Of a DNA stretch of 64,000 bases, positions 1 through 64,000 are shown one piece after another (positions within the stretch are counted from its first letter, which is position 1; every line of letters starts with the position of its first letter). The notes below the pieces were generated by a model that was not told the DNA's origin, searched no databases, and saw only the letters and a list, made by a program, of their open reading frames with translations. The DNA is from a virus, in IMG/VR virus record IMGVR_UViG_3300042520_001372. One strand, 5' to 3'. A program made the position numbers and the translations under genes.

Positions 1-1
1 T

Positions 2-142
2 TTTAGCTTCTTCTTTAGGCTCTTCGCCACCGCCTAAGTGGGTTGCAAACCAGGCACCGCCGGCTGTAACTGCTGTAGTGATAGCACCAATAATTGCTTT
101 TTTGGTTGCTGACATTACGCCTTCTTCTTTTTCTTCTGACAT
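2..142 (-). CDS. Membrane-anchored protein, 3'-truncated by window edge
   Basis: ATG at 142 reads MSEEKEEGVMSATKKAIIGAITTAVTAGGAWFATHLGGGEEPKEEAK, open to the window edge; one hydrophobic segment. Confidence 0.6.
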   Translation of the reverse strand, partial: MSEEKEEGVMSATKKAIIGAITTAVTAGGAWFATHLGGGEEPKEEAK

Positions 143-159
143 TTTATTTAGTTTTTATT

Positions 160-522
160 TTAATCCTCTGTTGTACTTGATAAAGATACTCCGTCTTCTT
201 CATCTGTTTTTTGAATTAACATTTTATCTCTATCTTCTGAATTGAACCAATAATCGATTACTTTGTTTAAGTTACCGACAAAGGCACCTAATAAGATCAA
301 CAACATTTCTTTCCAGTCGTCAGCTATCTGTACTCCAACGAATACTGCTGAGTTAATTCCTACAATGATTAAAGTAAATAACCCTAAGATTACTAATGTA
401 ATTTTCCATCTATTGTTCTGCATTTCCTGCAGCATGTTGTAGAATCGATTAGTATCGGATACTTTAGCAGCAGGTTCTGTTGTTGAACCCACTGCTTTTT
501 TTATTGTTTCTTTAATACTCAT
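160..522 (-). CDS. Two-TM membrane protein
   Basis: Hydrophobic helices ITLVILGLFTLIIVGINSAVFVGV and MLLILLGAFVGNL; overlaps upstream gene by 4 nt. Confidence 0.7.
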   Translation of the reverse strand: MSIKETIKKAVGSTTEPAAKVSDTNRFYNMLQEMQNNRWKITLVILGLFTLIIVGINSAVFVGVQIADDWKEMLLILLGAFVGNLNKVIDYWFNSEDRDKMLIQKTDEEDGVSLSSTTED

Positions 523-2411
523 TTGTTTATAATTATTTTTGAAGTTGAAATTTTAGTATCTGTTTTAACTGATAAGAAATACAAACCATCTTCTAACTTA
601 GTTAAGTTAACAACGTATTTGTAGTCTCCTGCAGGCATTTTGGTGTTTAACACCTCCATTACCTTTCTGCCAATCAGATCGCTAACCATTACTTCGGTTT
701 GTGATTCTTGTTCTACTCTGAATTGAACATTAATTATTCCATCGTTTGGATTTGGAAATACTAATAAGTCTTTAAGTTCGTCAAGCTTGATTGCTTTCTT
801 AACTCTCCTTACTTCAATCACTCCCATTGCTGGTGTAATGTTCATATCCCTTGCATCATTACCTCCCACGTATTTAGGTCCAGTCCAGATAGCTGCGGAA
901 CCCCATTCATCTTGAGGCTTCTTAGCGATGAACTGAATGTTAAATACATTCTCACCGTCATTTACTAATTGATTTCCTTTTAAGTCAGCTGCACCAAATG
1001 CAACTACTCCGTCAGATGGGTTAGTGTATGAAGTCCAGTTCATCATCTTCTCAGTTAAATCGATTTTCTTAAACTCTAATAATGCTGTATCATACTTTAA
1101 TTCTAATTGAATTGCTCCTAATTGTTTTCCGTCGGTAAGCATTCTTACAGGAACGTTAACTAAGTTACCTTCGTCAACTTTAATTTTAGGCATGTTAACT
1201 TCAATAGTTTCAGTTACATTGTCGTACTGAACTGTGTTATCGATAATGTAGTTTTTAGCATTTGCTGAGTTGATAATCTTAATAGGAGTCAAACGAGCCA
1301 TTTTAAATCCTGTGGAGTTTGCATCTCCTTTAACAGCTACATAGTAAGTGATAGAATCTCTTCCATCTACCGAGTATGTGAAGTTATTAACTGTTGAGTA
1401 AGTAGAAGTCAAGTTAGAGCTTGCTCCGTTGATTGCATTATATTCGGCAACTGTAAAGAACATTACATCCTTCTTAGAGTTAGGCCAAGCAGAGAATCTA
1501 CCTGCTAATCTTCCATATACTGAATAAACGTCTGCAATGCTAATTAAACCATCAGTTCCGTTAACGTCCATTGTGTAGTAATCAAATCCTGCAGGAGTGT
1601 ATTGACCTAAGATAGATTGATTGATCTTCTGTGCATCTGCAGTAGAGAATACGTTACCGGGAGTCATTGTATCTCCTTTAACGACAATTCTAACATCCCA
1701 GTAAGTAGTATCTAAGAATTTTCTAAATACTGTAACTCCATTAGAGTTAGTCTTCTGTACTGCAATTTCAGTCCAGGTAGAAGAACTTTTAGCTCTTTTC
1801 TCTAAACTAACTGTTAAGTTTTTAGCATCTGTACCTGTAACGTTCTTAAACTTAGTAGCAAATCTTAATACCTTCTGATTGAAACGACCACCGTAAGAGT
1901 AAACTACCAAGGTAGTATCATTACCCCAGTTAGTAGCAGCTCTGTTAGAGAATGACTTAACACCTGATACTTTTAAAGTCTTAATAGAATCTAAAGTGTT
2001 CCATGTAGACTCACCAGCATGGGTAAAAGTTAAATCAAAGGTTGCTCCATTAGAGTAGTTAAAAGTTGAGTTAGTACCTGTGTAAGCTAAAGTAACTGTT
2101 AAGAACCCTTGAGTATTACTATCAACATACTGTAAGTATTGATCGGTAGCAGAGATCTTTAAGGTAGGTACAACTGCAGTAAATGCAGTATTATCGTAGA
2201 ATACACGAAACTGCACACCTGTAATTTTCTCAGAAGTAGAAGTGTTGTAGAAATGCAAAGGGGCAACAGTCTGTCCGACAGTAGTGGTTGCTACTTGATA
2301 ACCAGAATCAATTACCACCCAGTGCCCTGTTCCAGGTGATGTTGAAGATGATTGTGCCGATACTCCGAAAACGGCCAATGCCGTCAGAAGGAATGCGATG
2401 AGTTTTTTCAT
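519..2411 (-). CDS. Secreted cohesin/dockerin-like protein with T9SS type A C-terminal sorting domain
   Basis: Signal peptide MKKLIAFLLTALAVFGVSA-Q; cohesin-like motifs (GVQFRVFYDNTAF, GAIQLELKYDTALLEF); dockerin-like DVNGTDGLISIADV and KGDANS; C-terminus VFPNP...SDLIGR...GLYFL...KIII. Confidence 0.8.
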   Translation of the reverse strand: MKKLIAFLLTALAVFGVSAQSSSTSPGTGHWVVIDSGYQVATTTVGQTVAPLHFYNTSTSEKITGVQFRVFYDNTAFTAVVPTLKISATDQYLQYVDSNTQGFLTVTLAYTGTNSTFNYSNGATFDLTFTHAGESTWNTLDSIKTLKVSGVKSFSNRAATNWGNDTTLVVYSYGGRFNQKVLRFATKFKNVTGTDAKNLTVSLEKRAKSSSTWTEIAVQKTNSNGVTVFRKFLDTTYWDVRIVVKGDTMTPGNVFSTADAQKINQSILGQYTPAGFDYYTMDVNGTDGLISIADVYSVYGRLAGRFSAWPNSKKDVMFFTVAEYNAINGASSNLTSTYSTVNNFTYSVDGRDSITYYVAVKGDANSTGFKMARLTPIKIINSANAKNYIIDNTVQYDNVTETIEVNMPKIKVDEGNLVNVPVRMLTDGKQLGAIQLELKYDTALLEFKKIDLTEKMMNWTSYTNPSDGVVAFGAADLKGNQLVNDGENVFNIQFIAKKPQDEWGSAAIWTGPKYVGGNDARDMNITPAMGVIEVRRVKKAIKLDELKDLLVFPNPNDGIINVQFRVEQESQTEVMVSDLIGRKVMEVLNTKMPAGDYKYVVNLTKLEDGLYFLSVKTDTKISTSKIIINK

Positions 2412-2872
2412 TTTTGTATATTAATTAGTTGTTTTATTGCATGTTGTTTTAACCAAGGTTCAGGATTAGTAAGCTTATCAATGAAGGTAAGCTCATACCT
2501 GTAACACCATGCCTCCTCTTGTTCAGGAGTAATGATGTACCCTTTTTGTAAAACATGCAAATGTAAACTCTCATGAACCAACACTACAGCGAGGTTGTTA
2601 ATTGAATTTAACTTTACATCTTTAACAGCAACTAGGATTGTTCCTTTGTTTCCATAACTTCCATCATTAGATGAAAACCCTGAAGACCAGAACTCAACTC
2701 TATTACAAACACTATCAATCAGCTGATATTTTTCAATATCGGTCTTTTGAATTAATGTTAACGCTGAATCTATTTTCTTATCCCATCCGTCACCGGCTTT
2801 ATCTATCCTAATCTGGCTAGAAGAAAAACTGGTTATCAAAGAAGTTAAGGCAAACAGAAGCAGTGCTTTCAT
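2408..2872 (-). CDS. Secreted HEXXH zinc-metallopeptidase-like protein
   Basis: Signal peptide; LVHESLH followed by EQEE. Confidence 0.6.
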   Translation of the reverse strand: MKALLLFALTSLITSFSSSQIRIDKAGDGWDKKIDSALTLIQKTDIEKYQLIDSVCNRVEFWSSGFSSNDGSYGNKGTILVAVKDVKLNSINNLAVVLVHESLHLHVLQKGYIITPEQEEAWCYRYELTFIDKLTNPEPWLKQHAIKQLINIQK

Positions 2873-2885
2873 TTCATATAAATAG

Positions 2886-2908
2886 AAAAAGGTCTGCGTT
2901 AACAGACC
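2886..2908 (-). terminator. Intrinsic terminator after nrdJ
   Basis: Minus strand GGTCTG-ttaacg-CAGACC then T5. Confidence 0.7.
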
Positions 2909-2933
2909 CTTTCTTAAATTTTTTTGATTAAGA

Positions 2934-4790
2934 TTATTTTACTTCACAAGCACCGCCGGCACAAGCCGCTTCTGCTGCTAAGTCAGTCATATCTTCCAAC
3001 TCAACTACTTTACTTAAATCAACTTCTTTCAAAGTTTCCATCAAAGCATTATACTCTTCTTCCGTGCAATCGGTAAAAGGAGCCTGGACGTAAGTATGTC
3101 CGTCGAATGGTAATACTGAAAGTCCATTGTAAAACTTTCTATTCTCCCACATCCATTCTCCAACTGCATCCCATTCGTCATTCTTGATTGAGACTGTAGC
3201 TGAAACGTTATGAGTATTGTTTCCTTTTCTATGACCGGGCTTAATCCATTCCTTAGTTACCTGCTTTACTCTTTCTAATAAATCAAAAGGTGATTCTGTT
3301 CTCAGGATTGCACCTTCAGGAGCCTTTTGAGGTACCGTAATGATTGCAGTATCATGAGGACGGAACTTATCATCTTCCAATAATTCTGGATGGTAAATGC
3401 TTAGGTAAGTATAAATTGCTTCGTTCTTACCTACTCTCACTCTTCTTAGGTAATAGTCATTATGCCATGCATGAATTCCACTAGAGGTTCCAAGTGCTAG
3501 AGAGGTTGTGCCTGCTGGCTTAACTGTAGTACATCTTGCGGCACTGTTGATTCCTAAAATCTTAGCAACCCTTTCATTTTCTAACTTTACTACTTCAGCT
3601 GCTTTAATCATATCGTAGCTAGTTACAACTCCTGAGCCAATACCGGTCATTGATACTCCGATCAAAGCTTCTTTCTCTGTAGTTCTTTTCCAAACCTCTC
3701 TTAGGTAGTGGAAGTTAGAGTAGCCGGCCTGTAAAGTTCCGATCAAGGCTGCTGCTTTAACTCTACCATCTAAATCCTCTTGAGTCTCAATATCCGAAAC
3801 ATTTACTTCACATAAATTACAGAATTGGAAAGGACGTAGAGCAATCTCACAGCATGGATTAGTTCCCCACTCAGCATTGTTGGTGAAGTAAACCCCTGGT
3901 TCACCTGCTCCTGATGCTTCGATTCTCTTCCAGATATCCCAGAATTGTTCTTTCTCAGTAATTGATCTTACTAAAACAGCTGAGTTATTAGCTCTACCGC
4001 GTTGAGGATTTAATTCCCACCAAGCACCCGACTTACAAGAAATCATTTCATCATCGTCAGGAGAGAATAGAGAAATTAAAGCAGCTCTTCTAATACCGCC
4101 AGCCAATACTGCATCTGCAATATGACAAACTATATCATGAACTTCGATGGTGGTTAATTTATCACCATCTTCTTTTGCTTCAAGCATACCCTGTAACTTA
4201 ACCAAACACTCTCTCAAAGGGCCTGGTCCTGGTGCTTTACCGCCGGCAGTAATTAATCTTGCTCCTTTTGGTCTAATATCTGAGAAGTCAAACTCAATAG
4301 AAGAAGTTCCTCTAAAGTAAGACTTCATTAATACCTTAACTGCATCAGCCCATCCTTCAATAGAGTCCCCGATAAGGAATCTTTTCTTTCGGTTTTTTTT
4401 AGGCTTTCTAATTTCAGGAAGCTTTTCGATGTGATCGTATTGAACTGAATAACCAACCCCGGTTCCTCCTAATAATAAGAACATCACTTCGCCGAAAGCT
4501 CTCCAATCATCGATTGGTAGGAATGCGCAGTTGTAGATACGTGCTGGATTTACTTCGATAGGGCGTCCTGCAAACTGCATTGATCTCATTGAAGGTAAAA
4601 CCTTTTTGTCATAGACGTACTTATAAGCTGCTTCAATCTCCTCTTTCAATTGAGGATACTTCTTTTGATGCATCTCTTTGTTTCTTGTAACCAACTCTTG
4701 CCATGTTTCTCTTCTATTCAAATGCGGTTGGTATTTCGCATATTTCATGAAAACTGTAATCTCGCTTAAAATTTTTGTTGAAATGTCCAT
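2934..4790 (-). CDS. nrdJ: Class II (adenosylcobalamin-dependent) ribonucleotide reductase
   Basis: LPSMRSMQF, YNCAF, GGIRRAALISL, TNPCCEI, TTVKPAGT, C-terminal CAGGAC. Confidence 0.93.
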   Translation of the reverse strand: MDISTKILSEITVFMKYAKYQPHLNRRETWQELVTRNKEMHQKKYPQLKEEIEAAYKYVYDKKVLPSMRSMQFAGRPIEVNPARIYNCAFLPIDDWRAFGEVMFLLLGGTGVGYSVQYDHIEKLPEIRKPKKNRKKRFLIGDSIEGWADAVKVLMKSYFRGTSSIEFDFSDIRPKGARLITAGGKAPGPGPLRECLVKLQGMLEAKEDGDKLTTIEVHDIVCHIADAVLAGGIRRAALISLFSPDDDEMISCKSGAWWELNPQRGRANNSAVLVRSITEKEQFWDIWKRIEASGAGEPGVYFTNNAEWGTNPCCEIALRPFQFCNLCEVNVSDIETQEDLDGRVKAAALIGTLQAGYSNFHYLREVWKRTTEKEALIGVSMTGIGSGVVTSYDMIKAAEVVKLENERVAKILGINSAARCTTVKPAGTTSLALGTSSGIHAWHNDYYLRRVRVGKNEAIYTYLSIYHPELLEDDKFRPHDTAIITVPQKAPEGAILRTESPFDLLERVKQVTKEWIKPGHRKGNNTHNVSATVSIKNDEWDAVGEWMWENRKFYNGLSVLPFDGHTYVQAPFTDCTEEEYNALMETLKEVDLSKVVELEDMTDLAAEAACAGGACEVK

Positions 4791-4850
4791 TATATTAATT
4801 TGTATTGTATTTAATAACTAGCCGGTTTTTTTAAAAAATTCCCGGTTTTT

Positions 4851-6221
4851 TTAAGAAAAAGATGAAAGTTTCATGAATTTCTTAGCTAATTCCTTCTTAT
4901 CGAAGCTATCTACCTGGGAAAATGTTGTGGGTGTGTTAGAAGTGGTATCTTCGTAGGTCGGCATATCTTCGGTTAATTCGATATGACCGTTGTTAGTATC
5001 GATCTTTGCTCCGAAGGTCATTCCATCCATTCCGTATCGATTCTTCATAACGTGTACTCGGCCTGTTCCGTGAACCTTATCTTCTTTCTTTCTGGATAAA
5101 GATAAACAGAAGTCAGCAACCATGATCTTATCATATGATCCTGCTGCCTTATCTCCTTCGATAATATCGTCTTTTGCTCCCATTCGGTTAACCTGAGAAG
5201 GTGATAGAACAACTACTTTAAATTCCTTAGCCATTCCCTTACATGCAACGTACATATCATCAATTTCATCTTTCCTTTCAGTAAACTTCTTGGAAGGTGG
5301 TCGGAGATAATCGATGTAGTCAATTACTACCATATCAGGTTTAATGTCTGCGTCAATGCACTTTTGAATATGGGCTTTCAAGGTTGCTACAGAGGCTGCT
5401 TTAGGTGGATACTCTTTTACTACTAGCTTACCGGCCAGACCCTCAACTATGCTCTCAACCTCCGGGCGGTGATGCTGTACTTCTTCGATTGAATGCCCGG
5501 TAAAGTAACAGTCAAATCGTTTACCAACGTAATCCTGTCCTAATTCTAGAGTATAGTAAATGACATTGTAACCCATCTTAACTGCGTGAGCTGCCATTGC
5601 AACCATCATCCAAGATTTACCTCCCCCTGGGTTACCAAATACAATACCTAAATCACCAGCTCCAAAACCTCCTTGGGTTAATTGGTTCAACATAGGCCAA
5701 GGAGTAGGAACGGTGGGGCGATAATCCTCCCGGTAACGGGTCTCAATATCCTTATTATATTCGTGTCCAATGTTTCTATCCTGTCCGGCCTTTAACGCGT
5801 TATCAATCAAGTGCCGAATTGAATCGTAGTCACCTGAGTTTAGAAGGTCAACTGAATTTAATAGAGCTGTTTTTAATTGTTGGTTCTTACAGAAGGCAGT
5901 AAATTCTTCTTCTACATACTGAAGTTCATCATCTGAATGTCGGTAAGCTTCTTTGATCTGCTCAACAATCGAAGTCTTAAGTACATCGTTATCTAGTTTT
6001 TTCACTCCTATTTTTAGAGTATCCATTGAGATTACAGTATGGTATTTATTCCAATACTGTAAAATTTCATTGATAATCCATTTATGAGCAGGGTTTGGAA
6101 AGTGCTCATCGGATAAAATATCGTAGATATTCTGAACGAATTCTTTTCTTGTTAGTAATGCTCCGATTGTTTTTACTTGAAACGCCGGGCCGTAATCGCT
6201 TAGTACTTTTAATGATGCCAT
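4851..6221 (-). CDS. DnaB/gp41-like replicative helicase
   Basis: Walker A GNPGGGKS, YYTLE, Walker B VVIDYID, SQVNR, KNRYG. Confidence 0.92.
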   Translation of the reverse strand: MASLKVLSDYGPAFQVKTIGALLTRKEFVQNIYDILSDEHFPNPAHKWIINEILQYWNKYHTVISMDTLKIGVKKLDNDVLKTSIVEQIKEAYRHSDDELQYVEEEFTAFCKNQQLKTALLNSVDLLNSGDYDSIRHLIDNALKAGQDRNIGHEYNKDIETRYREDYRPTVPTPWPMLNQLTQGGFGAGDLGIVFGNPGGGKSWMMVAMAAHAVKMGYNVIYYTLELGQDYVGKRFDCYFTGHSIEEVQHHRPEVESIVEGLAGKLVVKEYPPKAASVATLKAHIQKCIDADIKPDMVVIDYIDYLRPPSKKFTERKDEIDDMYVACKGMAKEFKVVVLSPSQVNRMGAKDDIIEGDKAAGSYDKIMVADFCLSLSRKKEDKVHGTGRVHVMKNRYGMDGMTFGAKIDTNNGHIELTEDMPTYEDTTSNTPTTFSQVDSFDKKELAKKFMKLSSFS

Positions 6222-6266
6222 TTCTTATAACTTCTTTTTATAACTTATTTTAATTAATATACGAAC

Positions 6267-6995
6267 TTAATCTTTATAAATCCACCTATACCCTGCAGAT
6301 TTAAATACTTTTTCTCCTGCTTGATTCTTATGGCAACAATTACGAACTGCAGATGGTGAAAATCCAAACTCCCCAGTTTCTTTTAAACTCTTGAACTCCT
6401 TAATAATTTCTCCGGTACTGTCATTTAACTGTAAAACAGCCCTCCATTTTTTTGGATTTTCTACTCCTTTTTTTGCTTCTGATATAGCTTTTTTTTCATC
6501 AGCAGTCCTAGGTATTCCTTTATTCCAAGAAGCAATTCCTCTTTTTGCTTCTGAAATTCGCTGCTTAGTTTCCTCAGTATGTGAAATACCTGTTCGTGTC
6601 GCTTTACCCCTTCTCCGTTCTGAGATTTGCTTTTTGTGTTTTTCGGTCAAAGTTTTTCCTTTATGTGTTTTTGAATTAGCTTCTTTGAATCCTAATCGGG
6701 CTTCTTCATATACTCTGGAGCTAGGTGTGTACCTACTTTGTTTGGGGTTATGCTGAGTGCACATCTTCCAGAAAGCGTAAGCCCGTGATTGACTATTCGG
6801 TTTATCTCTATATAACAACCAATGCGCTATAAAATGTTCTCTAGCTGTTAATAATACCAAATTTTCTTTTGTATTAGAACCGCCTTCACTCTTAGGTACT
6901 ATATGGTGCTTTTCGTAGTAAGTTTCTTTTGTTTTTGTTCTGTTTTCTTGCTGTGCTTTTTGCACCAGTAAATTGTAATGTTTGTAATATTCCAT
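6267..6995 (-). mobile_element. Free-standing HNH homing endonuclease with NUMOD3/NUMOD1-like DNA-binding modules
   Basis: EKHHIVPKSEGGSN...NLVLLTAREHFIAHWLL; HTEETKQRISEA repeats; C-terminal IKEFKSLKE...SAGYRW. Confidence 0.88.
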
Positions 6996-7084
6996 TTATT
7001 ATAAATAGTCTTAACATCAACATTCTACTATATACTGCAAATAAAAAGTTTTTTAGAAAATTAAACTTATTTTAGTATTTGTCA

Positions 7085-7420
7085 TTACTCACCTCCTCCG
7101 TAGGTTTGTTCAATTAATTTTTTAAGACAAGCAAGTTCTGCTTCTTCGTAGGTTTCAAATCCAAATCCTTTCGTCCAATTTATTTGGTAGTAGTAAAACG
7201 AAAACTCTTTGTCGGTGTCTTTTTTAAATCCAATATAAGAATCTACATAGTGCTTCTCTCTAAACCATCTAAATGCCATAGCGTTACACACTGTTCTATG
7301 AATATCATCTGGGGGTAGTTCATCAAGATACTCAGGTTTCATGTCAGTGTCGGCTAGATTGTGTGTCTCAGCTAACCACTCAAAAAAGTTTAAGTCTTCT
7401 AATTCTGTGTATAGTTTCAT
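7085..7420 (-). CDS. Hypothetical protein (micro-cassette), paralogue of 8616..9050
   Basis: Shares AFRWFRE and YEEAELACLKKLIE with 8616..9050; ends EQTYGGG like 8085..8411. Confidence 0.75.
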   Translation of the reverse strand: MKLYTELEDLNFFEWLAETHNLADTDMKPEYLDELPPDDIHRTVCNAMAFRWFREKHYVDSYIGFKKDTDKEFSFYYYQINWTKGFGFETYEEAELACLKKLIEQTYGGGE

Positions 7421-7438
7421 TTGTTACCTCCGTATGTT

Positions 7439-7654
7439 TTATTTACAAAACTTTTCTAATTTTTGAAGATTAATTATTCCTAATTCTTCACATGCAGACA
7501 TAGATAATTTTACTTCATCTACATTGAAACCTTTTTCAATAATAAAAGTTGCAATGTGTGAACGATTATCAATATGTATAGCAGTTACACGATGGGTAGC
7601 GTCTTTTAGGTCTTTATTGAACCATGTAAGTCCCCAAACTATTACTTTACTCAT
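7439..7654 (-). CDS. Small hypothetical protein (micro-cassette)
   Basis: Preceded by GAAGGTAACAA-ATG linker. Confidence 0.6.
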   Translation of the reverse strand: MSKVIVWGLTWFNKDLKDATHRVTAIHIDNRSHIATFIIEKGFNVDEVKLSMSACEELGIINLQKLEKFCK

Positions 7655-7844
7655 TTGTTACCTTCTTTTTACAATCTTGGTTTCTTCCAAAAACTTCATC
7701 GATGGTATTATCACTATATCCATCAAGTTTTAATGCTAATTCAAGTGCTTCTCTAATAGCATAAGGATAATTACAAGACTTTGTGTCAATTGTTACAATT
7801 GCAGTTTGTCTTTCTTCGTTAGTTCTGTTAATAGTTATTATCAT
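7647..7844 (-). CDS. Small hypothetical protein (micro-cassette)
   Basis: Preceded by ACATACGGAGGTAACAA-ATG. Confidence 0.65.
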   Translation of the reverse strand: MIITINRTNEERQTAIVTIDTKSCNYPYAIREALELALKLDGYSDNTIDEVFGRNQDCKKKVTNE

Positions 7845-7860
7845 TTGTTACCTCCGTATG

Positions 7861-8088
7861 TTAAATTACTAAATTTACTTGGGCTATTCCTGAATCGTTT
7901 GAAATGAATATTTTAATACCCATAAATGTTTCAACTTTTACAATACCTTCATAGTCTTTAATGACAGACCTTATCATGAAGTCTTTTGTTGATTCATTCA
8001 TTAAAATACCAATCGGCTTTTTATTATTTTGTGATTCGTATTTCTCTATTTTAAATACAATATCAGCCATTAATTCATCATATGTCAT
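7861..8088 (-). CDS. Small hypothetical protein (micro-cassette)
   Basis: Preceded by GGAGGAGGTAACAA-ATG; ATGA overlap. Confidence 0.65.
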   Translation of the reverse strand: MTYDELMADIVFKIEKYESQNNKKPIGILMNESTKDFMIRSVIKDYEGIVKVETFMGIKIFISNDSGIAQVNLVI

Positions 8089-8411
8089 TTGTTACCTCCT
8101 CCGTAGGTTTGTTCGTAGTATTGTTCACCAGTTAGTGGTAGCGTACTTTCAGGATAATCAATTCCATGAACTGTTCCTTTGTTGTATGCAGTTTCAATTC
8201 TTTGCTTCTCCATTTCTTTGGCTTGTTCAAGTAATTCAATATACTGAATCTCAAATTCTTTAAGTGATATTTCCTCATTGTTTAATTTTGTAAGTAAATC
8301 CACATAAGATTTTGCTAACCACTCTACTGCTAACTTATTGTTTGTCCTATTTTCTGTGTTTGTGTAAACCTGAATTATGTTTTTAAGTTTATTTATTTTA
8401 TTGTTTGTCAT
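8085..8411 (-). CDS. Small hypothetical protein (micro-cassette)
   Basis: Starts MTNNK, ends EQYYEQTYGGGNK; ATGA overlaps at both ends. Confidence 0.7.
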   Translation of the reverse strand: MTNNKINKLKNIIQVYTNTENRTNNKLAVEWLAKSYVDLLTKLNNEEISLKEFEIQYIELLEQAKEMEKQRIETAYNKGTVHGIDYPESTLPLTGEQYYEQTYGGGNK

Positions 8412-8629
8412 TTGTTACCTCCTTCGTAGGTTAATTCAATTACCTTAAACTCAAGTATTCCAATATTGTTATTGCTATTTACAAAATGTTCAATTTCACC
8501 CAATGTTGTATTCTCGTTACATAACATTGATGGATTTATAACCTTCCAATCATCTGGGCTAATTTGAATACTTGTCTTAAAAGTTGCTACAAATTGTTTC
8601 ACTGCCGTTTGTTGTTTATTGTTTTCCAT
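8408..8629 (-). CDS. Small hypothetical protein (micro-cassette)
   Basis: Starts MENNKQQT, ends TYEGGNK. Confidence 0.65.
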   Translation of the reverse strand: MENNKQQTAVKQFVATFKTSIQISPDDWKVINPSMLCNENTTLGEIEHFVNSNNNIGILEFKVIELTYEGGNK

Positions 8630-9050
8630 TTACTATTTCAATTAATTTTTTAAGACAAGCAAGTTCTGCTTCTTCGTATGGTTGATATTTCATCTCCCAT
8701 TGTTTAGGGTCTGTATTATAATGACCAATAACAGAAATATCCCACCAGGTAGTTTTATTAATTAGTCCTCCAATATAATTGATTTGACATCTAAGATTGT
8801 GGTTCTCTCTAAACCATCTAAATGCTTGTGAGAATGTTGGTGCTCCGAACCATTTTAACCTATCATGTTTTTGAAAAGGTATATAATCTCCTGATGCATC
8901 TCTTATATTGTTAAAGTAAAATGATTCAGCATTTTTTCCATCATAAAAAGCTAAACAAGGTTCATCAAATCCAAGTTGCTTTAACTCTAAAGCAAGTTCG
9001 TAGGGTACAAATTCTTTGTTCATCTCCGTTTGTTGTTTATTGTTTGTCAT
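8616..9050 (-). CDS. Phage hypothetical protein, first gene of micro-cassette array
   Basis: FVPYELALELKQLGFDEPC...APTFSQAFRWFRE...YEEAE; promoter immediately upstream. Confidence 0.8.
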   Translation of the reverse strand: MTNNKQQTEMNKEFVPYELALELKQLGFDEPCLAFYDGKNAESFYFNNIRDASGDYIPFQKHDRLKWFGAPTFSQAFRWFRENHNLRCQINYIGGLINKTTWWDISVIGHYNTDPKQWEMKYQPYEEAELACLKKLIEIVNGKQ

Positions 9051-9054
9051 AACC

Positions 9055-9085
9055 TTAATATATGAAATTATTTGAATTTAGACAA
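9055..9085 (-). promoter_or_regulatory. Bacteroidota-type -33/-7 promoter
   Basis: TTG-N20-TATATTAA, 4 nt upstream of ATG at 9050. Confidence 0.65.
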
Positions 9086-10108
9086 CTTAAAAAAGGTATC
9101 TGTTGCCCAATAATCAACATTCTTAATAAAATGTGCCAGGCCGTCCATCTCATAAAGCTCAACGAAATGGTTCTTGTGAAAGTCGTTATTCTCTTCGTTG
9201 ATGAGTCCGTTAATGTAATCAATCTGTCTATCATCTAAGATTGGATTCTTAAGATCCATTAACTTATAATGGTTAAGTAGGTTCTGACGTGCAAATAATA
9301 CCCGGGCATAGATCTGGTGCTCTGTTAAATGATCTTCAGCATAGTCGAAGATATCCTGCATTGACATCGGAACATCTAAGATATCCGGGAATAATTTTAA
9401 AAGCGTCTTTGGTCCTAATCCTTTAATGCCTTCAATCTTATCTGATTGGTCTCCAAGCATTGTTTTGTAGATAATAAAATTATCTGGATGAACCATAAAT
9501 TCTCTCTTAACGTCTTTTGGTCCGTAAAATACTTTTGTAACCGGTCTATAGAGAGTTACGTGGTCGTTAACTAGCTGAAGGTAATCCTTATCAGATGAAA
9601 CAATAATCATCTGTGAATTAAACCTCCGGGGTAACTCTTTAGCCATGTAAGCAATCATATCGTCTGCCTCTGCCTTATCGATCATCCCAACTTTAATTGG
9701 TAAACACTGAAGGTAATGAATGATCCTGGTTATCTGCCCAACCTTTGCATCATTTTCATCATCTAAGGATTCAAAAGCATCCCAGTTTGTAATTCGGTTA
9801 ATCCCTCTGTTTGACTTATATTCAGGCAGTAAATTCTTTCTGTTGGTAGAAGATCCTACTCCGTCGAAGATTACGTAAACGCCTGTCGGCTGTACCAGTT
9901 GAATTAATGAACCTAATGATCTAATGAATCCGGCCAGACCTCCAATGTGGGCTCCGTCGTTGTTAGTCATATTGATAGTTGCAAAGTTTCTAAAGAATAG
10001 ATTCAATGCATCAATAACTAATACGCGGGAGTGAAAATTTTCGTCTGTGGGTATTACTTCTTCTACCTCCTTGATGTTAGCAAGTAAGGCTTTGTATTCT
10101 GCTTTCAT
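9068..10108 (-). CDS. 5'-3' exonuclease / flap endonuclease (T4 RNase H-like)
   Basis: LVIDALN, IFDG, YKSNR, EADD, SSDKDYLQL, GDQSDKIEGIKGLGPKT. Confidence 0.92.
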   Translation of the reverse strand: MKAEYKALLANIKEVEEVIPTDENFHSRVLVIDALNLFFRNFATINMTNNDGAHIGGLAGFIRSLGSLIQLVQPTGVYVIFDGVGSSTNRKNLLPEYKSNRGINRITNWDAFESLDDENDAKVGQITRIIHYLQCLPIKVGMIDKAEADDMIAYMAKELPRRFNSQMIIVSSDKDYLQLVNDHVTLYRPVTKVFYGPKDVKREFMVHPDNFIIYKTMLGDQSDKIEGIKGLGPKTLLKLFPDILDVPMSMQDIFDYAEDHLTEHQIYARVLFARQNLLNHYKLMDLKNPILDDRQIDYINGLINEENNDFHKNHFVELYEMDGLAHFIKNVDYWATDTFFKLSKFK

Positions 10109-10116
10109 AACTTATT

Positions 10117-10153
10117 CTAATATAATAAAAAAGCCCTTGACTTGCAAGGGCTC
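10117..10153 (-). promoter_or_regulatory. Fused terminator / -33/-7 promoter (repeat copy)
   Basis: AGCCCTTG..CAAGGGCT hairpin plus T-tract overlapping TTG-N20-TATATTAG. Confidence 0.7.
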
Positions 10154-10175
10154 TTAAATGTTTATTTTTTGTTAA

Positions 10176-10889
10176 TTATCTACCGCTACTGGCTCCAATA
10201 CCTGTATCACTGTAGGTATCCCTAGCTGCTTTTTCATCTGCTAGTTGCATAGCTTCTTCGCTAGAATATTGTTTGCCGTTGTAGCTTAGCATTGGATGTA
10301 GGCCGTAATGTGCTGCATCTTCTAATGCTGCAAGAACAGCCATCCAATCATATTTTGTTAAATCTAACTCTGCAGATAATATATCGTTTGCTGAATCGTC
10401 CATTACAACTGTGTACCCTAGTTTTTCATAGTTTAAGTGATCTTGGGACTCTTCACCTTCGGGGAAATCAAATAATACTTTGCTTTCAGCAGCTTCGTTC
10501 ATCATTTTAGAACTAGAAGTTTTTTGGTAAATAATATACTCATATTGATCGCTGAATAGCACTGCTAATTTTGCACCAGGATATCCTTCTCCTGCTTCAA
10601 AGTCGTACATAACAGCCTCCCCTTCGTCACTATCCTCTTCAAAAGAAGCTTTTTCTTTTTCTAACATCTGTAATAAAGCTTTAGGGTCCATTTCCTTACG
10701 CTCTTCCATAGACCCTCCAGGTCCGCCACCAGCTTCAACTACTTCAACCGGTTTGTTCATGTCAATACCTGCTTGTGCAAAAGCTTCTGCTAAGTCTTGA
10801 GTCTCTTTTTCAAAGTACTCGTTTATCATTCTAGAATTAGTAGTTACCTTATTCTCTACTAAATACTTTTTTAAGTCAAAATTATCCAT
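10176..10889 (-). CDS. MDNFDLKKYLVEN-leader acidic protein 1 (putative head internal protein)
   Basis: Shared N-terminus; TATTTATA motif upstream; internal partial leader copy KTSSSKMMNE. Confidence 0.75.
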   Translation of the reverse strand: MDNFDLKKYLVENKVTTNSRMINEYFEKETQDLAEAFAQAGIDMNKPVEVVEAGGGPGGSMEERKEMDPKALLQMLEKEKASFEEDSDEGEAVMYDFEAGEGYPGAKLAVLFSDQYEYIIYQKTSSSKMMNEAAESKVLFDFPEGEESQDHLNYEKLGYTVVMDDSANDILSAELDLTKYDWMAVLAALEDAAHYGLHPMLSYNGKQYSSEEAMQLADEKAARDTYSDTGIGASSGR

Positions 10890-10970
10890 GTTTTGTTTTA
10901 GTTATAAATATAATCTAAAGATAAGAAAAAAGCCCCTGCAAAGCAAGGGCTCTTAAGTGTTTATTTTTAC
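10830..10970 (-). repeat. Cassette repeat: terminator, promoter, TATTTATA motif and leader-coding sequence
   Basis: Near-identical to about 11468-11602; similar to about 11810-11938. Confidence 0.9.
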
Positions 10971-10976
10971 TATACT

Positions 10977-11522
10977 CTAGTAAGCATAACCAGCAGGAAC
11001 GATGTCGTTCTCGGTTGATTCATTACCTTCTAAGTCATACCAGTAGGTATAAGCTTCTTCTCCATACTCTGCATTGTTCCAATCGTACTCTTGTCCAGAT
11101 ACACCGTAACCTTTAGGGTACTTGTATATAAAGATAACAATACCTCCCTCCATATCCTCTTCACCTACTTTAAAAGTAGTGCCGTTAGGAAATTCGACTT
11201 TACGAACTTTTTGTGGTTTTTTTTTAAGCTCTCCTTCTTTCTTTTCAGCTTCAGAAACAGTTTCATCAATTGATAGAGTTGATATTGTGTAAACTAAAAA
11301 ATCATTGATTTGTTTTTCAGAATAACCTTTCTCTAGTAAATCAAAAGCAACTGCATCAGCACCCTTCACAAACATGTGAAATTTCTCGCTAGAAGCTTCT
11401 TTCTCCATTTTTTCAATGGCATCATAATCAAAACCCGTATTGCTCGAGTATTCATTTGTTATCTGTGAGTTAGTAGTTACTTTATTTTCTACTAAGTACT
11501 TCTTTAAATCAAAATTATCCAT
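10977..11522 (-). CDS. MDNFDLKKYLVEN-leader acidic protein 2
   Basis: Same N-terminus, unrelated body. Confidence 0.75.
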   Translation of the reverse strand: MDNFDLKKYLVENKVTTNSQITNEYSSNTGFDYDAIEKMEKEASSEKFHMFVKGADAVAFDLLEKGYSEKQINDFLVYTISTLSIDETVSEAEKKEGELKKKPQKVRKVEFPNGTTFKVGEEDMEGGIVIFIYKYPKGYGVSGQEYDWNNAEYGEEAYTYWYDLEGNESTENDIVPAGYAY

Positions 11523-11602
11523 GTTTTGTTTTAGTTATAAATATAATCTAAAGATAAGAAAAAAGCCCCTGCAAGGCAAGGGCTCTTCTGTGTTTATTTT
11601 TT
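11468..11602 (-). repeat. Cassette repeat copy
   Basis: Plus strand gttttgttttagttataaatataatctaaagataagaaaaaagcccctgcaa matches 10890-10941. Confidence 0.9.
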
Positions 11603-11610
11603 AGTTTTAT

Positions 11611-11874
11611 TTACAGTAAGTCACCGCTTTTTTCTAATTCCCTAAAGTAGTCCTTAATGCCTGTATAATTAGTAGATACATTCTTCCATTCTTGAGCGTA
11701 CTCCGCTACTTTCTTAGCTAATTCTCTAGGTGATAGATCTTCGTACTGTGGATGGGACATTACAAAGTCTTCAATAGCACTGTGAGAATTTTCGTTTTCT
11801 GCTTCTTCTATCATTCTAGAGTTTGCAGTAACCTTATTCTCAACAAGGTACTTTTTTAAATCAAAATTATCCAT
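11611..11874 (-). CDS. MDNFDLKKYLVEN-leader acidic protein 3
   Basis: Same N-terminus, unrelated body. Confidence 0.75.
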   Translation of the reverse strand: MDNFDLKKYLVENKVTANSRMIEEAENENSHSAIEDFVMSHPQYEDLSPRELAKKVAEYAQEWKNVSTNYTGIKDYFRELEKSGDLL

Positions 11875-11909
11875 TTTTTTCTTTTGTTATAAATAGACTT
11901 AAAGAAACG

Positions 11910-11936
11910 AAAAAAGCCCCTGCAAAGCAAGGGCTC
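11910..11936 (-). terminator. Intrinsic terminator after recA-like gene (repeat copy)
   Basis: Minus strand AGCCCTTGC-ttt-GCAGGGGCT then T-tract. Confidence 0.8.
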
Positions 11937-11957
11937 TTCTTAAAAGTTTTTGGAATC

Positions 11958-13037
11958 TTATTCCGGCTCTTCTTGGAAATAACCGGGTGTTGAATCCTCA
12001 TAAGCTTCTTCTACTACATCGAAGTCTCCTCCTCCTAGAATGGCTGACCATTCTTTGGCATGAGCATCTTTGTACTTCTTAAGCTCTTTCTCATCATCGT
12101 TGATAAATCCGTGAGGTGTCATAATGATCCTGCCTCGGGTTGTAATTCCATTGATATGATTCTTATCAATCTGAAGATTAGTTCTCTTAGCAAATTCTAC
12201 CTGTTTACCATCCTTGATTGCTTTAATCTTGGAAGTACCTGCATTCATAATGTTACCAAACGTTACTACAAAAGTTGCATCATACCACATGGCAAATCCA
12301 CCTTTGTTCATAAGCTTGGGTTGACCCATTGGTGATTCAGGCTTTTGAGTCCATACCTTGTTTACTACTACTAATGTATTAGTATACGGTGAAGACTCTT
12401 TCCTTGACATTACAATCCGTTGATTTACTCCATTACCGAACTGAGTTGACATTGCACCTGCATTCCATTCGTTATTATTCTTGTTAGAACGTACTGAAAG
12501 TTCGCAAGGTACTGAACCGATTGAATCCCAAAGGAATAAAAGATCGTGAGGTAAGCTTCCTTTCTTCTGTTCGTCAATTAAATCTAGAATAAATCCAGCA
12601 ACATCCTCGATTGTATTTAGAGTCTCTCTATCAACGTAGATAAAGAATCCACCGTAATCAACAACCTCACCGGTTCGTTCATCAACCGTTTGATTTACTT
12701 GCAGACCCATTTGAATAGCATGTTCCCAATTCCATTTCATCTCTGTAATAATGAATACTGGAAGGATGCCTGCTTTCTGGGCTGATACTGCAGCTTCAAG
12801 CAATGCTGTAGTCTTTCCTGTATCAGAATGACCTCTCAGCATTACAATGTGACCCATCGGGATTCCCGGGATTGAAGTCACCTCTTGGAAAGATGGTGAT
12901 AGAGGAATCCACTGCTGATCCTTAAATTTTACGTTACCTGTTAAGAGCTTCTTCTCTTTGAACTTATCTAAAGAGAATCCTTTCTTAAGCTCGGCAGACA
13001 CGGCCTCTGTTAAAGAAGCTTTTTCTTTCTTAGCCAT
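11958..13037 (-). CDS. RecA/UvsX-like recombinase
   Basis: Walker A GHSDTGKT, FIITE, FLWDSIGS, VVNKVW, KGG. Confidence 0.85.
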   Translation of the reverse strand: MAKKEKASLTEAVSAELKKGFSLDKFKEKKLLTGNVKFKDQQWIPLSPSFQEVTSIPGIPMGHIVMLRGHSDTGKTTALLEAAVSAQKAGILPVFIITEMKWNWEHAIQMGLQVNQTVDERTGEVVDYGGFFIYVDRETLNTIEDVAGFILDLIDEQKKGSLPHDLLFLWDSIGSVPCELSVRSNKNNNEWNAGAMSTQFGNGVNQRIVMSRKESSPYTNTLVVVNKVWTQKPESPMGQPKLMNKGGFAMWYDATFVVTFGNIMNAGTSKIKAIKDGKQVEFAKRTNLQIDKNHINGITTRGRIIMTPHGFINDDEKELKKYKDAHAKEWSAILGGGDFDVVEEAYEDSTPGYFQEEPE

Positions 13038-13043
13038 AGTCTA

Positions 13044-13907
13044 TTAGAAAGGTAAGTCGTTGGTGTCGTCGTTGAATAAAGAATCGAACTTGTCGGCTTT
13101 TGATTCTACTTTCTTTCCTTGAGATTCTAGAGTAAATGGATTCTCAGATTTTTTCCAAGGAAGTTCTTCCTTTGCAGGAGCAGCAGGCTTTGCATCATCA
13201 AAGTTAGTTACAGGCTCAGAAGAGATTACTCCTTCTTCTTCGTCAGGTGCTAACCATTTCTGCAATACAGACTTCATGTCATCGAAAGACATTCTTGAGA
13301 ATACTTTCAAAGGATCTGGTTGATCGTTCAAGATAGTTTGTAACAATGTGTCGTCATCGGTCAAAGTAGATTCTTTAGTACGTGCACGAACGGTTGTTTT
13401 GTTAAAACCAGTTCCTGTAGTTTCAGCACCCACTGTAGTCAAATTCAAGTCACGACCTGAAATGATATCAGTGTAATCCCCGATGTCTTCATCTTCTACC
13501 ATAGAAAGTAATTCCATGTAGATTTCTTTACCAAAGCCCCAAAGTTTAACTCCGTCTGCTTCTTCACCTCTAACGATAACGGGTACAAATACCCTCATTT
13601 TAGGATCAAGTTTACGTGCTAGTCTCCAAGACTCTTTGTCTTTACTGGTTCTTAACTGCTTGGCGAATTCAACGATAGGATCTTTATCACCCCAGTTTGT
13701 TGGAGAGATGATTGGATTCTTGTCGATTCCGTAGTGAAAATACAGTTCCGAAAAAGGATTTGATTTATTGTACGCGGAAGGTACAATACGGATTGTTTGC
13801 TTGCCCACGGCAGGTTTCCAGAAGACATTCTTACGTGCCTCTCCGGAAGGACGGCTTTGTTGAGTTTGCAAAGCATTCAGCTTTGCTTTAATTGAATTGA
13901 TATCCAT
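13044..13907 (-). CDS. Single-stranded DNA-binding protein (gp32-like)
   Basis: FWKP..GKQTIRIVP, PFSELYFHY, GVKLWGFGK, GRDL, acidic tail ending DLPF. Confidence 0.85.
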   Translation of the reverse strand: MDINSIKAKLNALQTQQSRPSGEARKNVFWKPAVGKQTIRIVPSAYNKSNPFSELYFHYGIDKNPIISPTNWGDKDPIVEFAKQLRTSKDKESWRLARKLDPKMRVFVPVIVRGEEADGVKLWGFGKEIYMELLSMVEDEDIGDYTDIISGRDLNLTTVGAETTGTGFNKTTVRARTKESTLTDDDTLLQTILNDQPDPLKVFSRMSFDDMKSVLQKWLAPDEEEGVISSEPVTNFDDAKPAAPAKEELPWKKSENPFTLESQGKKVESKADKFDSLFNDDTNDLPF

Positions 13908-13917
13908 AAGTTTTATT

Positions 13918-13948
13918 TAAATGTATGAAAATTGCTTTAGACTAGCAA
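13918..13948 (-). promoter_or_regulatory. Bacteroidota-type -33/-7 promoter for ssb-recA
   Basis: TTG-N20-TACATTTA. Confidence 0.6.
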
Positions 13949-13980
13949 CTTAAAGTTTAATAATTTTACAGAGTTTGCTT

Positions 13981-14310
13981 TTACTCAGGTAGACCGTTGG
14001 GTTCTCCTAAGATTCCGTGAATAACTCTTCGGAATGTCTTTTGAAATTCTTTTTGCAGAGTTGCCATAACCTCTTCCTGTTGTTCCGGATTATCTTTTAA
14101 GATTTGCATTTTACCGTTAGAACCATCATGATACATTGCGCTCATTTTAAAGAACACCATGGGAGAATTCCCTTCCCCATCATCCACAATTTGCATTTTA
14201 ATAGTAGGTATATCATCAAACTCATTATCGTCCTGTAGTTTATTAAACTCAACAGACTCTTGATGTAACCTATTTTCAACAAGGTACTTTTTTAAGTCGA
14301 AATTATCCAT
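13981..14310 (-). CDS. MDNFDLKKYLVEN-leader protein 4
   Basis: Same 13-aa leader; TATTTATT motif 3 nt upstream of ATG. Confidence 0.75.
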   Translation of the reverse strand: MDNFDLKKYLVENRLHQESVEFNKLQDDNEFDDIPTIKMQIVDDGEGNSPMVFFKMSAMYHDGSNGKMQILKDNPEQQEEVMATLQKEFQKTFRRVIHGILGEPNGLPE

Positions 14311-14321
14311 GTTAATAAATA

Positions 14322-14777
14322 TTAAAGTTCAACAATCTGGTGAATCTTTGTGCGTAGAAGCTTAAGATCACCTTGTTGGGTCAATAAAATCGTATTCTTG
14401 TAATGCAGCCAGTTGATTCTAAAGTTCGTATCAACAATGCCTTCGTTTAGGCTCTTAATCAATTCGTTTAAAGCATTAATCGTATAAAGGGTATTTGACT
14501 CTTTTTTTCTATGAACTAGGATAGTATTCTCTGGAATGTTATTAATGTTAGGTTGATCAACATTGTAGGTACAAACGTATTCGTCATTGCTCTTGATATG
14601 CAAAACAAAAATCTTATTATATAAAATAGTATATTCGCTAGATATATCCTTTATAAAGGAATCCACTTCATTTAGTGGTACGAATGTACAAAATAACTTA
14701 TTATTCACGTCTCCGGTATTGATAGTTTCTCTATCATAAATATCAAAGGGGCTGTAAAGTGTTGTAGTCTGGTCCAT
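14322..14777 (-). CDS. Hypothetical protein coupled to PolA-like gene
   Basis: 151-aa ORF overlapping the PolA-like gene. Confidence 0.7.
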   Translation of the reverse strand: MDQTTTLYSPFDIYDRETINTGDVNNKLFCTFVPLNEVDSFIKDISSEYTILYNKIFVLHIKSNDEYVCTYNVDQPNINNIPENTILVHRKKESNTLYTINALNELIKSLNEGIVDTNFRINWLHYKNTILLTQQGDLKLLRTKIHQIVEL

Positions 14778-16026
14778 AACTTGTTTTTATTTGTAGGTTT
14801 TTGTCTTTAAATACTGTTAATATCTGCTTAATCTCTTCTTTATCCTGCTTATTAACATCTAATAAGAAAGCATCATAAGTATAAAGTACTAATTTTGTCT
14901 CCTTATTATTAATAATATAGATGATTTCTTTAAGGATTGCAACATTGCTGTAAGTTTCCCAATGCTGAATAACGTAATTAAACAGTTTCTGTGGGTTCAT
15001 ATTGGGTAAATCGCTTTGTTTAAATACTTTTCCTGTCTGCTCAACAGTGTATTTACCTGTCTTCATAAACGTACTCCAGATCTGTTCGATAAGCTTTTGA
15101 GTTAATTTAAAGAATTCAAAGTCTTTGTACTGATCGAAGATATGCCCGTATAGCTGCTTAAATACTAATCCTTTTGCTTCAGTTCGGTCCATTCCGTACT
15201 TAGCTGCAAAATCTTCATAAATATCTCCGGTCGGTGAATCATAACCAACCATCTGTCCAATCAACGTAGGATGATAAGCAGTCAAGTCAATCTCTAATAA
15301 AAAGTCGTTTCTTGGTATAAAAACCGATCTAGAACCGTTTTCCTTAGGTAAAGCAGCAAAGTTTAAGCTGTTAAACGTGTTGGAAGGTCGGCCGGTAGTA
15401 GTATTGAGGTTGTATTGAGTGAATGTATAAGAGTTATAGCGGGATAGAAAGGGTCTCTTCAAGTCAAAGTATCTTTCAAAGGCACTATTAACCTTTAAGC
15501 CGTTTCTTTCTATAAACCAGAATACATTAGATAAATCATCATGATACTCATTAGGGATATATTTTTTAATCACTGGAAGATATTCATCGAATATAATCTC
15601 ACACTGCTCAAAATGCTTTACTATCGGAATTATTAAATTAAGATCCTCCTCTGTATGGTATCTTTGAGAGAAATAACTATGAGCATGAGTCTGCTTTTTT
15701 ACTTCTTTATGCTCAAACAAATTCAGATCGTAAGTATTTGTACCAAAGTAAGTGTGGCTTAATGCTTTTTTATCCGGAGTATAGATTTTCTTAAAAGTTC
15801 TTAGGTATTCTTTAACCTGCAAAGGATCAAACTGTAATGCTTCCGGATGAGAGTAGTTAACTAAGAAGCCTTTCGGCTGGGTAACGTCTCTAAGGTATAA
15901 ACATAACGGAGCATAAATGCTTGGATGCATTTCCGGATGCCTTTGAATCGGAAGTACAAAGATTTCCGGTCCTAATTCAAACTGTACTTTATCAAACTGC
16001 TCTTGAGTCTCTGCTAGCCAAAACAT
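14743..16026 (-). CDS. Short family A DNA polymerase-like protein
   Basis: TTTGRPS, motif A LLEIDLTAYHP, motif B RTEAKGLVFKQLYG, NYVIQ, motif C LYTYDAFL. Confidence 0.8.
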   Translation of the reverse strand: MFWLAETQEQFDKVQFELGPEIFVLPIQRHPEMHPSIYAPLCLYLRDVTQPKGFLVNYSHPEALQFDPLQVKEYLRTFKKIYTPDKKALSHTYFGTNTYDLNLFEHKEVKKQTHAHSYFSQRYHTEEDLNLIIPIVKHFEQCEIIFDEYLPVIKKYIPNEYHDDLSNVFWFIERNGLKVNSAFERYFDLKRPFLSRYNSYTFTQYNLNTTTGRPSNTFNSLNFAALPKENGSRSVFIPRNDFLLEIDLTAYHPTLIGQMVGYDSPTGDIYEDFAAKYGMDRTEAKGLVFKQLYGHIFDQYKDFEFFKLTQKLIEQIWSTFMKTGKYTVEQTGKVFKQSDLPNMNPQKLFNYVIQHWETYSNVAILKEIIYIINNKETKLVLYTYDAFLLDVNKQDKEEIKQILTVFKDKNLQIKTSYGPDYNTLQPL

Positions 16027-16036
16027 AACCTTTAAC

Positions 16037-16067
16037 TAAAGATACGGGATTTGAATGTAGAATCCTA
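16037..16067 (-). promoter_or_regulatory. -33/-7-type promoter for PolA-like gene
   Basis: TAG-N20-TATCTTTA. Confidence 0.5.
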
Positions 16068-16760
16068 CTTCTTATAGAACTTAAGGTAATCCTCTTTTAA
16101 GAATTGATCAAAACCAAAAAGCTGTAAGTTTACAACTCTCTTCCGAACAATGCTTTGGTTTGTTTGATATACTTGAGATTCCTGCCCGGCTAGTAACCAA
16201 GGTAATGAGAAAGGAACATATTGCTCCCAAAAGAACTTAGGATCTCCAGATGCCAGGCTATCAAACTGCTGCTTATCTAACTCAAGGTAAAGATTCTCAT
16301 TTGCTTTCTTACAAAAGTATCTTTCATATTCTCCAATCTTATAATCATTCTCATCAGGAATAGGAGTTATTCCGTAAGGTAAAAACCGTACTTGATAGTC
16401 TTGAGCTGTGAATTTTTTAATAGCTGTATACTCATTAACTACCTGCTGTTGAAATAACTGATAATTAACTGTTGGTTGATTCTGGATATCGTATGAGCTT
16501 CCGCCTGGTCTTATATTCGGAACATCTAAGTTAAAAGCAACTCCAACCTGTTGGTATTGAGTACCAGCATTTGTTTCGTTATCTCCAAAAGGTAGAATCT
16601 CTCTTGCGTTTGGATCTTGCGGACCTACTCCTGCAAAATACTGCCCTGTTGCAATCTCATAATAAGGACCAGAGTAAGGTTCACCCGTAGCTCTATCAAT
16701 ATACTCCCCGGGATTGGCAGTTAATCCTGTTTTGACGTAATGTTTGGGTAAGTATGCCAT
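16065..16760 (-). CDS. Hypothetical protein at end of baseplate operon
   Basis: 231-aa ORF co-oriented with tail genes. Confidence 0.65.
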   Translation of the reverse strand: MAYLPKHYVKTGLTANPGEYIDRATGEPYSGPYYEIATGQYFAGVGPQDPNAREILPFGDNETNAGTQYQQVGVAFNLDVPNIRPGGSSYDIQNQPTVNYQLFQQQVVNEYTAIKKFTAQDYQVRFLPYGITPIPDENDYKIGEYERYFCKKANENLYLELDKQQFDSLASGDPKFFWEQYVPFSLPWLLAGQESQVYQTNQSIVRKRVVNLQLFGFDQFLKEDYLKFYKK

Positions 16761-16764
16761 AGTC

Positions 16765-19700
16765 TTAGTAGTCTACATTCATTATTATTCTGTCTTTACC
16801 GTACTTTGTTTGATCAGTGGTTGATGGGAATTTAAACGGAAAAGACTTTGCTCCTACTTTACTCACTATTGCATTCATCAAAGCAGTAAATTGTTCCCTG
16901 AATAGCTTCTTGTGGTATGGGGTTAATTTACTTAAATCTAATTTGTTCTTCCAAACAGCTGGGGTTATATTTTCGTTTATTAACCCTCTCATTCTAGCTA
17001 CTGCTTCTGCTTCGTTATCATTAAGAGTACCTTTAGTAGCTTTTAATAGAGGTCTCAAGTTATCAAAACCATCTTTTAATAGCAGCACATCATTTAGCAG
17101 TCTTGCATACTGTATGTAAGTACTTCTTGATGCTGTTCCTGGATCTGAAGCAGGTAAGCTAGATGGGTTTGCATACTCAGCTCCTGTTCTTTCTTCGATA
17201 TACTTTTTATCCTTTATTCCATAAACTTCAATAATATAAGTATTGTTCGGTGCACCGGCCGGGTATATTGCATCAAGCAGTTCTCTCATTGCATCTTTAG
17301 TTGATTTATTATCAGGGACTTTATCCCCTGTCTTATCTCCCTGAGCTACAATCCCAGGTAGAATACATCCGTTACTATCCTTGTATGATGATCCTGCGTG
17401 AATAAGGATACCTCCTCGGTAAGGAACATCACCAAGTCTGAATACAGATCCTAATCCCGGATTGTTGTTTGCTTTTGATTTTGTAAAAGGGTATCTCCCT
17501 GGTGGAATACAGCTTATGCTTGAATTATTACCTTTCCATAGCAGCTCTACAGTGGTGAAGTCTTTTAGTTTTTTACCAGCATTGTCAAATAACTCTAGTG
17601 TTCCTAATGTTTGTCCAATAGTCTGTGACCCAGGAGTCGTGACTTCTTTTAATCTTCTCAATTTTAGTCTTACCGGTCCGGGAGTATTCGAAGGATAAAC
17701 AACTACGCCGGTCGGTGCTGCAGCAGGCCCTGATGTTCCTGTTGGTCCTGCAGAAGCTTTTACTCCTCCAAAATCTTGTGAGCTACTTAGGACAACTACT
17801 GAGTTTGGCACTACTACTGTGTCAATACTGGTTGTCCATTGGTTGTCTTGAATTCTATGTGCAATTCCTCTTATTAAAAACTGTAAAGTTGAACCGTAAT
17901 TGTATGGAAGGAAGCTACTATCTACTGCAAACTGCTGGTAAATCTTTATTCCTGATATTCCGTCAATGGTCATATTCAGGTTGATTGGTAAGAACCCTAA
18001 TATTCCGGTAGCTGTATCAGTATTAACTGCAGTCGCTGATTGAGCAAAAGTAATCATGTTAGTTAAAATACTGCTAAACTCAGATACTTTTTCTTCGTCC
18101 CATGTATAATCAACCAATCCTTGAATATAGTTTAGATATTCTTGTTGTATACTTAAATATGCTTGTCCTAATTGAGCTTGTTTAGCTGCTTTTGCATCTC
18201 TGTCGGCTTGAGTTTCCCCTTTGTTGGTTTTAATTGGTAGTATTCTATCATCCAATCCTCTATTCCATTTAGAAAAAGCAGTAGCATCTTCACCTTTTAT
18301 GTACCCATTAGCTTGTGCTCCAATCGTAATAGTTGAAGCTAATTCATTTGTAATTTCAGTCTTAATTCCAAAGTCTCTAACAAAAGAGCCTTCTTTGTCT
18401 GGATTTAATCCGTAAAGTTTAATTATTCCGCTTGTAGACGGTTTGGGTTGCCGGGAAGGAATAACTACTTCCTCAACAATATAAAATCTTCCCTCTTCGG
18501 CATCGATTGTAGGCTCTAATTTATTTTGTGCTCCTAATGAACTTTGTATACCGTTACAAATTGATTTTAATAAATCAAAAATAGGTACTTTGTTATTATT
18601 GTCTTTTAATCCGTTTATTTCTTTTAGTACGTATGCCATATTAACATACACGTTCATTAATCTTCCTGCATCTTTATGTGTTGGGTCTTGAAAAATTCCT
18701 TCATCTGGGATTTGAGGGAATATTTCTCCTCCGGCTGCATTTAATAGTTCTACTGGGGTTCTAACAACACAGATTTGCGGGTTAGCAGAAACCGTATATG
18801 GTGTTTTGTATATGAGATTAGTCTCAGGGTCGTTATCTAAAGTAATGAGTGGGTTCTGTGCATTAAGATTTACATAGATCATATTTGTATCCCACATATA
18901 CTGTAGCAATGCACCGAATCTAATGTAAAAGTAAATTTCATTACTTTCTGCATTAAAAATTTTTATTGCATCGTATTTTTTATAAACACCTCCTTTAAAC
19001 CTGAAAGGATTAGCAGTAGCTAAAGATCTACATCTGAAAGTACCGTTTGTTGTTGTTTTAATTAAATCTTGCCTAATATCATAAAATAATCGACCTAAAA
19101 CGCTGATATTTTTTAAGATATCAATAACTTCATAATCTGTCTTAGCATCTGCAAGTTTTGCTTGTTGATCTGCCTTAGCTTGTGCTTCCTGTTTTTTCTG
19201 TTCTTGAGTTAGTATACCGCTGGGACTATCCTCTGGCATAACGTTCATTTTTAGAGATTCAATAACATCTCCGTAACTCATTATAACTACTGTAATATCA
19301 TAGGATCCGTCTGGAAGGAAGCTCCAAGTAAAATTACTTATCCTACCAAAGATTGCATCGTAGTTAGCAGATGTATTTATCTTCTTTTGTTCGATATCAA
19401 TGAGTAGCTTAGCTTGATCACCTGTGTATGTATTATCTAAAAATTTAGATGTTAATGTGTCTGAATCTTTAAATGCTGTGTAGTTACCTTCGTTGTCGTA
19501 GTATAAGCTATTTCCAAATTCTATAAATACTGAATATCCAAGTCTTAGGTAAAGTATATCTAGCAGTTCAAACTGCTCTCTACTGTAAGCTTTTATGTTA
19601 ATGGTAGATTCTCTTATAGAACCTCTGTTTCTATTTTTAGTTTCAAAAAAAACAATGCCCGGTGCTGGCCTTGGACCTTGTTCATAACCAAAAGCAGTAT

Positions 19701-19962
19701 ATGAATCCAACCCACCTAGCACAGTACCATCTTTTAAAGTACCTCCGAACAAGCTATATCTTTTAGCTATATCAGGATCTTTATATCTAAATTTGTCAGG
19801 ATACTTAATTACAATGGCCGATGTAAGCTTTATCCAAGCTGAATTTGCATTTTGCTGTAGTAACTGGGAGGTAGATCTTGAAGTGTCTCCAAGTTGTTTC
19901 TGCCTTTGTTTTATCTGATCGGCAACATGTGGTTTAAAACCTTCTCCTGTAATGTTCCCCAT
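16765..19962 (-). CDS. Baseplate hub-like protein with C-terminal DUF5675-like domain
   Basis: Follows LysM gene; LYLRLGYSVFIEFG, NYDAIFGRISNFTWS, IAHRIQDNQWTTSI; SCIPPGRY...ILIHAG...DSNGCILPG. Confidence 0.65.
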   Translation of the reverse strand: MGNITGEGFKPHVADQIKQRQKQLGDTSRSTSQLLQQNANSAWIKLTSAIVIKYPDKFRYKDPDIAKRYSLFGGTLKDGTVLGGLDSYTAFGYEQGPRPAPGIVFFETKNRNRGSIRESTINIKAYSREQFELLDILYLRLGYSVFIEFGNSLYYDNEGNYTAFKDSDTLTSKFLDNTYTGDQAKLLIDIEQKKINTSANYDAIFGRISNFTWSFLPDGSYDITVVIMSYGDVIESLKMNVMPEDSPSGILTQEQKKQEAQAKADQQAKLADAKTDYEVIDILKNISVLGRLFYDIRQDLIKTTTNGTFRCRSLATANPFRFKGGVYKKYDAIKIFNAESNEIYFYIRFGALLQYMWDTNMIYVNLNAQNPLITLDNDPETNLIYKTPYTVSANPQICVVRTPVELLNAAGGEIFPQIPDEGIFQDPTHKDAGRLMNVYVNMAYVLKEINGLKDNNNKVPIFDLLKSICNGIQSSLGAQNKLEPTIDAEEGRFYIVEEVVIPSRQPKPSTSGIIKLYGLNPDKEGSFVRDFGIKTEITNELASTITIGAQANGYIKGEDATAFSKWNRGLDDRILPIKTNKGETQADRDAKAAKQAQLGQAYLSIQQEYLNYIQGLVDYTWDEEKVSEFSSILTNMITFAQSATAVNTDTATGILGFLPINLNMTIDGISGIKIYQQFAVDSSFLPYNYGSTLQFLIRGIAHRIQDNQWTTSIDTVVVPNSVVVLSSSQDFGGVKASAGPTGTSGPAAAPTGVVVYPSNTPGPVRLKLRRLKEVTTPGSQTIGQTLGTLELFDNAGKKLKDFTTVELLWKGNNSSISCIPPGRYPFTKSKANNNPGLGSVFRLGDVPYRGGILIHAGSSYKDSNGCILPGIVAQGDKTGDKVPDNKSTKDAMRELLDAIYPAGAPNNTYIIEVYGIKDKKYIEERTGAEYANPSSLPASDPGTASRSTYIQYARLLNDVLLLKDGFDNLRPLLKATKGTLNDNEAEAVARMRGLINENITPAVWKNKLDLSKLTPYHKKLFREQFTALMNAIVSKVGAKSFPFKFPSTTDQTKYGKDRIIMNVDY

Positions 19963-19963
19963 A

Positions 19964-20260
19964 TCACGAGTTTATTATATTAAATTGATTAACGACCTCA
20001 ATTGGATTGTAAGGTATTCTAATTTGACCTCCAAGAGGTGGTACTAACGAGTTTTGCTTTAGTTCTTGATTTGCAGTTGAAATAACCCACCATAATGAAC
20101 TGTCACCGTAATACTGCTGTGCTAATAAATCAAAACGATCTCCAATAGTTGTAATAACGTAAATATCATTTTCGTTCAAAGGTATTTCCGGATAACGAGA
20201 AGTCCTATAGGCTCGCTTTCCATTATATTTTGTTTGTGGTATGTTTTGATATCTATCCAT
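19964..20260 (-). CDS. LysM/tail-X-like baseplate protein
   Basis: GDRFDLLAQQYYGDSSLWWVISTAN...GGQIRIP. Confidence 0.8.
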   Translation of the reverse strand: MDRYQNIPQTKYNGKRAYRTSRYPEIPLNENDIYVITTIGDRFDLLAQQYYGDSSLWWVISTANQELKQNSLVPPLGGQIRIPYNPIEVVNQFNIINS

Positions 20261-22308
20261 TAACTCTGATAGTTATTATCGTACCCGCTATCTAAAGCAA
20301 TATATCTCTGAGGTCCGTTCCCTAAATTGGTAGGAGTTTCAAATTTTCCATCGATTTTTTGAACTTGTGGAGTAAACTTATGAATCGGTGTAAAGTTAAA
20401 GCTCGATACTTTGATCATATGCGGTAACTCTTTTACAAAATCATCCCCCCTATTTCGTGGATCTGTAAAGCCATTATCGTTAATTCCTATTTCCCAGGTT
20501 GATTCTTCTGATAGGTCGTAAGTTAGTCCTGTAATGAATCCGGGTTGGTTAAAGAAGTACCCTCCGATAGTCAACTCTACTAACACCCCTCTCATAAAAC
20601 CGTTGTTGTAATCCGGTGCTAATGAAGAAGCTAAGTAGTTAAGTTTTTTATACATTGGAATAAGCTCTTCTTTTGATTGAGCATATACTGTCCAAGATAA
20701 TGAAACTTTTCTATCAAAGCCACTATAAGTATAAAAATTTTCCCCTCTACCTACATATTTGTGAGGTTGCCAATCTGCAGTATAGTTATCGCTTATGTTA
20801 TTTAAAAATGCTCTAAAGTGAATAAATGTTCTTATCTGTTTATTATTTTCATTTATTCCATTTGAATCCATTACGGCAATTCTGAATTTGACTAGGTCGT
20901 TTACGTCTTTATCTTTATCTCCTGAAACATTGTCAGATTGGTATAAAGGTAGAGCGTTTATTGTATCAACTGCTCCTAGCCGTGCACCTTCTGTATTCCC
21001 GACTGTGTACTGTCTTTTGCCTTTACTGTAATCACTTACATCACCTTTTAGTCCAGGATTTCCTAAGTGAACTCTTTTTTCAATATTTTCTTCTGTATAA
21101 GAAGGAGCTAATACGTTAGCACCTACTGCTTTTGCGTCTGCATTGTTTATGTTTCTTAGCTCTTTCCTAAAATCTCTAATTTGACCAGTTTGTCTGTAAG
21201 AAACGCTTTGCTGTAATTGATCTTGATCGTAAGTAAATGCTGTTAAGTTTTGTAAATTATCAACATTATCTTTATCTGCTGTAACTGTCGGTTGTGATTC
21301 TCTCCTAAAAGCATCTGGTACTTTCCCTGAGTTACTAGCACTACCTGTTACTGGAATGTATAAAGAACCGGTTAGGTTACTTAGTGTTGCGTAAATTGAA
21401 TTAGTAGTTAAATCAACTGCATTTTTAGTACCGGTTCCATCTGTTGCTTGGTATATACGAATTGAATCAGCTGTAGGTAATTCTTGTACGTAGTTAACTC
21501 CGTAAATTGCTGAGAATGTATCTTTTGCTGTATTAAGACCTATAATTTCCTGTGTTTTGTTTTCACTGTACCCATACTCTACTTGATTTATAATTCGAGA
21601 TTGAAATGCTTTATTTGAAGCTCCTGTTAATAAAGTAGCATCTTTTAGTATAACATATCTTTCTAAATACTTATAATCAGCTTTATTGTTATTAATCCCT
21701 GTTCTTTGTTCACCTGGGATAGTAATTCTGGTTTGGCCAACTCCTAAAATAGAACCAGGTCCACCTGGGTAGCTGTATAGTACGTTTGATATTTTCCTAT
21801 CATCAACAAAACTATTTGCAAACTTTACTAGTCTATTACTAACTTCAGGCTGTCTTGAAGTAACAACGTCTGTATACGTTCTCAAACTCCCTATACTATC
21901 CGGAATAGGATTTTTACCAAATGTATTAAAATGTAATCCTCCACCATTAACTATTGCTTGAGCAATTGTACTAGTTGGTAAATAAGCACCTTGGTTTAGA
22001 CCCTTGGGACTAGCTTGAGTCTGGACGTTTTGCCTTGATAGTACATTCTGCTTTATTGTAAAAGCAGGTCCTTGGAAAGTATTTGCTGTTAATAATAACT
22101 TAGTTAATCTAGAAGCATCATCTGCAATACTTTGAAAAATTAAAGAACCGCCTCGGGTTAAAACATCTAATCCCCCTGTATTTCCGACCGCATTAAACCC
22201 ATCAGGTATAGACTTTCGGACAAACGGTTGATTGCTTGATCCTCCACCTATCCTGTCCTTAGAGTATTTTAAACTCTTTAGATCAGTTTTTAGGTCGATT
22301 AACCCCAT
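20260..22308 (-). CDS. Baseplate / tail-tube initiator-like protein
   Basis: C-terminal FRAFLNNISDNYTADW..YVGRGE.FY.Y.GFDRKVS; lies between tape measure and LysM genes. Confidence 0.6.
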   Translation of the reverse strand: MGLIDLKTDLKSLKYSKDRIGGGSSNQPFVRKSIPDGFNAVGNTGGLDVLTRGGSLIFQSIADDASRLTKLLLTANTFQGPAFTIKQNVLSRQNVQTQASPKGLNQGAYLPTSTIAQAIVNGGGLHFNTFGKNPIPDSIGSLRTYTDVVTSRQPEVSNRLVKFANSFVDDRKISNVLYSYPGGPGSILGVGQTRITIPGEQRTGINNNKADYKYLERYVILKDATLLTGASNKAFQSRIINQVEYGYSENKTQEIIGLNTAKDTFSAIYGVNYVQELPTADSIRIYQATDGTGTKNAVDLTTNSIYATLSNLTGSLYIPVTGSASNSGKVPDAFRRESQPTVTADKDNVDNLQNLTAFTYDQDQLQQSVSYRQTGQIRDFRKELRNINNADAKAVGANVLAPSYTEENIEKRVHLGNPGLKGDVSDYSKGKRQYTVGNTEGARLGAVDTINALPLYQSDNVSGDKDKDVNDLVKFRIAVMDSNGINENNKQIRTFIHFRAFLNNISDNYTADWQPHKYVGRGENFYTYSGFDRKVSLSWTVYAQSKEELIPMYKKLNYLASSLAPDYNNGFMRGVLVELTIGGYFFNQPGFITGLTYDLSEESTWEIGINDNGFTDPRNRGDDFVKELPHMIKVSSFNFTPIHKFTPQVQKIDGKFETPTNLGNGPQRYIALDSGYDNNYQS

Positions 22309-22718
22309 TACTTAGGTAAGTTATCTAAATATGGATATTTTCCGGGTATTGTTGGTTTATTACCGTCAAAGTCTAATTGTGATTTAGCTAGACCGGCTAC
22401 GTAGTTTGTCTGCTGGTTATAACCTGTAGGAGTTTTTCCGTCTAGATCTAATTGTGATTTTGCTAAACCGGCAGGGTAGTCGGTGAGTTGATCATAAGCT
22501 ACAGGATCTTTACCATCTAAATCTAATTGAGACTTAGCTAGACCTTCCGGGTATTTAGTTAACTGATCGTAAGACACTGGTGTTAATCCATCTAAATCTA
22601 ACTGTGACTTAGCTAAATCCTGCGGATAGTTACTAACACCACTGTATGATGCAGGGGTTTTACCGTCCAAAGTAGTTAAATCAGAGCCTTGAGTCTGTAA
22701 TTTTATTAATAGTCCCAT
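22308..22718 (-). CDS. 25-aa tandem-repeat protein
   Basis: Four LAKSQLD(L/F)DG repeats at 75-bp period; TATTTATA motif upstream. Confidence 0.75.
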   Translation of the reverse strand: MGLLIKLQTQGSDLTTLDGKTPASYSGVSNYPQDLAKSQLDLDGLTPVSYDQLTKYPEGLAKSQLDLDGKDPVAYDQLTDYPAGLAKSQLDLDGKTPTGYNQQTNYVAGLAKSQLDFDGNKPTIPGKYPYLDNLPK

Positions 22719-22746
22719 TGTTTGTTAATTTATTATAAATATTTGC

Positions 22747-25074
22747 TTATTGCGTTTTAGAGCGTCCCATATTAAATGCTGTACCTGCTTTACTGCTGTC
22801 GATTTTAAGAGTTCCTTCTTTTGATAATATTTGACCTAAAACATCTTTAACTGCTTTTAATTCTGAAATCATTGGTAGAAAATCTATTGTAGGGGTCTTA
22901 GGTTCTTCGGAAGCTCTTCTAATGGTTGGTGATGCGTTTTTATCACCTTCTGCAGTTCTTTTTATATTTGGTGATACTGCGATTCCGTCTCTAGCATCTG
23001 TAATTGCTGTTGCTCCAAACTTATCTGTGATTGTGAAAGGTCCTTTTCCTGGTCCTACAGTACCGTCCTGTACTGATTGTGCTGAATTGTTTGCAGATGA
23101 TAGTGCACTCGTAATTGCGGCAATTCCACCTACGATAGCAACTGCAGTTATTCCAAGCGTTAATGCTGAAGCCAGTCCTGCTGCTCCTACTGCACCGCTT
23201 GCTAAAGTGCTTGCCATAATTACCAAACTTCCAATAGTTCTAGCCAAAGAAACAGCTCCAATCAATCCAATAACTCCGTAAAGTAAACCAGCGTTGCTTG
23301 CTGCAGATGCAATTAATTCTAATACCGGAGTCAATGCATCAGCTACCTTTGTGATTGCTTTTTCAAGTCTCTGTTGAATAGATACTTGTTTTGCAGCCTC
23401 ATAATTCTGTTCTCCATAAATAGCTTTGAACTGTTCGGCACTTAGGTTATTTAATTCCTGCTGGTATAAAGACTTTCCTAACTGTTCGCTAGTCATTCCA
23501 ACTGCTTTAGCTATGGCTTCTTGTTGAAATCTATTCATTTTAGAATACTCCAATGTTGAAACACTCTGTGCTTCTAATTCCTTAGCAAGCCCTCCTAAAT
23601 CATTATTTAAAGCAAGCTGCCTTGCTTTTTCTAAAGTTAAATCTTTACCTGTTAGTAATTCAGCTTCAAGTTCTGCTGTTATTGAAGATTCAAATTGTAA
23701 TAAATTATTAGCAACTCCGCTTATTTCCCCTAAAGTTAATCCAAGGTTCTTAGCCTCTGTTACTGCTTTTGCTATCTCAGATGTATTAAATGCAAATCTT
23801 GCACCTAGATCCTTGGATACGTTAGCAGTCTCTCGTAGAATGTTACGAGCGTTTAACGCTGTTTTGTTCTGTAGGTTAAAAGCATCGACTGCATTGTAAG
23901 CTTGGTCGGCAATAACCTGTACATTCTGACCTGCTATGGATGAATTAGCTGCTAAGTTTATTGCTTCTTCTGCTGACAATCCTAACTGGTCTCTTAAAAC
24001 TGTTGCACCAACAACGTTTTTAGAACCTAAAATATCTCCTTGTACTCCTAACTGATCGGTAGCTTGCTGTATTGTTTTAAGTAAATCAACGTTGGTTGCT
24101 AAAAACTCTCCGGACGCTATTGCTGCAACGTTAAGTTCGGTAGTTAAACCGGTCATTTGAGTTTTAGCGTACCCTAATGCTCTCCCTGTTTCAACCAATT
24201 GGTTGTTTAGGTCGAACATTTTCTTTACTAGAGTACCAGCAACTGCAAGACCTAAGACTAGAGGATCGGTTAAACCTTTTTTAAGACTGGTGAATAATTC
24301 ATTTCCTAACAGTCTAAGAGAATCTACCTTTGAGAAGGTTCCTTGTCCATTTTCTTTAGCTTCTTGTAAAGTCTTTGTAACTTTAGCTAAAGCTTCTCTT
24401 GCTGCATTTCCTACGCCTGGTATTTTTCCAAGAAACTCTGTTAGTTTACCGGCTGCTCCTAAGCTTTCATCTAGCTTTTCTTGAATAACTAGTTCTTTTT
24501 CTCGGAGTGTAAGTTGTTTTTTAAGTTCGTTGGTATTTGTTTTTGAATAAAGTAACTGTCTTGCTTGAGTGCTTAGTGATTCAACATTTGTACTTAGAAT
24601 AACTTCTTCTGCGGCAATTTGAGTTTGTAATCTTGCTAGTTTGGCTGCACTAATCTTTTTACCTTCTGCAGCAGATTGTAACATCTTAGCTTCTTTAGCA
24701 GCTAATTTTTCGACACTCTGTAAAGATTTCTCTGTTATTTTTAATTTGGTTCTCTCATCTCTTGTTAAAGTAGAGAGTATTGCTTTATTCTGTAGATCAG
24801 CTTTAAGAATTAACTCTTTATTCTTTTTAATCTGATTTGTAATATCTTTAACTGAAGATAACCCTGTCTTTTGGTTTAAAATAGCATCCGCTATTTTCTT
24901 ATTAGTATTTAATAAGTTCTGATCAAAGGTAGTCTGCCTTGTTCTAATCCCTAAAACTTCTTTTAATGACTCAACAACACGTACAGAAATATCATAACTC
25001 TCCTGCTGTAGAGCTCTTCCTTCTCTTAGAAGTCTATTTTCTTCCTGTAACAGTCTTATTTCTTCGGGAGTCAT
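22747..25074 (-). CDS. Tail tape measure protein
   Basis: Long helical Ala/Leu-rich protein, LLQFESSITAELEAELLTGK; follows chaperone pair. Confidence 0.8.
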   Translation of the reverse strand: MTPEEIRLLQEENRLLREGRALQQESYDISVRVVESLKEVLGIRTRQTTFDQNLLNTNKKIADAILNQKTGLSSVKDITNQIKKNKELILKADLQNKAILSTLTRDERTKLKITEKSLQSVEKLAAKEAKMLQSAAEGKKISAAKLARLQTQIAAEEVILSTNVESLSTQARQLLYSKTNTNELKKQLTLREKELVIQEKLDESLGAAGKLTEFLGKIPGVGNAAREALAKVTKTLQEAKENGQGTFSKVDSLRLLGNELFTSLKKGLTDPLVLGLAVAGTLVKKMFDLNNQLVETGRALGYAKTQMTGLTTELNVAAIASGEFLATNVDLLKTIQQATDQLGVQGDILGSKNVVGATVLRDQLGLSAEEAINLAANSSIAGQNVQVIADQAYNAVDAFNLQNKTALNARNILRETANVSKDLGARFAFNTSEIAKAVTEAKNLGLTLGEISGVANNLLQFESSITAELEAELLTGKDLTLEKARQLALNNDLGGLAKELEAQSVSTLEYSKMNRFQQEAIAKAVGMTSEQLGKSLYQQELNNLSAEQFKAIYGEQNYEAAKQVSIQQRLEKAITKVADALTPVLELIASAASNAGLLYGVIGLIGAVSLARTIGSLVIMASTLASGAVGAAGLASALTLGITAVAIVGGIAAITSALSSANNSAQSVQDGTVGPGKGPFTITDKFGATAITDARDGIAVSPNIKRTAEGDKNASPTIRRASEEPKTPTIDFLPMISELKAVKDVLGQILSKEGTLKIDSSKAGTAFNMGRSKTQ

Positions 25075-25109
25075 CGTTTATATGTTATAAATATTTGAGA
25101 CTCCAAGTT

Positions 25110-25364
25110 TTACTTATACTCTACTTTCCCCGGATTCATTTTAAAAGCTTCCATCTTATTTACATTTCCTGAAGAGTCCATTAAGGATGTACTGTTACCT
25201 TTCTTGCTTGCAGCTTTTGTCTGCTCGTTTTGTTTATCGTAATATTCTTGAATTCTACTGAAAGTAAACTTTCTTAGCCATAATGGCATATTATAGATTG
25301 TATTATAGTCATACCCTCCCTGGCCGTGAAACACTATTTCATGTATCTCGGAAAACAAATTCAT
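25110..25364 (-). CDS. Tail assembly chaperone, second (gpT-like) part
   Basis: IHEIVFHGQGGYDYNTIYNMPLWLRKF; frame is open back to the T8 run in the upstream gene. Confidence 0.65.
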   Translation of the reverse strand: MNLFSEIHEIVFHGQGGYDYNTIYNMPLWLRKFTFSRIQEYYDKQNEQTKAASKKGNSTSLMDSSGNVNKMEAFKMNPGKVEYK

Positions 25365-25383
25365 CCTTGCCTGACTAATAGTC

Positions 25384-26112
25384 TCAGGCGTCAGGCCAAA
25401 AAAAAGAGATCCCCACCGGTATAGCTACCGTTGCGTTACTGTCTTCAGGATAAAAATTTAAATCTGTGTCTGGTTGAACTTGAGAAATGTAAGTTCTTAG
25501 TGCTCTAGAGTCTCTTGCAAGTAATCTAGTGTCTACAAACTCTCTGATAGTCTTAGCTTCAGTATTTCCCTCTATTGATACAATCATGTACTTCAAACGG
25601 GTAGAAAGCTCAGGACTTGCATCTTTACTAATCTTCTTATATCCGTCAAGCTCTCTTTTGATTGCATCTTCGTCTTTATGTGTTAGGATCTTGAAAGTTA
25701 TGTTTGTACCTGTGCTCGGTAAAGTAAACTTAAACTCATTTACTCCCGGGGTAATTAAACTCTCATCGAAAAATTTATTTTCGATCTTTGATAAATCTAC
25801 ACTGTAAGTCTTTCCGCTGTAGGTAAAGCTATAATCTGCTCCATAACCTAAAACTCTGGCTGCAACTAATACTGCATTTTTGTCTCCAACAACTAAATCA
25901 TCGTAGTTTATTTTAGAAACGATCAAGGACTTTAAAAGCTTATCTATAACTGTTCCATTCTCAATGTAAGATTGGTTGGTTAAGATATCCTCTTCTTTTG
26001 CAGTCATGTACTTCATCTCAATTTTACCTGAAGATAAAGGGTTTGATTCTGGATAGAGAAGACCCTTAGAGGGTAGTTCTACTATTTCGGTGGGCATGCT
26101 GAATTCTGACAT
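25384..26112 (-). CDS. Tail assembly chaperone / T4 gp26-like hub assembly protein
   Basis: VELPSKGLLYP, MKYMTAKEEDIL, GDKNAVLVAARVLGYG, ends FFWP; between tube and tape measure genes. Confidence 0.75.
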   Translation of the reverse strand: MSEFSMPTEIVELPSKGLLYPESNPLSSGKIEMKYMTAKEEDILTNQSYIENGTVIDKLLKSLIVSKINYDDLVVGDKNAVLVAARVLGYGADYSFTYSGKTYSVDLSKIENKFFDESLITPGVNEFKFTLPSTGTNITFKILTHKDEDAIKRELDGYKKISKDASPELSTRLKYMIVSIEGNTEAKTIREFVDTRLLARDSRALRTYISQVQPDTDLNFYPEDSNATVAIPVGISFFWPDA

Positions 26113-26180
26113 ATACTTTTTGTTATAACTATTCTCTTATAAATATATATAAATCTGGTATTTTGAAAAGTTTAACAATA

Positions 26181-26211
26181 AAAAAGCCCTCTCTAATGAA
26201 TAGGAGGGCTC
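26181..26211 (-). terminator. Intrinsic terminator after tail tube gene
   Basis: AGCCCTC...GAGGGCT then T-tract on minus strand. Confidence 0.75.
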
Positions 26212-26233
26212 TTTCTTTAAGGTTATTTTTACT

Positions 26234-26722
26234 TTAAAAGTTGAGTATGCAATAATCCATTCCGATGTTTAGAGTGATGTTCTGTGCTTCAGCATCAGTA
26301 TCCCAGTTAAGATCGGCAAACTTGGCAGACTTAATGAATGCTCCTTTGATAATCCATTCTGAAACGATATCACCGACAGGACCTAAGATGTCAATAGTTA
26401 AATCCTTCTTGTAGAAGTCACTGTAACCATCTCTACCTGTTACTGATTCGTGGTGAAGACGTACCCACTCCATTGTTGCTTGAGCACCAGAAGGAGTAAT
26501 TGGATCGTACAAAGTCATTGAAATATCTGACCATGCATTTCTGCCTTTTACTTTTCTGTATACGTTAATGTGGTTTAATTTGATTTCCTCAGCAGTTACT
26601 TCAATTCCGGTTACACCTTTGATGAAGTATGAAGGAATACCATCCACATACATTATAAATCTATTCGCTACTTTGGGTTCAAAGGCGGTGAAGAAGATTT
26701 CATTTGGATTTAATACTGCCAT
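26234..26722 (-). CDS. Tail tube protein (gp19-like)
   Basis: EPKVANRF, WSDISMTLYDP, YKKDLTIDIL, EWIIKGAF; directly downstream of sheath. Confidence 0.9.
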   Translation of the reverse strand: MAVLNPNEIFFTAFEPKVANRFIMYVDGIPSYFIKGVTGIEVTAEEIKLNHINVYRKVKGRNAWSDISMTLYDPITPSGAQATMEWVRLHHESVTGRDGYSDFYKKDLTIDILGPVGDIVSEWIIKGAFIKSAKFADLNWDTDAEAQNITLNIGMDYCILNF

Positions 26723-26742
26723 GTTGTTTTATGTTTATCAGT

Positions 26743-26750
26743 TATAAATA
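26743..26750 (-). promoter_or_regulatory. Putative phage late promoter TATTTATA (representative copy)
   Basis: Same octamer upstream of genes at 2877, 7000, 10903, 11536, 11888, 22734, 25086, 26138, 26743, 28517, 32349, 33110, 33872, 48286, 57050, 57522, 58796 and 61391. Confidence 0.75.
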
Positions 26751-26754
26751 GTTA

Positions 26755-28488
26755 TTAACCTGGGAATGTAGCTCCTGTTGGCGTTAAATTAAAGTCTAAG
26801 TAGATGAATTCAGCAGTCTTGGTAGGCTGTAAGTAAATCTGACCTACTAATTGGTTTCTGTCGATTACGTCAGCAGTGTTATTAGAGTCGTCCATGATTA
26901 CTTTGAAAGCATAAAGACCTTGTCTTTGCTGTACCGAAGTCAAATAAGGATTAACTTGAGCTAAGAAGCTGTTTCTGGTTGCGATAGTGTTCTGTTCGAA
27001 TACCAAGTTGTCAGCAATTTGAGAAATATAATCTTTAACTGTAATCAACAATCTTCTAACGTTTACCCGATCCAAAGCAGAAGCTTTTTTCTGTAATGTT
27101 TTTTGTCCGAATACTACAACACCTTGGTTAGGGAAAGTAGCAATTGGGTTAACATTACCTTCGTATAAAGTATCTCTGTCTCCTTGAGTTAATTTTCTTT
27201 CTGCTCTTACTACTGTAGATAATCCACCTCTGTTAAATCCAGCAGGTGCAAACCAAGCTTCAGTTGAGTTATCATTGAATGCATAAACTGCAGGGATTAA
27301 AGTAGAAGCCGGTACCCATACTGCATTACCTGTAGTAGGATCTGCTGCTTGTACCCAAGGCCAATAAGTTGCACCGTAAGATGTATCCATTCCTAATGCT
27401 TGGCCGGTTACTGTGTTTAAAGCAGTTCCGTAAGGAACCATATCAACTACTGCGATATTGTCTCCCCTGTTCTGTGCATTTGATACTATTGTAGAAATTT
27501 GAGTTGCAGCACTTATTCTGTTTAAACCTGGCATTGAAACTACGTTGTAGCTATATTCGTCAGGATTAGCAAGTAAGTTTAACATGGTAGTGTAATCACT
27601 TCCTGTAACACCTTGAGAATCTGCATTTAAAGTCAAACCAGCATTTTCGTAAAAGAAAGCTTGTCTTGCATTGTTAAAAGGGGTTCCTATAGCTGCACCA
27701 AAAGCACCTGAACAAGCAGTTGGAATAGATCCGGTAAATTGAGCCTTAGCAGTTCCGTTGTTATCGAAGTAGTTTGGAGTCTGGAAGTTAACAGCTTTAA
27801 CTCTTACATAAGCAGAAGCATTAGCGTAGGATCCAGAAGTTTGAATATAGTAGGTTGAACCGTCAGTTGCGATGTTTTGAGCTTGATCTCCAAGTACTCT
27901 TGAAACGTAATTAGAAGCTTTAGGATCTAACGATAAGTTAGTCCATGTTTCTAAAACAACTTTAGAGTTCCCAGTATCATCACCTTTTCTGATTAGTAAT
28001 CCGAAAGTTCCTGATGCTGAGTTAGGAGCAACAATTTCCCACCTAACGTTATCAGCAGATCCTGAAGCTAACGTATTGTTAGTGCCTTCAGTAGAAGTGC
28101 TGTTCATGATGGTTCCTTTAGATAATGTTTCTAATACAAAAGGAGCTACACCTGAAGTAGGTCCACCTGACCCTGTGGTCATCATAGATGAAGTTGCTCC
28201 TGTGTAGGTACCATTCGTAACTCTGCCTACCAACAAAGAATCACCGCCGTTTTGGAAGTAGTTATATGCTGCTATTGAGGTAAAATAGGTGTAAAAATCT
28301 GAACCTGATTGAACCAGGGTTCCATAGATGTTTTGGTATTGTGAGTAAGTAGTAACAACAGTCGGTACTATAGGGCCTTTAACTGTAGGTCCTAAGATGG
28401 CTGCTCCGGCCTGTACGGGCTGGGCAGTTAAGAACGACTGATCGTTTTCTCTTGCTAAAACACCAGGGGATAATAAAGTTTCTGCCAT
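26755..28488 (-). CDS. Tail sheath protein (gp18-like)
   Basis: SPGVLAREND, YWPWV, WFAPAGFNRG, FGQKTLQ, DRVNVRRLL, FEQN, PTKTAEFI. Confidence 0.95.
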   Translation of the reverse strand: MAETLLSPGVLARENDQSFLTAQPVQAGAAILGPTVKGPIVPTVVTTYSQYQNIYGTLVQSGSDFYTYFTSIAAYNYFQNGGDSLLVGRVTNGTYTGATSSMMTTGSGGPTSGVAPFVLETLSKGTIMNSTSTEGTNNTLASGSADNVRWEIVAPNSASGTFGLLIRKGDDTGNSKVVLETWTNLSLDPKASNYVSRVLGDQAQNIATDGSTYYIQTSGSYANASAYVRVKAVNFQTPNYFDNNGTAKAQFTGSIPTACSGAFGAAIGTPFNNARQAFFYENAGLTLNADSQGVTGSDYTTMLNLLANPDEYSYNVVSMPGLNRISAATQISTIVSNAQNRGDNIAVVDMVPYGTALNTVTGQALGMDTSYGATYWPWVQAADPTTGNAVWVPASTLIPAVYAFNDNSTEAWFAPAGFNRGGLSTVVRAERKLTQGDRDTLYEGNVNPIATFPNQGVVVFGQKTLQKKASALDRVNVRRLLITVKDYISQIADNLVFEQNTIATRNSFLAQVNPYLTSVQQRQGLYAFKVIMDDSNNTADVIDRNQLVGQIYLQPTKTAEFIYLDFNLTPTGATFPG

Positions 28489-28544
28489 TATATTTTAGTT
28501 TGTTAGATAGTTCTAATATAAATAGTAATTAGACCTTCAAAAAG

Positions 28545-29438
28545 TTACTGGATGTCGTTGATATCACTTACCACTTCGGTAGTGAAGTTCACCCTGCCCT
28601 TTGAAAAAAACTTCTTAGTTGCTACTAACTCTTTATTAACTGCGTTAGGTATGATATACCCATACATTTTTATATTAAAGTTTGTTTTAATTAGTCTCTC
28701 TTCTCCTTGACTTAACGTTTCGTTGTTGGTAAAAGTGTCAATCCGGGCACGGAATTTAAATCTGTTAGGGTCTCCCCAGTATGAATCTGAAGCATAATTA
28801 ATTCCTTCGACTATTTGGTTCATTTGTTCAATATAGTAAGTCCAAATAATGCATTCGTAGTTTAAAGTAACGTAATCTGGGATAACTACTGCCTGGTAAA
28901 CGGTTACGGGTTTTCTATTATTTAACAGGTTAAAATTAGAATAAGCATCTCCTTTTTGGTAAGCTTTACCTGCAATTACATAATTCTGAGGATTGTTTGC
29001 ATCTAGCTTATTTCCGACTGCGTATGACTTATCCATCGATGTTCTTCTAAACATAATAATGGGTGCCATAATTTTATCGTTCTTATCTCTATAATATCCA
29101 TCTTTTTGCACTGCTTTCCATCTTTCAGGGTTTCCGTAGATGATCGGAACAGCAATAGTAGTTCCATTCTGGTATACTTGAGGTTTTATTACAGTATCAA
29201 AATAGAAAGCAATAGCTTCGTCTATATCACCAATACCGACTGTGTAATCTTTAACGGTTTCTCCTTTAACTGAGATCTCGTTTGCCCTGTAAGCTTTAGC
29301 TGTAGCGGGATTATTCTGATTAGCAAAAACAGGTAGTGGGGTGATAGCATTGTTTGGATTATCCAACAATGGATCCTGTTGAGAGATAGAAATTTCTCTT
29401 TGATTTTTTGGTACCGGTTTTCTAATTTTGTTAGCCAT
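28545..29438 (-). CDS. Tail terminator / sheath stabiliser (gp15-like)
   Basis: VPIIYGNPERW, PDYVTLNYE; between neck and sheath genes. Confidence 0.7.
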   Translation of the reverse strand: MANKIRKPVPKNQREISISQQDPLLDNPNNAITPLPVFANQNNPATAKAYRANEISVKGETVKDYTVGIGDIDEAIAFYFDTVIKPQVYQNGTTIAVPIIYGNPERWKAVQKDGYYRDKNDKIMAPIIMFRRTSMDKSYAVGNKLDANNPQNYVIAGKAYQKGDAYSNFNLLNNRKPVTVYQAVVIPDYVTLNYECIIWTYYIEQMNQIVEGINYASDSYWGDPNRFKFRARIDTFTNNETLSQGEERLIKTNFNIKMYGYIIPNAVNKELVATKKFFSKGRVNFTTEVVSDINDIQ

Positions 29439-29929
29439 TACATTCTCTCCTTAGTTATTCCAAGTTTATCTGCAGCAATTAAGTGAGTCTGCACAATTAT
29501 ACTAATTGATGAGCCGTAATTCTCTAACCCTTCAGAGTACGAGTATTCCGGTACCTTTCCTACGAAGTATTGGTTGTCAACTACTGAATCAACTTCATAG
29601 TAGTTTTCGTAGTAAAATACTACATCTCCTACCTCTGGGGTAATTTCTGCTTCTATTAAATCATCTCTAAAAAAAGCAAAAGTTAAAGCTCTTGAAGTAT
29701 CGGGTCCGAAAGCATCTGAAGTCCATGTTTGATCTCCACGTTGAATTAAAACGTTAAGTAGAACAGGTTCATTAACAAATTTGTCGAGTGCTTCTCCATA
29801 CATATTAGTTGTAGAAGCTCCCAGAGTAATTTTATAGTAACCAACCTGTTGAGTTATAATGTTAGGTAATAACTCTCGGTTAATACTATTAATTAACAAG
29901 ATATCTCTTCTTCTTCCAAATAAGGCCAT
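29438..29929 (-). CDS. Neck / head-closure protein (gp14-like)
   Basis: NMYGE, PEVGDVVFY...YYEV; gene order. Confidence 0.65.
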   Translation of the reverse strand: MALFGRRRDILLINSINRELLPNIITQQVGYYKITLGASTTNMYGEALDKFVNEPVLLNVLIQRGDQTWTSDAFGPDTSRALTFAFFRDDLIEAEITPEVGDVVFYYENYYEVDSVVDNQYFVGKVPEYSYSEGLENYGSSISIIVQTHLIAADKLGITKERM

Positions 29930-30247
29930 TTAGATCTCCTCTACTTTTTGTAATTGTTTAACGCTATACTTAAATTTCTTTAGTTCTGGAATTTGTGCTA
30001 GAGATTCTTTTTTTATTATTTCAAAGGTTTCCTGCCCTGGTTTGGTCGTTACTACTTTTAATTGCAGTAGTCCTCTTGGGTTAAGATCTTCTTTATCAGT
30101 TTTATTGTTTACAACCGTAACATATTTCATGCTTCTGATGATTTGTGCAATATCAGTAATGTTGGTAGTATCTGAGAATTCAACATATACCAAAGTTTGG
30201 TACATTGAATAAGTTACTTCGTTTAATAAGTCTGTTAACTGTACCAT
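29930..30247 (-). CDS. Hypothetical protein with possible protease-cleaved leader (MVQLTDLLNE)
   Basis: ORF in neck operon. Confidence 0.6.
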   Translation of the reverse strand: MVQLTDLLNEVTYSMYQTLVYVEFSDTTNITDIAQIIRSMKYVTVVNNKTDKEDLNPRGLLQLKVVTTKPGQETFEIIKKESLAQIPELKKFKYSVKQLQKVEEI

Positions 30248-30248
30248 G

Positions 30249-31403
30249 TTATGCTATAAATATTGGTTGTGGAACCATATTAAGTTCTTTCTGTTTATAA
30301 TCAGCCTCTAAAGATCTTCTTTCGAGTAATTTCTCTCTTGAAGTTTCTTCTAGGTAGTTCCTTAGTTTATCTAACAGCAAATTCTTTTCTGCAGTAGCTG
30401 CAGTAATCAAATCAGCTGAGTTTAAAGTAACTTCCGCCCCAGGTATGGGTAAGGTTCCGTATTTTCCTCTAACGTATCCAAGCATTTCTTTTGCTAAAGA
30501 TAGTGTATATTCAAAGATCCACTGCCTTCCTATAGAATTAATTTGTGTATAGTTTGGATTTGCATAGGGAACATTAGAAACGTTAGAAACCAATGCTGAT
30601 GAGTTAGCCATTACCGGATTGTTTCTTTCTGAGTTCTTAATGTACTCAAAGAACATTTTACCTTCGTCCACAGTTGGTATTGGAAATAATCTCAGTCTGT
30701 TGTTTACTAATTCAAAAGAGTAGTTTGACTTTCTGATTTGATCGTTAAACTCAATAGCTTGAATCTTCTGAAGATCGTAATTGATTGGCATCAGAAGGAA
30801 GTTAATTGCTGGTGAATAGTTCCCCCATCCGAATGTATCTAATAGGTTCATCATACCTGTCCCTGTTCCTGCATAAGGATCAAAGTAGCGAACGATGGCC
30901 GGAGGTGATTCGTAGAATACTCTTTTAATTTCAATTGTATCTCCAGGAGTTAAAGAGGCAGAAGCACTAGCCCATACATTCATATTATAATCCTGCTGAC
31001 CGGCAATAGTTGTAAAAGAACCTGTATACCAAGTTACTGTTCCCCCTACTCCGGCTTCTTCTCCGTACTGATTTGACATTCTAACAATAGCTCCGAAGTT
31101 TGGTTGTATTACTGAGTTATTTAAATTAGATCCGGTAGAAGCTCCTTCCATTGAGAGGAAGTCCTGTCTTACTTTAAATGCATAAATTTCATTTCCGTAA
31201 GTTGTTACTGCTTCTTCAAAAGCTGTATAGAAGTTGATATCCTGCAATTCGACATCAACCAATGGGTATCCTAGTCTTCTTGCACAGAAATTTGATACCT
31301 TATCAGCATCCGTTTGAAACTGATAATCATTATCGTAGAACCCAAAAGGAGTATCTCCGGGAAAGAAGGATGAGGAACCGGGCCAGATTTGAGCGTTAGC
31401 CAT
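30249..31403 (-). CDS. Neck / head-tail adaptor (gp13-like)
   Basis: RRLGYPLVDVEL; WIFEYTLSLAKEMLGYVRGKY..PIPGAEVTLN. Confidence 0.8.
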   Translation of the reverse strand: MANAQIWPGSSSFFPGDTPFGFYDNDYQFQTDADKVSNFCARRLGYPLVDVELQDINFYTAFEEAVTTYGNEIYAFKVRQDFLSMEGASTGSNLNNSVIQPNFGAIVRMSNQYGEEAGVGGTVTWYTGSFTTIAGQQDYNMNVWASASASLTPGDTIEIKRVFYESPPAIVRYFDPYAGTGTGMMNLLDTFGWGNYSPAINFLLMPINYDLQKIQAIEFNDQIRKSNYSFELVNNRLRLFPIPTVDEGKMFFEYIKNSERNNPVMANSSALVSNVSNVPYANPNYTQINSIGRQWIFEYTLSLAKEMLGYVRGKYGTLPIPGAEVTLNSADLITAATAEKNLLLDKLRNYLEETSREKLLERRSLEADYKQKELNMVPQPIFIA

Positions 31404-31429
31404 ATACTAATAAATAGTATTGGATTTGC

Positions 31430-32344
31430 TTACTTGATCTGGGTCAGAGTTACGATTACAGAAGGGACTGCTACTCCTCCGTTTGTTGGTCCAGCAGCTT
31501 CGGCAACTAATTGAACACTAGCACCTCCGTTAACATAGCATACTAACTCTAAGAAATCTCCTGCAATTAAGCTTTCAACAAAATTCCATGCTCCAACGTA
31601 TTTGTGGTTTTGGTTTTGAATATCAAGCCCTGTATTACTGTATGTTTGATTAACACCATTTTTTCTTAGCCAAATATATACTTGAGGACCTCCACCAACT
31701 GTGGTTTGTACTTGAGTTGAAAATTGAAGGTTGTAAATACCTGTTCTAGTTACTGTTAATCTTGAATTTGATACTACTGAAATTCCGTCATTGATGACGG
31801 GGGTATTTAGGGTAATGGATGCTGAAGCACCTGATACTATTGTTTGAGTTGTTGTATCGTAGAATGTACCAACTGATAGAGTTGATACTCCATTCTCAGC
31901 ATAAGAGGAAGTTAAAGCATAAGAGGCAGAAGTTGCAAATGATGCTGTCCCTGCAACGTTACCTAGCAATGAACCGGTAATTGAAGTAAATCTACCTATA
32001 GAACCGGAGACTGTTAATCCTCCTAACCCACTTAAAAGGTTGGTTGATGGATTGTAGTACGGACCGTTTGTTCCGTCTGCTGCCAGTTGATAGTAATCAC
32101 CTAGAGCACCAGTACTGTTTTTAAATACTAGATTGAAGTCAGTATTTGCTGAAGGATTTGAAGCAATAAAAGCTGTATTTGCAGCTGATGCTGTTGCATT
32201 TAAAGGGCCAATAACTGTTAATGAACCAGAGATGGTTATATCGTATGCGTTTGTACCTGTGAAAGCATCCACGGACTGAGTTACGTGCCAGGCATTAATT
32301 GTCTGGGTTTGTGCTATACCTGTTTGTGAGAGAGTTAGTGCCAT
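31430..32344 (-). CDS. Virion fibre-like protein with C1q/BclA-like C-terminal head
   Basis: SASYA motif; TVTRTGIYNLQFSTQ, IWLRKNG, LIAGDFLEL. Confidence 0.6.
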   Translation of the reverse strand: MALTLSQTGIAQTQTINAWHVTQSVDAFTGTNAYDITISGSLTVIGPLNATASAANTAFIASNPSANTDFNLVFKNSTGALGDYYQLAADGTNGPYYNPSTNLLSGLGGLTVSGSIGRFTSITGSLLGNVAGTASFATSASYALTSSYAENGVSTLSVGTFYDTTTQTIVSGASASITLNTPVINDGISVVSNSRLTVTRTGIYNLQFSTQVQTTVGGGPQVYIWLRKNGVNQTYSNTGLDIQNQNHKYVGAWNFVESLIAGDFLELVCYVNGGASVQLVAEAAGPTNGGVAVPSVIVTLTQIK

Positions 32345-32363
32345 TTATTATAAATATTAAAAA

Positions 32364-32717
32364 TTAATATAAAGCATTCCAAGAAGTACCGTTGTAGAAA
32401 TAGGGCTTTGGTGGAGCTGAGGAAGATACAGCAAATGAACCTGTTGCTACACCTGAAGGTAATGGTGTTTGAGGGGTTAATGTTAGGATGTTACTTATGG
32501 TTAATGAACCGGTTATTGTGAATGAGCCGGAGTTGCTTGACTGTAAGGCTCCTGGTTGTCCTTGAGGACCGATGCTTGCTACGGTGATGACCGAAGTTAT
32601 GGGCTGGGTGACATTTACCGAAGTGCCGTTACCGATTTCGGTAATAACTATTTGCTTGTCGGTGTTGACAAGATTTACCTCATTAGCATCTTGGGAGATA
32701 TAGACTTGGTTACTCAT
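32364..32717 (-). CDS. Small virion protein with short collagen-like segment
   Basis: GPQGQPG; YFYNGTSW. Confidence 0.55.
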   Translation of the reverse strand: MSNQVYISQDANEVNLVNTDKQIVITEIGNGTSVNVTQPITSVITVASIGPQGQPGALQSSNSGSFTITGSLTISNILTLTPQTPLPSGVATGSFAVSSSAPPKPYFYNGTSWNALY

Positions 32718-32720
32718 TGT

Positions 32721-33101
32721 TTACCGAGTTACCTCTTTGCTTAATTTTACCTGTCCTTCAATCAATCTGGTTACTATCGATCCGGAAACAATCTCTAAGT
32801 CATAAACTGCCTGGTCAAAAGATAAAGCCGATGAAGAGACTGCTGAAATTAAAATTCCAATTGAACCAGAAGTGGGCGGGGTAGACCCGTTTGAACCTGA
32901 GAAATTAATCCCAGTCCCGTCTGCCTGCAAAGAACTGCTTAAAGATAAGTACACTGTAGCCGACGTAACGGAAGGCCTAATTTGCATCCTTCCAGAATAC
33001 CCTACCAGACTAACAGCAGTCCCTGCAGAATCTTTATATTGTAGTTCTAATTCAAAGGTTGAACCTTGTTCTATCACAAATGAGTATTTTCCTGCGGCCA
33101 T
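32721..33101 (-). CDS. BppU/Ig-like virion adaptor
   Basis: IEQGSTF, GRMQIR, YDLEI...RLIEGQV. Confidence 0.6.
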   Translation of the reverse strand: MAAGKYSFVIEQGSTFELELQYKDSAGTAVSLVGYSGRMQIRPSVTSATVYLSLSSSLQADGTGINFSGSNGSTPPTSGSIGILISAVSSSALSFDQAVYDLEIVSGSIVTRLIEGQVKLSKEVTR

Positions 33102-33179
33102 AATTTGTTTATAAATATTTCCGAAAACAAGAAAGGCCTCCTTTGGAGACCTTCTTATTAAAGTACTGTAAGCTTCTGC

Positions 33180-33449
33180 TTATTCAGCAGTCTCGAGTGC
33201 TGGGGTTGGAAGAAATTCTCCTGTTTGCAGGTCAATACTTCCTTCACCGTACTTCTCAGTTAATTCTTTACCGAATTCATTCTCTTCCTCTCTTAATTCA
33301 TTTAAGAAATTAAGGATTTCTACCCGGCGATTTTCTACTTGTAACTTTGTAAGTTCAAGGTTACCAAGCTGGTTTACAACTGCGTTGTTTTTGGCTTGAA
33401 TTTCAGCGAACTTAGTAAGTTCTTCTTCTGTTAATTTAATTGGTTCCAT
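33180..33449 (-). CDS. Small coiled-coil protein (possible fibre chaperone)
   Basis: Heptad-rich; LTEKYGEGSIDLQTGEF. Confidence 0.6.
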   Translation of the reverse strand: MEPIKLTEEELTKFAEIQAKNNAVVNQLGNLELTKLQVENRRVEILNFLNELREEENEFGKELTEKYGEGSIDLQTGEFLPTPALETAE

Positions 33450-33480
33450 AGCTATTTGTTATAACAATTCTTTATTTTAA

Positions 33481-33858
33481 TTAGTTTGAGTAGATCCAGT
33501 TAGATGAAGATATGCCAAACATTACAGGTACATTTGCTTTGATGTACAATAAAGAGGCTTCTTGAATCTGACTATAAGACCCTGTGCTGGTTAAGGTTGA
33601 ACCGCTGAAGAAGGTATCCCATTCTACATCAGTAAGATTGTAGTTCATACCGTCAACTCTTTGTTGGTTAGAACCGCTGTAGTTCGCCCATACAACACCG
33701 TTAATGTTTACAGTGTGTTCGTTAGAACCACCACCAAAAGGGCCGTTGTTGCCGTTGTCTACGAAAGTAGCTTGTGGACAAGTGATCACCAAGTAAGATG
33801 ATTCTAGAGTCTGCGCGTTGTAAACTACCGATTTGCTTGAAGTTAATTTATGTGACAT
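33481..33858 (-). CDS. Hypothetical virion-associated protein
   Basis: TATTTATA motif upstream; three [ST]GS motifs. Confidence 0.55.
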   Translation of the reverse strand: MSHKLTSSKSVVYNAQTLESSYLVITCPQATFVDNGNNGPFGGGSNEHTVNINGVVWANYSGSNQQRVDGMNYNLTDVEWDTFFSGSTLTSTGSYSQIQEASLLYIKANVPVMFGISSSNWIYSN

Positions 33859-33907
33859 GTTTTTATTTTATTATAAATATGGTGTTTGATGCAAAAAAAA
33901 AGACTCA

Positions 33908-34342
33908 CTACTTTACCTTCCTCCATGTATACCAGGCTCTTTCATGTAGAAAATACAGAGTCATTTTAGTTAAAACTTCTAATGCTCCAATTTTTAAACC
34001 TGTTAAAGGGTTGCCAGTAACAATCCAGCCTAAAATCATGGTATCAATAGTACCAATTATCCTCCAGGAAATTGCCTTCATGATATGTCTTTTTAGGACT
34101 GATTTTTCTTTAATTGTTTTAATATAAGCAATACTGTTTCTAACCTCACAATGACCCTCACAAGTAACATGCCATTTATAGTCCTGAATTTCTTCCATCC
34201 AGTCTTTGGTAGTGTAGGTAGAACCGTCAATGATGATATTTGCTACTAATGTTTCATTACCATTTTCAATTAGTCTCCACCTTTCGGTATCGTCTTTAGA
34301 TACTGTGTTGTATCTTATTTGATATACTTTTGAAGTACTCAT
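33908..34342 (-). CDS. Protein with C-terminal DUF2061-like membrane domain
   Basis: KAISWRIIGTIDT...KMTLYFLHERAW. Confidence 0.75.
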   Translation of the reverse strand: MSTSKVYQIRYNTVSKDDTERWRLIENGNETLVANIIIDGSTYTTKDWMEEIQDYKWHVTCEGHCEVRNSIAYIKTIKEKSVLKRHIMKAISWRIIGTIDTMILGWIVTGNPLTGLKIGALEVLTKMTLYFLHERAWYTWRKVK

Positions 34343-34734
34343 AATTTTCCCTCCTGTCTCATCTGTTCACGGACCTTAGTTGCTGAGATGTCAGCGATTT
34401 CTGTCGGTGGAATATGCTCAATTATATCGTAACCAACCCCTCTACCGAATTCGATAGAGCAGATATCAGGGATAATCATCACTGTAACCCGAGGTTCGTC
34501 TTTATAGAAAGTCGTAATATTTTCTAGAACCTGCTGGGCTGAAAATGGATTCTTTTCGTCAGGTTGAATATCCCTGATGCATATTAGAACGTTCTTTTCT
34601 TCGTCCATTGCTTTCTGAAATAGAGCTTGGTGGCCGGGGTGTAAGGGCTGCCATCTTCCAACAAACATTGCATGTTGGCCTGGTTTTGCCGGTAGTGATG
34701 ATCCTACGTGTAATTTTTTAGTCCAGTTTGTCAT
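34339..34734 (-). CDS. HxGH-family nucleotidyltransferase (candidate minimal ATP sulfurylase)
   Basis: FVGRWQPLHPGH, KNPFS, ISATKVR. Confidence 0.75.
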   Translation of the reverse strand: MTNWTKKLHVGSSLPAKPGQHAMFVGRWQPLHPGHQALFQKAMDEEKNVLICIRDIQPDEKNPFSAQQVLENITTFYKDEPRVTVMIIPDICSIEFGRGVGYDIIEHIPPTEIADISATKVREQMRQEGKL

Positions 34735-34735
34735 A

Positions 34736-35077
34736 TTAGTTAAATCCTTGATCTCTTATTAAATTTACTGCTATTGCTCTTTCGCCCTCTTTCTCAGGGT
34801 CCATATCGTTAATTAAATACCTAGGCCCTCTTTCAAGTCCCATTATTACTCTGTCGTAAGGTACTAAATTGGATTTTAATTCCTTTAGAGTGTGTACGAG
34901 AAGATTATCCGGTCTTGCAGTCGTTAGTATAATCATATGTCCTTCCTCATGTTGTTTCTGGAGGTAATCAATAGTTGATAGTATAGGTTCTGCTTCTGAG
35001 GTTTTATATGTCTCAAATTTACGGTATTTAAAAATAGTACCATCGATATCGCAGAATATTGTATTCTTCTTTTCCAA
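34736..35077 (-). CDS. Capless HAD-family phosphatase
   Basis: CDIDGT, LTTAR, YLIND; TTG start. Confidence 0.75.
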   Translation of the reverse strand: MEKKNTIFCDIDGTIFKYRKFETYKTSEAEPILSTIDYLQKQHEEGHMIILTTARPDNLLVHTLKELKSNLVPYDRVIMGLERGPRYLINDMDPEKEGERAIAVNLIRDQGFN

Positions 35078-35078
35078 G

Positions 35079-35513
35079 TTATAATTGCTCTCTTACTAAT
35101 TTAACTGTATCTTCAATTGATAGAGTGTCAGTATTAATATAAGTATAATCTTCGTCTTCTGCAAGCTCAAAGTCAGCAACGTGAAAGTTTTCTCTTCCTC
35201 TTGGATTATCGTAACTTAAACAAAAGAATTTAGCTTCCGGCATCAAGGATCTTAAATAATCCCTAACTTCTAAGTATGGAAATACCATCGAGTAAATTAC
35301 GTTAGTTTTTATCTCCGTTGAGGTTAAATAATAGCCAATATCGCAGGCCTTAGATAAGTTCTTTATTCTACCTTCTTTTGAATAATCAGTATTCTTAAAT
35401 ACTGCCCGGAATCTATCTCCGTCGATTAATTCGGTGTTAGGTAAATCCTTAATCAACTCTTGGGCGATAGTTGTTTTACCAGAGTGCGGTTGTCCAAATA
35501 ATACTATAATCAT
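35079..35513 (-). CDS. cysC: Adenylyl-sulfate (APS) kinase-like protein
   Basis: GQPHSGKTT, IDGDRFR, DYSKEGRIKN, VFPY..VR. Confidence 0.75.
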   Translation of the reverse strand: MIIVLFGQPHSGKTTIAQELIKDLPNTELIDGDRFRAVFKNTDYSKEGRIKNLSKACDIGYYLTSTEIKTNVIYSMVFPYLEVRDYLRSLMPEAKFFCLSYDNPRGRENFHVADFELAEDEDYTYINTDTLSIEDTVKLVREQL

Positions 35514-36505
35514 TTTATTACTTTATCTAATTCGTTAGCATCAAACATTTCATTAACGTCTGCATAAGGACACTCATGTAGTGGACCATCAAAAGAATAA
35601 TCAAATAAATAAGCATCAATTAACTTAGTATTTCCTTTAGGAGGCATTGCTTTGATATTTGTATGCATATCATACCCGAAATTCTCAGGTGAAGTTCCAA
35701 TCCAGAATACTGTTGAAGGTAGTTCTAGGGCAGCTGCTGCATGCTGTAAACAAGAGTCAATTAAGAATCGTTTCTCTGAAGCTGCTACTAAACTGAATAA
35801 TTCCATGTTAGTCATTTGCTGGCTTACTACCTCCACTCCTTCAAGTTGGTAGCTACCCTCTCTTGTTAACTGAATGATATGATAGTCATTCTTAAATTTA
35901 TTAACAATGTATAAAGCAAGGTCGACAGGCATATCTCTAGTCCAAGTGTAATTCAAGGGTTGTCCTTGATACATTCCTCCATTAGTCTGTATTAGTAGGA
36001 CAGGCTTTTGTCTTTGCCACAACCCAGATAACTGTTTCTGCACCATATTAAAATGCAGGTTAGGTAGTTGTTTCTTATAATCAACCCCTAATAATTCGGC
36101 CCAGTTCTGTACTAGATGCTTTTGCTTTAAAATATGACCTGTTTGAAAGTAAGGTTCGTGTCTAAATACTAGAGTATCTTTACCTAAAATAAAATCTTCG
36201 TAAAAATAAGCGGTCATACCTACTCTATAAACCCTATGAACTTCAGGGTGGTTTAAAAATACTTCCGGATAGGAAGCAACTACAACTATTTTTCTGGTCT
36301 TGTATTGCTTAGCAAGAGCAGGTAGGAGAGCAGTTGCTGCTACATTCTTACCTAATCCGCCTTCGATGTGCCAAACTAAAAACTTATTATCCATGTTATT
36401 ATCTTTTTGCTGTGCTATTGAAACTAAGGTGGGTGACATTGTAATGTCGGGAACTACAATTGATTTAAATTCACTCTCGCTCTGTACTTTAAATCCTACT
36501 TTCAT
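35510..36505 (-). CDS. GT9-like (heptosyltransferase-fold) glycosyltransferase
   Basis: EGGLGKNVAATA; FLIDSCLQHAAAALELPSTVFW.GTSP..FGY. Confidence 0.75.
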   Translation of the reverse strand: MKVGFKVQSESEFKSIVVPDITMSPTLVSIAQQKDNNMDNKFLVWHIEGGLGKNVAATALLPALAKQYKTRKIVVVASYPEVFLNHPEVHRVYRVGMTAYFYEDFILGKDTLVFRHEPYFQTGHILKQKHLVQNWAELLGVDYKKQLPNLHFNMVQKQLSGLWQRQKPVLLIQTNGGMYQGQPLNYTWTRDMPVDLALYIVNKFKNDYHIIQLTREGSYQLEGVEVVSQQMTNMELFSLVAASEKRFLIDSCLQHAAAALELPSTVFWIGTSPENFGYDMHTNIKAMPPKGNTKLIDAYLFDYSFDGPLHECPYADVNEMFDANELDKVIK

Positions 36506-37326
36506 TAGATCTTATAATCAAAATCGTTAAAGAACCAGGAGTAACTTTCCTCAATTAGCTTACAGGCGTTAGGACCTAATACCTCTCTGAAGTCTTCTTT
36601 GAATGGTTTTAATTCCTGACGGATAATATGGTCTCCGAAAATACCGTACCATTTATCGTCCTCGTGAGTAACTTGTTTGATATTGTTGAAATCGTGCTGG
36701 TAGAAGGGTATTTCTAAATACTCGTAGATGCGTTTTAGTTGTGTATCAGGATCGGCACACAATTCTTCGAATTTAACAAATAAAATATTTTTATGAAGAC
36801 CCTGCACTAATACTTGATAAACCCTATCCATCGAAGGACCGATGGGTGGATTTACAGACCATACACTAACTCTTTTATCGGTAGTAGTGCCTGTCAAATT
36901 ACCCCAGTTAGCAAGATGGTGATCCTGTAATGGATTCTTTCTGAATTTCTTCTCTAAAGAAGCGTATACTGATCTAATATCCCTGATCATACATATCATT
37001 TTAGGGTTAGGATCGAAAGCATTTACGAATTCCCACTCCGAGTTCCATCCTCGGCATTTATCGATAACGTAAGGCTTGTCAGTTAGGTTTTCATAAAACC
37101 CATAAAGTCCTCCTTTTAGGTAAGACTTAAAACCGGTCATCATTTGAGATTCATCCTGGGCTTTGAATTCTAGACTATCTGTAAAAATAGTTCTTGAAGC
37201 TGCAAGCATCTCAAATAAACCTGACGTAGGAGTTGTGTACAGATCTGGATTTTGTCCTAGAATGTTTTGGATTAGAGTAGAACCAGCTCTTGGCATGGAA
37301 CTGTTATAAAAAACTTTTTTTATCAT
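36505..37326 (-). CDS. PAPS-dependent sulfotransferase
   Basis: 5'-PSB loop SMPRAGSTL; IDKCR; 3'-PB IRDIRSVYAS; KFEELCADP...IYEYL. Confidence 0.88.
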   Translation of the reverse strand: MIKKVFYNSSMPRAGSTLIQNILGQNPDLYTTPTSGLFEMLAASRTIFTDSLEFKAQDESQMMTGFKSYLKGGLYGFYENLTDKPYVIDKCRGWNSEWEFVNAFDPNPKMICMIRDIRSVYASLEKKFRKNPLQDHHLANWGNLTGTTTDKRVSVWSVNPPIGPSMDRVYQVLVQGLHKNILFVKFEELCADPDTQLKRIYEYLEIPFYQHDFNNIKQVTHEDDKWYGIFGDHIIRQELKPFKEDFREVLGPNACKLIEESYSWFFNDFDYKI

Positions 37327-37355
37327 AAACTTTAACTTAAAATAACCGATTTATA

Positions 37356-37973
37356 CTAATAAATATATATGTTTTTAAACAAAAGATCCATCTGGAAGAT
37401 TTGATTGTTTGGTAATTTTGCGTAGTGTAGAATATCCTCAATACAGAATCCATACTCCTTCATTACAGGTACTATGCTATCGATTAGCGGGGCTTTTTCG
37501 TTATATTGAGTTAAGGATACTTCCATGAGTACGTAATGGCTTCGCATGATTGTTTTTCTTCCTCCCTGTAGTATATCTAATTCAGATCCTTGAACATCAA
37601 GTTTTACTAAATCAATCACTTCGTCAGAAAAATACGAACGATTATCTAGAGTATCAAGCTCAACTTCAACTTTTTCAAATTTTCCGTCAGCATACCATTC
37701 TGTATTTTCTCTATATAAAGAAGCACCGGTTCCTAGAGCATTTGCTTTTTCTACAAAAAGTTCTGCCGTACCGGTTTTATTAGAGAGAGCTAGTATTTCG
37801 TACCCCCTGTTTAATTTTTGAAGGTAGGGTTCACAATTCTTATTTGCTTCCACCATTATAATCTCACATTCAGGTGCTCTTCTAATTATATCAGAAGTGA
37901 AGTCTCCGACGTGAGCTCCAATGTCAACAATCCTTCTAGGATTGATGTAGTTTAGTAGTTTGATATAGTCCAT
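37356..37973 (-). CDS. FkbM-family SAM methyltransferase
   Basis: IVDIGAHVG, VEAN, TLD, VKLDVQGSELDILQG, QMDLLF. Confidence 0.88.
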   Translation of the reverse strand: MDYIKLLNYINPRRIVDIGAHVGDFTSDIIRRAPECEIIMVEANKNCEPYLQKLNRGYEILALSNKTGTAELFVEKANALGTGASLYRENTEWYADGKFEKVEVELDTLDNRSYFSDEVIDLVKLDVQGSELDILQGGRKTIMRSHYVLMEVSLTQYNEKAPLIDSIVPVMKEYGFCIEDILHYAKLPNNQIFQMDLLFKNIYIY

Positions 37974-38871
37974 CTAAATATTTTATCCATTCAGTTATTC
38001 TGTAATCCCAGCTCCATTTTTTACCGTAGATGTTAATCTGATCAGTTAAATGCTCCTGTAGTTTATTCTCTCTAATTAGTTCGATTTCTTGATCTAGTAT
38101 TTTTGCAAATGCTTCTGCATGTAAATCCAAGTTGGGTAAATAGGAATACATTCTCGCCCATCCTTCGGTTGTCTCAGGTAGAGCACCAAGGGCTGATGTG
38201 ATTACTCTAAGACCAGCTGAAAGTGCTTCTACCACTGCGATACACGAGGTTTCCTCGAAGGTACTGGGGTATGCTAGAATATCAAACTGAGGTAATTCGT
38301 CTCTTAGTTTTTCGTTAGCGATTGAACCTCTATAGACTACTCCTGGAAGGGTTTTACACTTATTATAAAGATGCTCGTACTGAGAATCAGATTCACCGAA
38401 TTCCTTACCGTAGATTTTACAGCTTGAGAATACGTGGAGTTCAGCATTTTCCGGCTTTAGTATTTCCCATGCTTTTAATAATACTTCCAATCCACGCCAG
38501 GGAGTTGAGGTGTAGCATAGTTTTATTTTTTTTCGCTCTCCATGCTCTCTTGGTTTTACTCCTAAAGATGCATTTTTAAAAACGTGAGTTTTGTATCCGG
38601 GTATATTATAGAGCTGTCTAAACTTCTCTGCCTGCCAGTGACTAACGAATACAAATTGATCGATTTTATTGATCCAATCCGGTTCTTTAAGAAACTGAAC
38701 TGCGTCTTGATCATAAGATAGTTGATTCCAGTAGATGGTCGGTTTATTAAAATCGGCGTAGGGTAAGTAATTAAATATTGAAAATTCTTCCTGGTAATTC
38801 ATAGGAAGTCTTCTCATTAATTCATCAAACATTAATTCCGTCCCACCTTTCGGTTTATCAAACGTATCCAT
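37936..38871 (-). CDS. GT4-family glycosyltransferase
   Basis: PKGGTEL, FVFVSHWQ, YTSTPWRGL, YPSTFEETSCIAVVEALSAG. Confidence 0.88.
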   Translation of the reverse strand: MDTFDKPKGGTELMFDELMRRLPMNYQEEFSIFNYLPYADFNKPTIYWNQLSYDQDAVQFLKEPDWINKIDQFVFVSHWQAEKFRQLYNIPGYKTHVFKNASLGVKPREHGERKKIKLCYTSTPWRGLEVLLKAWEILKPENAELHVFSSCKIYGKEFGESDSQYEHLYNKCKTLPGVVYRGSIANEKLRDELPQFDILAYPSTFEETSCIAVVEALSAGLRVITSALGALPETTEGWARMYSYLPNLDLHAEAFAKILDQEIELIRENKLQEHLTDQINIYGKKWSWDYRITEWIKYLDGLYQTTKLHQS

Positions 38872-39514
38872 TCTTTGCTATAAACTTTTTAAAGTCTCCT
38901 TTAAATTTTTTAATGCCAATGTGATTGCAGGTAATTGTAGGATCTAACCATACTTTATATCCTAATGCTTTCCATTTATTACATAACACGTAATCTTCTG
39001 AGATTAGGTCTCCGTTCTCAACTTTAATATCGAATACCATTCGGTGCTTTTCTCCTTCGGAAGTATATTCATCGCTTATCTCCCAAAGTTTATCAAAAGC
39101 AAACTTAGAAACTTTCATAAACCCTGTTCCTACTCCGTCTACTTCTAGTAATTTTTTATCCTCAGAGCGTTTAAGTTTCTTGTCTAGAAGTTTTACTGTG
39201 TATCCTTCTTTCTCAGTCTTTTTAATCAAAGCACCGCCAACAATCGGTTCGGGTCTTTCTAGTAAATTAAAAAACCATTCTGGTTCCCATTCAGTATCTG
39301 AATCTATGAAGAATAAATCGTCATACTGTCCATCAATAGCTAGTTTGATCAAGCTGTTTCTTGCTCTTTGAACTAAGGAATCATAACTTGTATAGATGGC
39401 ATGTACAAAAATACCCTTTTTTTCAGCTATTTTAACAGTCTCTATTAAACTGTTTGCAAACCAAACATCAATTCTTCCATCGTAAGAAGGGGTTCCGATT
39501 AAAACTCTACGCAT
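38858..39514 (-). CDS. GT-A fold (GT2-like) glycosyltransferase
   Basis: IGTPSY, RARN, FFIDSD, VGTGFM, SEDY..C, H.G. Confidence 0.8.
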   Translation of the reverse strand: MRRVLIGTPSYDGRIDVWFANSLIETVKIAEKKGIFVHAIYTSYDSLVQRARNSLIKLAIDGQYDDLFFIDSDTEWEPEWFFNLLERPEPIVGGALIKKTEKEGYTVKLLDKKLKRSEDKKLLEVDGVGTGFMKVSKFAFDKLWEISDEYTSEGEKHRMVFDIKVENGDLISEDYVLCNKWKALGYKVWLDPTITCNHIGIKKFKGDFKKFIAKNGYV

Positions 39515-39518
39515 GATG

Positions 39519-39549
39519 TTAATATAATGAATTTATTTTAAAAAACCAA
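39519..39549 (-). promoter_or_regulatory. Bacteroidota-type -33/-7 promoter driving the modification operon
   Basis: TTG-N20-TATATTAA, 4 nt upstream of ATG; same layout as 9055-9085. Confidence 0.65.
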
Positions 39550-39556
39550 ATTATCC

Positions 39557-40237
39557 TTAATTGACTGTTACATCAAAATATAAACCTGTAAGTCCTAAAT
39601 AAGATGCTACATCTGCTGTTCCAAATGTGGTTGAAGTAAATGTAGTTCCACCTGAACCAGCTGCTACTCCTTGTCCTGCGAAGAAAACAATTCCATTTAT
39701 AGATAAATTTGCAGTACCTCCGGCAAATGAAGGAAAAGCTCCAGAAACTGTTACTTTCCAATAACCCCTAAATATAATAGGATCATTTGTTTGACTTACA
39801 GCACTAGGTCCATAAGTACCAGGGGCCATAGCCATACCACCACCATTTAAATATTGATATGAAAATGAAGAATCCCATAACTCAACATTCACGTTAACAG
39901 CATTATCTACTGGTGGAGGTGGAAACGGTGGTGGGTTTGTTTTATTATTTGTTACATTTAAAGTTACCTGAAACGTAGAATTATCGTAAAAATAAGTTAA
40001 TCCGTCAAAATCACCTACAGCAATATTTGTAGTTTTAGCTGATGTTCCATAAATTCTGTTTGCTCCTGATACTTCGCCTTGACCCCAGTTATTGTCTGGT
40101 ACGGAGTTTGAACCATTTGGACCAGCAAAATATGAAAAGAAGCTCATACTGTTTAAAGTAAGCAAACCAGAACTATAAGCCCCATTTGCCTCACTCCAAA
40201 TATCACTAAATTTTACGTTTGTGGTAGGTACGGTCAT
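39557..40237 (-). CDS. Fibre-tip / adhesin-like accessory protein
   Basis: Coupled to the S74-bearing fibre gene; Gly/aromatic rich; PPPFPPPP linker. Confidence 0.55.
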   Translation of the reverse strand: MTVPTTNVKFSDIWSEANGAYSSGLLTLNSMSFFSYFAGPNGSNSVPDNNWGQGEVSGANRIYGTSAKTTNIAVGDFDGLTYFYDNSTFQVTLNVTNNKTNPPPFPPPPVDNAVNVNVELWDSSFSYQYLNGGGMAMAPGTYGPSAVSQTNDPIIFRGYWKVTVSGAFPSFAGGTANLSINGIVFFAGQGVAAGSGGTTFTSTTFGTADVASYLGLTGLYFDVTVN

Positions 40238-43200
40238 TATTTACTTTTTAGTTCTTGTAGTTCTTTATCTAGTTCTTTAATTGCCTCAATCAATAGAGCT
40301 ACTAAGTTAGGATAAGCAACGTTTAAGGTACCGTCTGGGTTTTTAGTAATTACTTCAGGTAATACTTTTTGTATTTCTTGGGCTATAACACCTGCTCGTC
40401 TAGTAGTATCTTCAGAATCAGAACGAACATAAGTGTATCCGTTAATTTCTTTAACTTTTTCTAAAGCATTTTCTATAACTTGTAATTCTGTTTTAACAGA
40501 TTCATCTGAGAAAGCAGCTATATCATTAGTAGCATAAATTGAAATACCTCCTGATGAACCAGATACATGTAGAGGATATATAGGGGCTGTAAATCCGGGT
40601 CCTACACCTACAAATCCTGTTGAACCGGTAACAAACATTCTTATGTTACCTGCTCCGTCTGATATAAAGATGTTTTTATTCTCTGCAGCAAATCCTGTGG
40701 CTGTGGCTGAACCTAGGATTACGTTACAAGCTCCTGAAGTAATACATATACCTGCATTAAGGCCGATAGCTGTATTATTAGAGGCTGTGTTATTTCTTAA
40801 AGCACACCTGCCTACTGCGGTATTATTAATTCCTGTAACATTATAATCTAATGCTAAAGATCCTAAAGCCGTATTATCACATCCTGTTGTATTAGATCTT
40901 AAAGCATTAACACCTAAAGCTGTATTATTTGTACCACCGTTATTGGCCTGTAAAGCAATATATCCAACGGCTGTATTGTTTGAGGAAGATGTGTTAGCAC
41001 ATAAAGCACTAGTACCAATAGCTACGTTTCTAACAGCAAAGGTATTGTTTACTAAAGCATTATTACCTACAGCTACGTTATTTGTACCTGTTGTATTATT
41101 TCTTAAAGCATAAAAACCTACGGCTGTGTTGCTACTTGCTGTATTAAAACGTAATGCAAGAAAACCTAATGCCGTGTTATTATTACCTGTTGTATTAGCG
41201 ACTAATGAAGCATATCCTAAACTTGAATTACCTGTTCCTGTTGTATTACATCTTAATGCATTGAAGCCTACTGCTGTATTGTTTGAGGCTGTGTTGGCGA
41301 ATAAAGAATAGAAACCTAATGAAGTGTTATTTGAACCTCCACCACTACATCTTTGTGAATCATATCCTACAGCTACGTTATAATTTCCTGTTATGTTACC
41401 GTAAAGTGCCGTTCTACCTAATCCAACATTTTTTGTACCTGAGGTATTATTTCTCATTGCTAAGAAACCTACTGCTGTATTGTTTGAGGCTGTGTTAGAA
41501 TAAAGAGCTGATGTACCTAATGCTATGTTATTTTCTCCTGATATGTTTAATCTAAGTGCTCCAACTCCTACAGCTGTATTGTTTCCTCCTGTTGTATTTA
41601 GACATAATGCTCTTACTCCAAAAGCTGTATTTCCATTAGCTGTTGTATTACTAGCTAAAGCTCTATAGCCAAAAGCTGAATTATTTACACCTGTTGTGTT
41701 TGAAAGTAATGCGAAGTTACCAACAGATGTGTTTTGTTCACCTGATGTGTTTGCTAGTAATGAACAAATACCAACCGATGTATTGTTGGTTCCTGTTGTA
41801 TTACTTCTTAATGCACAGAAACCAACTGCTGTGTTGTTTGAGGCTGTGTTACAGCGAAGAGCTTCAGCACCTAAAGCTGTGTTATTACAGGAAGTTGAGT
41901 TTGTACATAAAGCAAGATTTCCTACTGCTGTATTATTGTTTCCTTGTCCTCCAAGGAGAGCTACTGAACCAACAGCAGTATTTCCTGTTCCTGTTATATT
42001 AAATCCTAAAGTAAAATTACCAACTGCTGTGTTACTAGCCCCAGTTGTATTATCTCTTAATGCTATTCTGCCTATAGCAACATTATATCCTCCAGTAGTA
42101 TTACTTGATAAGGCACACTGTCCTAAAGCTGTATTATAACACCCTGTTGTATTGTTTTGTAAGGCACTATTACCAACTGCTGTATTATTTGATGCTGTAT
42201 TACCAAATAAAGCATTTGTACCTATACCAACATTGTTGTTACCTCCAGAATTACTAAATAAAGCATCTCTACCAATGGCTACGTTATTTGAACCATTTAT
42301 ATTGCATATTAAAGCATTTGTATTTATTCCTATGTTATTTGTACCGGTAGTATTACTAAGTAAAGCAAATCTACCAAAAGCAGCATTATCACTGCTTAAA
42401 TTACTTGTTAAAGCATTATATCCAACAGCTGTATTTCTAACACCTGTTATATTAGTTGATAAAGCACAGAAACCTACCGCTGTATTACTTGCTCCTGTTG
42501 TATTATTTCTTAAGGCACAGAAGCCTACTGCTGTATTGTTTGAAGCTGTGTTTGAGCGTAAAGAATAATGACCTACAGCAGTATTAGAAGCACCTACAGT
42601 ATTACAGTACATTGAATCTCTACCAACTGATACGTTATTATTACCCGTAGTATTGTTTTTTAAAGCTTGGACACCAACACCTACGTTACTACCACCTAGT
42701 GTATTATTTCTTAAAGACTCAAGACCTAAAGCGGTGTTTGAACTTCCTGTGGTAGTGTAACGTAAAGCAGCAAAACCAACGGCAGTATTGTAGTTGGAGT
42801 TGATAGAACATCCTGCGTACCTACCTAGAGCTGTATTGAATCTACCTGTTGTACCTAAACGTAAAGCTTCTCTACCAACTGCCGTGTTGTTATCTCCTGT
42901 AGTATTGGCACAAAGAGCATAAAATCCAACAGCTGTGTTAGCTCCTCCTGTTGTATTATTTCTTAGAGCACTAAAGCCTACTGCTGTGTTGTTTGAGGCT
43001 GTGTTATATCCTAATGATGAACGGCCTATAGCTGTGTTATTGTTTCCGACAATATTTGAATATAGTGCACCTTGTCCTAAGGATACATTCGCACATCCTG
43101 TAGTATTGTTGGCAGATGATTTAGAACCTACAGAGGTATTATATCTCCCGGTAGTATTTAATCTCATTGAACAAAGTCCTAGTGAAGTATTTTCAGTTCC

Positions 43201-46200
43201 TGTTGTATTACATCTTAATGCATTGAAGCCTACGGCTGTATTGTTTGAGGCTGTGTTTTTATAAAGAGCTACATGTCCTATAGCAACGTTATTTATACCT
43301 ACAGTATTACAGAATAAAGCCGCTGGACCAACAGCAACGTTTTGAATACCTGTAGTGTTTAACCCTAAAGAAAAAGGGCCTACAGCTATATTATCCGTAC
43401 CAATTGTATTAGCACTTAATGCACTTCTACCTAAAGCAGTATTATAACTACCCGCCGTATTATTTCTTAATGTACAGAAACCGATTGCTGTATTGTTTGA
43501 TGCTGTGTTTTGACGAAGTGTTTGTTCACCAATAGCTACGTTATTAGAACCAGCATTATTAGTATATAAAGCTGAAACTCCTATCGCAACATTGTAATTA
43601 CCTGAAGTATTAAATTCAAGTGCGCTATTACCCATACCAATATTTCGAATACCTATAGTATTTCTAAAAAGTGAAAAAGCACCTACACTAATATTAAGAG
43701 CACCTACGGTATTGGATTGTAAAGCACTTCTACCCACTGCTGTGTTGTATCCTCCGGTAGTGTTTGCTTGTAGAGCTAAAACACCTAAAGCTGTGTTTTG
43801 TGTTCCTGTTGTATTACTTCTTAATGCGCAGAAACCTACTGCTGTATTGTTTGATGCTGTGTTAGAAAATAAACTATAAAAACCTAATGCAGTATTGTTA
43901 GCACCGGAAACATTTGAATACATAGATGCTCTACCAAAAGCTGAATTGTATCCACCTGTGGTGTTATTAAATAGAGTATTATCACCAAAGGCACTATTTC
44001 GTGAACCTACTGTATTTTTAGCTAGTGTAGCAAAACCTATAGAAGTATTCTGTATACCTGTTGTGTTATCTCTTAATGATTGATTACCTACTGAAGTATT
44101 AGCAGTTCCTGTTGTATTAGCTCTTAAGGCACAAAATCCTAGTGCTGTATTATTAGTTCCTGTTGTATTATTACATAAAGCATTAAAACCTACAGCTGTA
44201 TTACCTGATACTGTATTATATCTTAAAGCATCTATACCTACAGCAGTATTAGAAGTACCTACAGTATTACTTAATAAAGAAGCCCAACCAACAGAAGTGT
44301 TACTATTTCCTGTTGTATTTACATCGAGAGCATAACTGCCAATTGCTGTATTTCTAAGACCAATTGTATTAGATTTTAGTGCTCTATATCCTAATGCGGT
44401 ATTATCTATACCTGTTGTGTTTGATGTTAATGCTATATGTCCTACACCTACATTTCGAGTTCCTGTTGTATTATATCTTAAAGCACTAGTACCTACTGCT
44501 GTATTGTTTGAGGCTTTATTGTCGCGAAGGGTAAAATGACCTACTGCTACATTATTTTCTCCAATTATGTTGCAATACAGTGCTGATTGACCTACAGCTA
44601 CATTTCGTGCTCCAGTTGTATTATAGACAAGAGCATTAACACCTATAGCAACTAAAGACGTTCCAATTGTATTAGAAGCAGCAGCAGCATATCCTATAGC
44701 TATATTACTTGTTGCATTTGTATTACATCTTAGAGCATTAAAACCAATTGCTGTGTTGTAACTACCTACTATATTAGCCCTTAAAGCACAACTACCAATA
44801 GCTACATTTTTAGTTCCTGTTGTGTTAGTTCTTAATGCACAATAACCTACTGCTGTGTTGTTTGATGCTGAATTGCAGAATAAAGCACAAAAACCGACAC
44901 CAACGTTATTACTACCACCATAGGTTAAAACACCTGTTCCAATTGCAACGTTACGATCAGCATTTGCAAATACTAATGCTCTATAACCAAGAGCTACGTT
45001 ATTAACACCGCTAATATTAGAGTACATTGCGTTATGTCCAAAAGCAACATTATTGGCACCTGAAGTGTTACATCTTATTGTATTTACACCAATACCTACG
45101 TTTCGTGTACCCACAGTATTGGCTAATAGTGATAAAGTACCAACTGCTACGTTATATGTTCCTGTCGTATTATTTCTTAATGCACAGAAACCAACTGCTG
45201 TGTTGTTTGATGCTGTATTGTTAAATAAAGTTCTATATCCAATACCTACGTTGTTTAATCCAGCACCATTATATACTAATGCTTGGTGACCAATAGCTAC
45301 GTTTTTATTACCTGAAGAGTTGTACTGTAAAGCACCGTGTCCTACTGCTATGTTACAATCACCTACTGTACTATTTTGTAATGCTTGTGAACCAACAGCA
45401 ACGTTTAAGGCTCCTGTTGTATTGCTCAATAATGCACAATTACCGACAGCTGTATTATTTGAAGATGTTGTATTACTTCTTAATGCACAAATACCAACTG
45501 CTGTGTTATTAGTGCCTACAGTATTTAACGCTAAAGAACAATATCCAATAGATGTATTATTAACCCCTGTAGTATTTAATATTGAGGCCTTATATCCTAA
45601 AGCGGTGTTTCTTGTTCCTGTTGTATTTTGGTGTAGAGCACAAGCTCCGAGTGCGGTATTTCGTGAAGCGGTATTGTTTACAAGTGCTTGAAATCCTATA
45701 CCTGTATTATATTGACCTACTGTGTTTGCGTTAAGAGCAGACACACCAACTGCTACGTTAAATGTTCCTGTTGTATTACTTCTTAATGCATATGTTCCTA
45801 AAGCAGTGTTTTCTCCACCTGTTGTATTATATCTTAATGAAAAATATCCTACTGCTGTGTTGTTTGAAGCGGTATTAACCGCAAGTGAACTTCTACCAAC
45901 AGCTGTATTGAAACTACCTACAGTATTTGTACTTAGAGCTGATGTTCCAACAGCGGTATTACCAACACCAGTAGTATTAGATTGTAAAGTATTAGCTCCT
46001 AAAGCTGTATTTAATAAACCTGTTGTATTATTTTGTAATGCTGTTCTTCCTAAAGCGGTATTATAACTACCCGCTGTATTACTTCTTAATGCACAAAAAC
46101 CTACTGCTGTGTTGTTTGATGCTGTGTTGCAGAGTAAAGCATCTCTACCTACAGCTACATTATTACTTCCTACAACATTTCCATATAAAGTCTGATATCC

Positions 46201-48249
46201 TATAGCAATATTATCTACACCTGTAGTATTATTACGAAGAGCGGCAACACCAAATCCAGAATTTCGTGTTCCAACTGTATTTGAACATAATGAAAATACA
46301 CCTACAGATGTATTAAATGTACCTACTGTGTTATTTACTAAAGAACATGTTCCTACAGCGACATTCTGAATACCTGTTGTATTACTTCGTAATGCACAGA
46401 AACCTACTGCTGTGTTGTTTGATGCTGTGTTTTCTCGTAAAGCTTGAAATCCAACTGAGGTATTATTTGAAGCGGTGGTTTTGTAGAGAGATAGGTATCC
46501 TACAGCAACGTTATTGCTTCCTACTAAGTTATTGCCTAAAGCATTTGTACCGACGGCAGTATTAAATGTTCCTGTGGTATTACTTATTAAAGCAGCATAC
46601 CCAAAAGCATCGTTGTTTGCTCCGGTTGTATTGTCTTTTAATGCTAAATCTCCTACAGCCGTGTTTCTAAAACCAGATGTATTTGCTCGTAAAGAACAAA
46701 ATCCTACTGCTGTATTTTTATCACCTACTGTATTAGTTGCTAATGCACAAAAACCTACTGCTGTAGTTCTTGTACCAGTAGTATTATTTCTTAATGCACA
46801 GAAACCAACTGCTGTGTTGTTTGATGCTGTATTTAATTGTAGGGCACAAGTACCAACTGCGGTATTGTTTGAAGCTGTATTACAAAGTAAAGCGTAAAGA
46901 CCTACAGCAACGTTTTGAGCACCTACTATGTTAGCATACAAAGCTGCTCTACCTAAAGCTGTATTTAATGTACCTGTAGTATTGCTTCTTAAAGCAATAT
47001 CACCTAAAGCTGTATTATTAACTCCTGTTGTATTAGCGGCTAAAGCTGTAGCACCTACTGCTGTATTTTGTTGACCAGTTGTATTAGCACATAAAGCGTT
47101 AATACCTACAGCTGTATTAAGAGTACCAATTGTATTACATGCTAAAGCACTTCTACCAATAGCTGTGTTATTTCCTCCTGTTGTATTATTTCTTAAAGCA
47201 TATGTTCCTAAAGCAGTGTTTTCTCCACCTGTAGTATTACATCTTAGAGCTGAGAATCCAACTGCAACATTATTAGAAACTGCATTGACATATAAAGCTA
47301 AATGGCCTACACCTACGTTATTGTTAGCATTACCTACATTTCTTAAAGCACTTCCTCCTAAAGCAACGTTATTGCTACCTGCTAAGACATTTCTTAATGC
47401 AGTTCTACCCATTGCTACGTTATACGTTCCTGAGGTTAGGGTATATGCTGCATGGAAACCAACTGCAGTATTGTAACTGCCTACACTATTATAGTTAAAC
47501 ACCCTATTACCAACTGCTACGTTTTGGGTACCTGTTGTATTACTACATAATGCACATGAACCGACTGCTGTATTATTTGATGCTGTATTTGAACGTAAAG
47601 CACTATCACCAATTGCAACATTACTAGAAGCACCTGTACTATTATAAGCTGCATAATAACCTACAGCTACGTTTGAACCACCTGTTATATTAAATCTTAA
47701 AGCTGTTCTGCCTACGGCTGTATTTCTAGTACCTACTGTATTATTTAGTAAAGCTGTTCTACCTACTGCTGTATTACTAGTTCCTGTTGTGTTACTTTCT
47801 AAAGCACTTCTTCCTATAGCTGTATTTGAAACACCAATAGTATTTGCTGCTAAAGCACTACAGCCAACTGCTGTGTTGTCTATTCCTGTTGTATTATTTA
47901 ATAAAGCATTACACCCTACTCTAGTGTTACTAGCAATACTTCCTCCACCTAAACCAACACTGACACTATTTACTAAAATATCACAGCTTGCAACTTCAAA
48001 TTTTGCTGAAGGTGATGATGTATTAATACCAACATTTCCTCCTGAATAGTAGATATTACCTGCCGAACCGGTCCAGACAGAATCACCTGCATTGAGGGCA
48101 TAGGAGGCCGTAGCTGCATACGATGCAGAGACTGCATTACTGATTGATCCTGAAAAAGACCCTGTAAAAGATTGTGCTGTCACTCCTCCCGATACGCGGG
48201 TAGATCCGGAGACAATAAGACCATTTTTAATTACAAATTCATTAGCCAT
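40237..48249 (-). CDS. Giant repeat tail fibre with C-terminal intramolecular chaperone (peptidase S74)
   Basis: Roughly 140 units of 16/17 aa (NTAVGxxALxxNTTG); C-terminal FSDESVK...RAGVIAQEIQKVLPE...LLIEAIKEL. Confidence 0.85.
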   Translation of the reverse strand: MANEFVIKNGLIVSGSTRVSGGVTAQSFTGSFSGSISNAVSASYAATASYALNAGDSVWTGSAGNIYYSGGNVGINTSSPSAKFEVASCDILVNSVSVGLGGGSIASNTRVGCNALLNNTTGIDNTAVGCSALAANTIGVSNTAIGRSALESNTTGTSNTAVGRTALLNNTVGTRNTAVGRTALRFNITGGSNVAVGYYAAYNSTGASSNVAIGDSALRSNTASNNTAVGSCALCSNTTGTQNVAVGNRVFNYNSVGSYNTAVGFHAAYTLTSGTYNVAMGRTALRNVLAGSNNVALGGSALRNVGNANNNVGVGHLALYVNAVSNNVAVGFSALRCNTTGGENTALGTYALRNNTTGGNNTAIGRSALACNTIGTLNTAVGINALCANTTGQQNTAVGATALAANTTGVNNTALGDIALRSNTTGTLNTALGRAALYANIVGAQNVAVGLYALLCNTASNNTAVGTCALQLNTASNNTAVGFCALRNNTTGTRTTAVGFCALATNTVGDKNTAVGFCSLRANTSGFRNTAVGDLALKDNTTGANNDAFGYAALISNTTGTFNTAVGTNALGNNLVGSNNVAVGYLSLYKTTASNNTSVGFQALRENTASNNTAVGFCALRSNTTGIQNVAVGTCSLVNNTVGTFNTSVGVFSLCSNTVGTRNSGFGVAALRNNTTGVDNIAIGYQTLYGNVVGSNNVAVGRDALLCNTASNNTAVGFCALRSNTAGSYNTALGRTALQNNTTGLLNTALGANTLQSNTTGVGNTAVGTSALSTNTVGSFNTAVGRSSLAVNTASNNTAVGYFSLRYNTTGGENTALGTYALRSNTTGTFNVAVGVSALNANTVGQYNTGIGFQALVNNTASRNTALGACALHQNTTGTRNTALGYKASILNTTGVNNTSIGYCSLALNTVGTNNTAVGICALRSNTTSSNNTAVGNCALLSNTTGALNVAVGSQALQNSTVGDCNIAVGHGALQYNSSGNKNVAIGHQALVYNGAGLNNVGIGYRTLFNNTASNNTAVGFCALRNNTTGTYNVAVGTLSLLANTVGTRNVGIGVNTIRCNTSGANNVAFGHNAMYSNISGVNNVALGYRALVFANADRNVAIGTGVLTYGGSNNVGVGFCALFCNSASNNTAVGYCALRTNTTGTKNVAIGSCALRANIVGSYNTAIGFNALRCNTNATSNIAIGYAAAASNTIGTSLVAIGVNALVYNTTGARNVAVGQSALYCNIIGENNVAVGHFTLRDNKASNNTAVGTSALRYNTTGTRNVGVGHIALTSNTTGIDNTALGYRALKSNTIGLRNTAIGSYALDVNTTGNSNTSVGWASLLSNTVGTSNTAVGIDALRYNTVSGNTAVGFNALCNNTTGTNNTALGFCALRANTTGTANTSVGNQSLRDNTTGIQNTSIGFATLAKNTVGSRNSAFGDNTLFNNTTGGYNSAFGRASMYSNVSGANNTALGFYSLFSNTASNNTAVGFCALRSNTTGTQNTALGVLALQANTTGGYNTAVGRSALQSNTVGALNISVGAFSLFRNTIGIRNIGMGNSALEFNTSGNYNVAIGVSALYTNNAGSNNVAIGEQTLRQNTASNNTAIGFCTLRNNTAGSYNTALGRSALSANTIGTDNIAVGPFSLGLNTTGIQNVAVGPAALFCNTVGINNVAIGHVALYKNTASNNTAVGFNALRCNTTGTENTSLGLCSMRLNTTGRYNTSVGSKSSANNTTGCANVSLGQGALYSNIVGNNNTAIGRSSLGYNTASNNTAVGFSALRNNTTGGANTAVGFYALCANTTGDNNTAVGREALRLGTTGRFNTALGRYAGCSINSNYNTAVGFAALRYTTTGSSNTALGLESLRNNTLGGSNVGVGVQALKNNTTGNNNVSVGRDSMYCNTVGASNTAVGHYSLRSNTASNNTAVGFCALRNNTTGASNTAVGFCALSTNITGVRNTAVGYNALTSNLSSDNAAFGRFALLSNTTGTNNIGINTNALICNINGSNNVAIGRDALFSNSGGNNNVGIGTNALFGNTASNNTAVGNSALQNNTTGCYNTALGQCALSSNTTGGYNVAIGRIALRDNTTGASNTAVGNFTLGFNITGTGNTAVGSVALLGGQGNNNTAVGNLALCTNSTSCNNTALGAEALRCNTASNNTAVGFCALRSNTTGTNNTSVGICSLLANTSGEQNTSVGNFALLSNTTGVNNSAFGYRALASNTTANGNTAFGVRALCLNTTGGNNTAVGVGALRLNISGENNIALGTSALYSNTASNNTAVGFLAMRNNTSGTKNVGLGRTALYGNITGNYNVAVGYDSQRCSGGGSNNTSLGFYSLFANTASNNTAVGFNALRCNTTGTGNSSLGYASLVANTTGNNNTALGFLALRFNTASSNTAVGFYALRNNTTGTNNVAVGNNALVNNTFAVRNVAIGTSALCANTSSSNNTAVGYIALQANNGGTNNTALGVNALRSNTTGCDNTALGSLALDYNVTGINNTAVGRCALRNNTASNNTAIGLNAGICITSGACNVILGSATATGFAAENKNIFISDGAGNIRMFVTGSTGFVGVGPGFTAPIYPLHVSGSSGGISIYATNDIAAFSDESVKTELQVIENALEKVKEINGYTYVRSDSEDTTRRAGVIAQEIQKVLPEVITKNPDGTLNVAYPNLVALLIEAIKELDKELQELKSK

Positions 48250-48294
48250 AAGTATACCCGTTCACTGTCCGGGGCAGGTGTTTGTTATAAATAG

Positions 48295-51200
48295 TTAGAA
48301 GTACCTAACCATGTAATTAATATCGAAAGGAGTTATCCCTGAGTTTGCAGCTGATAGCCAGGTCGGTGCTCCGTAGGTTATCGCAAAGCTTATTGCGGAA
48401 GTGTTACCGATATCTGTCGTAACTACTTCATTGATGACAGCACTTGTAGCTGCAAGAGAAACCGATACCATTATAGTTCCAACACGTTGGTTTGCACCTG
48501 TTGATGCGTCTTTTATAACGTAATCAACGAAGGCTGCATAGGTTGTACCGGGTACAAATGAAATAATATTAGTACCTGGGCCTGGACTTAGTAATGCCGG
48601 TGCTACTTCGTAGTCTATTACTGATCCGGAGATTGATAATGCTCCTCCGATATGGAGTTGCTGTTGGGGGGAGGTAGTGTTAACACCGACAAATCCTGTT
48701 GAACCGGTAACAAACATTCTTATGTTACCTGCACCGTCGGAGATGAAGATGTTACAGTTTTGAGTACCGAATCCGTTAGCTGATGCTCCACCTAAGATTA
48801 CGTTACAAGCTCCTGTTGTAATACAGATACCAGATGATAGACCGATGGCTGTATTTCTGTTACCATAAGTAACATTTCTTAAAGCACTACTTCCTACAGC
48901 AGTATTATAACTGACAGCATTGTACCTTAAAGCATAGGCTCCTAAAGATGTATTATTGTTACCGACACTAGCTCTTGAGTTATTATAACCTATAGCTGTG
49001 TTATTTGATCCCCCGGTGTTGATTAATAAAGCACTTTGACCAAAAGCTGAGTTTCTTACACCGTTAACATTGTAAAATAAAGCACCAGCACCAACAGCTG
49101 AGTTAGCGGTACCTGTTGTGTTACATCTTAAAGCACTTCCACCAACTGCTGTATTGTTATTAGCAGTATTACCTCGTAAAGCATAAAATCCAATACCTAC
49201 ATTACCTGAACCTATAATATTTGCTCTTAAAGCACTATGTCCTACAGCTGCGTTTTCTGCTCCAGTTGTATTAGCAACAAGTGCTGCAAAACCCATGGCT
49301 GTGTTATTAGCGCCTGTAGTGGTAGATTCCATAGCATATGTACCAACAGCTGTATTTCCACTAACTGTATTTGCTTCTAATGCTTGATCCCCTAAAGCAG
49401 TATTTCCAGTACCTGAAATGTTTAATCTTAAAGTGCATCTACCTATAGCTGTGTTTCCGTAACCCCCAGCATTACACCTAGCGGCACAGAAACCAACCGC
49501 TGTATTACCAGAGGCTGTATTGTCTATAAGAGCTTGAGTACCTACAGCTGTGTTTTGGGTACCTACAATATTAGAAATCAAGGCACCACAGCCTACAGCT
49601 ACGTTATTTGTTCCTGTTGTATTAGCCCTCAAAGCGGCATAACCTACTGCTGTGTTATTTGATGCTGTGTTAGCACATAAAGCATTTAAACCTATAGCAA
49701 CGTTAGAAATACCTGTTGTATTATTTCTTAAAGAATAAACACCTAAAGCTGTGTTTGCTTGACCTGTACTGTTACAAAGTTGAGAGTACCAACCTACTGC
49801 TGTATTGTTAGATCCTGTGGTAGTAGCTTCTAAAGCACCTCTACCAATTGCTGTGTTTCCACCTGCTGTTGTATTATTAAATAAGGCACTAGAACCTACT
49901 GCTGTATTTCTATCACCTATTGTGTTAAGTTGCAAAGCATTAGTTCCTAAGGCTGTGTTTGAACTACCAATTGTATTTGTTGATAATGAATTAATACCTA
50001 CAGCTACGTTATTTGTTCCTGTTGTATTACTTCTTAATGCACAGAAACCTACTGCTGTGTTGTTTGATGCTGTGTTACAACGTAATGCGTTAGTTCCTAA
50101 TGCTGTGTTGTTTGAACCAACAAGGTTGTAAGCTAGTGACTGGTTACCTACAGCAACGTTATTTTCTCCTGTACTATTGTTTCTTAATGTATAATATCCA
50201 ACAGCTGTATTGAGTTTTCCTGTTGTATTCAGTCTTAGTGAGAAATGTCCTATTCCCACATTTCTGGTACCAATAGTGTTAGAACATAGAGCATTAACAC
50301 CAACGGCTGTGTTTGTTGTTCCGGTTGTATTACTTCTTAATGAATTGTAACCTACAGCTGTGTTGTTTGAGGCTGTGTTAGTTCTTAAAGCATAATATCC
50401 AATACCTACATTACTTGACCCTACAGTATTTGTTAATAAAGCACTTAAGCCAATAGCAATGTTTGATTTACCTGTAGTGTTGTCTCTTAAAGCATTATGA
50501 CCTAGAGCTACATTATAAGTTCCTGTAGTGTTGCACCGTAAAGACTGAAAGCCTACTGCTGTGTTGTATGAGGCTGTGTTGCTTGTTAGGGCTTGGTAAC
50601 CTATAGCGGTATTATTAATACCGGTTTGGTTTGCTCTTAGGGCAAATACACCAACTGCTGTGTTTTTTGTTCCTGTTGTATTACTACGTAAAGAATAGTA
50701 TCCAAAAGCAGTATTGCTGTTGGCTGTATTGAACAGTAAAGAACTTCTACCCATTGCGGTATTAGAACGTCCTGTGACATTACTGTACAAGGCTTGTCTA
50801 CCTACTGCTGTGTTATTGTATCCTGTAGTGTTAAGTTGAAGGGCTCCTAAACCTACTGCTGTGTTATCAACACCTGTTGTATTATTACGTAAAGCAAAAG
50901 CACCAAGGGCAGTATTACATCCTCCTATTGTAGTATTAACTAAAGCACAAGTACCTACAGCTACGTTGTTTGTTCCTGTTGTATTTTGTCTTAGTGAACA
51001 AAAACCTACTGCTGTGTTACTTGTTCCTGTTGTATTACTTCTTAATGTATAAAAACCTACAGCAGTATTACTATTAGCTGTATTATACAACATTGATTGG
51101 AAACCAACAGCTGTATTGTTTGAACCAGCATTTCCAACCTGCATTGCACTAGTTCCTACAGCCACGTTACTAGCACCACCTGTGTTTGCACATAAAGCAG

Positions 51201-54200
51201 CACCACCAAGGGCTGTGTTGTAGTTACCAGTAATGTTTCTTAATGTATTTGTACCTACACCCACGTTGTAGTTGTTGGCAGTAGCTGAGTTTAAAGAGTT
51301 TACACCAATACCAACATTATTGCTACCGTTTGTATTAGCTATTAAAGCATTTATACCTATAGAAACGTTATTAACTCCGGTTGTATTACATCTTAAAGTA
51401 TTATATCCTAAAGCCGTATTATTAATACCGGTTGTATTACCTATTAAGGTATATTTACCAACACCGGTGTTACCTGTTCCGACTGTATTACTTTCTAACA
51501 CTCTAAAACCTACGGCAGTATTATGTACACCTGTTGTATTACTAGATAACGCGCAAGTACCTACTGCTGTGTTAGATGAAGCTGTATTAATAAGCAAAGA
51601 CCTAAAACCTAACGATACGTTATTATCACCGGTAATGTTACATATAAGAGCTTGTGTTCCTATAGCAGTGTTACGGTTACCTGTAGTAATTTTACATGCT
51701 GTTTCATAACCTAAAGCTACGTTATTTATACCTCCGGTATTGTTAAATAATGATAATGTACCAACTGAAGTATTATTAATACCTGTTGTGTTACATTTTA
51801 AAGAATTTGAACCTACTGAAACGTTATATTTACCTGTTGTATTACTTCGTAAAGCACTATATCCAACAGCTGTATTGTTTGATGCTGTGTTAGAGAATAA
51901 AGATCTAAATCCAAGAGCTGTATTATTTGTTCCGGCAACATTAGAATATAAAGCACCGCAACCCATGGCAATATTATAACTACCGCCTTGGTTTAATCTC
52001 ATTGAGAGATTACCAACAGTTACGTTTTGTACACCTGTAGTGTTTGAACATAAAGCATAGTAACCTAAACCTACGTTACCAACACCAGTAGAATTACAAC
52101 GTAAGGAACTACGGCCTGCGGCTACGTTTCTACAACCTGTTAAGTTAGCAATCATAGAACTATACCCTATAGCTGTATTTGCTACTCCGGAAGTGTTAAG
52201 AGCTAAGGCATTATAACCTACTGCTGTATTAGCACCCCCTGTTGTATTATCTCGAAGGGCTTGAAAACCTAAAGCTGTATTTTGAACACCTGTAGTATTA
52301 TTTCTTAATGCACAGAAACCTACTGCTGTGTTGTTTGATGCTGTATTTGCTTGAAGTGCTCTAGAACCTAAAGCTGTATTATTATTACCACTTATATTAC
52401 TATTTAAAGAATCGTTACCTACTGATGTATTACAAGAGCCTACAGTAGTGTATCTTAAGGCTGATATACCTATTGCTGTATTTAAAACACCTGTAGTATT
52501 ACTTTGAAGAGATAAAGCACCTAATGAAGTATTATATGAACCAATAGTGTTGTTTGACAATGATGTAACACCAACAGCTGTATTAAGTGTTCCTGTTGTA
52601 TTACTTCTTAATGCACAAAAACCAATGGTTGTGTTGTTGGATGCTGTATTGCAGTTTAGACTATAATGTCCTAAAGCTGTATTATTAACCCCTGTTGTAT
52701 TATACTGTAAAGCACCTCCGCCTATTGCTGTATTTTTAATTCCTACTGTATTATACTGTAAAGCACTAGTACCTACAGCAGTGTTCTGTGCTCCTGTTGT
52801 ATTACTTCTTAACGCTAGAGACCCTAAAGCAACATTATATAATCCTGTTGTATTACTTCTCAATGCACAGAAACCTACTGCTGTGTTGTTTGAGGCTGTG
52901 TTACAAGTTAAAGCAAAAGCACCAACAGCTGTATTTTTTCCTCCTGTTGTTGTTCCATATAATGTTCTGTGTCCAAAACCAGCATTGTACGCTCCTGTGG
53001 TGTTGCTTGATACAGAAAGATATCCAAAAGCACTATTATCAAATCCAGTTGTATTAGAATATAATGCTCCATTACCTAAAGCATTGTTTCTAAAACCAGT
53101 AGTATTAAGTATTAAAGCTACTCTACCAACAGCTACGTTATTAGCACCTGTTGTATTACATCTTAATGCACTATTACCTAAAGCAGTATTGTTAAATCCA
53201 ATAGTATTATTTTGTAAAGCTACAGCACCAACAGCAGTATTATTAAAACCTGTTGTATTGGTAAATAAAGCACTAGCACCTAATGATGTATTATATGCTC
53301 CTGTTGTATTAGTTCTTAAGGCATTAACACCAACTGCTGTATTGTTTACTCCTGTTGTATTATTTCTTAATGATAAGTATCCGACTGCTGTATTGTTAGA
53401 TACTGTGTTGCAGAATAATGAAAAGAATCCTAGAGCTGTATTATTTGTTCCTACAGTATTATACTGTAAACTACCAAATCCTACTGCGGTATTATTTGCT
53501 CCGGTAGTATTGCAGAACATAGAACCTCTACCAATTGCTGTGTTAAAAGCACCTCCTGTATTAAATCTAAGAGATCCTAAACCAACAGCTGTATTTTCAG
53601 TTCCTGTTGTATTTACACATAAAGATTGAAAACCTATTGCTGTATTACATACACCTACAGTATTATTTTGTAAAGAATATGTACCTACGGCTGTATTTAA
53701 AATACCTGTAGTGTTAAACTTTAAGGCTTGTGTACCTACAGCGGTATTACTTACTCCAGAAGTGTTATAAGCTAGAGCTAATTGACCTATACCAACATTA
53801 TTAGCACCTGTATTATTTCTTAAAGCGTCAGTACCTATACCTATAGTATTTCCAATACCTGGACTGGCATACATTGCTGCTTCTCCAATAGCAATAACAG
53901 TATTTCCTGTAACTGAGCCTGCTGCTCTATAACCAATAGCAATATTGTTTGTACCGGCGGTATTTGCTGTTAAAGAATTAGTACCAATTGCTATGTTTTG
54001 ATTACCGGTTGTGTTACATCTTAGTGCTTTATAACCTAGAGCTACGTTTCTGCATCCTGCTGTATTATTTCTTAATGCACAGAAACCTACTGCTGTGTTA
54101 TTAGAGGCTGTGTTAGAAAGAAGTGTATAAAATCCAACTGCTGTATTACTTTTACCTATAGTGTTACTATATAAACTACCATCACCAACAGCAGTATTAT

Positions 54201-56976
54201 AATTACCAGTAGTATTATTTCTTAATGATACCCTACCTACAGCTGTATTTTGACTACCTAGAGTATTATTATATAAAGTAGATCTACCTAAAGCGGTATT
54301 ATTGGAACCTACAGTATTATTTCTTAAAGCACTATTTCCTACAGCAATGTTATTAGTACCTGTTGTATTAACATTAAGAGCACCATGACCTACTGCCATG
54401 TTTTCAGAGGCAGTACTTACACGTAAAGCACTATTACCTATAGCAATGTTTTGTGAGGCTGTTGTTATACAATATAAAGCACAGTTACCAATAGATAAGT
54501 TAAAAGTACCTGTTGTTGTTCTTAATTGAGATAATATACCAACTCCTATGTTATTATTACCGGTTGTATTGCTTGATAATGCTCCTCCACCTAAAGCAGT
54601 ATTATATTGTCCTATTGTGTTGCTAGAAAGTGCACCTGAACCAACTGCTGTATTTGAACCTCCTGTGGTATTAGCTAACAAAGCATTAGCACCTACTGCA
54701 GTATTACCACTACCTATAGTATTTAAAGCTAAACTACTAGCTCCTAATGCTGTATTGTATGTTCCTGTGGTGTTATTTCTTAAAGAAAGAGTTCCTAATG
54801 CAGTATTACAAAAACCTACAGTGTTACACTGTAATGATAAAGCGCCAACAGCAGTATTTCTTTTTCCTGTAGTGTTGTTTTGTAAAGCTGATGATCCTAA
54901 AGCTGCATTATAGTATCCTACTGTATTACTTCTTAATGAACAAAATCCTACGGCTGTATTATTTGATGCTGTATTGCAAAATAAAGCTAATTTACCAATA
55001 GCAACATTATTACTACCGACTGTATTGTTAGTTAATGATTGGTCTCCTACTGCTGTATTACAATTACCTGTGGTATTGTAAAAACCAGAATCCATCCCTA
55101 CTGATACATTATTTGAACCTATTGTATTAAATCTTAAAGATTCAGTACCAATCGCTACATTTCTAAGACCGGTTGTATTACTTCTTAAACTATAGAAACC
55201 TACTGCTGTATTGTTTGAAGCTGTGTTAGATAATAATGATTGAACACCAACTGCTGTATTACTATTACCTGTTGTATTAGAAGTTAAAGATTGGTGACCT
55301 AGAGCAGTATTAGAAGCACCTACTGTATTAGAAAATAAAGTATTAAAACCAACGGCCGTATTATTTACACCTGTTGTAGTACCTCCTAAAGCATTAATAC
55401 CTATTGCTACGTTTGAGCCTGCTGTGCTATTCCTTAAGGCATAGTCTCCAATTGCAGTACTATAACACCCAGTTACATTTAATGCTAAAGCACAAAATCC
55501 AAATGCATTATTTCTTCTACCAACTGTATTAGAAACAAGCGCACTTCTACCTACTGCTGTGTTTACATCTCCTGTTGTATTACTTCTTAATGCACAGAAG
55601 CCGACTGCTGTGTTGTTTGATGCTGTGTTAGCACGTAAAGCGCTATCACCAACAGCAACATTACTAGAGGCCCCTGTACTACTATAAGCTGCGTAATAAC
55701 CTAATGCTACGTTTGAACCACCGGTTGTATTAGCGTATAATGCTGTTCTACCTACAGCTGTATTTCTAGTACCTATTGTGTTGTTGCGTAGTGTAATTAC
55801 ACCTACCGCTACGTTATTTGTTCCTGTGGTATTACTTCTTAATGCACAGAAGCCGACTGCTGTATTGTTTGATGCTGTGTTACAAAGTAATGATTGATAT
55901 CCTAGCGCTGTATTATTATTACCGGCGCTATTAGAAAAAAGTGCTTGAGTACCAACAGCGGTATTTAAAGTTCCTGTAGTATTGTTAGGTAATGTTTCTT
56001 TACCAACAGCTACGTTATTTGATGCTGTATTTTGAACAAGTGCATTATAACCAAGTGCGGTGTTGTTATTACCGCCTGTATTAGCATAAAGTGCTGCCCG
56101 ACCTAATGCTGTATTAAATGCACCTGTAGTATTATTTCGAAGTGATAATGCTCCTAAAGCTGTGTTACAAATACCTGTTGTATTTTGTTGGAGTGATTGT
56201 TGTCCAACTGCTACATTACTTCTACCAGTTATATTAGAGCAAAGAGCAGATACACCTATAGATACGTTATTTGTACCTGTTGTATTATTCTGCAATGCAC
56301 TAGAACCAATAGCTGTATTACTGTAACCTATTGTGTTTTGAGACATAGCCCCAAAACCTACAGAAGTATTACCTCCTCCAATTGTGTTACATATTAAACT
56401 ATTAAGACCTATAGATGTGTTGTTTGTTCCTACTGTATTACATAATAAACTATTAAGACCTACAGCTGTGTTGTTTACTCCTGTTGTATTAAATAATAAA
56501 GCATTTTGACCTAAAGCTGTGTTATTTGCTCCTGTTGTATTTGAAAAAAGAGCTTGGTTTCCAATACCTGTATTTCCAGTTCCTGTTGTGTTATTTCTTA
56601 ATACACAAAAACCTATTGCAGTGTTACTAGAAACACTTCCTCCTCCTAATCCAACACTAACACTATTAAATGTTGAATCTAAAGTAGATGTAGTATTACC
56701 GGTAATTGCTAAAGTCGAACCGTTAAAGGTAGCATTTGCTTCACCGTTAATAGCCGGAGTACCAGTTGCTGTTAAAAGGAAATTATCTGTATTGTTGGTA
56801 ATGTTTACTGATCCTGATACAAATGAAGCAGTTAGTGCATAAGAAGCAGAAATGGCAAACGAGGCTGTACCGAATAAAGAGCCTGTAAATGATTGTGCTG
56901 TTACATTTTGAGTAACATTAAGTGAATTCAATGAGGCATCAGACCCCGATACAATCAGTTTTCTCCAATTTGGCAT
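48295..56976 (-). CDS. Giant repeat fibre protein (2893 aa)
   Basis: Roughly 150 of the same units; distinct C-terminal domain AAFVDYVI...RVGTIM. Confidence 0.8.
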   Translation of the reverse strand: MPNWRKLIVSGSDASLNSLNVTQNVTAQSFTGSLFGTASFAISASYALTASFVSGSVNITNNTDNFLLTATGTPAINGEANATFNGSTLAITGNTTSTLDSTFNSVSVGLGGGSVSSNTAIGFCVLRNNTTGTGNTGIGNQALFSNTTGANNTALGQNALLFNTTGVNNTAVGLNSLLCNTVGTNNTSIGLNSLICNTIGGGNTSVGFGAMSQNTIGYSNTAIGSSALQNNTTGTNNVSIGVSALCSNITGRSNVAVGQQSLQQNTTGICNTALGALSLRNNTTGAFNTALGRAALYANTGGNNNTALGYNALVQNTASNNVAVGKETLPNNTTGTLNTAVGTQALFSNSAGNNNTALGYQSLLCNTASNNTAVGFCALRSNTTGTNNVAVGVITLRNNTIGTRNTAVGRTALYANTTGGSNVALGYYAAYSSTGASSNVAVGDSALRANTASNNTAVGFCALRSNTTGDVNTAVGRSALVSNTVGRRNNAFGFCALALNVTGCYSTAIGDYALRNSTAGSNVAIGINALGGTTTGVNNTAVGFNTLFSNTVGASNTALGHQSLTSNTTGNSNTAVGVQSLLSNTASNNTAVGFYSLRSNTTGLRNVAIGTESLRFNTIGSNNVSVGMDSGFYNTTGNCNTAVGDQSLTNNTVGSNNVAIGKLALFCNTASNNTAVGFCSLRSNTVGYYNAALGSSALQNNTTGKRNTAVGALSLQCNTVGFCNTALGTLSLRNNTTGTYNTALGASSLALNTIGSGNTAVGANALLANTTGGSNTAVGSGALSSNTIGQYNTALGGGALSSNTTGNNNIGVGILSQLRTTTGTFNLSIGNCALYCITTASQNIAIGNSALRVSTASENMAVGHGALNVNTTGTNNIAVGNSALRNNTVGSNNTALGRSTLYNNTLGSQNTAVGRVSLRNNTTGNYNTAVGDGSLYSNTIGKSNTAVGFYTLLSNTASNNTAVGFCALRNNTAGCRNVALGYKALRCNTTGNQNIAIGTNSLTANTAGTNNIAIGYRAAGSVTGNTVIAIGEAAMYASPGIGNTIGIGTDALRNNTGANNVGIGQLALAYNTSGVSNTAVGTQALKFNTTGILNTAVGTYSLQNNTVGVCNTAIGFQSLCVNTTGTENTAVGLGSLRFNTGGAFNTAIGRGSMFCNTTGANNTAVGFGSLQYNTVGTNNTALGFFSLFCNTVSNNTAVGYLSLRNNTTGVNNTAVGVNALRTNTTGAYNTSLGASALFTNTTGFNNTAVGAVALQNNTIGFNNTALGNSALRCNTTGANNVAVGRVALILNTTGFRNNALGNGALYSNTTGFDNSAFGYLSVSSNTTGAYNAGFGHRTLYGTTTGGKNTAVGAFALTCNTASNNTAVGFCALRSNTTGLYNVALGSLALRSNTTGAQNTAVGTSALQYNTVGIKNTAIGGGALQYNTTGVNNTALGHYSLNCNTASNNTTIGFCALRSNTTGTLNTAVGVTSLSNNTIGSYNTSLGALSLQSNTTGVLNTAIGISALRYTTVGSCNTSVGNDSLNSNISGNNNTALGSRALQANTASNNTAVGFCALRNNTTGVQNTALGFQALRDNTTGGANTAVGYNALALNTSGVANTAIGYSSMIANLTGCRNVAAGRSSLRCNSTGVGNVGLGYYALCSNTTGVQNVTVGNLSMRLNQGGSYNIAMGCGALYSNVAGTNNTALGFRSLFSNTASNNTAVGYSALRSNTTGKYNVSVGSNSLKCNTTGINNTSVGTLSLFNNTGGINNVALGYETACKITTGNRNTAIGTQALICNITGDNNVSLGFRSLLINTASSNTAVGTCALSSNTTGVHNTAVGFRVLESNTVGTGNTGVGKYTLIGNTTGINNTALGYNTLRCNTTGVNNVSIGINALIANTNGSNNVGIGVNSLNSATANNYNVGVGTNTLRNITGNYNTALGGAALCANTGGASNVAVGTSAMQVGNAGSNNTAVGFQSMLYNTANSNTAVGFYTLRSNTTGTSNTAVGFCSLRQNTTGTNNVAVGTCALVNTTIGGCNTALGAFALRNNTTGVDNTAVGLGALQLNTTGYNNTAVGRQALYSNVTGRSNTAMGRSSLLFNTANSNTAFGYYSLRSNTTGTKNTAVGVFALRANQTGINNTAIGYQALTSNTASYNTAVGFQSLRCNTTGTYNVALGHNALRDNTTGKSNIAIGLSALLTNTVGSSNVGIGYYALRTNTASNNTAVGYNSLRSNTTGTTNTAVGVNALCSNTIGTRNVGIGHFSLRLNTTGKLNTAVGYYTLRNNSTGENNVAVGNQSLAYNLVGSNNTALGTNALRCNTASNNTAVGFCALRSNTTGTNNVAVGINSLSTNTIGSSNTALGTNALQLNTIGDRNTAVGSSALFNNTTAGGNTAIGRGALEATTTGSNNTAVGWYSQLCNSTGQANTALGVYSLRNNTTGISNVAIGLNALCANTASNNTAVGYAALRANTTGTNNVAVGCGALISNIVGTQNTAVGTQALIDNTASGNTAVGFCAARCNAGGYGNTAIGRCTLRLNISGTGNTALGDQALEANTVSGNTAVGTYAMESTTTGANNTAMGFAALVANTTGAENAAVGHSALRANIIGSGNVGIGFYALRGNTANNNTAVGGSALRCNTTGTANSAVGAGALFYNVNGVRNSAFGQSALLINTGGSNNTAIGYNNSRASVGNNNTSLGAYALRYNAVSYNTAVGSSALRNVTYGNRNTAIGLSSGICITTGACNVILGGASANGFGTQNCNIFISDGAGNIRMFVTGSTGFVGVNTTSPQQQLHIGGALSISGSVIDYEVAPALLSPGPGTNIISFVPGTTYAAFVDYVIKDASTGANQRVGTIMVSVSLAATSAVINEVVTTDIGNTSAISFAITYGAPTWLSAANSGITPFDINYMVRYF

Positions 56977-56994
56977 ATATATACTCCTTTTGCG

Positions 56995-57038
56995 GTTAGA
57001 AACAGCGACGTTGCTGCCTACTTCCCTTGCGGGCCAAC
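56995..57038 (-). ncRNA. Candidate structured 5' leader (three-way junction)
   Basis: GUUGG/CUAAC closes CCC-GCAA-GGG and AGGCAGC-aacguc-GCUGUUU; lies between TATTTATA motif and ATG. Confidence 0.45.
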
Positions 57039-57058
57039 ATTAGGTTTGTTATAAATAT

Positions 57059-57286
57059 TTAAGATTTCAACTTACTTGTCGTATTCTTCTCAACAAGTTT
57101 TTGAAGCTCCTCTTGTTTTTTAGCTTCTTCAGCTTCTATAGTGAATTGAATGTTCATTATAGCTTCATCAAGTTTATCCTGTAATCCTGCAATCACTCTT
57201 GCACTCTTTCCAGATATCTGAATAATATCTAGAGATTGTCTCATAATAGCGATTTCTTCCGGAGAAAGTCCAATTTCGTAATTCAT
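57059..57286 (-). CDS. Small helical hypothetical protein
   Basis: ORF in fibre cluster. Confidence 0.6.
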   Translation of the reverse strand: MNYEIGLSPEEIAIMRQSLDIIQISGKSARVIAGLQDKLDEAIMNIQFTIEAEEAKKQEELQKLVEKNTTSKLKS

Positions 57287-57288
57287 AA

Positions 57289-57501
57289 TTATTTACTAAT
57301 AATATAATGGTTTTGAAGCTTTATTACAAGCTTATATAACATTTCAATTGCTTCTCCTTGAAAAGTAGACTGTTTGATCATAGAAAGTAGGAACTGAAGT
57401 TCTTCTCTTGTGAGTGAATGATCCTGAGTAACAGGAGATAGGGGTTGTGGTTGACTGATTTGTTCAGAACCAACGACTAGATTGTCTGCTTTTAGTGCCA
57501 T
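57289..57501 (-). CDS. Small helical hypothetical protein
   Basis: LTREELQFLL...FQGEAIE resembles neighbour LSPEEIAIM...ISGKSAR; TATTTATA at 57522-57529. Confidence 0.6.
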   Translation of the reverse strand: MALKADNLVVGSEQISQPQPLSPVTQDHSLTREELQFLLSMIKQSTFQGEAIEMLYKLVIKLQNHYIISK

Positions 57502-57510
57502 AAACTTTTA

Positions 57511-58782
57511 TTAACTGTACATATAAATATCCCCGTTTGACGAGTTTACGTATACGTTGCCAAAACCATTAGTAGCTCCACCCCATGTTGGATTTGCTGC
57601 AGGAGCACCGGCTGCTGTTTTAGCAGATACTACGTACTCGTCGGCAGTTAAGGCGGTAGCCGTTCCGATGACATCGTATGCCATTGCAAAACGACCGTAA
57701 GTACCTGTTGAACTAGCTTCTAAGTAGAAGGCAGAACCTGATCCGGCGGCATTATATTGAGTAACCCATCCTGAATCTGCTAAGGTTGTTGACCCTGAGT
57801 TGATGAGAATAAACTTATCCCTTACTGTTAAGTTATCAACATTGGTAAATGAAGCAGTACCAGCAACCGTTAAGTCACCTCCGATAACTGCGTTTCCTGT
57901 AGTGCTTAAACTACCGAAGTTTGCAGTACCTGTGAATGTTGGTGATCCTGCAAATACTAATGCACCAGTTCCTGTTTCATCGGTTACTGCTGCTGCTAAG
58001 TTAGCAGATGATGGAGTTGTTAAAAAGGTAGCAATACCTGTTCCTAGGCCGGACACACCAGTTGAGATTGGTAATCCAGTAGCGTTAGTTAAAGTACCAC
58101 TAGAAGGAGTACCTAATACTCCGCCATTAATTAATATTGATCCAGCAGAACCAGCATTAAACGCTAATGCAGTTGCAACACCTGTACCTAGTCCAGATAC
58201 ACCGGTTGAAATTGGTAGACCAGTTGCGTTAGTTAGAGTACCTGAGGATGGTGTTCCTAATGCGCCGTTAAATGTAACTATACCACCGGCAGTAGATGCA
58301 TTGAGAGCTAAAGAGGAAGCAACACCTGTTCCTAATCCGGAAACATCAGTGCTGATTGCAACAGAGTTAGGTTGGATCGTTGCTACACCTAAAGAACTAA
58401 CTAAAATATCACCGGAAATCCCTGCAAAAGATGCAGAGGTAAACTGAGAGACTGTAGCGAACTTATTTGAACCATCGTTTACAAAAACCTGCGTTGTTGG
58501 AGCGATTGGAGTTAGCTGCGTTACTGGGAATATTGCAGTTGCGGTTACTCCGGTTAACCCTGCACCGTTACCGAAGAACGATCCTGAGAAAGAACCTGAT
58601 ATTGATACACCGGATGCACCAGTGGTCGCTAAGATATTACCAGTACCGTTGATTGCAGTAGTTGATAAGTTTCCAGCGGATCCACCGCCGATTACGACCT
58701 GCCCTGATGTCAGGTTGTCTACCTGTAAAGCAGCAAGTGCTGCACTACTACCGGAGACTACTACTTTTTTCCAACTTGCCAT
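57511..58782 (-). CDS. Virion fibre-like protein with 48-aa repeats
   Basis: N-terminus MASWKKVVVSGS; repeated LGTPSSGTLTNATGLPISTGVSGLGTG. Confidence 0.7.
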   Translation of the reverse strand: MASWKKVVVSGSSAALAALQVDNLTSGQVVIGGGSAGNLSTTAINGTGNILATTGASGVSISGSFSGSFFGNGAGLTGVTATAIFPVTQLTPIAPTTQVFVNDGSNKFATVSQFTSASFAGISGDILVSSLGVATIQPNSVAISTDVSGLGTGVASSLALNASTAGGIVTFNGALGTPSSGTLTNATGLPISTGVSGLGTGVATALAFNAGSAGSILINGGVLGTPSSGTLTNATGLPISTGVSGLGTGIATFLTTPSSANLAAAVTDETGTGALVFAGSPTFTGTANFGSLSTTGNAVIGGDLTVAGTASFTNVDNLTVRDKFILINSGSTTLADSGWVTQYNAAGSGSAFYLEASSTGTYGRFAMAYDVIGTATALTADEYVVSAKTAAGAPAANPTWGGATNGFGNVYVNSSNGDIYMYS

Positions 58783-58804
58783 AGTTTATATTATTTATAA
58801 ATAG

Positions 58805-60688
58805 TTACATACCAAAGAAAAAGTCACCTGAGGCGGAGTAGTAAAGTCCACCGGTTACTGGGGTTGGGATGTCTATTCTTGCTTCTAATACTACTACTCT
58901 TTCGGCATTAATTTTTAACATTTCTACTGATCCGGACTGTACTAAAAAGAAGTACGGTACGGCTGCCCCAGGACCTATCTGAACAGAAGCAGATATTGAT
59001 CCTGTCGCTATAAAATTTGTAATTATAGGAGATGATGGAGCAGAAGCAGTAACAAATAAAGCGTTACTGACTGCATCGTACATTACTACCCGTACGTTTG
59101 CTGAAGGAGAATAAGGTAATCCAAAAGAAGGAACTTGTAGTAACGGTGCATTAATGTTTAAGACACTTGTATTAAAATCAACTGAAGTTGCACTAGTTAC
59201 ACTAACGTTTCCTTCAACTGTTAAAGATCCGGAGATTATTGCTGAACCTGTAAAAGGAAATACCTTAGCGTTATCAGCATATGAAGCTGTTCCTAGTAGA
59301 GAACCTGTTAATGGTCCTGAAAAAGAACTAGCAGAAATAATTAATCCTGATACTGATCCTAAAGTGTTTCTTAATGGATTGTAATAAGGTCCTCCGGTAT
59401 CTGCTGCTAAGGTTCTGTAGCTATCTAATGCAGCTGAATCTCCTTTAAAGATTAACGGATAATCAACGTTGGTTGTTGATTGGTTGCTAATAAAAACTAC
59501 ACTAGAAGAAATTGCATAAGATGCAGAGACTGCCGTATCGGCGTAAGATGCACTTAATGCATTTGTAGAATAACTAGCCGAAACTGCATTTAAAACATAA
59601 GATGCAGTAGCTGCAGTGCTTGCAAAAGAAGAGGATACCGCATAAGATGCTGTTACAGCATAAGAAGAACTTTCAGCATTTGATGCAGTTCCAAAAAAAG
59701 AACCTGTAAATGAAGTAGCGTAAACATTACCTGCTACTTGTAATTTTGCTAAAGAAGACCCTGTTAATCCTACCCCTATATTACCTGCAGAATCTTCGAA
59801 CATTCCAGAGGAGGTTAAGTGATCTCCACCCTGTCCTTTTAATATAGCATTTAAAGTAGTTCCTTGTTCGTTACCTAATCCAGATGTATTTCTTGGACCG
59901 GAAATAAACATTCCTCCGTCATAATTTGATCCGGAAGGATTTGAATAAATCCATTTATTATTTAAAGAATCCCAAAATATAGATCCTGTTGAACTATTAC
60001 CGAAGGATCCTGAATCTATTACGGTTATACCGCCAAACCTTACAGCAGGAAAATCTGTATTCAACGTAATAACACTAGCTCCAACTTGAACTATTGAAGA
60101 TGTTACATATGTAAATGAAGCAGTACCGGTAACATTTAAATTACCGTTAATTACTACGTTTTGGTTTAATATTCCTACTGAAGAAGCTGTAGCTGCATAA
60201 GAGGCACTTATGGCGTAAGAAGAACTTATACTAGATCCTGCATTACTACTATAAGAAGAGCTTAAGGCATAGGAAGAGCTAGTGCTAGATTCTGCAAATA
60301 AACTATAAGATGAGCTTAAAGCATAGGAAGAACTGATGGCAAAACCTGTAGTATTGCTATGAGAAGAGCTTAGAGCATAGGATGCACTGAGACTAGAGCT
60401 TGCATAAGAAGAACTTATTGCAAATAATGCATAAGAAGCAGTAGCTGCTGGGTTAAAGTTTTGAGCAAAAGAAGCAGTTACAGCAAAGAATGCGTATGAG
60501 GCTGTACTTGCAAAAGAAGCAGATACTGATGATCCTCCCGTTCCTAGCTCAAGGATAGTCTGATTGTTACCTATTGCTTTTTTTATGTATGCCTTACCGT
60601 CATAGGTGTTTATAGCAATATCCCCTAAAGCCAACTGATTGACTGAAGGTATACTACCTGATACTCCTATGGGTCTGATTTGTGGCAT
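58805..60688 (-). CDS. Ser/Ala-rich virion fibre-like protein
   Basis: N-terminal LGDIAINTYDGKAYIK; many S(A/S)SYA repeats. Confidence 0.7.
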   Translation of the reverse strand: MPQIRPIGVSGSIPSVNQLALGDIAINTYDGKAYIKKAIGNNQTILELGTGGSSVSASFASTASYAFFAVTASFAQNFNPAATASYALFAISSSYASSSLSASYALSSSHSNTTGFAISSSYALSSSYSLFAESSTSSSYALSSSYSSNAGSSISSSYAISASYAATASSVGILNQNVVINGNLNVTGTASFTYVTSSIVQVGASVITLNTDFPAVRFGGITVIDSGSFGNSSTGSIFWDSLNNKWIYSNPSGSNYDGGMFISGPRNTSGLGNEQGTTLNAILKGQGGDHLTSSGMFEDSAGNIGVGLTGSSLAKLQVAGNVYATSFTGSFFGTASNAESSSYAVTASYAVSSSFASTAATASYVLNAVSASYSTNALSASYADTAVSASYAISSSVVFISNQSTTNVDYPLIFKGDSAALDSYRTLAADTGGPYYNPLRNTLGSVSGLIISASSFSGPLTGSLLGTASYADNAKVFPFTGSAIISGSLTVEGNVSVTSATSVDFNTSVLNINAPLLQVPSFGLPYSPSANVRVVMYDAVSNALFVTASAPSSPIITNFIATGSISASVQIGPGAAVPYFFLVQSGSVEMLKINAERVVVLEARIDIPTPVTGGLYYSASGDFFFGM

Positions 60689-61377
60689 TAATTCCTGTAT
60701 GCTGTAAAGACGTCTAAGATTGGATCAACGACTGCGTGTCTATGATTCTGTTTTAAATGTACAACTTTAACAGCAGGAACCTGCAATTCTAACTTCATAA
60801 AGAAATCAAAACCGGAATCTTTCTTATCTCTAAGGTCACATTGGGACATATCCCCGCAGAATACCATCTTAGAATTAATTCCTAATCGTCCTATCATTAA
60901 TTCAGTCTGTCTCATTGTGGCATTCTGTGCCTCATCAATTAGAACAAAGCAGTTAGTGAATGTATTACCTCTTAGAAAGCCAAAGGGAGACACTGTGACA
61001 ACCCCTTCGGTTATTAATTTGTCTGTCTTTTCTTTTCCAACAAGTTCATACATTATATTATAAATAGGAGAGGTAAGGTACGATAGCTTCTCATCTACGT
61101 TTCCCGGTAGGTGTCCAATATCTTCTCCGGCAGTTACGTAAGGTCGGGCAATAATGATCTTTTCAACGTCTTTGTTGAAAAGCATATCTAAAGCTACCTG
61201 AACTGCTAATAAGGTTTTTCCTGAACCGGCTTTACCTTGAATAGCTGTAACGTCGTTAAGTAGTATCTGTGCTTTTCCTTTCTTCTGTTCTTCGTTTAAA
61301 TTAATTCCAAATTTAATTGGAGTTTTAGGTCTTCTCTTCTCTTTAAAAACCTCCGCGGTGTGTGGATCGCTTGACAT
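60688..61377 (-). CDS. phoH: PhoH-family ATPase
   Basis: GKAGSGKT, IIARP, GHLPG, FLRGNTF, IDEAQN, GDMSQCD, HRH. Confidence 0.93.
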   Translation of the reverse strand: MSSDPHTAEVFKEKRRPKTPIKFGINLNEEQKKGKAQILLNDVTAIQGKAGSGKTLLAVQVALDMLFNKDVEKIIIARPYVTAGEDIGHLPGNVDEKLSYLTSPIYNIMYELVGKEKTDKLITEGVVTVSPFGFLRGNTFTNCFVLIDEAQNATMRQTELMIGRLGINSKMVFCGDMSQCDLRDKKDSGFDFFMKLELQVPAVKVVHLKQNHRHAVVDPILDVFTAYRN

Positions 61378-61404
61378 AAATGTATTTACTTATAAATAGA
61401 AAGT

Positions 61405-61432
61405 AAAAAAAAAGCCTGGATTTCTCCAGGCT
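61405..61432 (-). terminator. Intrinsic terminator after major capsid gene
   Basis: AGCCTGGA-gaaa-TCCAGGCT then long T-tract. Confidence 0.85.
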
Positions 61433-61458
61433 CTTTCTTAAGTTAAAAAGGGGTTAGG

Positions 61459-63105
61459 TTACAAAGTGTTCAAACCACTAACGTAGATCTTACCGTAGAA
61501 TTCAGGACGAACCATTTTCTTAGCATATCTAGTCAATAAACCTTTTCTTGGTACGAAGGTATCAGGATCGTACACCAAAGGAGTCATGATTAATGGAATG
61601 TAAGGAGCAAATACTGCACCAGTTTCCAAGAATTGGCTACCTTTGAAGCCCATCAAGATTGTGTTTTCCTTCATGTAAGGGTTCTTGTAGATGGTATATC
61701 TGTTGTTGATTTGACCCATCTTCTGTACACCGAAAGCGTAGCTAGCTACAGAAACGTCACCGTTTGAAGTAGAAGCAAAGCCTGGGATACTTTCCAAGAT
61801 AGTAGCAACTGTTGGAGATACAACGCAGAAGTTAGCACCACCACGCAAAGTTCTTTGGTGAATGATGTTAGACAATTTCTGCATCTTAGTTCCCAAAGTT
61901 TGGAACCACTGACCTTGAGTGTTGTAGTATCCACCTGCAGCTACTGACAAGCCAGTGAAGGCAGTGTTAGAAGCGTTGATGAATTCGTTAGAAACAGCAG
62001 ACCAGTACTCAGTACCAGCAGCAGCTGATTCGATCAACATATCCAAGATTTCCAAGTCAATTTCCAAAGAAATGTACTCAGACATTACAGCAGTCAATTC
62101 AGCTTCAGCATCCAAAGAATGGTAAGCGTTCAAATCTTGAGCGAATTCAGGAGTCCACTGTGCTTTCAACTTCTTAGTTTTAGCAACGATGGCTTCAGAT
62201 CTCATTTGAACGTTGATCTGTGGAATAACGATTTCAGTAGGAGACTCAGAGTTAGGAACTGCATAAGAAGCACCAGCTTCGAAATCACCTCTTGCATTGT
62301 CTTTAGTTAACTTGTTGTACTCAACTACAAAGCTACTTGAAGTTGGAATTTCAGCAGTTGAAGCAGTTACGAAGAATACTACGTTAGGAGAAGAGAAGTA
62401 AGTAAATTCATTTAAGTTTCTAGCAGATGTGATAGAACCAGAAGTGATAAGAAAGCCTCTTACACCTAAGATATCGATATCAGCAGAGATTGATGAAGTA
62501 GCAACAGTTAATTTCTTAATCTGACCAGCAGCAGCTGAAGCTGAGAAATCTGAGTTAAAGTTAACATCTGCGAAAGATGCAGTAGAGAAAGTAGTAGCTT
62601 GTACTACAGCAACTCCAGAAGCAGAGAATTGGTTAGTAGAGTAGGTGAAACGACCAGCTCCGTATAAACCACCAGTTGAGGTGTTACCGAAGTTAGCAGA
62701 AGATGCACCATACGTAGAGTCGCCAGAGGTAAAAGGATTCTTGTTAGTTCCGTATTGGAAATCCAAGAAGAATACTAGACCTGAAGGTAAGTTCATAGGT
62801 TGAACTGAAACAAATTCTTTAGCAGCGATCTGACCGAACACCTTACGCACTAAAGGTAAAGCGATTCCAGCCCACTGTTCACCAGTACCGGCTGTGAAGC
62901 TAGCACCTGTTCCAGTTTGAGATTGCTCAATAACCAATTGCTTGGCTTGATTCTCAAGGATCATTGACATGTTATTTTTTTCAGTTTCGTGGCTAAAGCC
63001 TTCTAAAAGACCTGTAGCTCCCCACTTTTTTGACAATCTGGCAGCGTCAGATTGCAAACTCTGCCAGGGGTTAGCAGATTCGAGTAATGATTGTACGTTA
63101 GACAT
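61459..63105 (-). CDS. Major capsid protein (T4 gp23-like)
   Basis: LPLVRKVF, VSVQPMNLPSGLVFFLDF, KKLKAQWTPEFAQDLNAYH, FAPYIPL, GLLTRYA. Confidence 0.95.
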   Translation of the reverse strand: MSNVQSLLESANPWQSLQSDAARLSKKWGATGLLEGFSHETEKNNMSMILENQAKQLVIEQSQTGTGASFTAGTGEQWAGIALPLVRKVFGQIAAKEFVSVQPMNLPSGLVFFLDFQYGTNKNPFTSGDSTYGASSANFGNTSTGGLYGAGRFTYSTNQFSASGVAVVQATTFSTASFADVNFNSDFSASAAAGQIKKLTVATSSISADIDILGVRGFLITSGSITSARNLNEFTYFSSPNVVFFVTASTAEIPTSSSFVVEYNKLTKDNARGDFEAGASYAVPNSESPTEIVIPQINVQMRSEAIVAKTKKLKAQWTPEFAQDLNAYHSLDAEAELTAVMSEYISLEIDLEILDMLIESAAAGTEYWSAVSNEFINASNTAFTGLSVAAGGYYNTQGQWFQTLGTKMQKLSNIIHQRTLRGGANFCVVSPTVATILESIPGFASTSNGDVSVASYAFGVQKMGQINNRYTIYKNPYMKENTILMGFKGSQFLETGAVFAPYIPLIMTPLVYDPDTFVPRKGLLTRYAKKMVRPEFYGKIYVSGLNTL

Positions 63106-63135
63106 TGTATTAATGTATAGTATTTTTTTTATTTT

Positions 63136-63999
63136 TTATAAGCCTGCAAGTTTTTTCATTCTTTCGAATGTCGGATTAACTTCTACCACAGGCTGTTTTG
63201 GTGAAGTACCGATTGATTTAGAAGCAAATCCTTTGCTTTCTCTTACCAACTCTTTCTTAGCGACTCTTTCTAAGCCTTCTTGTAGAGTTTCGAATACCAA
63301 CTTAACTTCTTTTACTGTCTCAGCTTTGTCAAAAGCAGTTAATACTTTAACTTTTTGTGATTCAGTAAGGTTTTTAGCCTTGAAAATTTTGTTGGTGTAA
63401 AGAAGTTTAGAATTCAACAAGTTAATTTCGTGTAATTCTGACTTCAATGTGTTAATAGTTTCGATAGCTTCAGTTAATTCAGACTCCATAGCTTTCATCT
63501 TTTCAGTTTCCTTCTCTTGATGGTCTTTTTTAGCTTCTTTCATTGGATCTTCTTCGTGAGACACTTCAGCAATTTCTTCTTCATCAGATACTTCTTTTTC
63601 AGCGCCCTCTTCAGGCTCCTCTACTTCAGCACCAGCTTCATCTTCCATTCCTTCGTGACCAGCCTCTAATTCACCAGCTTCGATCATTTCATCTACCACA
63701 GATTCAATAAATTTCTTTAAGTCTTCTTCAGTCATTTCTTCAAGATCGATTTCAACATCGTCTTCATCTTCTTTACCTTCTTCTTTTTCGCTTTCTTCTT
63801 CTTCTTTCATGTGATCATGAGCAGTTGAAGCAGTGTCAGCGTCATTGATAAGATCTTCGCCTTCTTCAAGCTCTTTTAAAAGCTCTTCAATTTCAGCGTC
63901 GGTGGTGTCTAAAGATTCAGTGATGATTTCGTCTTCTTCCATGTCCATCATTTTCTTTTCGAACATCGATTTCAAATGTGGTGTGAAAGCCTCTTCTAA
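63136..63999 (-). CDS. Prohead core / scaffolding protein, 5'-truncated
   Basis: Very acidic coiled coil upstream of MCP; LNSKLLYTNK; ends RMKKLAGL; frame stays open to the window edge (LEEAFTPHLKSM). Confidence 0.85.
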   Translation of the reverse strand, partial: LEEAFTPHLKSMFEKKMMDMEEDEIITESLDTTDAEIEELLKELEEGEDLINDADTASTAHDHMKEEEESEKEEGKEDEDDVEIDLEEMTEEDLKKFIESVVDEMIEAGELEAGHEGMEDEAGAEVEEPEEGAEKEVSDEEEIAEVSHEEDPMKEAKKDHQEKETEKMKAMESELTEAIETINTLKSELHEINLLNSKLLYTNKIFKAKNLTESQKVKVLTAFDKAETVKEVKLVFETLQEGLERVAKKELVRESKGFASKSIGTSPKQPVVEVNPTFERMKKLAGL

Positions 64000-64000
64000 T

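Follow-up and report, generated by a model that had tools for sequence, protein, structure and literature searches.

Nine genes beside the giant tail fibres of a phage: a putative cassette for PAPS supply and for glycosyl and sulfate transfer

A block of nine genes of glycosyl-, methyl- and sulfo-transfer type lies within the virion module of a 64,000-nucleotide stretch of DNA from an uncultured large phage (IMG/VR record IMGVR_UViG_3300042520_001372, hereafter the window), raising the question of what these enzymes decorate and from where the sulfate donor is drawn. The initial annotation had proposed a self-contained cytoplasmic pathway that builds a sulfated, O-methylated glycan, most plausibly on virion proteins. 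Its description of the locus itself was largely borne out: the nine co-directional ORFs on the minus strand are tightly packed between 33908 and 39514, with intergenic gaps of -38 to +29 nt (Table 1), and they are flanked by fibre and neck genes. Two giant fibre genes, which match PHROG families of tail spikes, tail fibres and virion structural proteins, and the major head protein gene are located upstream, and the neck, sheath and tube genes downstream.

Table 1. Positions of the cassette genes, the adjoining fibre genes and the delimiting sequence motifs in the window.
Feature	Coordinates	Strand	Remarks
Giant fibre gene 1, 2893 aa, 16/17-aa NTAxG repeats	48295..56976	-	candidate acceptor
TATTTATAA motif	48285-48293	-	precedes giant fibre gene 2
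Giant fibre gene 2, 2670 aa	40237..48249	-	candidate acceptor; first gene of motif-delimited unit
226-aa gene between fibre and cassette	39557..40237	-	function unassigned by family search
GT-A-like (GT2/Anp1-like) glycosyltransferase candidate	38858..39514	-	accessory
GT4 (GT-B) glycosyltransferase	37936..38871	-	accessory
FkbM-family methyltransferase	37356..37973	-	accessory
PAPS-type sulfotransferase	36505..37326	-	core
GT9-fold glycosyltransferase (heptosyltransferase-like)	35510..36505	-	core
Short APS-kinase-like P-loop kinase, 144 aa	35079..35513	-	core
Capless HAD phosphatase, 113 aa	34736..35077	-	accessory
HxGH nucleotidyltransferase, 131 aa (GRWQPLHPGH, GRGVGYD, ISATKVR)	34339..34734	-	core; candidate minimal ATP sulfurylase
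DUF2061 protein	33908..34342	-	core; conserved domain residues 87-137, variable N-terminal extension
Next TATTTATAA motif	33871..33879	-	read as start of following transcription unit (gene 33481-33858)

A single host-type promoter in front of the cassette, as previously suggested, is not supported by the sequence. The 42 nt that precede the first cassette gene contain no sigma-70-like site with 9/12 or more matches, the scan shows no enrichment of promoter-like sites (22 versus 25.9 expected), and the best manual match before that gene (TTGGTT-17-TATATT, 8/12) ends 6 nt before the ATG. Instead, the unit is delimited by a motif of the phage's own, TATTTATAW, which is present 20 times compared to 6.05 expected, with 19 of the 20 copies on the coding strand. 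It occurs upstream of giant fibre gene 2 and again upstream of the gene at 33481-33858, but nowhere in between, and thereby brackets a unit of 14.4 kb which contains this fibre gene and all nine cassette genes. The 226-aa gene within this unit matches nothing in Pfam, PHROG or NCBIfam and has no homologue in 80 related viral loci. None of the nine cassette proteins shows a signal-peptide-like N-terminus in a crude hydropathy scan, and the only 19-aa stretch above the threshold lies inside the GT4 enzyme (residues 210-228); the single ORF of the window with at least two TM-like segments is a 775-aa gene (22747-25074), which is without family match and is taken to be the tape measure gene. The window also encodes no flippase, polymerase or exporter. 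Both absences agree with the earlier description.

A view on the 80 related loci shows that GT9-like protein, sulfotransferase, kinase, nucleotidyltransferase and DUF2061 protein represent a conserved core, kept in about 70 of them at 36-66% identity (GT9-like gene in 69, sulfotransferase and DUF2061 in 72 each). The recurring order is fibre, a small gene of about 110 aa that is absent from the window, GT9, sulfotransferase, kinase, nucleotidyltransferase and DUF2061, while the remaining four genes are accessories found in only 10-14 loci each. A giant YadA-like fibre gene is located at most 4 kb from the GT9/sulfotransferase pair in 41 of the 51 loci with enough flank, and five further loci carry homologues of the window's giant fibres on the same contig, upstream of an inserted GT2/GT4/FkbM block. 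Eleven of the 15 kinase lineages show this adjacency, which is kept even where the arrangement is inverted, so the linkage with fibre genes expected from the initial annotation holds in the relatives. The fibres adjoining the cassette contain YadA-head or beta-roll repeats, and 29 of 73 proteins of this fibre cluster (c5) match one of the two fibres of the window. Giant fibre gene 1, which has homologues in 9 related loci, encodes many repeats that match PHROG families of tail spike and virion structural type and is rich in Asn (15.8%) and Thr (14.7%), with 166 NxS/T sites versus 107 in shuffled sequences. At this position, other relatives encode additional modifiers of protein type, for instance 2OG-Fe(II) oxygenases in arrays. 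Fibre regions are hot spots where accessory genes accumulate, which weakens the argument from adjacency. No cultured phage of the phage collection carries the cassette, we found no publication describing one, and to our knowledge a decoration of its own fibres with sugar and sulfate is yet to be demonstrated for any phage.

The family assignments made previously are confirmed by profiles for GT4, FkbM, sulfotransferase, APS-kinase-like, HAD, HxGH and DUF2061 proteins, by fold alone for the GT9-like enzyme, and weakly for the GT-A-like one. The latter scores below the cut-off for PF00535 (E 0.0039, 17.6 versus 23.3 bits), but matches phrog_1574 (1.5e-27), contains a DSD (DxD) motif and has Atlas neighbours with Glycos_transf_2/Anp1 in a minority of members; its gene is present in 10 loci, nine of which also carry giant-fibre homologues. 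GT4 (PF13692, 2.6e-12; PF00534, 4.6e-11; phrog_2170, 6.8e-33) and FkbM (PF05050, 4.4e-22; TIGR01444, 4.3e-19, above cut-off) each occur in 11 loci. The HAD protein (PF08282, 5.6e-6; HAD_PNKP, 1.3e-4; phrog_1238, 1.4e-13; DxDGT motif) is found in 14 loci, and in L039, L050, L068 and L075 its homologues belong to modules of cupin, HAD, a second cytidylyltransferase, PfkB and epimerase genes, inserted between kinase and nucleotidyltransferase. Since these modules apparently fit the five steps of ADP-heptose synthesis, with the cupin as isomerase, the HAD protein is best read as catalysing a GmhB-like step of that pathway, outside PAPS supply. A role of the core kinase and nucleotidyltransferase themselves as the heptose enzymes was rejected, because a complete-looking separate module coexists with them in these four loci. 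The DUF2061 protein (PF09834, 1.5e-21), mostly present in forms of 68-85 aa, has R85, H86, K89, R94, E122, K126, H133, E134 and R135 as invariant residues and stays with kinase and sulfotransferase also in loci without the nucleotidyltransferase.

The GT9-like protein matches neither Pfam GT9 nor any NCBIfam model, and hence no BAHT-family model. Its GT9 fold is confirmed at the level of an AF2 model (pLDDT 83, residues 1-36 disordered), which retrieves 3tov (9e-11) and TibC (3e-8) in Foldseek and reaches in VIA-align a Z of 20.2 with the GT9 structure 3tov, 18.4 with TibC and 18.1 with WaaC, while all other GT-B folds stay below 10; the close values for TibC and WaaC leave protein and LPS heptosyltransferases unseparated. 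The true start is probably Met38, and the relatives comprise 288-299 aa. As in the TibC/TibA and Aah/AIDA-I systems (PDB 4rap, 4rb4), the enzyme is encoded beside a very long beta-structured repeat protein, is predicted from the genes to act in the cytoplasm without a glycan exporter, and would likely use ADP-heptose as donor, because relatives carry the apparently full ADP-heptose pathway in the cassette. Unlike TibC and Aah, it falls outside the GT9/BAHT sequence families, comprises about 290 instead of about 400 aa, and is phage-encoded, with a virion fibre as putative substrate and a coupling to sulfation. Compared at motif level, its conserved N-terminal GGxGK differs from the corresponding glycine-rich segment of WaaC, which contains a catalytic Asp; this speaks against the reading favoured below.

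The sulfotransferase (PF13469, 6.3e-16; PF00685, 1.1e-13) has the tyrosylprotein sulfotransferases as its nearest solved relatives, both by family profile (TPST1, 1.4e-10) and by fold (AF2 model with pLDDT 86.5; Foldseek TM 0.67 to TPST2/TPST1). Its sole NCBIfam match is NoeE, a sugar sulfotransferase, and the GEETR segment of the TPSTs, which we take to hold the catalytic Glu, faces TPTSG in the profile alignment, without a Glu. The sulfate may go onto tyrosine rather than a sugar, an alternative to the sulfated glycan of the initial annotation; of that proposal, the gene linkage with fibres held up, and the fibres are inferred as acceptors only from adjacency, co-transcription and analogy.

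The same enzymes might instead be directed at the host and remodel an envelope glycan during infection, by adding heptose, methyl and sulfate groups to the inner core of LPS, to the capsule or to exopolysaccharide, which could block superinfection or keep progeny from sticking to debris. We regard this as possible, if somewhat unlikely. The classical role of GT9 enzymes is heptosyl transfer to the LPS core, and the matches to WaaC and WaaF are as good as that to TibC; GT4, FkbM and the GT25 also found in related loci are typical polysaccharide enzymes; the cellular kinase-nucleotidyltransferase pair adjoins capsule/EPS genes (Wzi, Wzz/GNVR, Sulfotransfer_5), and the match to NoeE points in the same direction. 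These observations are opposed by the missing transport and polymerisation genes and the lack of a clear membrane anchor in all nine proteins, by a fibre tie which persists through rearrangements, by a shared late unit, which would come late for a change of the host surface in a lytic cycle, and by the proximity of the sulfotransferase to enzymes acting on protein tyrosines.

Whichever acceptor is used, the donor of the sulfotransferase would be PAPS, and the claim that the cassette has its own PAPS supply is now supported by comparative evidence. The kinase matches PF01583 above the Pfam cut-off (1.5e-9), its family profile retrieves APS kinases from the PDB (2.5e-15 to 1e-6), and GxxGKT, DGD, R36, R49 and N52 are invariant in the family, APS-binding residues among them; it is devoid of the lid segment and stays far under the CysC equivalog cut-off (TIGR00455). 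The nucleotidyltransferase (PF01467, CTP_transf_like, 4.8e-6) belongs to a family of at least 8000 protein clusters. Of 79 cellular loci with this family, 70 pair it with an APS-kinase(-like) domain, 30 of them in fusions (21 nucleotidyltransferase-kinase, 9 kinase-nucleotidyltransferase) and 40 in directly adjacent genes. Two fusions were checked along their whole length, and their kinase domains reach 200.8 and 159.2 bits, above the TIGR00455 cut-off of 138.7. Sat (PF01747) and CysD are both absent from three of five, possibly incomplete, genomes bearing the pair (G002, G003, G005). Because of this association and these genomes, the nucleotidyltransferase is, as judged from sequence and gene context, probably an undescribed, very small ATP sulfurylase.

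It appears unlikely that the two enzymes rather make another 3'-phosphorylated cofactor or salvage NAD, as NMNAT plus kinase, with PAPS or APS from the host feeding the sulfotransferase. A precedent for a PAPS analogue is the phosphoramidate pathway of Campylobacter, in which CDP-amidate is phosphorylated by a homologue of CysC. The closest characterised relatives of the nucleotidyltransferase are NMNATs (NadM-type/archaeal, 3e-8 by profile versus PDB, with no sulfurylase match), the ATP-sulfurylase family model stays below its cut-off (0.0021), four viral loci keep kinase and sulfotransferase without it, and distant fused kinase-nucleotidyltransferase genes of Salvovirus phages lie among nucleotide-metabolism genes near MazG and COG3236, where the annotations of the 18 kb viewed include no sulfotransferase. 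Yet the kinase domains in the cellular fusions pass the NCBI equivalog cut-off for true APS kinases, the fusions arose in both orders, the sulfotransferase co-clusters in 72 of the 80 viral and several cellular loci, the APS-binding residues of the phage kinase are invariant, and no other sulfurylase was seen in the three possibly incomplete genomes. In addition, the nucleotidyltransferase falls far under every NMNAT cut-off (25.9 versus 181 bits for TIGR01527). It shares with the NMNATs (1f9a, 1ej2, 2qjo) the GRxQPxHxGH and ISxTxxR motifs and the Rossmann-like HxGH fold class, but is a smaller protein with a GRGVGYD motif of its own, partnered in the genome with an APS kinase instead of NAD genes.

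An own PAPS supply would resemble human PAPSS1 (1x6v) and Sat-CysC of Aquifex aeolicus (2gks), in which sulfurylase and APS kinase are likewise joined and whose APS-kinase domains are matched by the phage kinase. In contrast to these, the nucleotidyltransferase lies outside the Sat family, is devoid of the Sat N-terminal domain and contains GRWQPxHxGH and GRGVGYD, while QxRNPxH and GRDHAG, which we take to be the Sat signature motifs, are missing. Sulfotransferases accompanied by their own sulfate-activating enzymes are also known from Rhizobium (NodP/NodQ/NodH) and Xanthomonas (RaxP/RaxQ/RaxST), where they allow product-specific sulfation independent of assimilation. RaxST, a homologue of tyrosine sulfotransferases, is comparable in this to the phage enzyme; these systems use a CysD/CysN-type sulfurylase and a full-length CysC, whereas the phage would employ the small NMNAT-like protein and the lid-less kinase, with DUF2061 added.

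A modification of phage DNA (sulfated or glycosylated bases), or of a small molecule or secondary metabolite rather than a surface structure, is highly improbable, as we know of no DNA substrates for GT9 and TPST-like folds, no base-hypermodification enzymes occur among the annotated neighbours, and the cassette lies in the virion module, away from the replication genes, with conserved fibre adjacency. DNA was listed as an alternative in the initial annotation, and phage glycosyltransferases often act on it according to literature cited in PMC12619734. The same article cites mycobacteriophage-encoded glycosyltransferases that modify the C-termini of their own capsid and tail-tube proteins (Freeman et al., 2023, PMC10527164), a parallel to the action on own structural proteins proposed here, although that system has neither sulfate nor a PAPS supply, and neither a GT9 enzyme nor a giant fibre takes part in it.

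We therefore favour, with moderate confidence, a late-expressed cassette which makes its own PAPS and decorates the giant tail fibres of the phage with sugar and sulfate in the cytoplasm before assembly. The pathway would not be fully self-contained, since in this phage the host has to provide the sugar donors, with the lone HAD protein perhaps assisting the supply of ADP-heptose in a GmhB-like role. The HxGH enzyme would adenylylate sulfate (ATP + sulfate to APS), and the short kinase, as suggested by homology and conserved substrate-binding residues, would convert APS to PAPS. From its fold, the gene adjacency and the ADP-heptose modules of the relatives, the GT9-fold enzyme is predicted to glycosylate the repeat-rich fibre with a heptose-type sugar taken from an ADP-sugar, much as TibC and Aah modify TibA and AIDA-I. 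The additional GT-A-like, GT4 and FkbM enzymes of this clade of phages may extend and O-methylate the glycan, and the TPST-like sulfotransferase would sulfate that sugar, or tyrosines of the fibre directly.

The window consists of a long minus-strand gene run of a large myovirus, in which nine genes stand between the giant fibre genes and a neck gene (see the table). In line with the initial annotation, the nine open reading frames are tightly packed, with gaps of -38 to +29 nt, and the proposed families of the GT4, FkbM, sulfotransferase, APS-kinase-like, HAD, HxGH nucleotidyltransferase and DUF2061 products are borne out by Pfam, PHROG and NCBIfam. As also noted there, signal peptides appear to be absent, since a crude hydropathy scan detects no signal-peptide-like N-terminus among the nine proteins; a scan of the same kind finds two or more TM-like segments in a single ORF of the window, a 775-aa gene taken as the tape measure. 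The host-type promoter claimed to precede the operon did not hold up: the 42-nt gap contains no sigma-70-like site matching at least 9/12 positions, and such sites are not enriched across the region. Apart from this promoter, the initial observations are sound, and their interpretation is largely right, the acceptor being as yet a candidate.

Features of the window, with the matches that identify them
Feature	Position	Strand	Remarks
Major head protein	61459-63105	minus	phrog_138, 6.5e-69
Two giant repeat fibres, 2893 and 2670 aa	40237-56976	minus	PHROG tail spike, tail fibre and virion structural families
226-aa gene		minus	between giant fibres and nine-gene cassette
Nine-gene cassette	33908-39549	minus	
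GT9-like protein, 331 aa	35510-36505	minus	
APS-kinase-like protein, 144 aa	35079-35513	minus	
HAD protein, 113 aa	34736-35077	minus	
HxGH nucleotidyltransferase, 131 aa	34339-34734	minus	
Several small genes		minus	after the cassette, before the neck gene
Neck protein		minus	45-49% identity to neck proteins of Microcystis phage Mel-JY01 and Flavobacterium phage immuto
Tail sheath, then tail tube		minus	sheath phrog_23, 1.7e-67
775-aa gene, taken as tape measure	22747-25074		
TATTTATAW sites (examples)	48285-48293, 33871-33879, 26742-26750, 61390-61398		
Near-identical intergenic cassettes	10890-10976, 11523-11610, 11875-11957		precede three consecutive small genes
Segment missing in the 97%-identical relative G001	34094-34337		corresponds to G001:C1:20029-20038

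The identification of the 331-aa protein as GT9-like is carried by its predicted fold. Its sequence matches no Pfam family (E <= 0.01), including PF01075, no NCBIfam family (E <= 0.1), and no PDB sequence either as a single sequence or as a 31-sequence profile. The AF2 model (pLDDT 83) aligns by VIA-align with Z values of 20.2 to 3tov, 18.4 to TibC, 18.1 to WaaC and 17.8 to WaaF, as against at most 9.8 to other GT-B folds, with a best Foldseek value of 9.3e-11, so that the modelled protein clearly has a GT9 fold. Disorder of residues 1-36 in the model, together with their absence from relatives, makes Met38 the likelier start. The claim that the first gene of the cassette encodes a GT-A enzyme stands only in part: a DSD motif (FFIDSDTEW) and the Atlas neighbours, 33% of whose members carry Glycos_transf_2 and 12% Anp1, lend it weak support, whereas PF00535 scores 17.6 bits and thus stays under its cut-off of 23.3. 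The sulfotransferase passes the cut-offs of both PF13469 (59.7 bits, cut-off 27) and PF00685 (51.6 bits, cut-off 22), and the 5'-PSB and 3'-PB motifs for PAPS binding are intact in its family, with P12, R13, G15 and S16 (PRAGST), R115, D116 and S123 being invariant. The best PDB match of its profile is TPST1 (1.4e-10), and its fold is closest to TPST2 and TPST1 (TM 0.67), with polyketide, heparan and cytosolic enzymes at about 0.56 or lower. In the profile alignment, the TPST segment GEETR, which we take to hold the catalytic Glu, faces TPTSG without any Glu, and the kinship to TPSTs should therefore be regarded as a lead rather than as membership.

A peptide-pattern scan with the kinase recovered 80 IMG/VR loci at 43-98% identity, whose gene content, as judged by tblastn and clustering, reveals a core of five genes: the kinase occurs in all 80, the nucleotidyltransferase in 73, the sulfotransferase and DUF2061 in 72 each, and the GT9-like gene in 69. 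The remaining genes of the window are rarer (HAD in 14 of the 80, GT4 and FkbM in 11 each, GT-A-like in 10), and the extra block of GT-A-like, GT4 and FkbM genes travels with NxT-rich giant fibres, homologues of the window fibres being present in 9 of the 10 loci with the GT-A-like gene. The recurrent order in the gene maps is a fibre gene (500-2500 aa), a gene of about 110 aa, and then the GT9-like, sulfotransferase, kinase, nucleotidyltransferase and DUF2061 genes. The small gene, which has no family match and no homologue in the window, is found in L029 (7914-8246), L040 (7849-8199) and about 50 more loci (clusters c6 and c10), almost always between the fibre and GT9-like genes. The proposed linkage of the cassette to fibre genes was recovered in the relatives: upstream sequence of 4 kb or more is available for 51 loci, and in 41 of these the GT9/sulfotransferase pair has a fibre-cluster gene (400 aa or longer) no more than 4 kb away. 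Five of the ten exceptions have homologues of the window fibres on the same contig, upstream of an inserted GT2/GT4/FkbM block. Of 15 kinase lineages cut at 70% identity, 11 show this adjacency, which is kept despite an inverted arrangement in L079-L084; the adjoining fibres show matches to YadA-head repeats or beta-rolls. The fibre-distal side is variable, with a sheath gene, 2OG-Fe(II) oxygenase arrays, or genes for GNAT, GT25 and fatty-acid hydroxylase proteins. In 24 loci a class I methyltransferase-GT4-GT9 fusion of about 1139 aa (cluster c9, e.g. L040:10998-14417) usually follows directly on the opposite strand, which may be a single-chain counterpart of the separate glycosyltransferase and methyltransferase genes of the window. 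In one lineage (L061, L062, L065 and L067) the cassette contains an insertion of four tandem 2OG-Fe(II) oxygenases and three tandem paralogues of 316 aa with no assigned function (L062:2738-5261 and 6218-9136). A blastn search with the region found no match among 50,697 phage records, and tblastn of cultured phages with the sulfotransferase, kinase and nucleotidyltransferase returned distant homologues only (25-38% identity), with no cassette.

The linkage to the fibres appears to extend to transcription. The phage-specific, promoter-like motif TATTTATAW, which is the T4 late consensus TATAAATA written as its reverse complement, is present in 20 copies in the window where 6.05 would be expected; 19 of them are on the coding strand, and almost all stand 10-30 nt upstream of the start of a structural gene. 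Since no copy lies between 48285, before the fibre gene 40237-48249, and 33879, before the gene 33481-33858, a single 14.4-kb unit bounded by the motif takes in this fibre gene, the 226-aa gene and the nine genes, from which we infer that the nine genes would be co-transcribed with the fibre gene. Elsewhere in the window are three near-identical intergenic cassettes, in each of which a terminator-like hairpin rich in GC (AGAGCCCTTGC..GCAGGGGCTTTTTT) precedes TATTTATAAC.

The kinase reaches 38.5 bits for PF01583 (cut-off 21.1), and a profile of 42 sequences matches 25 solved APS-kinase sequences in the PDB (2.5e-15 to 4e-4), with a few other P-loop proteins interspersed from 8e-9 through short N-terminal matches only. 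Invariant among the 42 are G12, K13 and T15 of the P-loop, D31, G32 and D33 (DGD), R36, R49 and N52, which from HMMER alignments and the Penicillium enzyme we presume to be Mg- and APS-binding residues. The protein is shorter than CysC (about 175-200 aa) and lacks the C-terminal lid segment in alignments, and the CysC equivalog TIGR00455 covers residues 2-98 only, at 36.1 bits against a cut-off of 138.7. The nucleotidyltransferase belongs to a family of at least 8000 clusters at 90% identity. It is closest in sequence to archaeal/NadM-type NMNATs (3e-8), remains under the respective cut-offs (TIGR01527, 25.9 vs 181.2 bits; NF002243, 33 vs 127) and passes only that of the generic cyt_tran_rel domain. 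As PF01747 stays at 17.9 bits (cut-off 24.3) and no PDB sulfurylase turns up with a 32-sequence profile at E <= 1, any likeness to Sat would be one of function and not of membership.

Such a function is suggested by the company the nucleotidyltransferase keeps, a coupling to APS kinase like that of PAPS synthases. It adjoins the kinase in 73 of the 80 viral loci, and scanning prokaryotes with a single genome for each species yielded another 80 loci, in 79 of which it was found in a called ORF by profile. Their hosts include Marinimicrobia, Omnitrophota, Planctomycetota, Acidobacteriota, Verrucomicrobiota, marine group III archaea and Pelagibacteraceae bins. In 30 of the 79 it is fused to an APS-kinase(-like) domain (21 with the nucleotidyltransferase first, 9 with the kinase first), and in 40 it lies unfused on the same strand within 300 nt of such a gene. 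The kinase domains of two fusions reach 200.8 and 159.2 bits for the NCBI adenylyl-sulfate kinase equivalog TIGR00455 (cut-off 138.7), and the nucleotidyltransferase part passes the generic domain but no other curated model. Several of these loci have sulfotransferases, a second CysC or capsule genes nearby, and three of five genomes with the pair (two Marinimicrobia, one Omnitrophota), which may be incomplete, show neither a PF01747-type Sat nor CysD. APS is the only known substrate of APS kinases, and independent fusions to such an enzyme in both orders, a pattern typical of a missing ATP sulfurylase, make it probable that the nucleotidyltransferase fills this role. Two counterpoints are the four viral loci without the nucleotidyltransferase and the distant kinase-nucleotidyltransferase fusions of Salvovirus, which stand among genes of nucleotide metabolism. 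The latter are single proteins of 246 aa (phrog_10255) encoded by cultured siphophages such as Xylella phage Bacata (29138-29878). Their gene belongs to the early region and has MazG and a COG3236 gene close by; the 18-kb stretch viewed contains no annotated sulfotransferase. In a marine group III archaeon (L132:5002-9663) the pair is flanked by genes for SAH hydrolase, SAM synthetase and serine hydroxymethyltransferase, a methyl-cycle or sulfur-amino-acid rather than a glycan context.

The acceptor of the modifications can be narrowed by the same kind of comparison. The BAHT enzymes TibC and Aah are encoded beside their repeat-rich substrates, and the cassette likewise adjoins a fibre gene, here the candidate substrate; the GT9-like protein has no NCBIfam match, and its fold resembles theirs and the LPS enzymes to an equal degree. 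The GT9 fold shared with TibC, the fibre adjacency, the common late unit and the lack of export machinery together make the phage's own fibres the likeliest acceptor, at odds slightly better than even. The main rival, modification of host envelope glycans, is less likely; in its favour are the classical role of GT9 enzymes in LPS synthesis and the capsule or EPS contexts of cellular kinase-nucleotidyltransferase pairs. Both giant fibres are rich in Asn (16%) and Thr (13-15%) and contain 154 and 166 NxS/T sequons against 91 and 107 expected from shuffling (1.5-1.7x); because ten other loci lack this enrichment in their cassette-flanking fibres, N-glycosylation was dropped as a general explanation.

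A hint at the sugar donor comes from four loci (L039, L050, L068 and L075) with five genes inserted between the kinase and nucleotidyltransferase genes, encoding a cupin isomerase-like protein, a HAD protein, a second cytidylyltransferase (PF01467, 2e-12), a PfkB kinase and an NAD-dependent epimerase. ADP-L-glycero-D-manno-heptose is synthesized in five steps by GmhA, HldA, GmhB, HldC and HldD, and the insert fits these steps if the cupin is read as an isomerase replacing the SIS-type GmhA. From this heptose-type module within the cassette, the donor of the GT9-like enzyme is predicted to be probably ADP-heptose. The HAD protein of the window, which stands alone without other genes of the module, matches DxDGT and HAD models and no GmhB-specific one; as its homologues sit in heptose modules (37-47% identity), it is best read as GmhB-like. 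Its PNKP-like matches would also suit a PAP 3'-phosphatase completing the PAPS cycle, which ranks lower in view of these modules. An ADP-heptose pathway composed of the kinase, HAD and nucleotidyltransferase proteins was ruled out, since in the heptose-module loci a PfkB kinase and another cytidylyltransferase are encoded in addition to the kinase and nucleotidyltransferase of the cassette.

The DUF2061 protein is kept even in loci without the nucleotidyltransferase. It is a hairpin, some 70 aa long, in which Arg, His, Lys and Glu residues are invariant, and the window form is marginally hydrophobic (maximum Kyte-Doolittle value 1.36); one literature passage terms such proteins merely putative membrane proteins. 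The DUF2061 clusters retrieved by an Atlas search were all viral, with none fused to another domain, and a predicted complex of the kinase, the nucleotidyltransferase and the DUF2061 domain scored 0.00, giving no verdict either way. The window's long form (144 aa) owes its length to an additional N-terminal domain (about 80 aa) shared by L008, L010, L018 and L025, whereas the IMG/VR relative G001 (L003, L004, L086) is about 240 nt shorter here and encodes a 78-aa protein. This long form, the lone GmhB-like HAD and the additional GT-A-like, GT4 and FkbM block are what sets the window apart.

Taken together, the cassette would work like TibC/TibA and Aah/AIDA-I combined with a dedicated PAPS supply of the NodPQH or RaxPQ/ST type, placed in a phage virion module, although its enzymes are no sequence-level members of the BAHT, Sat or NMNAT families. 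A new enzyme class within it is credible. The complete proposal, in which the nucleotidyltransferase represents a third kind of ATP sulfurylase, of minimal size, and the phages use the resulting PAPS in adding heptose and sulfate to their giant adhesin-like fibres, is advanced tentatively, as less likely than not. It would have the nucleotidyltransferase used by a very large environmental phage group (at least 8000 protein clusters) and also by abundant uncultured microbes, namely Marinimicrobia, Omnitrophota, marine archaea and Pelagibacteraceae bins, some showing no Sat/CysDN. Searches of a literature library on phage sulfotransferases and fibres, phage APS kinases, heptosyltransferases and tail fibres, and APS-kinase/cytidylyltransferase fusions returned nothing on the cassette, and virion glycosylation is, to our knowledge, documented only for mycobacteriophages (PMC10527164, cited in PMC12619734).

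If the nucleotidyltransferase activates sulfate, current annotation of the sulfur cycle overlooks a whole APS/PAPS route in abundant aquatic microbes and their phages, and genomes scored as unable to activate sulfate may do so. Heptosylation and sulfation of the fibres by the phage would make its virion the first known to carry sulfate, and would be the phage equivalent of adhesin glycosylation. With fibres as the acceptor, virion glycosylation would extend from mycobacteriophages to a very large uncultured group, and host recognition by lake and ocean phages would involve a phage-made, negatively charged and methylated glycan coat, which would affect adsorption, host range, protease resistance and capture by polysaccharides.
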